From a bacterium (GTDB taxonomy: Bacteria; Bacteroidota; Ignavibacteria; UBA10030): a DNA stretch of 19,927 bases. The DNA is taken from contig JAZDJN010000050.1 in assembly GCA_043803945.1 (NCBI GenBank), positions 1-19,927 of the forward strand. Reading direction: 5' to 3'. Within the stretch, counting starts at the first letter, position 1. The number at the start of each line of letters is the position of its first letter. Positions 1-19,927 of the stretch are shown here, in pieces. The notes beneath the pieces are model-generated. The model ran no database searches, had not been told where the DNA came from, and saw only the letters and a list, made by a program, of their open reading frames with translations. Made by a program: the position numbers and the translations under genes.

Positions 1-2
1 TT

Positions 3-875
3 TTTTTTAACTCCCTGTTTGTGTTCTTGGCGCTGTGGTTTTTGGTTGGCGGGGGCCCCCCAAACCCCCACGACCGTACCATTTTTCAGTTTATAGGTAA
101 CGAGTTCTTTTGGATTGATACCGTCGGGGTTCATAATCCCGCCGCGCGAATCACACGCTGCAACGAGTGTCCCTCCGCCGAGCAATTCCTGGTGCAGATA
201 CGCCGCTCGTTGCCCGGCATTTCCGAATCCCTGAATGGCGTATGTCCCGTGGGCATTGACACCTAACACTTTGCATGCCTCCCGTACGGTGATCACGCCA
301 CCCCGTGCGGTTGCGTCGCGGCGTCCCTCCGTTCCGCCAATCTGCTGCGGTTTATCGGTGAGAACACCCGGATGATGATAACCCATGATTGTCTCATATT
401 CATCCATCATCCATGCCATTGTTTGCGGATTGGTATAGACATCCGGGGCCGGAATGTCCTTATCAACCCCAATCGAACGGGCAAGAGCACGGACATAGGC
501 CCGTGAGACATTCTCGAGCTCACGATTCGACATCGTCCGTGGATCGCACACTACACCTCCTTTGCCTCCACCCAGGGGAAGATCCACAACGGATGTTTTC
601 CACGCCATCCATCCGGCGAGTGCCCGAATGGTATCGACGGTTTCGTCGGGATGAAACCGTATTCCCCCTTTCGCCGGCCCGCGTGCATAGTTGTACTGAA
701 TGCGATACCCATGGAAGATTTTTACCTCTCCATTATCCATCCGTACCGGCATAGTAAATTTCAATTCCTTTTGAGGCCAGAGCAGCAGCGCAATCGTGGC
801 AGCATCAAGATTGAGGATTTTAGCGGCTTCCGTTACCTGTTGTTGAAGGACATGAAATGAATTGTACGAACCCAT
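3..875 (-). CDS. gdh: Glu/Leu/Phe/Val dehydrogenase, family-II (Thermotoga/archaeal-like) glutamate dehydrogenase; 3'-partial, runs off the window edge; absent from the ORF track
   Basis: Manual translation from ATG at 875 (RBS AAGGA just upstream) gives MGSYNSFHVLQQQ...GYRIQYNYARGPAKGGIRFHP...WMAWKTSVVDLPLGGGKGG...DIPAPDVYTNPQTMAWMMDEY...GGTEGRRDATARG...AIQGFGNAG...ACDSRGG, with no stop before base 1. GDH similarity decays in the last ~70 nt. Confidence 0.95.
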   Translation of the reverse strand, partial: MGSYNSFHVLQQQVTEAAKILNLDAATIALLLWPQKELKFTMPVRMDNGEVKIFHGYRIQYNYARGPAKGGIRFHPDETVDTIRALAGWMAWKTSVVDLPLGGGKGGVVCDPRTMSNRELENVSRAYVRALARSIGVDKDIPAPDVYTNPQTMAWMMDEYETIMGYHHPGVLTDKPQQIGGTEGRRDATARGGVITVREACKVLGVNAHGTYAIQGFGNAGQRAAYLHQELLGGGTLVAACDSRGGIMNPDGINPKELVTYKLKNGTVVGVWGAPANQKPQRQEHKQGVKK

Positions 876-879
876 ACGA

Positions 880-1071
880 TTATTCCTTCGGCGGGTGTGG
901 TGAATGGTTTTCAGTTTCATCGTCTTCGCGCTTATCAAGAATAATGCGGTACCAGCAGTTCTTGCACATCAGCGCCCGATCGACGCTCAACAATACCTGC
1001 TGCCAGGGACTGAGTTTCTGGCCACAGTGCGGACAGGTATCGATGAGGCTTTCCGATTTTTCTTTATTCAC
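880..1071 (-). CDS. Small zinc-ribbon-like protein (CPHC-x19-CKNC), 63 aa
   Basis: Two CxxC pairs. The GTG start overlaps the upstream stop (GTGAATAA) and its own stop lies 4 nt before the gdh ATG, so it fills the gap exactly, as expected for translational coupling. Confidence 0.8.
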   Translation of the reverse strand: MNKEKSESLIDTCPHCGQKLSPWQQVLLSVDRALMCKNCWYRIILDKREDDETENHSPHPPKE

Positions 1072-4000
1072 TGGGAACCTCAGGTTTCAAAATAATCCCT
1101 CTGCTCTGATGCCCATTTATTTTGATCGTGAGCGGCTTGGTGAAGTGAAACAGTTTTGTAAATGTTTTCATTGCTTCCGGTGTCTGTTGCAAGATCCATT
1201 CCCAATCAAGAAATCCTTGCTGATGCTGCTCATTGATGGTAAAGTATCCTACCATGAAAGAAGTAATATTTTGGAAGAAATGCGAGCCCTGCGATGGTGT
1301 TACCGACATTTCCTTGAATCCGGTCTCGATGATAGCTTTGGCGCCGGCGATCTGTTCCCACGTTACCGGTATGCCCAGCCACGGGTCAAGCGAGCCCCAG
1401 CGGCCTACCCCAATGAGCAGGTAAGGCCGCTGTTCGCTGATTAATTTTGTATTGAATGCCGCAATTTCCTTGGCAACTTCACGGCTCCGAGAGCGATCAA
1501 AAAGATGGTAGTCCACGACGACAACATCCCTGATCCCATCGATGAGTCCATGACCGAGTACCTGATTGCTTTCGCACAGAAGTTTAGAAGTGTCCTGAAG
1601 ATCGAACGTCAGTTCTTCAGGCTCGCGATGCACAACGAGCGGGCGCATTTGTAGCAAGGCAAATTCGTGCGGCTTCTTCGGCATAAAATTGAGATTCATC
1701 GCAAACTCGATCTCCACCGGAGTCCCCATTCCCCAGCTTCCCATATCGAGTAAAAGCTCAATAATCTGAGGAAGTGGGGTAAGGCGGTTCCTGAGAATGG
1801 GATTGAAGGTCACCACACGAATTCCGCTTCGTGCTATTCCGTCATAGATGGCATCATTCTCCGTTGAATACGTTGATCCGACATAATGCAGCGAGCCATC
1901 CCGCTCGGCGACATCGAGACTATGCAACTGCACCATCATATCTTGCGTCTCTGTGCCAAAATCGGAGTTTGCATCGAGCTCGAGTGAAAAGAAGGAGCGC
2001 TGCGAGCTGTTCATCGTCTCCTTGACCGAATAGAATTGGAGAACATCGGCAGGATATTTCGGACAGAACCGGACCGTATTGCCCCCGTCGACAACAGTTT
2101 TCCCAAGGCCCAGAGCAACTGCCACGGTTCCATCGGATGGCTTCTGGGGTGCAATAGTATAGAAGTTATACGACTTTGCTACGCCGGCGATGTCGGGGTA
2201 GAAACGGTTCTCATGGGCCCTCCCAGCCAGCCGCTGAATAATCACCGCCATCTTTTCCTCTTCAAGCCGATAGGAGGTGACACGGATATACTCTTTGGCA
2301 CCCTGGTAGAATGTCGAGGCATAGACACGCTTGACGCTGTTCAAGAGATCATTCAACCGGACAAGAGGATTTGCGTGCAAGTTCGGAATCATATACGTCT
2401 CATACACACCGGCAAAGGGGTGATACTGGGAATCTTCGAGCAAGCTGGAGGAGCGAACCGCCAGTGGTGTATGTATGATCTCAAGAAACGCCGCAAGATC
2501 AGCAAAGATATCAGAAGGAAATTTTTCCGCCTCTAGGAATCGTTTTGTGATCTCACGATCATCCGAACAGTTGAAGGCAAACTCCCGAAGTTGATTCTCT
2601 TCCAGGAATTGATCAAAGACATCGGTACCGATAACCACGGCAGCGGGGACGGAAATATGTATATTCTCAAACCGTTCACGCACATTATAATCATTTACAA
2701 GGGTATTGACAAAACCGAGGCCCCTTGCTTTGCCTCCGAGTGAACCGCCGCCGATCCGGGCAAAACTCGATTCGGGATCGAAGGAATCCTTTGAGAAATC
2801 GGCGATAATACCGCGCTGACGGATGTTGCGATAGTGATGAAGCGAGGTGATGAGATCCTTCCGGAGCGCCTCGATTGTTGGGTAGTCGGTAACCTTTCTT
2901 GGCCTCAGCTTGTCTGCCAACCAGAATTCTGTGCGGGCCTTTAACCAGTTGGAAAAATGATTTCGTTCGGCGTGATACCGGATGCTTGCGGCGGGAACAA
3001 TTCTCAACATCTCCTCAAGGCTTTTCAGATCGTTCGCCCTTCCTGTTTCGGTTCCTTCCGGATCACGGAAAATAAAATCACCAAAACTGAAGTTCCGGAT
3101 CATAAATTGCCGGAGTTCATGGAGGAGCATCGGCGAATCTTTAACGATGAAAGAAGCCCCCACCTCATGAGCCCTCGATTCATTCCCCGACGCATTGGAA
3201 AGAAGAAGAAGAGGAAGATCATCCTGGTTTCGTTTCACCTCGCCTGCAAAGGTAATTCCCGCTTCCGGGTCCTGGGCTCCGTTGTGCGGAAAATCGATAT
3301 CGGAAATTACTCCGAGCATGTACTCGCGATACTTTTCGTAATACTCCCAGGCTTCTTCATAGTTGCTGCAGAGAAGAATTTTAGGGCGTGCCCGCATGCG
3401 AAGAAACTTATGGGTGAGATTGATCCCTTCGGAGATGAGCCTCTGCGATTGTTTGAGGATTTCGGTATAGATGATCGGCAGTATTGAGGAATAATACTTC
3501 ACATTATCCTCGATGACAATCATGGTCTGCACACCGACAATTCTCGTATCGTGTTCAACATTGAGCCGGTCTTCGAGGTACTTTACAATGGCGATGATAA
3601 TGCGGAAGTCCCCCTGCCAGATGAACACCTTATCGAAGACAGAGACATCATGGTTGAGCAGAAGATATTTGAGTTCCCTGTTGTCATGAGCCAGGAGGAT
3701 AATGGGGATATTCAATCCGGATTCTTTGACGAGGCGTGCAAAGTTGATAGCGTGCATATCGTCGATATGCAGAGTGGTGATGATCAGGTCGAAACGGCGT
3801 TCTTCTTTTGCGAGCGTAATCGCTTCCTCACCGCTCGAAACACGGGTAAGTTCAGGGGAGTGGCTCAGATTAAACCCCTGATACTCGTTTCTGATCAACT
3901 CATAGAGCCGGCCATCTTCTTCAAACAGATAGAGATCGTACAGGCTGGAGACCAGCAGAATATTGCTGATGCGGATGCGCATGAGGTTTTGGAATCCCTG

Positions 4001-4075
4001 GAATCGATTGCCGTACCCATGCTCTACCCACAGCGGATCGATTGAACTGATCACCTGTTCGAGTTTATTCTCCAT
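1064..4075 (-). CDS. Receiver-domain / PEP-pyruvate-binding (PPDK_N ATP-grasp) / phospho-His swivel protein, paralog 1 (PEP-synthase-like)
   Basis: PPDK_N motifs GGKARGLG, PLAVRSSSLLEDS..PFAGVYET, MAVIIQ, EIEFA and LLQMRP. Two N-terminal CheY-like folds. C-terminal SQGSHFFQN. Start moved to ATG 4075 (MENKLEQ), which follows a GGAGA RBS; the longer TTG start at 4114 lies inside a terminator hairpin. Confidence 0.9.
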   Translation of the reverse strand: MENKLEQVISSIDPLWVEHGYGNRFQGFQNLMRIRISNILLVSSLYDLYLFEEDGRLYELIRNEYQGFNLSHSPELTRVSSGEEAITLAKEERRFDLIITTLHIDDMHAINFARLVKESGLNIPIILLAHDNRELKYLLLNHDVSVFDKVFIWQGDFRIIIAIVKYLEDRLNVEHDTRIVGVQTMIVIEDNVKYYSSILPIIYTEILKQSQRLISEGINLTHKFLRMRARPKILLCSNYEEAWEYYEKYREYMLGVISDIDFPHNGAQDPEAGITFAGEVKRNQDDLPLLLLSNASGNESRAHEVGASFIVKDSPMLLHELRQFMIRNFSFGDFIFRDPEGTETGRANDLKSLEEMLRIVPAASIRYHAERNHFSNWLKARTEFWLADKLRPRKVTDYPTIEALRKDLITSLHHYRNIRQRGIIADFSKDSFDPESSFARIGGGSLGGKARGLGFVNTLVNDYNVRERFENIHISVPAAVVIGTDVFDQFLEENQLREFAFNCSDDREITKRFLEAEKFPSDIFADLAAFLEIIHTPLAVRSSSLLEDSQYHPFAGVYETYMIPNLHANPLVRLNDLLNSVKRVYASTFYQGAKEYIRVTSYRLEEEKMAVIIQRLAGRAHENRFYPDIAGVAKSYNFYTIAPQKPSDGTVAVALGLGKTVVDGGNTVRFCPKYPADVLQFYSVKETMNSSQRSFFSLELDANSDFGTETQDMMVQLHSLDVAERDGSLHYVGSTYSTENDAIYDGIARSGIRVVTFNPILRNRLTPLPQIIELLLDMGSWGMGTPVEIEFAMNLNFMPKKPHEFALLQMRPLVVHREPEELTFDLQDTSKLLCESNQVLGHGLIDGIRDVVVVDYHLFDRSRSREVAKEIAAFNTKLISEQRPYLLIGVGRWGSLDPWLGIPVTWEQIAGAKAIIETGFKEMSVTPSQGSHFFQNITSFMVGYFTINEQHQQGFLDWEWILQQTPEAMKTFTKLFHFTKPLTIKINGHQSRGIILKPEVPSE

Positions 4076-4092
4076 CAATCTATCTCCAGCAG

Positions 4093-4129
4093 AAAAAAAA
4101 GGGGAAACAGGCAAAGGCTCTGTCTCCCC
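4093..4129 (-). terminator. Intrinsic terminator between gdhA and receiver-dikinase paralog 1
   Basis: Minus strand reads GGGGAGACAG-agcctttgc-CTGTTTCCCC followed by T8. Confidence 0.85.
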
Positions 4130-4153
4130 ACACCATTGGACTGGTCGAACTGT

Positions 4154-5641
<1,488 letters not shown>

Positions 5642-5696
5642 TTACTGAAAGTGTAGGGGAAGAATAGGAAGAAGGATAGTGGTAAACGGATGGATC

Positions 5697-5720
5697 TTGT
5701 GTAGGGAATTCCCTACACAA
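5697..5720. promoter_or_regulatory. Perfect 24-bp palindrome, candidate operator upstream of gdhA
   Basis: TTGTGTAGGGAATTCCCTACACAA is its own reverse complement. An extra half-site, GTGTAGGG, sits at 5651-5658. It is about 180 nt upstream of the start codon. Confidence 0.55.
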
Positions 5721-5793
5721 AAATCGGTGCAGAAATGAACGGAAGATTCATCACGGAGTGTCTCTCACTTGCGGTTTCCAATACTAACCCGAA

Positions 5794-5843
5794 GGCGTCC
5801 CGCCGAGGGAATTAGCGAAATTCTTATGTTCGGCGAGGACGCC
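5794..5843. repeat. GC-rich REP-like hairpin downstream of the peptidase-like gene
   Basis: GGCGTCC-CGCCGA ... TCGGCG-A-GGACGCC inverted repeat with an inner GGGAATT/AATTCTT stem and no U-tract. Confidence 0.55.
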
Positions 5844-5891
5844 CTCGCACTAGTGCATCGATCTGATAGTTCTTTTTGATTGTATAGAGAT

Positions 5892-7585
5892 TTACTTCAT
5901 TAAGACCATCTTTCCATTGGCGATCAATGATTTCCCGCCACTCAGAGATTGAGCAACAAAGCGATAGAGATACGTACCGCTGGAGATACTCCTTCCTGCT
6001 GCATCTTTCGCATTCCACACTACGCTATGATAACCGGCTGACTTCTGTGCCTGCACGAGTGTTGTGACCTTGCGTCCCATCAGATCATAGACCTCAAGTG
6101 TAACTAATGCATTCTGAGGCAGTTGATAAGACAGAGTAGTCGTAGGATTGAAGGGATTTGGAAAATTGCCGATTGCAAACTCTGTTGGCAATTGATCAAG
6201 CTTGCCGTTGACAAGTTGACCCGGCATTATTCGTGGTTCGGGAAGCGACACTGTACCTACGACAGTGGCAGGCACATAATCGGACGTTGCGCCTTGATAG
6301 CACGTTCGGACTTTATAAAACACCATCTCATCTGTCGATGTGCCTGTAGCGATGCAATCAGGATCAGTCCAGGAATTTGAATTGGGTTCAGCAGAAGCGA
6401 CTAACTCATATGGCTGGTATTTGACTGTGCGATAGATCTCGTAACCTATACCGCTATTCTGATAGGCAGTCCATTGTATGACATATGTTGACCAACGTTG
6501 GCGACCGCGGTTACGTTTTGTGGAGGAAGGGGTGTTCGTGAGAAACGGGCTGTATATGTATCATTGCCGGTGGGTAAAAATGTATTGTTGCTCATATTTG
6601 TTGATATGGTATTTCCATTTTTCTGCCAATCGATAAATGAGTATTGGATTCCGTCTACCTGTTGCGGCGAAATTGCAGAGACAGCAATGCCATTTCGATA
6701 TCTGACCTTATTGTGGAGGGATGGAGAGACAATAGTACTTTGTGAAACCGATATCTGTCCACCACTAAAATCATTTTCTACCGTTACGTCATATTCTTCT
6801 GAAAAGTTTGCTTGATATGTACCCGCCACCGATGGAATCGATATTCCCATACTCGTTATCAGATTTCCAGGTGTAGACCAATTGTCAAATTTCATCGTAT
6901 ATCCGCTTTGTTGTTGATCATCAATTGCCTGAACAGATACTGGGAATTTATTCCATCTCCAACCGGGCTCGTAGCCCCCAGAGGGGATTGAACGAGTCGT
7001 ACCGTCCACGATCATGTATCCGTCGTTAAAACTATTATTAAGTGTAATCGCATATATTGGATTGTGGATATTTCGAGTATTTGCCTTATCAGTTGTCGTA
7101 AGATAAAGTGTTTGCCCTCTGGAAGCAGGATACATGATAGAAGGAAAATCCAGGTTGCCAATCGTTACATAAAACAAGTGTCCAAATTCATGCAATATTG
7201 TTGTCTGGAGATCATATAAATAAGGATCTCCTGAGAGAGACCACTCTGACCAGTTATTAATATAAATAAGGGAAGACGAAGGTGCATGACCTGGTTCACT
7301 CCCCAGGTCGGTGAATTCAACATAAATGTTAGGTCCCGATTCATTGTACTCCATCGTAATTACATCGGAGGCATTGGTCCATTCCGTAATTGCCCCACGG
7401 ATGAGCTCAAGTATTTCATTCCTTATCGAATTTTGATCATAGATCCAGGTATTTCCAGATTTTATACGAGTTGGTAGTGTTCCCGTGAGAGCGACTCGAT
7501 ATTCTACACCGCGCTGAACCTGTTGGGAGAACACAATATCTATGGAGAATACCATCATCGTGAAAATAAGCAGACTCTTTTTCAT
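5892..7585 (-). pseudogene. Secreted matrixin/metzincin-like peptidase + B-repeat-like domains + FN3 + T9SS-type C-terminal domain, split by one frameshift near 6481-6487
   Basis: Signal peptide MKKSLLIFTMMVFSIDIVFS (ATG 7585, AAAGGA RBS), TILHEFGH and Met-turn SIMYP. PLPPQNVTAVANVGQH continues in another frame as VIQWTAYQNSGIGYEIYRT..WTD..VFYKVRT (FN3-like) into ORF 5892..6326, which ends NFPNPFNPTT..GKMVLMK. The span is 1694 nt, not a multiple of 3. Confidence 0.85.
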
Positions 7586-7747
7586 CAGAATATCCTTTCG
7601 TTGTTGGTTTTTGCTCAAATTATTTTGTACCGTTCACAAGGACAAGGAAGCAAAAGAGCCCTATGTGCGAAAATAGTCGCACGAACCGAGGTTAGTAGCC
7701 TCGATGCATTATTTGCAGGATGACAGGAACCTATTGTTTCTTTTTCT

Positions 7748-7786
7748 CTTAAGGCGGTGGTTGCATCACTGCCTTAAGTTTTTTTT
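7748..7786 (+). terminator. Plus-strand intrinsic terminator (opposite to all flanking genes)
   Basis: CTTAAGGCGGTGGT-TGC-ATCACTGCCTTAAG followed by T8. Two G-U pairs form only in the plus-strand RNA, and the minus-strand version is followed by an A-rich tract. Confidence 0.65.
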
Positions 7787-7809
7787 ATATCTACTTGTGA
7801 CCTCTCTAT

Positions 7810-8877
7810 TTATTTTCCATGTATTACATAGCTTCTCCAACCATCTGTCCCGGCAATGAATACTTCTATTCCATCAGTCCATACTGCCCAGAAATCTCCC
7901 ATGCTCTGAAGGTGTTCATATCTAAACCAATCTCTTCCGTTAAAGTGATAGGCTTGCCCGCCTCCACCAACTGCTAAGAAATTATCTCCACTCGTTCCGC
8001 CAATATCTATAAAGAATTTTTCTCCCTCCCGATAGTGTATTCTTTCCCAAACACTTCCTGTGTATCTATAAATACCGACTCCACAGGAATAGAGCTTACC
8101 ATCAAGGAATAATAATTTTGCCGTTCCAAATTTATAATCGATCTGGTTGTAGACAAGTGTAAACGAGTCGACGATTAGCCAATTTTCTCCATTCCACTTA
8201 TAAATGGAATGATAGGAGGTATCTTCTATACCTACATCTTTCTTATAGCATAAGGCATATACAGCTTGTGGTGAGATTCCTACAATATCATTAATATGAT
8301 CGATGTTGGCACCTATGGTAGCATTCCGCCAGTTTATCCCATCGTAATGGAAAAGTGTAGGTCCACTTCCTCCAACCCAGATATCATTCGTCGACGCTCC
8401 CCAGAGAGCAGTCAAGATTCGTCCGCCAGGAGTTACCATCTCTCGCCATGAGACCCCATCATAATTCATAATGAAACTGCTATCGATAAAGGTCGGTGGA
8501 GGATTAGGATTATAATCTGATTTTGAACCAATGATGAAGACATTCTTGGAATTGAAGCCAAATATTTTTCTTAAACTTACTGATCCTTTGATTTGACCCC
8601 CGTCAATTATGTGGTAGTTTACATTACTCCAGGACTTCCCATTATAATGAAACACGCAACGACCACCAGATGCATGGCCAGCCGCATAAACATCAGAGGC
8701 TGATGTGCCCCAGATATCGTACAACACTAACTGATCAATATTATTCCCGTTGAGGGTATCTATTGTCCAAGAGAGTGCACGTAAATCCTTTACCTTCGTG
8801 ACTGGTTCAGTGGAGTGTTTGCAGGATAGGCAGGTCAGAAGCAGGAAAGAAAAGAAGAGAAAAGTAGTATTTTTCAT
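7810..8877 (-). CDS. Lipoprotein with repeated beta-propeller blades (function unknown)
   Basis: MKN + hydrophobic stretch + lipobox CLS|C. Repeats of the form L..IWG.S..DVYAAG...FHY.G..W occur about 6-7 times. Visibly AT-richer than the gdh genes. Confidence 0.85.
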   Translation of the reverse strand: MKNTTFLFFSFLLLTCLSCKHSTEPVTKVKDLRALSWTIDTLNGNNIDQLVLYDIWGTSASDVYAAGHASGGRCVFHYNGKSWSNVNYHIIDGGQIKGSVSLRKIFGFNSKNVFIIGSKSDYNPNPPPTFIDSSFIMNYDGVSWREMVTPGGRILTALWGASTNDIWVGGSGPTLFHYDGINWRNATIGANIDHINDIVGISPQAVYALCYKKDVGIEDTSYHSIYKWNGENWLIVDSFTLVYNQIDYKFGTAKLLFLDGKLYSCGVGIYRYTGSVWERIHYREGEKFFIDIGGTSGDNFLAVGGGGQAYHFNGRDWFRYEHLQSMGDFWAVWTDGIEVFIAGTDGWRSYVIHGK

Positions 8878-8960
8878 AGACCTGTTCGTATAAAAAGACG
8901 ACTGTTCAAGTATGCACCTTCAACGAAGCTGCTCCTCTTCACAGGCACTTCTTTTTCACG

Positions 8961-9237
8961 GAGATCGAACGGTTCACAACCTCACATACAGTGCACTGCT
9001 ACAATATGAAAAAAAAACGAAGTCAAGGTTTTTTTCATTCATGATTGTGAAACTTGATTGCTGTAAGTCTTCTCAATGCGTGCTGTGGCAAAATACCAAT
9101 GTGAGAAGAGAGACGAGAGATGTGAGATGAAAGTACCAGATTGCAGGAGACAGACTGAAGACAACAGAGAAAAGGAACAAAGCGCCGAACCGTTCACTCA
9201 GACCAGGATTACACATTGAAGTGAACGGTTCGATCTC
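8961..9237. repeat. Segment bounded by 17-bp inverted repeats, with internal 7-mer tandem repeats (MITE-like)
   Basis: GAGATCGAACGGTTCAC (8961-8977) matches the reverse complement of GTGAACGGTTCGATCTC (9221-9237) with 1 mismatch. A third copy, CGAACCGTTCACT, is at 9186-9198. GWGAGAN x4 at 9101-9128. Confidence 0.45.
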
Positions 9238-9248
9238 AAGCTTTTAGA

Positions 9249-9292
9249 ACCTTCGGAAGGTCTGTGGATTTATCTGGTAATCCTTCCGAAGG
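9249..9292. repeat. REP-like pair of short palindromes just downstream of paralog 2
   Basis: ACCTTCGGAAGGT ... CCTTCCGAAGG; each unit is nearly self-complementary and the two are inverted copies of each other. Confidence 0.55.
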
Positions 9293-9322
9293 GCGCTCAG
9301 GCTCGATGCAATGAATTGGCAT

Positions 9323-12307
9323 CTATTTTCTCCCCGGTTTCAGGATCACACCCTTATTTTTATGTCCATTGATCTTTGCAATCAAAGGAGTATCGAACCG
9401 TAAATGACGCACATATTTGTATTCCTCGAGCGGTCGCTGCTCGCGCAGCCATTCCCAGTCGATGAATCCCTCATGATGCATCACACTGACGGTGAAATAG
9501 CCGACCCGGAAGGAGGTGATATTCTGGAAGAAATGAGAACCCTGGGAAGGGGTGACATCGATATCCCTGAAACCAGTTTCGACGATAACACGTGCACCGG
9601 AGATTTGGTCCCACGAGACCGGTATACCGAGCCATGGATCGAGACTGCCCCATCGGCCAACACCGATTAAAAGGTACGGCCTCCGGTCGTCCACGAGTTT
9701 TGAATTGAGCACACTGACCTCATACGCTGCTTCAACGCTGCGACCGCGATCATAGCAATCAATATCGACATAGACGATGTCATACATGTCCTGGATAACT
9801 CCATTCCCGAGAACCTGTTGGCTCTGACAGATGAGATCCTCCACCATCACTTTTTCCACATCCAACTCCTCCAGTTCGAGACTCAGAACAAGGGGGCGGA
9901 TTTGAAGCATGGCGAATTCTTTCGGCAAGACAGGAGGAACATTCATATTCACTGCAAACTCAACTTCAATGTGAGTACCCATACCCCACGAGCCCATCTC
10001 AAGGATGAGATCCAGGATCTCGGGAAGCGGGAAGATCTTATGTTTCAAGACAGGAGCGAACGTCACCACACGTTTTCCCATACGAGAAACGCCATCGTAG
10101 ACCGCTTCATCTTCCGGCGAGTAGGTGGATCCCACGTAGTATATGGTATTATCCTCCTCCGCTTTCATCAGTGTGTACCGCTTCACAAGCTCTTCTGGAT
10201 TCAGATGGTAGCGATGATCCACTTTCGCCGTTAAGTCGAGAGCAAGAAATTCCTGCTGTGCATTCCGAATAGTTTCTGTGGTTGAAAAGAATTGAAGAAG
10301 ATGGCGCGGATATTTCGGACAGAAACGAACTGTATTCCCTCCCTCAACCACGGTCTTTCCCAAACCAAGTGCCACCAGGGCAATCCCATCCTCCGACTTC
10401 TGCGGAGGAACGGGATAAAAGTTATACGACTTTGCAACTCCGGCAAACTCGGGATAGAATCGATTGTGGTGATTCGAACCAACCATCCGTTGAATGATCA
10501 CCGCCATTTTTTCTTCTTCAAGCCGATAGGGTGTGGCTTTCATGTAATCTCGCGCCTGTCGGGAATATGTCGAGGCGTACACAAGTTTCACGCTGTCAAG
10601 CAATTCCTGCATCCGGACATCGATATCGGGATCGTTGTTCGGAATCATGAACGTCTCGTACACACCGGCGAAGGGCTGGTATTGTGAATCTTCCAGCAGG
10701 CTCGATGAACGGACCGCAAGAGGGAAGGTGATGATCTCCAGAAATTCTCTCAGTTTCACCAGCACCTCAGGAGGAAAATACTGGGCGTCGAGAAATCGGG
10801 CCTTCAACTCCGTATCGTCATTTGCCTGAAGGACGTAATTGTCGAGCTTATTCTCTTTGAGAAATCTGTCAAACACATCGGTCGCAATCACGACCGCAGA
10901 GGGGACACTAATCTCGACCCCTTCAAATCTATCTCTGACACTGTAGTTATTAATGAGCGTATTGACAAAGCCAAGGCCGCGGGCTTTTCCACCAATCGAT
11001 CCCGTACCAATGCGGGCCAGGCTGTTATGCGGTTCAAACGATTCTTTCGTAAAGTCGGTAATAACGCCACGCTGCCGGCCTTCCCGATATACGCGAATCG
11101 AATCCAGCAATTCTCTTCGAAGCTCATAGACGGAGGCAAAGTCTTCAACCTTGTGCGGCCGCAATCGATGGGCGAGCCAGAACTCCGTTCGGGCTTTTAA
11201 CCAGTTGGAGAAGTGATTCCGCTCAGCATGGTAGCGTATCGATTCATCTGGAACGACCCGTAATTGTTCCTCCAGCGTGATCAGATTTGTCGCTCTCCCA
11301 ACCTCCGAACCGTCGGTCAGGCGAAAGATAAAATCACCGAAGCCGAAGTTGTTCATCACATAGGCACTCAGTTCATGGAGCAGGCGCGGCGATCCCTTTT
11401 GCAGAAAGGCCGTTCCGAATTCACGGGCAAGCTCTGCCGCTTCGACATTACTCGACTGCAGCAGGAATGGAATGTCTTCCCTCTGTTTACGAACAGCACG
11501 TGCAAACGCGAAACCAGCCTCAGGATCCTTCACACCATTGTGCAAAAAATTGATATCGGAGATGATGCCGAGGACATAGTTCTCATGCTTTTCAAAATAG
11601 GACCATGCTTCTTCGTACGTTGAACAGAGAAGGATTTTCGGCCGTGCACGCATTCGGAGAAACCGGTGTGTGAGATTAATCCCTTCGGAAATCAACCGGC
11701 GCGATTGATTGAAGAGTTCGGTATATAGTAATGGGAGGTAGGAAGAGTAGAACGTCACATCATCTTCGACAAGGATGATGCATTGAACACCGACATTTTT
11801 CGTATCGCTCTCGACGTTCAGTTTGTCCTCAATATACTTGATCATGGCAACAAGCAAACGATAGTCGCCATGCCAGATAAAAATACGATCGAACATCGAA
11901 GTGTCCGAACTGGTTGTCAGTTCCAGGCGCTCACGATTGTCATACGCCAGCAAGAGAATTGGCGTTTCGATTCCCATGCTCTTGACGCGTTGGGCAAACC
12001 GAATCACATGCATATCCTCGATATGCAACGTTGTGATGATAAGGTCGAAATGTTCTCCCGCTGCGAGCAGCTCGAATGCTTCATCGCCGCTTGTGACATG
12101 GGTAATTTCGGGCGGGTGACTGAGGTTGAGAACCTGGAACTCCGAACGGATCAACTCATAGAGCTGGCCATCTTCCTCAAAAAGATACTGATCGTACAGG
12201 CTTGCCACCAACAGAATGTCGCGCACCTTATACCGCATTAATTTCTGAAACGATTTAATGCGGCTTCCATACACATCTTCAAGGTTTAGTTGATCAAGAC
12301 GTTCCAT
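9323..12307 (-). CDS. Receiver-domain / PPDK_N ATP-grasp / phospho-His swivel protein, paralog 2
   Basis: Collinear with 1064..4075 over the whole length: GGKARGLG, PLAVRSSSLLEDSQYQPFAGVYET, HAERNHFSNWLKARTEF, GRWGSLDPWLGIPV and SQGSHFFQNITSF. Confidence 0.92.
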   Translation of the reverse strand: MERLDQLNLEDVYGSRIKSFQKLMRYKVRDILLVASLYDQYLFEEDGQLYELIRSEFQVLNLSHPPEITHVTSGDEAFELLAAGEHFDLIITTLHIEDMHVIRFAQRVKSMGIETPILLLAYDNRERLELTTSSDTSMFDRIFIWHGDYRLLVAMIKYIEDKLNVESDTKNVGVQCIILVEDDVTFYSSYLPLLYTELFNQSRRLISEGINLTHRFLRMRARPKILLCSTYEEAWSYFEKHENYVLGIISDINFLHNGVKDPEAGFAFARAVRKQREDIPFLLQSSNVEAAELAREFGTAFLQKGSPRLLHELSAYVMNNFGFGDFIFRLTDGSEVGRATNLITLEEQLRVVPDESIRYHAERNHFSNWLKARTEFWLAHRLRPHKVEDFASVYELRRELLDSIRVYREGRQRGVITDFTKESFEPHNSLARIGTGSIGGKARGLGFVNTLINNYSVRDRFEGVEISVPSAVVIATDVFDRFLKENKLDNYVLQANDDTELKARFLDAQYFPPEVLVKLREFLEIITFPLAVRSSSLLEDSQYQPFAGVYETFMIPNNDPDIDVRMQELLDSVKLVYASTYSRQARDYMKATPYRLEEEKMAVIIQRMVGSNHHNRFYPEFAGVAKSYNFYPVPPQKSEDGIALVALGLGKTVVEGGNTVRFCPKYPRHLLQFFSTTETIRNAQQEFLALDLTAKVDHRYHLNPEELVKRYTLMKAEEDNTIYYVGSTYSPEDEAVYDGVSRMGKRVVTFAPVLKHKIFPLPEILDLILEMGSWGMGTHIEVEFAVNMNVPPVLPKEFAMLQIRPLVLSLELEELDVEKVMVEDLICQSQQVLGNGVIQDMYDIVYVDIDCYDRGRSVEAAYEVSVLNSKLVDDRRPYLLIGVGRWGSLDPWLGIPVSWDQISGARVIVETGFRDIDVTPSQGSHFFQNITSFRVGYFTVSVMHHEGFIDWEWLREQRPLEEYKYVRHLRFDTPLIAKINGHKNKGVILKPGRK

Positions 12308-12381
12308 AGAGTATCATTTTAGAAGATTCGTATTTACTCAATATGTCTAATTATGTATTGCATGTCTCATTTTTTTCTCCA

Positions 12382-12506
12382 CCCCCCCAAAGGGGGCCGG
12401 CCCGCTCCACCGAAGCGGGAGCGAGGCTAGAGGGAGATTTCGAAGATTTTCTTTCTCTTGAGTAAAACCAAATCCCCCTTCCTCCCTTTATGAAAGGGGG
12501 AAATTT
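12382..12506. repeat. REP-like composite of CCCCC..AAAGGGGG hairpins
   Basis: CCCCCCCAAAGGGGG, CCCGCT..AGCGGG, AGGGGAGATTT..AAATCCCCCT and CCCTTTATGAAAGGG nested inverted repeats in intergenic DNA. Confidence 0.5.
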
Positions 12507-12660
12507 ACTCCTCATACGTACGTCTGTTCAGTATCCAATTGATACAGTGTTTTACTCAGGTGATACAGAAGTCACATTGAGCCAGTGAATATCATGCTAA
12601 GCAATTACGAAAATTCAAAAACATTTACCGCAACAGGAATCTGGTCAACAAGCAACATTG

Positions 12661-12757
12661 CCACAGAGTCACCGAGAACACAGAGAACATCATTTAAAAT
12701 TATTGACAAGAGAACAAACATCTATCATTCTCGGTGACCTCCGTGTCTCCGTGGTGG
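12661..12757. repeat. Inverted arrays of 9-bp units (CACAGAG-type miniature element)
   Basis: CCACAGAGT CACCGAGAA CACAGAGAA, an AT-rich spacer, then TTCTCGGTG ACCTCCGTG TCTCCGTGG. Confidence 0.6.
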
Positions 12758-12792
12758 ACTTTTCGGCCAGGTTTCTAGCCCCACCCTAATAT

Positions 12793-12835
12793 AAAAAAAG
12801 AACGCGCAGGAAGGCAATGAACCTTTCTACGCGTT
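12793..12835 (-). terminator. Intrinsic terminator after the second family-I gdh
   Basis: Minus strand AACGCGTAGAAAGG-ttcattg-CCTTCCTGCGCGTT followed by C and T7. Confidence 0.8.
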
Positions 12836-12861
12836 GAAGAATGTGCGCATGGAACAATGAG

Positions 12862-14202
12862 TTATACCAAACCCTGCTCCAGCATAGCGTTGGCAACCTT
12901 TAAAAAGCCGCCAATATTTGCACCAACCACATAATTCCCCGGCTGACCGAATCGTTCCGCGGTCTGGACACAGGTCTTATGAATGTTGATCATAATCTGA
13001 TGCAAACGCTGATCGACCTCTTCCCTCGGCCAGGGGAGGCGCATGCTGTTCTGACTCATCTCCAGTCCAGACGTAGCAACACCACCGGCATTGGATGCCT
13101 TGCCGGGAGCGAAAAGGATTCCGGCATTGTTGAAGATTTTAAATCCTTCCATCGTGGTCGGCATATTGGCACCTTCGCAGACACACATACAACCATTCTT
13201 GACAAGTTCCTGAGCATCTTGTTCATTCAACTCATTCTGCGTAGCACACGGAAGCGCAATATCGACCTTTACACTCCAAGGTCGTCGATTCGGAACAAAT
13301 TCAGCCTTGAATTTTTCGGCATAGTCTTTCACCCGATCATTTGCACTCGCCCGAAGCTCGAGCATATAGTCAACCTTCTCGCCCGTCACTCCATCTTTAT
13401 CATAGACGAATCCATCTGGTCCGGAGAGAGTTACAACTTTACCGCCGAGCTGGTTCACCTTGAGAACGGCACCCCATGCAACGTTCCCGAATCCGGAAAC
13501 AGCAACAGTTTTTCCCTCAAAGGTTTGCCCCTTGGTCTTGAGCATTTCCTGTGTAAAGTAAACAACACCAAATCCTGTTGCTTCAGGACGGATAAGCGAA
13601 CCACCCCAATTCAATCCTTTACCCGTGAGGACGCCAGTGAATTCTTTGGTAAGGCGTTTGTACTGACCGAAGAGATATCCGATTTCGCGTCCACCGACTC
13701 CGATATCGCCGGCTGGAACATCAATGTCGGCACCAATGTGCCGGTATAACTCCGTCATGAAACTCTGGCAGAAGCGCATCACTTCGTGATCGCTTTTTCC
13801 TTTCGGATCGAAGTCCGATCCACCCTTGCCGCCACCCATAGGAAGTGTGGTGAGACTATTTTTGAAGACCTGTTCGAAGGCAAGGAATTTCAGGATGCTT
13901 AACGTGACCGAGGGGTGAAATCGTAATCCACCTTTGTAGGGGCCGATTGCACTGTTCATCTGAATACGGAATCCACGGTTCACATGGATGTCGCCCTGAT
14001 CATCCATCCAGGGGACACGGAAAATGATTACACGTTCCGGCTCGACGATCCGTTCCAGAATTCGTGCTGCGCGATATTCAGGATGACGCGCAAATACCGG
14101 TTCGAGTGATTCGAAGACTTCTTCTACAGCCTGAAGAAATTCAGGTTCATTTGCATTCTTCGCTTTTACCTGTGCGTATACATTGTTAATATATTCGGAC
14201 AT
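12862..14202 (-). CDS. gdh: Family-I glutamate dehydrogenase with NAD-type (Clostridium symbiosum-like) fingerprint, 446 aa
   Basis: Same catalytic-domain motifs as gdhA. The coenzyme domain reads VSGFGNVAWGA..KVVTLSGPDGFVYD. GAGGA RBS before ATG 14202. Confidence 0.95.
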   Translation of the reverse strand: MSEYINNVYAQVKAKNANEPEFLQAVEEVFESLEPVFARHPEYRAARILERIVEPERVIIFRVPWMDDQGDIHVNRGFRIQMNSAIGPYKGGLRFHPSVTLSILKFLAFEQVFKNSLTTLPMGGGKGGSDFDPKGKSDHEVMRFCQSFMTELYRHIGADIDVPAGDIGVGGREIGYLFGQYKRLTKEFTGVLTGKGLNWGGSLIRPEATGFGVVYFTQEMLKTKGQTFEGKTVAVSGFGNVAWGAVLKVNQLGGKVVTLSGPDGFVYDKDGVTGEKVDYMLELRASANDRVKDYAEKFKAEFVPNRRPWSVKVDIALPCATQNELNEQDAQELVKNGCMCVCEGANMPTTMEGFKIFNNAGILFAPGKASNAGGVATSGLEMSQNSMRLPWPREEVDQRLHQIMINIHKTCVQTAERFGQPGNYVVGANIGGFLKVANAMLEQGLV

Positions 14203-14317
14203 ACATTCCTCACAATTTCTCTATTATGGTTAACCAGTCACGATCGGTTGGTTGGCGCATCCACCCGACTTCTTCTATTTTCAAACAATTAGAAAGAAGC
14301 AGTGCGAATCTGGGATA

Positions 14318-14348
14318 CAAATATATATTCTTTTTTCAGAGAGGGCAA
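14318..14348 (-). promoter_or_regulatory. Candidate promoter for the NAD-type gdh
   Basis: Minus strand TTGCCC-17 nt-TATATT(TG). TATATTTG also fits the Bacteroidota TAnnTTTG -7 element. It lies between the upstream terminator and the start codon. Confidence 0.45.
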
Positions 14349-14415
14349 TAGAAGATTCTGCTCCGGTATTAAGAATTCCTAATTATCGATACTGCGAACG
14401 AGAGCAGGTGTTGAT

Positions 14416-14458
14416 AAAAACACAAAAGGGACAATCTTGTTGGAATTGCCCCTTTTGT
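14416..14458 (-). terminator. Intrinsic terminator (possibly bidirectional) after the beta-propeller/Ig gene
   Basis: Minus strand ACAAAAGGGGCAAT-loop-ATTGTCCCTTTTGT followed by GTTTTT, 19 nt after the stop codon. Confidence 0.8.
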
Positions 14459-14477
14459 TTTGCATCATATCTTCGAA

Positions 14478-14752
14478 TTACTTAATCAAAATGACTTTTT
14501 TAGAAGAGATGTAACGTTGCGTGCTTTCAACCGATTCCGTGAAAAGCCTCACTAAATAGATTCCGCTCGGCTCGCTGTTGGCAACCCAACGCACTTCATA
14601 GTATCCCTGTGAGCGTTCACCATCGATGAGCTCAGCGACCACTTTCCCAAGCATATTAACAACTTCAAGCCTGACCTTGCTCCGTTCCGGAATACCAAAA
14701 CGAATCTTGGTTGATGGATTGAAGGGATTCGGATACGCTTCATGCAAGATGA
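14478..14752 (-). repeat. Copy 1 of a ~275-bp duplicated C-terminal sorting-domain segment
   Basis: Aligns without gaps (offset 3301) to 17779..18053, with long identical runs and mostly synonymous differences. Confidence 0.85.
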
Positions 14753-17423
14753 GGTCATCCGGAACCAGGTTTAAGAACTCCTCGATACCCGTCGGAGTAG
14801 AAGTGTCCACGGTGAAGGCATTTGATAGCGTTCCAGAACCTCCACCGGGCGCTCCGTTTGTCACAACAACAGAACGTGCGCCGGTTGCGGCTGTGGTGGC
14901 AATCGTAATGTTTGCGGTGAGCTGCGTCGGGCTTGTGACAAGAACCTGATTCACCACGATATCCGCGCCAAAGCTTACTGTAGTCATGCCCGTTGCAAAA
15001 TTCGATCCTGTTACAACCACATTCAGTTTGCTGCCGCGTCCAGCTTTTGCAGGTTGAATGCCCACAATACTCGGAAGTGCGTTACCGACAGTAAAGAGAT
15101 TCGATTTCATGACCGTCCCTCCACCAGGGGAGCTATTGATTATCCAAATATCTCTCGCTCCAAGCAAAGCATTCATACTGATTATGATATTAGCCGTCAA
15201 TTGTGTCATGCTATTTATGGAAAGAGAATTTATTGTGATCCCTGCATCTCCTGCAAAGCTCATTGATGTCACACCTGGGAAAAAATTGGATCCGGTCGCA
15301 GTGAGATTCATTGTCTCGCCGCGATTACCGCTCGAGGGTGAAACCGATAGAAATGTAGGCGCCGGATTGGTTATAGAGAATGTTTGCGAGGATACAATAG
15401 AACCCCCACCTGTAGCTACATTCGTAGCCGTAATTGTGCGAGGACCGGTCACCGCCTCATATCCAATCGTGAGATTGGCAGTGAGTTGTGCCGGACTGTT
15501 GACAGTAACGGAATTCACTGTAACGCCGATTCCAAAGTTGATGCTCGTTACCCCCTGGATGAAGTTTGTGCCTGTGATGACAACATCTAATGTCTGTCCC
15601 CTCATACCCGAAGTTGGAGTGAAGCTGGTGATTGCTATTGCTGAGCTGATAGCAAATTCCGAAAGAGGGCGACGCCAGACAGCGCTTCCACCAGTCCCGG
15701 CATAGAGGTTACTTCCACTCACTACCAATGCATTGATCGTCAGATTATTCAATCCGGTGCTTACAGAATACCAATTTGTGCCATTGTTCGTTGAGAGGTA
15801 TACGCCTCCGCTATAAGTTCCGGCAAAGAGATTGGACCCGCTTACTGCGAAGGTCTGGGTCTCACTCGTTGAGACATTTGTCAGTTTGCTCCAACTGATT
15901 CCATCATCCGACGAAGAATAGATCATTCCTGCGCCTAATCCTGCAAATATTTTCCCTTCACACATGCCAAGAGAATAGATGTGTTCCTTCGAGAGATCAC
16001 CTGAAGTAGGCCCCACCCAATTCGCTCCGTCATCTGTTGATCGATAAACACCGCTTCCTGTTCCAACAAACACGATTCCATTTTTTGCTATGAGGCAGTT
16101 AACACTCTTGTTTGTTAAACCGGTATTCATCGGGAGCCAGCTCGCTCCATAATTGTCGGAACGAAAAACTCCTCCTCCGTAAGTTCCAGCAAACAGTTTT
16201 TGACCATTGACTGTAAGCGCTCTAACATCAGATGTTGTCAATCCTGTATTCACAGAATTCCAGGTCGATCCCTTATCATTAGAAAAATACACTCCATTTT
16301 TCGTTCCGATAAAAAACCTGCTATCGCTGATTAATATGCGAGTGATATATATCTCAATACCCGAATTCGCAGGCTCCCAAATTATTCCATCATTTGTCGA
16401 TCTATGGACACCGTCATTGGTGGTGCCTGCATAAATTGTTGTTCCATCGGCAGCTAAAGCTATAACAGTGGAGGCGTTGATCCCATCACTGGCAGAGGTC
16501 CAATTAACGCCATCGTTAGTAGAACGAAATACACCTCGACTCCATGTACCAGCAAAGAGAGCGCCTCCATTGAGAAAGAGGCAAGCGATGGCATTGCTTT
16601 TCAATCCAGAAGTGTACACATCCCAGCTCGATCCATTATTGGTTGTTCGATATACTCCGCCACCCCAACTGCCGACATAGATTATTCCTCCCGAGGCAGT
16701 CATAGAATAAATGCTCTTATTTGGTATCCCTGAATTCACCTCCGACCAGCTTGCTCCATCATCGGTAGAACGGAAAATACCGCCACCCCAGGTCCCGGCA
16801 AAAAGATTTCCCGCAGTGGCAGCGAGACAATACACACTTGTATTAGTCAACCCTGTGCTTTTCGAGACCCAACTTGTGCCGTTATCGGTTGTGCGAAAAA
16901 CGCCATTATAGGTTCCTACGAAAATACTTCCATTGTAGATAGCGAACGAGTATATAATATTATCTGTCACCCCGGTATTTGCCGGACTCCAACTTGCCCC
17001 ATTATCTGTTGAACGAAAAACTCCTCCTCCGTTAGTCCCTGCAAAAAGAAAAGATCCGTTAACAATAAGAGTACGAATGCTGAGATTGGTCAATCCGGAG
17101 TTCGATACAGTCCAATTAGCCCCATTGTCGATAGAGCGAAAAACACCTCCACCATAAGTGCCGGCAATTACATTTGCGCCACTAATGGCAAGAGCATACA
17201 CTCTACTGGATGTCAGTCCTGTGTTTACCGAAATCCATTTTGTGCCATTATCCGAAGACCGAAAGATTCCGCCATGTGTTCCAACAAATAGATTTGAGCC
17301 GCTTACTGCAAAACAATTGATAGGTCCACCTTGCGGTCCACTTGTGGGTATCCACTGGGAGAATGCAAAGGAGGGGCAGATAAGAAAAAACAGTACGATA
17401 CTGAAGCGTGATGAGGTGTGCAT
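14478..17423 (-). CDS. Secreted protein: BNR/Asp-box double beta-propeller (14 blades) + 3 IPT/TIG-like Ig domains + T9SS-type C-terminal domain
   Basis: Signal peptide ending ..AFS|QW. Fourteen ~39-aa repeats of the form FAGTxGGGVFRSxDxGxxW. Three ~94-aa P..G.RG.T....TG.NF..G.T repeats. C-terminus AYPNPFNPST..KKVILIK. Confidence 0.92.
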   Translation of the reverse strand: MHTSSRFSIVLFFLICPSFAFSQWIPTSGPQGGPINCFAVSGSNLFVGTHGGIFRSSDNGTKWISVNTGLTSSRVYALAISGANVIAGTYGGGVFRSIDNGANWTVSNSGLTNLSIRTLIVNGSFLFAGTNGGGVFRSTDNGASWSPANTGVTDNIIYSFAIYNGSIFVGTYNGVFRTTDNGTSWVSKSTGLTNTSVYCLAATAGNLFAGTWGGGIFRSTDDGASWSEVNSGIPNKSIYSMTASGGIIYVGSWGGGVYRTTNNGSSWDVYTSGLKSNAIACLFLNGGALFAGTWSRGVFRSTNDGVNWTSASDGINASTVIALAADGTTIYAGTTNDGVHRSTNDGIIWEPANSGIEIYITRILISDSRFFIGTKNGVYFSNDKGSTWNSVNTGLTTSDVRALTVNGQKLFAGTYGGGVFRSDNYGASWLPMNTGLTNKSVNCLIAKNGIVFVGTGSGVYRSTDDGANWVGPTSGDLSKEHIYSLGMCEGKIFAGLGAGMIYSSSDDGISWSKLTNVSTSETQTFAVSGSNLFAGTYSGGVYLSTNNGTNWYSVSTGLNNLTINALVVSGSNLYAGTGGSAVWRRPLSEFAISSAIAITSFTPTSGMRGQTLDVVITGTNFIQGVTSINFGIGVTVNSVTVNSPAQLTANLTIGYEAVTGPRTITATNVATGGGSIVSSQTFSITNPAPTFLSVSPSSGNRGETMNLTATGSNFFPGVTSMSFAGDAGITINSLSINSMTQLTANIIISMNALLGARDIWIINSSPGGGTVMKSNLFTVGNALPSIVGIQPAKAGRGSKLNVVVTGSNFATGMTTVSFGADIVVNQVLVTSPTQLTANITIATTAATGARSVVVTNGAPGGGSGTLSNAFTVDTSTPTGIEEFLNLVPDDLILHEAYPNPFNPSTKIRFGIPERSKVRLEVVNMLGKVVAELIDGERSQGYYEVRWVANSEPSGIYLVRLFTESVESTQRYISSKKVILIK

Positions 17424-17648
17424 AAAGAATCTCCATAAGAATGAGTGGTGGGAAAAGAAAGAGACACATAAAATCGATACGCTATGATATTTCTATAACG
17501 GTTCTCGGAATCAGAGCTTAAGGGAGGTATGGATATTCTCGTGTACTCCTAATTACCTAAGCTGTGACTTTTGCAGCGATGCAACCTTGATCTTCGAGGA
17601 CACATATACATGCTCGCTGACGTTCTTCGTGCTTCCGCCCAAAAAATG

Positions 17649-17692
17649 CCTGCCTGCTGCTTGCCTGTCGGCAGGCAGGGCGGACAAGCAGG
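17649..17692. repeat. REP-like CCTGCCTG..CAGGCAGG palindrome, apparently nested
   Basis: Inner CTTGCCTGTCGGCAGGCAGG (17660-17679) sits inside an outer CCTGCCTG...ACAAGCAGG. Confidence 0.55.
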
Positions 17693-17778
17693 TGAGCCTG
17701 CAATTATACTAACGATTACGCTGAGTAGTTACATGAAATTCTATCCTGATGAAATAGTCTCTATTTAATTTTCCTCCG

Positions 17779-18053
17779 TTATTTAATGAGTATTACTTTT
17801 TTCGATGCTACATACCGTTGTGTGCTTTCAACCGATTCCGTAAAGAGCCTCACCAAATAGATTCCGCTCGGCTGGCCGTTGGCAACCCAACGCACTTCAT
17901 AGTAGCCCTGTGAGCGTTCACCATCGATTAGCTCAGCGACCACTTTCCCAAGCATATTAACAACTTCAAGCCTAACCTTGCTCCGTTCCGGGATACCAAA
18001 ACGAATCTTGGTCGATGGGTTGAAGGGATTGGGGTATGCTTCATGTAAAATGA
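17779..18053 (-). repeat. Copy 2 of the duplicated C-terminal sorting-domain segment
   Basis: Protein is identical to copy 1 from ILHEAYPNPF through EVRWVAN. Confidence 0.85.
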
Positions 18054-19926
18054 ATTCTGTCGGCACAATCGACAGCAGATCCTCGATCCCCGTTGGCGTT
18101 GTGGTCGTGACTGTAAATGCATTCGCCAGGATCGCAGGTCCTCCGCCCGGCGTTTTATTCGTGACCGTCAGTGTCCGTGCTCCCGTTGTGGCTGTGGCAC
18201 TAATCGAGATGCTCGCCGTCAGTTGTGTCGGACTGGTGACGGTAAGTGTATTCACCGTGACGTCGCTGCCCAGGTCGATTGTGGTAACCGTCTGCTCAAA
18301 GTTCGTACCGCTAATAGTGAGATTGAGCTTACTCCCACGGCCTGCTTGATTCGGTGCAACTGCGGTTACCGTTGGAAGTGCATAGCCAACAGTGAAGCCA
18401 TCGGTGAGCGAGATCGTGCCACCACCCGGTGCCGCATTGGTGACCGATACAGCACGAGCACCAACAGTTGCAGTCGGAGCGATGACGACCGATGCCGTCA
18501 ATTGAATCGGACTTGTAACTGTTGTCGTGGAGACCGTGATATCCGCGCCAAAGTTCACCGTCGTGACGCCCATGATGAAGTTCGTGCCAGTCAGTGTCAC
18601 CGCGACCGTCTGTCCGCGCAGACCCAGCGCCGGAGTGAGGCTTGTGAGCGTTGGAGCTGGATTGCCGACTGTAAATTGGCCAGATAATGTCACGGTGCCA
18701 CCACCAGGAGCAGCATTCGTTACTACGATATCACGAACTCCAGGAGTGGCGGTAAGTCCGATTGCGATCTCAGCGGTGAGCAGCGTATCAGATGATATTG
18801 TGAGTGTATTTACTGTAATATTCGATCCCACACTGAGTGTGGTTACTCCAGTAATAAATCCTGAACCGCGCAGTGTTATTGAGAGCGTTTGGCCTCGACT
18901 GCCGGTTGTTGGTAAGACAGCAAGTGCTTTCGGCGCCGGATTTCCAGAGACACTAAAGCCATTACTCAATTGTGTTTCCCCTCCACCAGGTGCAGCATTA
19001 ATAACCTTGATCATCCTTGTACCAATAGCGGCTGCCACACTGATCTTGATCCGTGATCTCAACTCCGTAGTGCTTGTGATCGTCGTTGAGAGAACAGAAA
19101 TATCGGGACCGAAATCAACCGAAGTAATCCCATCGAAGAAGTTCGTACCAGTTACTGTGACCTCCAATGTCTCAAGCCGCAGTCCTGAAACGGGAGCAAG
19201 ACTAACGATCGTTGCCAATGGATTGTTGATAGCAAACTGTTTGCTTAAGGTCGCACTTCCTCCACCCGGAGGTGCGTTGGTCACAATCACATCACGAGGG
19301 CCTGTAGCTGCATCGAGCGCAACTGTGACACTCGCTGTCAACTGTGTTCCACTATTTACAGTCGTCGTGTTCACCGTGATGCCGGTGCCGAAACTCACTT
19401 CGGTCACTCCGGTCTGGAAGTCGCTTCCCGTGATGACCACATCCAGCGTTTGACCACGATTCGCAACAGCAGGTGCAATCGCTGCCACTGTCGGAAGTGG
19501 ATTCCCTATCACGTTCAGCACATTCGTTAACGTTGCTGCACCTCCACCAGGACTCGGATTTGTTACCGATACCGTTCGTGCTCCCGGCACTGCACTCGAT
19601 GGTATGACAATAGTCGCTGTGAGCTGTGTCGGTGAATTCACCGTAACTGACTGCACTGTCCCATTCGGAACCACACTGACTGACGTCACTCCGGATAGGA
19701 AATTCGTACCAGTGAGTGTCAATGTGAATGTCTGTCCAAGTGTCACTGTCGTCGGTGCAATCGAGGATAAGGTGGGTATTGGATTCACAACAACGAGAGC
19801 CGCAGTTTGTACTGCACTTCCTCCTCCCGGTGAAGGATTTGTTATCGTCATCGAGACAGGTCCGGAGGCTGCTGCCGCGGGAACTGTAATATACACCGTC
19901 GCTTGCGTCGCGGTGTTCACCTTCAC
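17779..19926 (-). CDS. Large secreted Ig-like (IPT/TIG-type) repeat protein with T9SS-type C-terminal domain; 5'-partial
   Basis: Frame is open to the right edge. Six full and one partial ~94-aa Thr/Val-rich repeats (NP.PT....P..G.RG.T....TG.NF..GVT...TN.APGGG). Ends AYPNPFNPST..KKVILIK. Confidence 0.92.
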   Translation of the reverse strand: MKVNTATQATVYITVPAAAASGPVSMTITNPSPGGGSAVQTAALVVVNPIPTLSSIAPTTVTLGQTFTLTLTGTNFLSGVTSVSVVPNGTVQSVTVNSPTQLTATIVIPSSAVPGARTVSVTNPSPGGGAATLTNVLNVIGNPLPTVAAIAPAVANRGQTLDVVITGSDFQTGVTEVSFGTGITVNTTTVNSGTQLTASVTVALDAATGPRDVIVTNAPPGGGSATLSKQFAINNPLATIVSLAPVSGLRLETLEVTVTGTNFFDGITSVDFGPDISVLSTTITSTTELRSRIKISVAAAIGTRMIKVINAAPGGGETQLSNGFSVSGNPAPKALAVLPTTGSRGQTLSITLRGSGFITGVTTLSVGSNITVNTLTISSDTLLTAEIAIGLTATPGVRDIVVTNAAPGGGTVTLSGQFTVGNPAPTLTSLTPALGLRGQTVAVTLTGTNFIMGVTTVNFGADITVSTTTVTSPIQLTASVVIAPTATVGARAVSVTNAAPGGGTISLTDGFTVGYALPTVTAVAPNQAGRGSKLNLTISGTNFEQTVTTIDLGSDVTVNTLTVTSPTQLTASISISATATTGARTLTVTNKTPGGGPAILANAFTVTTTTPTGIEDLLSIVPTEFILHEAYPNPFNPSTKIRFGIPERSKVRLEVVNMLGKVVAELIDGERSQGYYEVRWVANGQPSGIYLVRLFTESVESTQRYVASKKVILIK

Positions 19927-19927
19927 C

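Follow-up and report, generated by a model that had tools for sequence, protein, structure and literature searches.

Why should a bacterium encode two large, closely related proteins, each joining receiver domains to a PEP-synthase-like core, behind genes for glutamate dehydrogenase (GDH), and could these proteins be regulators of the GDHs? The window analysed here, a 19,927-nt stretch from a member of the Ignavibacteria, is an entire contig (C50). On its minus strand the order is GDH_A, RD2, a three-gene insert, GDH_B, RD1, a CxxC protein and GDH_C (Table 1), and all genes lie where an earlier note on this DNA had placed them; the start of GDH_C, set at 938 in that note, is corrected to 875. 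The receiver-dikinase proteins RD1 and RD2 are 59% identical, have the same domain order and are the sole two copies in the genome. The last three genes had been described as translationally coupled, and they are tightly so: RD1 and the CxxC gene share 8 nt (1071..1064), from the GTG start of the latter to the stop of the former, and the GDH_C ATG lies 4 nt past the CxxC stop at 880. Each family-I GDH had also been said to be followed directly by its own RD. Both RDs do lie 3' of such a GDH, but GDH_A and RD2 are separated by a gap of 554 nt and this pair is therefore uncoupled.

Some gene boundaries were refined. The contig end truncates GDH_C, so that 291 of about 420 residues fall in the window, and its C-terminus is probably that found at the end of contig C37. 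RD1 likely starts at the ATG at 4075, and the GDH_B ORF opens with TTG, the real start probably being further inside. The three-ORF insert (5892..8877; GC 0.41-0.45) is specific to this genome and outside the module: 57-354 bp separate the RD2-type gene from the next GDH in nine related loci, against 3.7 kb here. A scan for promoters and terminators gave weak consensus matches only, a terminator-like hairpin lies upstream of GDH_A (14458..14422), and no Rfam family reached its gathering score in the window.

Table 1. Genes of the window (nucleotide positions) and domains of RD2 (residues)
Feature	Position	Strand	Family matches or key residues
GDH_A, family-I GDH, 446 aa	12862..14202	-	Pfam ELFV_dehydrog_N + ELFV_dehydrog
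RD2, 994 aa	9323..12307	-	Pfam Response_reg + PPDK_N
Insert, ORF of 355 aa	7810..8877	-	no family match
Insert, ORF of 390 aa	6446..7618	-	no family match
Insert, ORF of 144 aa	5892..6326	-	FlgD_ig + T9SS tail
GDH_B, family-I GDH	4154..5623	-	Pfam ELFV_dehydrog_N + ELFV_dehydrog
RD1, RD2 paralogue	1064..4114	-	Pfam Response_reg + PPDK_N
CxxC protein, 63 aa, zinc-ribbon-like (CPHC...CxxC)	880..1071	-	weak zinc-ribbon family matches
GDH_C, archaeal-type (family-II-like), N-terminal 291 aa	3..875	-	Pfam ELFV_dehydrog_N + ELFV_dehydrog
RD2 pseudo-receiver	~28-172		
RD2 canonical receiver	~173-320		E181, D182, D251, S285, K304
RD2 middle domain, DUF5752-like	~321-432		
RD2 ATP-grasp, PPDK_N	~433-807		G439, G440, K441, R533, S534, S535, Q802
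RD2 swivel His domain	~808-994		R885, H925

What kind of protein is an RD? The family comprises 1284 clusters at 50% identity (E <= 1e-30) and has no curated model. Its members run from a degenerate receiver through a canonical receiver and a small middle domain into a core that resembles PEP synthase and rifampin phosphotransferase (RPH), made of an ATP-grasp and a swivel domain with a near-invariant histidine. The first receiver is recognised by Pfam Response_reg at 34.5 bits in RD1 and 22.7 in RD2. Its positions were assigned by means of Pfam coordinates and motif register; among 101 aligned sequences the acceptor site shows M in 53, T in 17 or F in 8, and S/A-S stands in place of the acidic pair. 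Lacking the acceptor aspartate, this domain is a pseudo-receiver. The second receiver has the fold, acidic pair, acceptor aspartate, Ser/Thr and lysine of a receiver and is predicted to be phosphorylated. Conservation in the same alignment is 96 for E181, 84 for D182, 90 for D251, 96 for S/T285 and 95 for K304, and residues 173..327 superpose on many known receivers with Z 13-14 and rmsd 1.9-2.2 A. The ATP-grasp matches PPDK_N (PF01326) with E 3.4e-36 in RD2 and 3.8e-38 in RD1, and all seven of its motif residues listed in Table 1 are invariant or nearly so across the 101 sequences. R885 is kept in 101/101 and H925 in 99/101.

The AF2 model of RD2 (pLDDT 92, pTM 0.87) places H925 at the start of a helix. 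Structural comparison of the core (VIA; residues ~414/418 to 940/992) gave Z 26.6 with PEP synthase (2ols), 26.3 with RPH (5hv3) and 19.0 with pyruvate phosphate dikinase (PPDK; 1dik), each superposition spanning both domains. Folded alone, the C-terminal domain matched the RPH His domain (Z 7.3) and the PPDK carrier domain (Z 7.0), and phosphohistidine domains took 7 of the top 9 ranks; this is a fold-level match, a Z of about 7 being common according to the tool's own note. Foldseek returned nothing below E 1e-3 for this domain alone. By sequence, neither RD matched PEP-utilizers (PF00391) with the E-value limit at 10, and a Pfam search with 58 RD C-terminal domains gave no match at E < 0.04, PEP-utilizers included, and no family common to more than two members.

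Could an RD then simply be a PEP synthase or a PPDK fused to a receiver? The PPDK_N match would fit, and relatives are named 'PEP/pyruvate-binding domain-containing protein' or 'PEP synthase/PPDK' in databases. Against this, the PEP-utilizers_C barrel has no Pfam match in RD at E up to 10, the mobile domain has no sequence match at the same threshold, and only about 190 residues follow the ATP-grasp, the chain stopping right behind the His domain. PEP synthase models score 40-61 bits in RD against cut-offs of 598-883; the best value is 61.1 bits against 883 (NF004881), and TIGR01418 gives 42.7-47.2 bits against 739.75. A plain PEP synthase, the outcome that would have overturned the proposal of the earlier note, is excluded because the PEP/pyruvate barrel is missing and the scores lie far below the NCBIfam cut-offs, and we consider the receiver-fused version so improbable that it can be set aside. 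RPH is no better a description of the whole protein: NF041857 scores 31.7 and 26.1 bits in the two RDs against a cut-off of 999, and the rifampin-binding domain is missing, the His domain following directly on the ATP-grasp (residues 807/808).

Comparison with the characterised relatives shows what the family shares and what it adds. As in RPH of Listeria (PDB 5hv1/5hv3), PEP synthase and PPDK, an ATP-grasp precedes a swivel-type His domain, the histidine starts a helix, and the GGK and RSS(S) motifs recur. Unlike these enzymes, RD has neither rifampin-binding domain nor barrel, its His domain is unrecognisable by sequence, and about 430 N-terminal residues (two receiver folds and the middle domain) are added. 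Enzyme I of the PTS also carries a swivel phosphohistidine domain, one that hands its phosphate on to a protein. The N-terminal part of Enzyme I is weakly similar, at the fold level, to the C-terminal domain of RD (Z 5.7-6.1). Enzyme I is charged by PEP via its barrel, whereas the RD core has an ATP-grasp for ATP, and no HPr-binding helical subdomain is identifiable in RD. In the related EI-Ntr a sensor domain is tied to nitrogen status. To our knowledge, the characterised members of the superfamily phosphorylate small molecules or glucans and not proteins, the exception being the PEP-using Enzyme I. The combination of REC and PPDK domains has been catalogued in response-regulator censuses, which we liken to RD by domain combination alone; the passages available from them give no function, no GDH link and no domain dissection.

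Does the association with gdh hold outside this genome? The earlier note had proposed scoring how often homologues adjoin gdh, and they do so widely, under 11 phylum labels. The first sample comprised 79 loci with 78 testable RD genes: 41 of these have a same-strand GDH ending less than 400 bp upstream, 49 have one ending less than 3 kb upstream and 55 have a GDH anywhere in the locus. A second genome sample placed a GDH domain ending less than 600 bp upstream of at least 53 of 78 RD matches, a lower bound, as 14 GDH rows were left out; this sample covers 64 of the 78 matching genomes. Of the neighbour families obtained by clustering 1052 ORFs, GDH alone occurs in over 10 loci. Genomes with an RD measure 2-5 Mb and contain between 1 and 7 GDH-domain matches, so by our own estimate GDH would be the immediate upstream gene by chance in well under 1% of cases. 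Strong GDH matches occur in 64/64 RD-bearing genomes. Twenty genomes of the same class without an RD were also compared, and in these no GDH exceeds 35% identity to GDH_A. Receiver-less paralogues of about 580 aa keep all core motifs, and 10 of 12 lie within 240 bp 3' of a GDH, in their case a family-II-like one. It is thus the core that carries the gdh link. Taken together, functional coupling of RD to GDH is strongly supported.

The linkage is not universal, and it might reflect shared regulation or inherited gene order, with the RD target elsewhere, for example a glucan, the substrate of plant glucan-water dikinases. At least a third of the RD genes have no GDH nearby, and none was found in the locus of 23/78. 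By phylum, GDH is missing from 8/13 loci of Acidobacteriota, 6/11 of Spirochaetota and all four of Cloacimonadota (0/4 with GDH). Glycogen synthase replaces gdh directly upstream in six Acidobacteriaceae loci, and the middle domain bears a weak resemblance to DUF5752, a domain of unknown function; an Atlas search with this domain returned DUF5752-type clusters only, at 0.84, below the trust level of the tool. However, the six loci are close relatives from one lineage, Pfam searches found no carbohydrate-binding module in RD, gdh adjacency spans the 11 phylum labels with specificity of RD type for GDH type, and RD and family-I GDH are jointly absent from the 20 genomes mentioned above. We regard this reading of the linkage as a long shot.

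The specificity of pairing is a further line of evidence for GDH as the target. As the earlier note had supposed, each GDH type has its own RD type: GDH_A-type genes precede RD2-type genes in 19/19 cases, and the gene after a GDH_B-type gene is RD1-type or a relative in 18/18. The GDH_A clade is confined to Ignavibacteria (19 rows, support 100/100) and the GDH_B clade is multi-phylum (18 rows, support 100/100). In the RD tree, a PMSF quick tree, each partner set forms one side of a branch with support 100, and RD1 is placed among the partners of the GDH_B type. Strict co-duplication, a further expectation of the note, was rejected: the GDH data refuse the RD topology (AU test, p-AU 0.0137, for a group defined from the RD tree), and it appears that a different, older lineage of GDH acquired an RD copy. 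Seven of 11 clade-specific positions fall in RD residues 1-172, a region whose partial correlation with GDH distances is 0.355, against at most 0.09 for other domains. This is a hint that residues 1-172 form a docking region, and the pseudo-receiver may serve as the docking surface. Tree matches, clade-specific sites and distance correlations all overstate co-evolution, since adjacent genes are inherited together.

Might RD instead act on a small molecule, at the glutamate/2-oxoglutarate node or elsewhere, with gdh co-transcribed and the receiver tuning its activity? PEP synthase, PPDK, RPH and HpeI are structural relatives and all have non-protein substrates. Enzymes of amino-acid metabolism also occur among the neighbours, namely a class I/II aminotransferase downstream of RD1 (loci L016 and L025-L027) and a 2-oxoacid:ferredoxin oxidoreductase (L061). 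Such a dikinase would lack any recognisable substrate-binding domain after or between the two core domains, and GDH is the one pathway enzyme whose position beside RD is conserved. Moreover, three GDH lineages keep separate RD types despite sharing their metabolites, so recognition of a protein fits better than recognition of a small molecule. We judge a metabolic dikinase unlikely, while allowing it a minor share of the probability.

The RD-linked GDHs themselves look ordinary from their sequences, which counts against their being the target. GDH_A and GDH_B belong to family I, with both ELFV domains and scores above the cut-off of 536 for NF006929 (the NCBIfam model 'NADP-specific GDH'; 764.5 and 752.8 bits, respectively). 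The profile of RD-linked GDHs can be aligned over its whole length with E. coli and C. glutamicum GDH, and comparison with solved GDHs revealed no extra domain or insert. The earlier note had called GDH_A NAD-type and GDH_B NADP-type. The nearest solved enzymes agree: for GDH_A the Clostridium symbiosum NAD-GDH (616 bits, against 598 for the E. coli NADP-GDH) and for GDH_B the Corynebacterium glutamicum NADP-GDH (585 bits, against 520 for C. symbiosum). However, both proteins pass the NADP-specific cut-off, so the labels rest only on these nearest relatives. GDH_C finds its best NCBIfam match in GdhA_Arch, which aligns over 271 aa and scores 341 bits where the cut-off is 750; the window holds just the first 291 residues of GDH_C. 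The CxxC gene lies between RD1-type and GDH_C-type genes in six loci (L008, L012, L013, L028, L031 and L032), and its four cysteines and 18 further columns are invariant among seven sequences.

What signal could reach the canonical receiver? A sensor kinase gene lies directly 3' of RD in a cluster of eight spirochaete loci and in L014, a Melioribacteraceae locus, the encoded protein being a sensor histidine kinase. A phosphorelay input to RD is therefore plausible. Most loci, this window and its continuation on C37 among them, have no sensor kinase adjoining RD. This arrangement, and the presence of a phosphohistidine-type domain and a canonical receiver in one chain, would suit a self-contained phosphorelay in which RD is a non-canonical histidine kinase, H925 passes phosphate to its own D251, and the output is non-covalent binding to GDH. 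The receiver-less paralogues argue against it: with the core intact and the linkage to gdh retained, they imply that the core has a part to play even in the absence of a receiver. The loci with ordinary sensor kinases behind RD point the same way, and we find an internal relay improbable.

A regulator dedicated to GDH would have functional parallels. Bacterial GDHs have known partners, such as mycobacterial GarA, Bacillus GltC-RocG/GudB and Thermus GdhA-GdhB-APRTh, where a second protein controls GDH or exploits it as a sensor; these families are unrelated to RD and have no ATP-grasp or phosphohistidine core. AceK acts on isocitrate dehydrogenase, GlnE on glutamine synthetase and PpsR/PDRP on PEP synthase/PPDK. 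Their logic is the one proposed for RD, a dedicated ATP-using protein that switches one enzyme covalently, without homology to RD; gating by a receiver is a feature of RD. A literature search found no paper linking the RD family to GDH. The earlier note mentioned a similar 'PEP synthase'-annotated gene next to gdh in Bacteroides and a reported dependence of B. thetaiotaomicron GdhA activity on downstream trans-acting genes. This precedent was not borne out: BT_1971 is called a catalase in passages of two papers, and the RD query (E <= 1e-30) matched 0/87, 0/61 and 0/21 genomes of the largest unnamed families in the phylum sample. A paper by Baggio and Morrison from 1996 exists, its title appearing in a reference list.

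Based on these observations, we propose a model for the RD proteins. We put the chances at about even that RD1 and RD2 represent a large, uncharacterised family of response-regulator-gated enzymes whose target is the GDH encoded just upstream. The core would correspond to the first two domains of PEP synthase and RPH, stripped of the pyruvate- or drug-binding domain. Its ATP-grasp would load a phosphoryl group onto the swivelling H925, the putative phosphate carrier. A sensor kinase would phosphorylate D251 in the canonical receiver and thereby turn the core on or off, and the core may then phosphorylate, or otherwise control in an ATP-dependent manner, its own upstream GDH. Direct modification of GDH and the direction of its control are conjectural steps of this scheme. 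Such a switch would allow a catabolic-type and an anabolic-type GDH to run in one cell without a futile cycle. The idea of the earlier note that RDs are ATP-dependent regulators of GDH thus retains the gdh linkage, the pairing of types, the invariant ATP-grasp and the acceptor set of receiver 2, and loses the Bacteroides precedent and co-duplication. A bolder version, which we hold tentatively and would rather bet against, is that RDs are the first ATP-driven PEP-synthase-type phosphohistidine enzymes with a protein substrate, a two-component-gated family of GDH kinases or dikinases that switches isoenzymes.

What are the implications for bacterial metabolism? GDH is a meeting point of carbon and nitrogen metabolism, and how bacteria with several GDHs avoid opposing activities is poorly understood beyond a few model organisms. 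If RD modifies GDH, it would constitute a new class of enzyme-directed regulator, bring a new class of substrate to the PEP-synthase superfamily and connect sensor kinases directly with an enzyme of central metabolism. If the bolder version is true, the RD family, together with its receiver-less and nucleotidyltransferase-bearing cousins, would set the direction of glutamate/2-oxoglutarate flux in at least 11 phyla.

The association between RD, the receiver-dikinase family that includes the ~1000-residue paralogues RD1 and RD2 of the window, and the gene for glutamate dehydrogenase (GDH) is genuine, statistically overwhelming and phylogenetically broad. An earlier note on this DNA had suggested scoring gdh adjacency across RD homologues, and two samples bear the linkage out. 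From 314 relatives, 79 loci were kept with 88 RD genes, 78 of which have at least 1600 bp of upstream sequence. For 41 of these 78, a co-directional GDH gene ends no more than 400 bp upstream; 49/78 have one within 3 kb upstream and 55/78 anywhere in the locus, and the count within 1 kb on either side and strand is 39/67. The pairing occurs under 11 phylum labels: Ignavibacteriota (15/17), Bacteroidota-labelled (7/7), Acidobacteriota (5/13), Spirochaetota (5/11), Bacillota (3/3), Calditrichota (1/3), and Myxococcota, Pseudomonadota, Bdellovibrionota, Zixiibacteriota and Eiseniibacteriota (1/1 each), as well as in unlabelled records (4/13). It was not found in Cloacimonadota (0/4), Planctomycetota (0/1) or Krumholzibacteriota (0/1). 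When the 1052 ORFs of these loci were clustered, GDH appeared in 45 loci, an undercount because some GDH genes were displaced by antisense shadow ORFs, and no other neighbour family exceeded 10. In a second sample of species-representative genomes from the same GTDB phylum, 78/401 matched RD; a GDH-domain search on 64 of these (the window's own genome and 13 with weak partial matches only being omitted) placed the end of a GDH domain within 600 bp upstream of at least 53 of the 78 RD matches. Given 1-7 GDH matches per 2-5-Mb genome, we estimate chance adjacency at well under 1%. A third or more of the family have no nearby gdh. Strong GDH matches are present in 64/64 RD carriers; among RD-lacking genomes of the same class, 0/20 have a GDH that exceeds 35% identity to GDH_A, the enzyme encoded ahead of RD2.

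In the window, an entire 19.9-kb contig (C50) of a 5.5-Mb genome whose nearest named relatives are Ignavibacteria-type MAGs, the proposed gene array is confirmed by gene positions, by Pfam domains as expected and by the spacing of its last three genes, whose suggested translational coupling fits an 8-nt overlap of the CxxC GTG start with the RD1 stop, followed by 4 nt between the CxxC stop and the GDH_C ATG; the GDH_C start at 875 is a small correction. Single-contig genomes of the sample, among them G337 and G097, carry the array in full. The GDH_A-RD2 spacer measures 554 nt, against 42-348 nt in adjacent pairs of related loci, and has no Rfam match. The NAD and NADP labels first given to GDH_A and GDH_B agree with the nearest solved enzymes (GDH_A: C. 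symbiosum NAD-GDH 616 bits, E. coli 598; GDH_B: C. glutamicum NADP-GDH 585, C. symbiosum 520), which are their sole basis, both family-I proteins scoring above the cut-off of one 'NADP-specific' NCBIfam model. The low-GC insert (0.41-0.45) holds two ORFs of no family and one with FlgD_ig and a T9SS sorting tail. It is missing from nine related loci, where the next GDH lies 57-354 bp past the RD2-type gene, and is particular to the window's genome. GDH_C probably continues at the end of another contig, C37 (12398-12846 of locus L087; ELFV_dehydrog positions 112-241), which would hold its missing C-terminal part. The match there contains one internal TAA close to where the contig stops, which may be an assembly-end artefact; downstream of the match follow genes for a YdjM-like protein, an S9 prolyl oligopeptidase, an RDD protein and an S15 peptidase.

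Features of the RD-GDH module and its flanks in the window
Feature	Position	Strand	Content
GDH_C, truncated by contig end	3..875	minus	both ELFV dehydrogenase domains (Pfam)
CxxC protein, 63 aa	880..1071	minus	
RD1	1064..4114	minus	Response_reg + PPDK_N (Pfam)
GDH_B	4154..5623	minus	both ELFV dehydrogenase domains (Pfam)
Three-ORF insert, unrelated to module	5892..8877	minus	
RD2	9323..12307	minus	Response_reg + PPDK_N (Pfam)
GDH_A-RD2 spacer	12308-12861		
GDH_A	12862..14202	minus	both ELFV dehydrogenase domains (Pfam)
Terminator-like hairpin between T9SS cargo genes and GDH_A	14458..14422		
Two large predicted T9SS cargo proteins, upstream of module	14478-19926		Por_Secre_tail in both; Sortilin/BNR + DUF6242 in one, TIG + Qn_am_d_aIII in the other

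What kind of protein is RD? Column counts were taken from 101 diverse full-length relatives, drawn from a search that returned 1284 clusters at E <= 1e-30, and residues are numbered as in RD2. The first receiver-like domain, the one detected by Pfam, has S/A-S at the acidic-pair position and M, T or F in place of the acceptor Asp, which makes it a pseudo-receiver. The second carries the full residue set (E181 96/101, D182 84/101, D251 90/101, S/T285 96/101, K304 95/101) and, in the predicted model, superposes on many receiver structures with Z 13-14 and rmsd ~2 A (VIA-align). The ATP-grasp motifs G439-G440-K441, R533-S534-S535 and Q802 vary little or not at all. Within the C-terminal 190 residues, R885 is found in 101/101 sequences and H925, part of a QG[ST]HFF motif, in 99/101; in the AlphaFold2 model of RD2 (pLDDT 92, pTM 0.87) a helix begins at H925. 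From 414/418 to 940/992, RD2 superposes on PEP synthase (Z 26.6), rifampin phosphotransferase (RPH; Z 26.3) and pyruvate phosphate dikinase (PPDK; Z 19.0), in each case across the nucleotide-binding and histidine domains. Folded alone, the C-terminal domain has phosphohistidine-type domains as seven of its nine best matches (RPH, the pyruvate kinase C-terminal domain, PPDK twice and Enzyme I three times). As these Z values, 5.7-7.3, are modest at fold level and no sequence model matches the domain, we class it, by fold and context, as a divergent swivel domain.

A plain PEP synthase, the identity that would have spoken against the original proposal, is excluded for RD: the PEP/pyruvate barrel was not found, and all NCBIfam scores stay in the tens of bits, where the cut-offs lie at 500-1350. 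A rifampin-binding domain was likewise not found, and RD falls outside each named family of the PEP-synthase/PPDK/RPH superfamily, of which its predicted structure makes it a new branch. The REC-PPDK domain combination has been noticed in response-regulator censuses, with no function given in the passages concerned; a literature search on the family and its GDH link found nothing. The PEP-synthase-like gene that the earlier note places beside gdh in Bacteroides found no support: passages of PMC12596196 and PMC4595636 name BT_1971 a catalase, and in the phylum sample the RD query has no match within the families of greatest size (0/87, 0/61 and 0/21). A nitrate-stress fitness table for Desulfovibrio G20 (part of PMC4001038) lists another signalling-linked PPS-like protein, one whose mobile domain is recognisable; it belongs to the cluster Dde_0602-0605 of a histidine kinase, a receiver protein, the PPS-like protein and a protein phosphatase.

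The pairing is specific to type. GDH_A-type genes precede RD2-type genes in 19/19 cases and GDH_B-type genes precede genes of RD1 type or relatives of these in other phyla in 18/18, and a strongly supported branch of the RD tree separates each set of RD partners from the rest. The earlier note suggested comparing the two trees for co-duplication; the GDH data reject the RD topology (43.7 log-likelihood units worse, p-AU 0.0137), so the histories of the two genes differ. It seems that RD was duplicated within this lineage and that one of the copies joined another, older GDH lineage; such recruitment, as opposed to co-duplication, again points to a GDH-directed role. Two weak, non-independent hints would assign the choice of partner to the N-terminal pseudo-receiver: 7/11 clade-specific RD positions fall within residues 1-172, and only there does a partial correlation with GDH distances persist (0.355). 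It is the ATP-grasp/His core, rather than the receivers, that carries the GDH link, since the ~580-residue receiver-less paralogues of some Ignavibacteria, which begin at RD2 residue ~418 and keep all core motifs, also lie within 240 bp downstream of a GDH (10/12), here a family-II-like enzyme 49% identical to GDH_C. At one locus (L089, G185:C4, 1600-7837), a family-II-like GDH (428 aa, 1600-2883) is followed by a receiver-less RD-like protein (579 aa, 2913-4649) and, overlapping its gene by 7 nt, a 1063-aa protein that combines PPDK_N and the motifs GRWGS and G-T-H-F-F with a Pol-beta-type nucleotidyltransferase domain at its C-terminus. This gene order is a hint that GDH-associated modifying enzymes form a wider family; similar candidates occur among weaker matches of the second sample. 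A Cloacimonadota locus (L043, 900-10901) has a family-II-like GDH and then three consecutive RD-like genes, two of them shorter matches (~570 aa) and one full length.

Other neighbours recur in places. The CxxC gene lies between RD1-type and GDH_C-type genes at six loci and encodes a real protein: across seven sequences that span several phyla, the four Cys and 18 further columns do not vary. At L016, L025, L026 and L027 (~15570-16955), a class I/II aminotransferase gene replaces the CxxC and GDH_C pair, 21-69 bp after the RD1-type gene. A Cache-HAMP-HisKA-HATPase histidine kinase directly 3' of RD forms a cluster in eight spirochaete loci; sensor kinases occupy this place at L059, L060, L063, L064, L066, L074, L083, L084 (in the order GDH-RD-kinase) and L014 (HAMP-PAS-HisKA_3). 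No kinase adjoins RD in the window or on C37, its probable continuation. Where gdh is missing, RD neighbours are heterogeneous, save in six closely related Acidobacteriaceae loci (L036, L053, L057, L058, L067, L079) with a glycogen/starch synthase gene (Glyco_transf_5) directly upstream on the same strand; downstream there lie LMF1-like, amine-oxidase, Ser/Thr kinase and aldehyde dehydrogenase genes.

These observations are best fitted by a model, which we infer, in which RD is an ATP-dependent, receiver-gated enzyme acting on the neighbouring GDH, much as the earlier note proposed. ATP would be bound by the ATP-grasp domain, H925 would be phosphorylated and then swivel, as in its structural relatives, and the phosphoryl group might pass to GDH, or the cycle might drive a change in bound GDH, while phosphorylation of D251 would set RD activity. 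In a dikinase, the beta phosphate of ATP should stay on the His, with AMP and phosphate set free. A protein target is suggested by three GDH lineages that handle the same metabolites, each with its private RD type, and by a core with no visible substrate-binding domain. The nearest functional analogies for such a role would be AceK, GlnE and PpsR, regulators directed at enzymes, and Enzyme I, a swivel-His protein that phosphorylates a protein. Direct action is weakened by the gdh-less members, by the relatives of known function, whose known substrates are small molecules or polymers, and by the RD-linked GDHs, in which no special feature was seen. We regard functional coupling of RD and GDH as highly probable, direct action on the GDH protein as an even call, and phosphorylation of GDH specifically as a tentative proposal. 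RD is an uncharacterised enzyme-like response regulator, and its proposed tie to GDH lends itself to a clear and cheap experimental test.

Follow-up and report, generated by a model that had tools for sequence, protein, structure and literature searches.

P0001, a protein encoded on the reverse strand of a 19,927-nucleotide stretch of bacterial DNA (the window, meaning the whole stretch that was analyzed), is probably a signaling enzyme and not a PEP synthase. Two receiver domains precede a PPDK-type ATP-grasp domain, and the C-terminal domain (CTD) that follows carries a near-invariant histidine, H945. The gene is paired with one for glutamate dehydrogenase (GDH), as in many related loci. The reading that we hold, tentatively and with slightly more doubt than confidence, is that P0001 is a receiver-gated, His-dependent autokinase or dikinase acting on or with GDH.

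Domain Organization of P0001

The likely start of P0001 is M14 of its open reading frame; the database copy (P0004) has 1003 aa, and the ESM Atlas entry begins at residue 14. From the N terminus, the protein is composed of a pseudo-receiver, a true receiver, a DUF5752-like linker, a PPDK-type ATP-grasp domain, and the CTD (Table 1). In the first receiver, Ser-Ser stands in place of the acidic pair and Thr in place of the acceptor Asp. The second is, as judged from its residues, a true two-component receiver with D272 as the predicted phospho-acceptor. Among 151 full-length homologs, E202 is retained in 148, D203 in 143, D272 in 146, S306 in 147, and K325 in 149. In having a canonical second receiver and a first one without active-site residues, P0001 resembles response regulators with enzymatic output and pseudo-receivers. 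No description of an ATP-grasp or dikinase-type output of response regulators was found, and PMC12632262 contains none of the terms PPDK, pyruvate, dikinase, or ATP-grasp. An ESM Atlas query with the linker returned a weak lead to DUF5752 alone (0.84). A preliminary description of the window mentions neither the two receiver domains nor the conserved GDH pairing.

Table 1. Features of P0001, its paralog, and the neighboring GDH genes in the window
Feature	Position	Strand	Details
GDH_A, second-type GDH	3..938	-	Cut by window end; starts 125 nt downstream of P0001 gene; Pfam
Receiver/ATP-grasp/CTD gene (P0001)	1064..4075	-	Stop 1064-1066; ORF 1064..4114 opens with TTG at 4114
CTD	1067..1597	-	Residues 840-1016, 177 aa; no Pfam family; modeled three-layer β/β/α
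H945 codon	1280..1282	-	Near-invariant His, N terminus of helix SHFFQNITS
GxGRWG loop	1394..1411	-	G902-G907, after strand YLLIG; kept in 273-275 of 276 homologous domains
ATP-grasp-CTD linker	1598..1627	-	~Residues 830-839; model residues 391-400, pLDDT ~66 vs 87-97 flanking
PPDK_N-type ATP-grasp	1619..2743	-	Residues 458-832; Pfam E 3.8e-38; GGKARG, AVRSSSxxED, EIEFA, LQxRP kept
DUF5752-like linker	2828..3040	-	Residues 359-429; Pfam 23.2 bits vs cutoff 23, borderline
Second receiver domain	3110..3532	-	~Residues 195-335; E202, D203, D272, S306, K325
First receiver-like domain	3620..3985	-	~Residues 44-165; pseudo-receiver; Pfam Response_reg at 88-145
GDH_B	4154..5515	-	453 aa from M37 of listed ORF; conserved type of partner; 78 nt upstream of P0001 gene; Pfam
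Paralog P0002	9323..12307	-	994 aa, 59% identical to P0001, architecture alike; H925 at 9533-9535
GDH_C	12862..14202	-	446 aa, 70% identical to GDH_B; 554 nt upstream of paralog P0002

[quoted passage not shown]

The ATP-grasp domain is matched by PF01326 (PPDK_N) with E values of 3.8e-38 in P0001 and 3.4e-36 in P0002. Its nucleotide/phosphate motifs are invariant across 67 sequences and align to E. coli PpsA in hhalign; the roles of the invariant residues are assigned here from work on PPDK, which we take to apply. The alignment with PpsA covers the ATP-grasp domain and continues just into the first hairpin (PpsA residue 380 at most). In Foldseek searches with a model of the ATP-grasp domain plus CTD, rifampin phosphotransferase (RPH; 5hv3) was the best match at an E value of 9e-14, with HpeI (9goj) at 1e-10. 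[quoted passage not shown] On the modeled structure, the ATP-grasp domain thus appears closest to these three enzymes.

That P0001 is an ordinary PEP synthase or PPDK, which some automatic names suggest, is nonetheless refuted by the domain content, and we give that reading virtually no weight. It can call on the PPDK_N match and on weak, partial matches to NCBIfam PEP synthase models over the ATP-grasp domain only. These matches reach 40-61 bits vs cutoffs of 598-883; for the equivalogs, PEP_synth (TIGR01418) scores 42.7 vs 739.75 and NF004881 61.1 vs 883. PF00391 is absent, and the PEP/pyruvate barrel PF02896 has no Pfam match in P0001 or P0002. From the end of the LLQMRP motif (residues 820-825) to the C terminus there are 191 residues, as against ~280-340 aa for the barrel alone in 12 control proteins with genuine swivel domains. 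The preliminary description had put this tail at ~190 aa, noted the missing TIM barrel, and called a PEP synthase annotation wrong; on all three points it was right.

Conservation and Predicted Structure of the CTD

The CTD of P0001 has no match in Pfam or NCBIfam. Sequence searches of PDB chains, with the whole of P0001 and with a CTD profile, returned matches for the ATP-grasp and receiver domains only, and the look-alikes of the CTD in the ESM Atlas are all fragments, either without a name or labeled “putative PEP synthase.” The preliminary description had proposed that the region is a hidden phosphohistidine swivel domain and had set loss of its His across homologs beforehand as a possible refutation. 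At the H945 column, 274 of 276 domains homologous to the CTD have His; of the other two, one has a gap and one a Pro. Ser or Thr precedes this position in 264 of the 276, and the His is found in both paralogs, as described (H945 in P0001 and H925 in P0002). In this alignment, the conservation of the His, the Ser/Thr, and the GxGRWG loop stands far above chance. Besides H945, the invariant polar residues are R905, D910, E930, S941, N949, and Y957.

The AlphaFold (AF2) model of the CTD is confident (pLDDT 92.6), with a β/β/α layout in which H945 is the second residue of the helix after a parallel strand. A model of the ATP-grasp domain together with the CTD has a pTM of 0.89, which suggests fixed docking and not a free swivel.

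Relation of the CTD to the Phosphohistidine Swivel Domain

The strings that the preliminary description had read as the swivel-domain pattern lie where it placed them, as confirmed by a residue and codon check of both P0001 and P0002. In P0001, these are VLGHGLIDGIRDVVVV (residues 852-867, nt 1514-1561), YLLIG (898-902), AKAIIETG (925-932), SQGSHFFQNITS (941-952), and LTIKINGHQSRG (995-1006). The pattern itself did not hold up. PF00391 matched none of 73 family members, even at E <= 10, and all 12 of the genuine swivel domains from bacteria and archaea that served as controls (E 2.6e-14 to 1.1e-29). With an HMM built from those 12 domains, the CTDs scored a median of -1.5 bits, the same level as shuffled (-1.7) and reversed (-1.6) sequences. 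Alignment of a profile of 73 CTDs to the 12-sequence swivel profile with hhalign gave a probability of 0.38% (E 0.16, 10 columns) without improvement in global mode, and a probability of 0.3% was obtained between E. coli PtsI and the profile of the family. The motif around the catalytic His of swivel domains is T/SxxGGxxxH according to PMC12167813. It is not matched by the CTD, which reads S937-V-T-P-S-Q-G-S-H945-F-F-Q-N, so that positions -5 and -4 are P and S, not GG. The sole part of T/SxxGGxxxH or GGxTS/CHAAI that is common to the CTD is [ST]-H.

A Foldseek search of the CTD against the PDB gave no match at E <= 1e-3, with TM-scores of 0.31-0.39. The list includes LD-carboxypeptidase, RraA, PA domains, the GroEL apical domain, aconitase, and PPDK (2r82 with E 0.03, probability 0.85, and TMq 0.38; 5lu4 with TMq 0.39). 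Nearly all of these we take to be swivelling β/β/α proteins (SCOP fold c.8). The check by AlphaFold and Foldseek thus yielded a confident β/β/α fold and no PDB match at that threshold. The models lend weak support to a swivel fold for the CTD, and the sequence comparisons do not support placing it in PF00391, the family of PEP-utilizers mobile domains. The proposal of a hidden swivel domain therefore survives at the level of fold class, in the AF2 layout and the position of the His, and fails at the level of sequence. We infer that the CTD is a separate sequence family, which is either extremely diverged from the swivel domain or convergent with it.

The likeness to the PF00391 domain extends to its place in the chain, directly after a PPDK_N ATP-grasp domain, and to the modeled β/β/α layers with a leading and a closing β-hairpin. 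In the swivel domain as in the CTD model, a near-invariant His after Ser/Thr lies at the N terminus of a helix. In contrast, PF00391 has 72 positions and the CTD ~177 aa, the extra parts being a 20-residue helix and the GxGRWG loop, and the CTD has neither the GG of T/SxxGGxxxH nor any detectable sequence or profile similarity. It also has far more invariant polar residues than the role of a plain carrier domain needs.

Comparison with Other Dikinases

Analogous to RPH, HpeHI, CreHI, and phenylphosphate synthase, P0001 has a C-terminal His domain after a single linker and no TIM barrel, and the structures that its ATP-grasp domain matches best are those of RPH and HpeI. These enzymes act on acceptors other than pyruvate, a likeness that for P0001 concerns a proposed acceptor. 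PMC12167813 describes RPH and HpeHI as phosphohistidine-dependent and gives RPH-type dikinases a canonical PF00391 domain and, separate from it, a helical domain for substrate binding, neither of which is seen in P0001. Two RPH-like control proteins (L085 and L091) indeed have canonical PF00391 and ~480 aa between the ATP-grasp and His domains, whereas in P0001 nothing intervenes, the PPDK_N match ending at residue 832 and the CTD strands beginning at ~845. P0001 further differs from RPH-type dikinases in the two receiver domains ahead of the enzyme.

Another point of comparison is VadK (Rv1127c), which PMC13400623 describes as a truncated relative of PPDK with an ATP-grasp and a His domain and without the barrel. 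According to the same source, VadK autophosphorylates on His422, a site identified by superposing VadK on PPDK structures, and methylcitrate synthase and dehydratase are recovered with it in pull-downs; VadK is proposed to be an autophosphorylating regulator of metabolic enzymes and not a metabolic dikinase. Compared by architecture and by this description, P0001 shares the ATP-grasp plus His domain arrangement without a PEP/pyruvate barrel. VadK differs in having no receivers and in its methylcitrate-cycle partners, the partner suggested for P0001 by gene context being GDH; as VadK is described there, its His domain also appears to be of a different sequence family from the CTD.

Pairing with Glutamate Dehydrogenase

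In 40 of the 67 related loci with room for it, the next gene upstream encodes GDH in the same orientation, at a distance of no more than 600 nt. GDH occurs anywhere in the fetched stretch in 57 of 79 loci and is absent from it in 22. Judged by the titles of their records, the loci surveyed include Ignavibacteria, Acidobacteriota, Eisenbacteria, Calditrichia, Actinomycetota, Myxococcota, and Planctomycetota. GDH is the sole conserved neighbor: the next commonest neighbor cluster is found in 7 loci, and 4 loci have a gene for a PAS-HisKA_3 kinase in the vicinity. GDH_A, which is 33%–34% identical to GDH_B and GDH_C, represents a type found downstream in 10 related loci. The GDH type also tracks the paralog, with GDH_C-type genes at the four clearly P0002-like loci and GDH_B-type genes at the clearly P0001-like ones. 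The conserved pairing points to GDH as acceptor or partner; what the adjacency of the genes itself indicates is a functional link with GDH, not its status as acceptor or binding partner.

Scans of the window for promoters, terminators, and the sigma-54 consensus gave nothing above the expectation from shuffled sequence, and there is no terminator-like site in the 78 nt that separate GDH_B from the P0001 gene. In a Rosetta-stone search, PPDK_N was present in 4 of 103 long GDH relatives, each of which lacks part of GDH or of the ATP-grasp/CTD unit, and these four fusions cannot be told from gene-calling or assembly artifacts of adjacent genes. In the least damaged of them (P0360), a complete family protein directly follows the GDH C terminus. 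A 1302-aa GDH fusion ORF in locus L021 was rejected as an out-of-frame ORF in DNA of 70% GC. Complex prediction for ATP-grasp plus CTD with GDH_B (score 0.01, mark 0.32) gives no answer and counts neither way. In the literature outside subscription journals, no paper was found on the P0001 family, DUF5752, or a dikinase-GDH gene pair.

Proposed Function and Alternatives

In the proposed mechanism, the ATP-grasp domain would phosphorylate H945 from ATP, at the N terminus of a CTD helix beside the GxGRWG loop, and the CTD would fill the role that the phosphohistidine swivel domain has in PPDK, PEP synthase, and RPH. Some relatives are receiver-less proteins of 586 aa that consist of ATP-grasp and CTD alone, judged to be complete by their N-terminal Met and domain layout. 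Their occurrence indicates that ATP-grasp plus CTD is the working unit. Because there is no separate acceptor-binding domain, even in these short forms, the phosphohistidine may either be passed to a docking macromolecule or itself be the signal. The partner would most likely be the 453-aa hexameric-type GDH encoded upstream, and phosphorylation of the receiver would gate post-translational control of glutamate/2-oxoglutarate/ammonium flux. By analogy, this logic would resemble that reported for VadK. A stronger version, in which the whole family is an unrecognized class of signaling kinase, an ATP-grasp autokinase gated by a receiver, whose own phosphohistidine domain lies outside PF00391 and which directly controls hexameric GDH, is doubtful; such control would take the form of phosphorylation of GDH or phospho-dependent binding.

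The CTD might instead bind the acceptor or be catalytic, with the ATP-grasp domain taking as its direct substrate a small molecule bound there, such as glutamate, 2-oxoglutarate, or a metabolite related to them. H945 would then act as general base or as ligand, the situation in ATP-grasp ligases and kinases. The failure of the CTD in every swivel-family sequence test fits this idea, as do the dense invariant polar set (R905, D910, E930, S941, H945, N949, and Y957) with its glycine-rich loop, the fixed interface suggested by the pTM of the two-domain model, and the lack of any other acceptor-binding domain in the 586-aa forms. A shared metabolite would be equally compatible with the GDH link. 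However, a His at a helix N terminus after Ser/Thr has the geometry of a carrier, and two receivers in a protein of 1000 aa better suit signaling than metabolism. In addition, to our knowledge all characterized enzymes that the PPDK_N-type ATP-grasp domain of P0001 matches in structure work via phosphohistidine. We regard direct action on a metabolite as rather unlikely.

More improbable is a phosphorelay driven by the ATP-grasp domain, from phosphorylated H945 to D272 of its own or a partner molecule's receiver, which would make P0001 an unorthodox hybrid histidine kinase with phospho-dependent GDH interaction as its output. An invariant His and a fully canonical receiver do occur within one chain, some database records say “histidine kinase” (a probably automatic name), and VadK is described as a histidine kinase in function in PMC13400623. 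Nevertheless, the His is kept in receiver-less and in tandem (1500-1700-aa) forms, which argues that the core module needs no receiver in cis, and the PAS-HisKA_3 gene near four loci fits a receiver that takes its input from an ordinary kinase. Nor do we know of a swivel-type His that serves as phosphoryl donor to the Asp of a receiver. In another reading, P0001 would be a scaffold or pseudoenzyme without catalysis, its regulation of GDH being a matter of binding alone. This would account for the pseudo-receiver, and the conserved GDH adjacency does not require catalysis, yet neither the nucleotide/phosphate motifs of the ATP-grasp domain nor the His of the CTD vary among sequences down to 36%–40% identity, which is unexpected in a dead enzyme and makes this reading very improbable.

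Significance and Distribution of the Family

Carbon and nitrogen metabolism meet at GDH, and we know of post-translational regulators of the bacterial enzyme in few lineages only. If the CTD is a His carrier, the role of the swivel domain would be filled by a second sequence family, independent of the first. The 2026 idea drawn from VadK, that truncated dikinases are regulatory kinases, would then reach two-component signaling and GDH, and a systematic misannotation would be corrected. If the family consists of signaling kinases that control GDH directly, the Ignavibacteria, the Acidobacteriota, and a number of further phyla would regulate a node of their nitrogen and carbon metabolism, GDH, at the post-translational level. 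Used as a query, the CTD retrieved 6515 database clusters (1485 representatives at 50% identity), and the P0001 family spans many phyla. Its members carry inconsistent names, among them “histidine kinase,” “CheY-like chemotaxis protein,” and “PEP/pyruvate-binding domain-containing protein.”

Domain Organization of P0001

P0001, the protein under study, combines an intact PPDK-type ATP-grasp, a canonical receiver and a compact C-terminal domain (CTD) with an invariant His that is predicted to cap a helix. Its probable start is M14 at 4075, and the database copy has 1003 aa. Pfam assigns PPDK_N (PPDK/PEP-synthase ATP-grasp) to residues 458–832 (E = 3.8e-38), a receiver to residues 88–145 and, at the borderline, DUF5752 (23.2 bits; cutoff, 23), a region in which the consensus GFGDFxFR...NxFSxWLxARxEFxLA is kept across the P0001 family. 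The LLQMRP motif ends at residue 825, leaving 191 residues; the last 180 have no Pfam match, neither to PF00391 (PEP-utilizers mobile domain) nor to PF02896 (PEP-binding barrel). In NCBIfam, the PEP synthase, rifampin phosphotransferase (RPH) and PigC/RedH models cover only part of the ATP-grasp and reach 20–60 bits, where their cutoffs require 500–1350. The name PEP synthase is therefore wrong for P0001, as the preliminary description had argued. Across 67 sequences, the ATP-grasp retains GGKARG, AVRSSSxxED, EIEFA and LQxRP with little or no variation, and these motifs align with their counterparts in E. coli PpsA, so that, by its motifs, the enzyme looks active.

Among 151 aligned full-length homologs, the acidic pair of the first receiver-like domain, where Pfam's top-scoring receiver stretch falls, is replaced by Ser-Ser and the acceptor Asp by Thr. 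In the second receiver, E202, D203, D272, S306 and K325 are each kept in 143 to 149 of the 151. From these counts, a pseudo-receiver and, after it, a receiver of the working type make up the N-terminal half of P0001.

Features of the window (GDH, glutamate dehydrogenase; T9SS, type IX secretion)
Feature	Position	Strand	Remark
GDH_A	3–938	minus	cut by window end
P0001 ORF	1064–4114	minus	1016 codons; CTD at 3′ end
DUF5752 match	2828–3040	minus	P0001 residues 359–429; between receiver and ATP-grasp
Second receiver of P0001	3110–3532	minus	fully canonical
First receiver-like domain of P0001	3620–3985	minus	pseudo-receiver
GDH_B	4154–5515	minus	453 aa from real start
T9SS-tailed protein	5892–6326	minus	
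ORF	6446–7618	minus	390 aa; no Pfam match
ORF	7810–8877	minus	355 aa; no Pfam match
P0002, paralog	9323–12307	minus	994 aa; 59% identity to P0001 over full length
GDH_C	12862–14202	minus	
T9SS-tailed protein	14478–17423	minus	
T9SS-tailed protein	17779–19926	minus	

The C-Terminal Domain Family

With residues 830–1016 as query, 6515 clusters were matched among 6796 candidates of 558–1778 aa; among representatives clustered at 50% identity, which were searched exhaustively, 1485 matched at E ≤ 1e-3, 318 of them at E ≤ 1e-30. Across 73 aligned CTDs (35%–55% identity to the query), G854, G902, G904, R905, G907, G914, P916, S941, G943 and H945 are invariant (P0001 numbering). The conserved His reported in both paralogs is indeed present, as H945 in P0001 (codon 1280–1282) and H925 in P0002 (9533–9535), and its column holds His in 274 of 276 domain matches, the exceptions being one gap and one Pro; the preceding residue is Ser or Thr in 264. 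The CTD is invariably preceded by PPDK_N, in proteins of ∼1000 aa with receivers, in proteins of ∼586 aa that start with Met and contain only the ATP-grasp and CTD, and in proteins of 1500–1700 aa with two such units. By sequence, therefore, ATP-grasp plus CTD is the functional core of the family. The tandem members include P0144, P0145 and P0150; P0145 and the protein at the related locus L042 add a C-terminal nucleotidyltransferase domain (NTP_transf_2).

Comparison with the Phosphohistidine Swivel Domain

The observation behind the proposal of a hidden swivel domain is real, and all six sequence strings quoted for it lie where they had been placed. Read motif by motif, the swivel pattern nevertheless does not rise above chance as sequence. 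PF00391 matched none of 73 CTD family members, even at E ≤ 10, and all 12 genuine controls, at E = 2.6e-14 to 1.1e-29 (E. coli PpsA and PtsI; PEP synthases of a cyanobacterium, an alphaproteobacterium and a haloarchaeon; one PPDK; four enzyme I proteins, including chlamydial and archaeal ones; and two RPH-like proteins). Profile-to-profile alignment of the CTD family with the 12 aligned swivel domains in hhalign gave a probability of 0.38% over 10 columns, with no gain in global mode. An HMM built from these domains had a median of −1.5 bits on 253 CTDs (186 reported), about the same as on shuffled (−1.7; 162 reported) and reversed copies (−1.6; 197 reported), and scored its own training sequences at 125–160 bits. 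The motif T/SxxGGxxxH, as given in PMC12167813, is absent from the CTD, which has Pro-Ser in place of GG.

The AlphaFold2 model of the CTD, calculated from the 73-sequence alignment, is confident (pLDDT 92.6, pTM 0.90). It has a β-hairpin (VLGHG...VVVVDY), a 20-residue helix, strand YLLIGV, the GRWGSLDPWLGIP loop, strand AKAIIET, a 12-residue loop, helix SHFFQNITS with the conserved His as its second residue, strand GYFTIN and a closing hairpin containing LTIKINGHQSRGIIL, in a three-layer β/β/α arrangement. Save for the extra helix and longer loops, this is what we take to be the element order of the phosphohistidine domain. Foldseek found no PDB match to the CTD model at E ≤ 1e-3. The weak list comprises LD-carboxypeptidase/MccF (E = 4e-3, TMq 0.31–0.36), RraA, PA domains, chaperonin apical domains, aconitase and PPDK (2r82, E = 0.03, probability 0.85, TMq 0.38; 5lu4, TMq 0.39), almost all of them presumably swivelling β/β/α proteins of SCOP fold c.8. 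Together, the Pfam, hhalign, chance-control and structure tests leave the swivel claim standing as a resemblance of fold class, which by the model is probably right; homology to PF00391 stays putative, and the CTD does not qualify as a member of that family.

The model of residues 440–1016 (pLDDT 90.9, pTM 0.89) is less confident at the ten residues joining ATP-grasp and CTD (block mean 66). Foldseek places this two-domain model firmly among the His-dependent dikinases: RPH (5hv3, E = 9e-14), HpeI (9goj, E = 1e-10), PEP synthase (2ols, E = 1.6e-10, 595 columns, TMq 0.46) and PPDK (1kbl, 701 columns), with succinyl-CoA synthetase β subunits lower in the list. The long PEP synthase and PPDK alignments extend through the CTD, with TM-scores too low to claim superposition of the domains.

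Conserved Pairing with Glutamate Dehydrogenase

All genes of the region lie on the minus strand, in the 5′-to-3′ order GDH_C, P0002, two ORFs, a small T9SS-tailed protein, GDH_B, P0001 and GDH_A. Three GDH genes thus occur within 20 kb; GDH_B and GDH_C are of one type (70% identical), and GDH_A is of a second, 33%–34% identical to both.

One genome per species was scanned, yielding 623 confirmed relatives, and 79 loci were kept. GDH was detected by tblastn in 57 of these. Where the sequence reaches 1500 nt or more beyond the start of the family gene (67 loci), 40 loci have a GDH as the immediate upstream gene, co-oriented and no more than 600 nt away; in 10 loci, the second GDH type lies directly downstream. 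By record titles, the upstream-GDH loci include Ignavibacteria, Bacteroidota, Eisenbacteria, Calditrichaceae, Thermoleophilia and other Actinomycetota, Thermoanaerobaculia, Terriglobia, Kofleriaceae and Planctomycetaceae; the partner GDH is 71%–89% identical to GDH_B. When all 628 flanking ORFs were clustered, the family itself was found in 77 loci, GDH in 54 and the next cluster in 7, with no other conserved neighbour among them. Sigma-54 activators (7 loci), GltD-like oxidoreductases (6 loci), a PAS histidine kinase (4 loci), peptidases and asparagine synthase occur sporadically as neighbours, in keeping with a nitrogen and amino-acid theme. Clearly P0002-like genes accompany the GDH_C type in 4 of 4 loci and clearly P0001-like genes accompany GDH_B (Spearman 0.58 over 42 loci, rows that share ancestry and are not independent). 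Because GDH type follows family-gene type, the two genes seem to duplicate and travel as a unit.

Mechanistic Considerations

The putatively receiver-gated architecture and the conserved coupling to GDH are more informative than the swivel question. GDH is the conserved partner gene, and the domain content of P0001 includes no acceptor-binding domain of any known kind. We propose that ATP would phosphorylate H945, that this step would be gated by phosphorylation of the receiver and that the resulting phospho-state may act on GDH. The nearest functional precedent is VadK (PMC13400623), which is related to PPDK but lacks the barrel. It undergoes Mg-ATP-dependent autophosphorylation on His422, retrieves methylcitrate synthase and dehydratase in pull-downs and modulates flux. 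In structure, the P0001 model comes closest to RPH and HpeHI, both small-molecule dikinases; unlike P0001, these enzymes bind their substrate on a domain of its own and have a swivel domain of the canonical type, according to the RPH-like controls and PMC12167813.

The main alternative is that the CTD binds the acceptor as a catalytic domain rather than serving as a carrier, for which the many invariant polar residues and the apparently fixed docking to the ATP-grasp in the model both speak. A bolder possibility is a His-to-Asp relay from the CTD onto the protein's own receiver. Neither the P0001 family, the dikinase-GDH pair nor DUF5752 was mentioned in the literature searched, subscription journals lying outside the search.

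Other Features of the Loci

Each of two acidobacterial loci has a long additional family gene convergent to the GDH/receiver-dikinase pair: the tandem gene of L042 (7482–12545, minus) and, in L024, two adjacent family ORFs (7437–12399, minus). Among 103 long GDH relatives, four predicted proteins (P0360, P0364, P0373 and P0376) combine a partial GDH with a partial or whole family member, each truncated in one part; in P0360, the GDH C terminus continues straight into a complete family protein. These fusions may be real or artefacts of adjacent genes. A 1302-codon ORF across GDH and the family gene in L021 (1878–5786) was rejected as an out-of-frame, Arg/Pro/Gly-rich artefact of 70% GC DNA.

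In the window, the 390- and 355-aa ORFs between the two gene pairs have relatives in 0 and 1 of the 79 loci, respectively. Three proteins carry T9SS C-terminal sorting domains, one of them being 981 aa long with BNR/sortilin repeats and three Ig-like repeats, which fits an origin of the window in the Ignavibacteria/Bacteroidota group.
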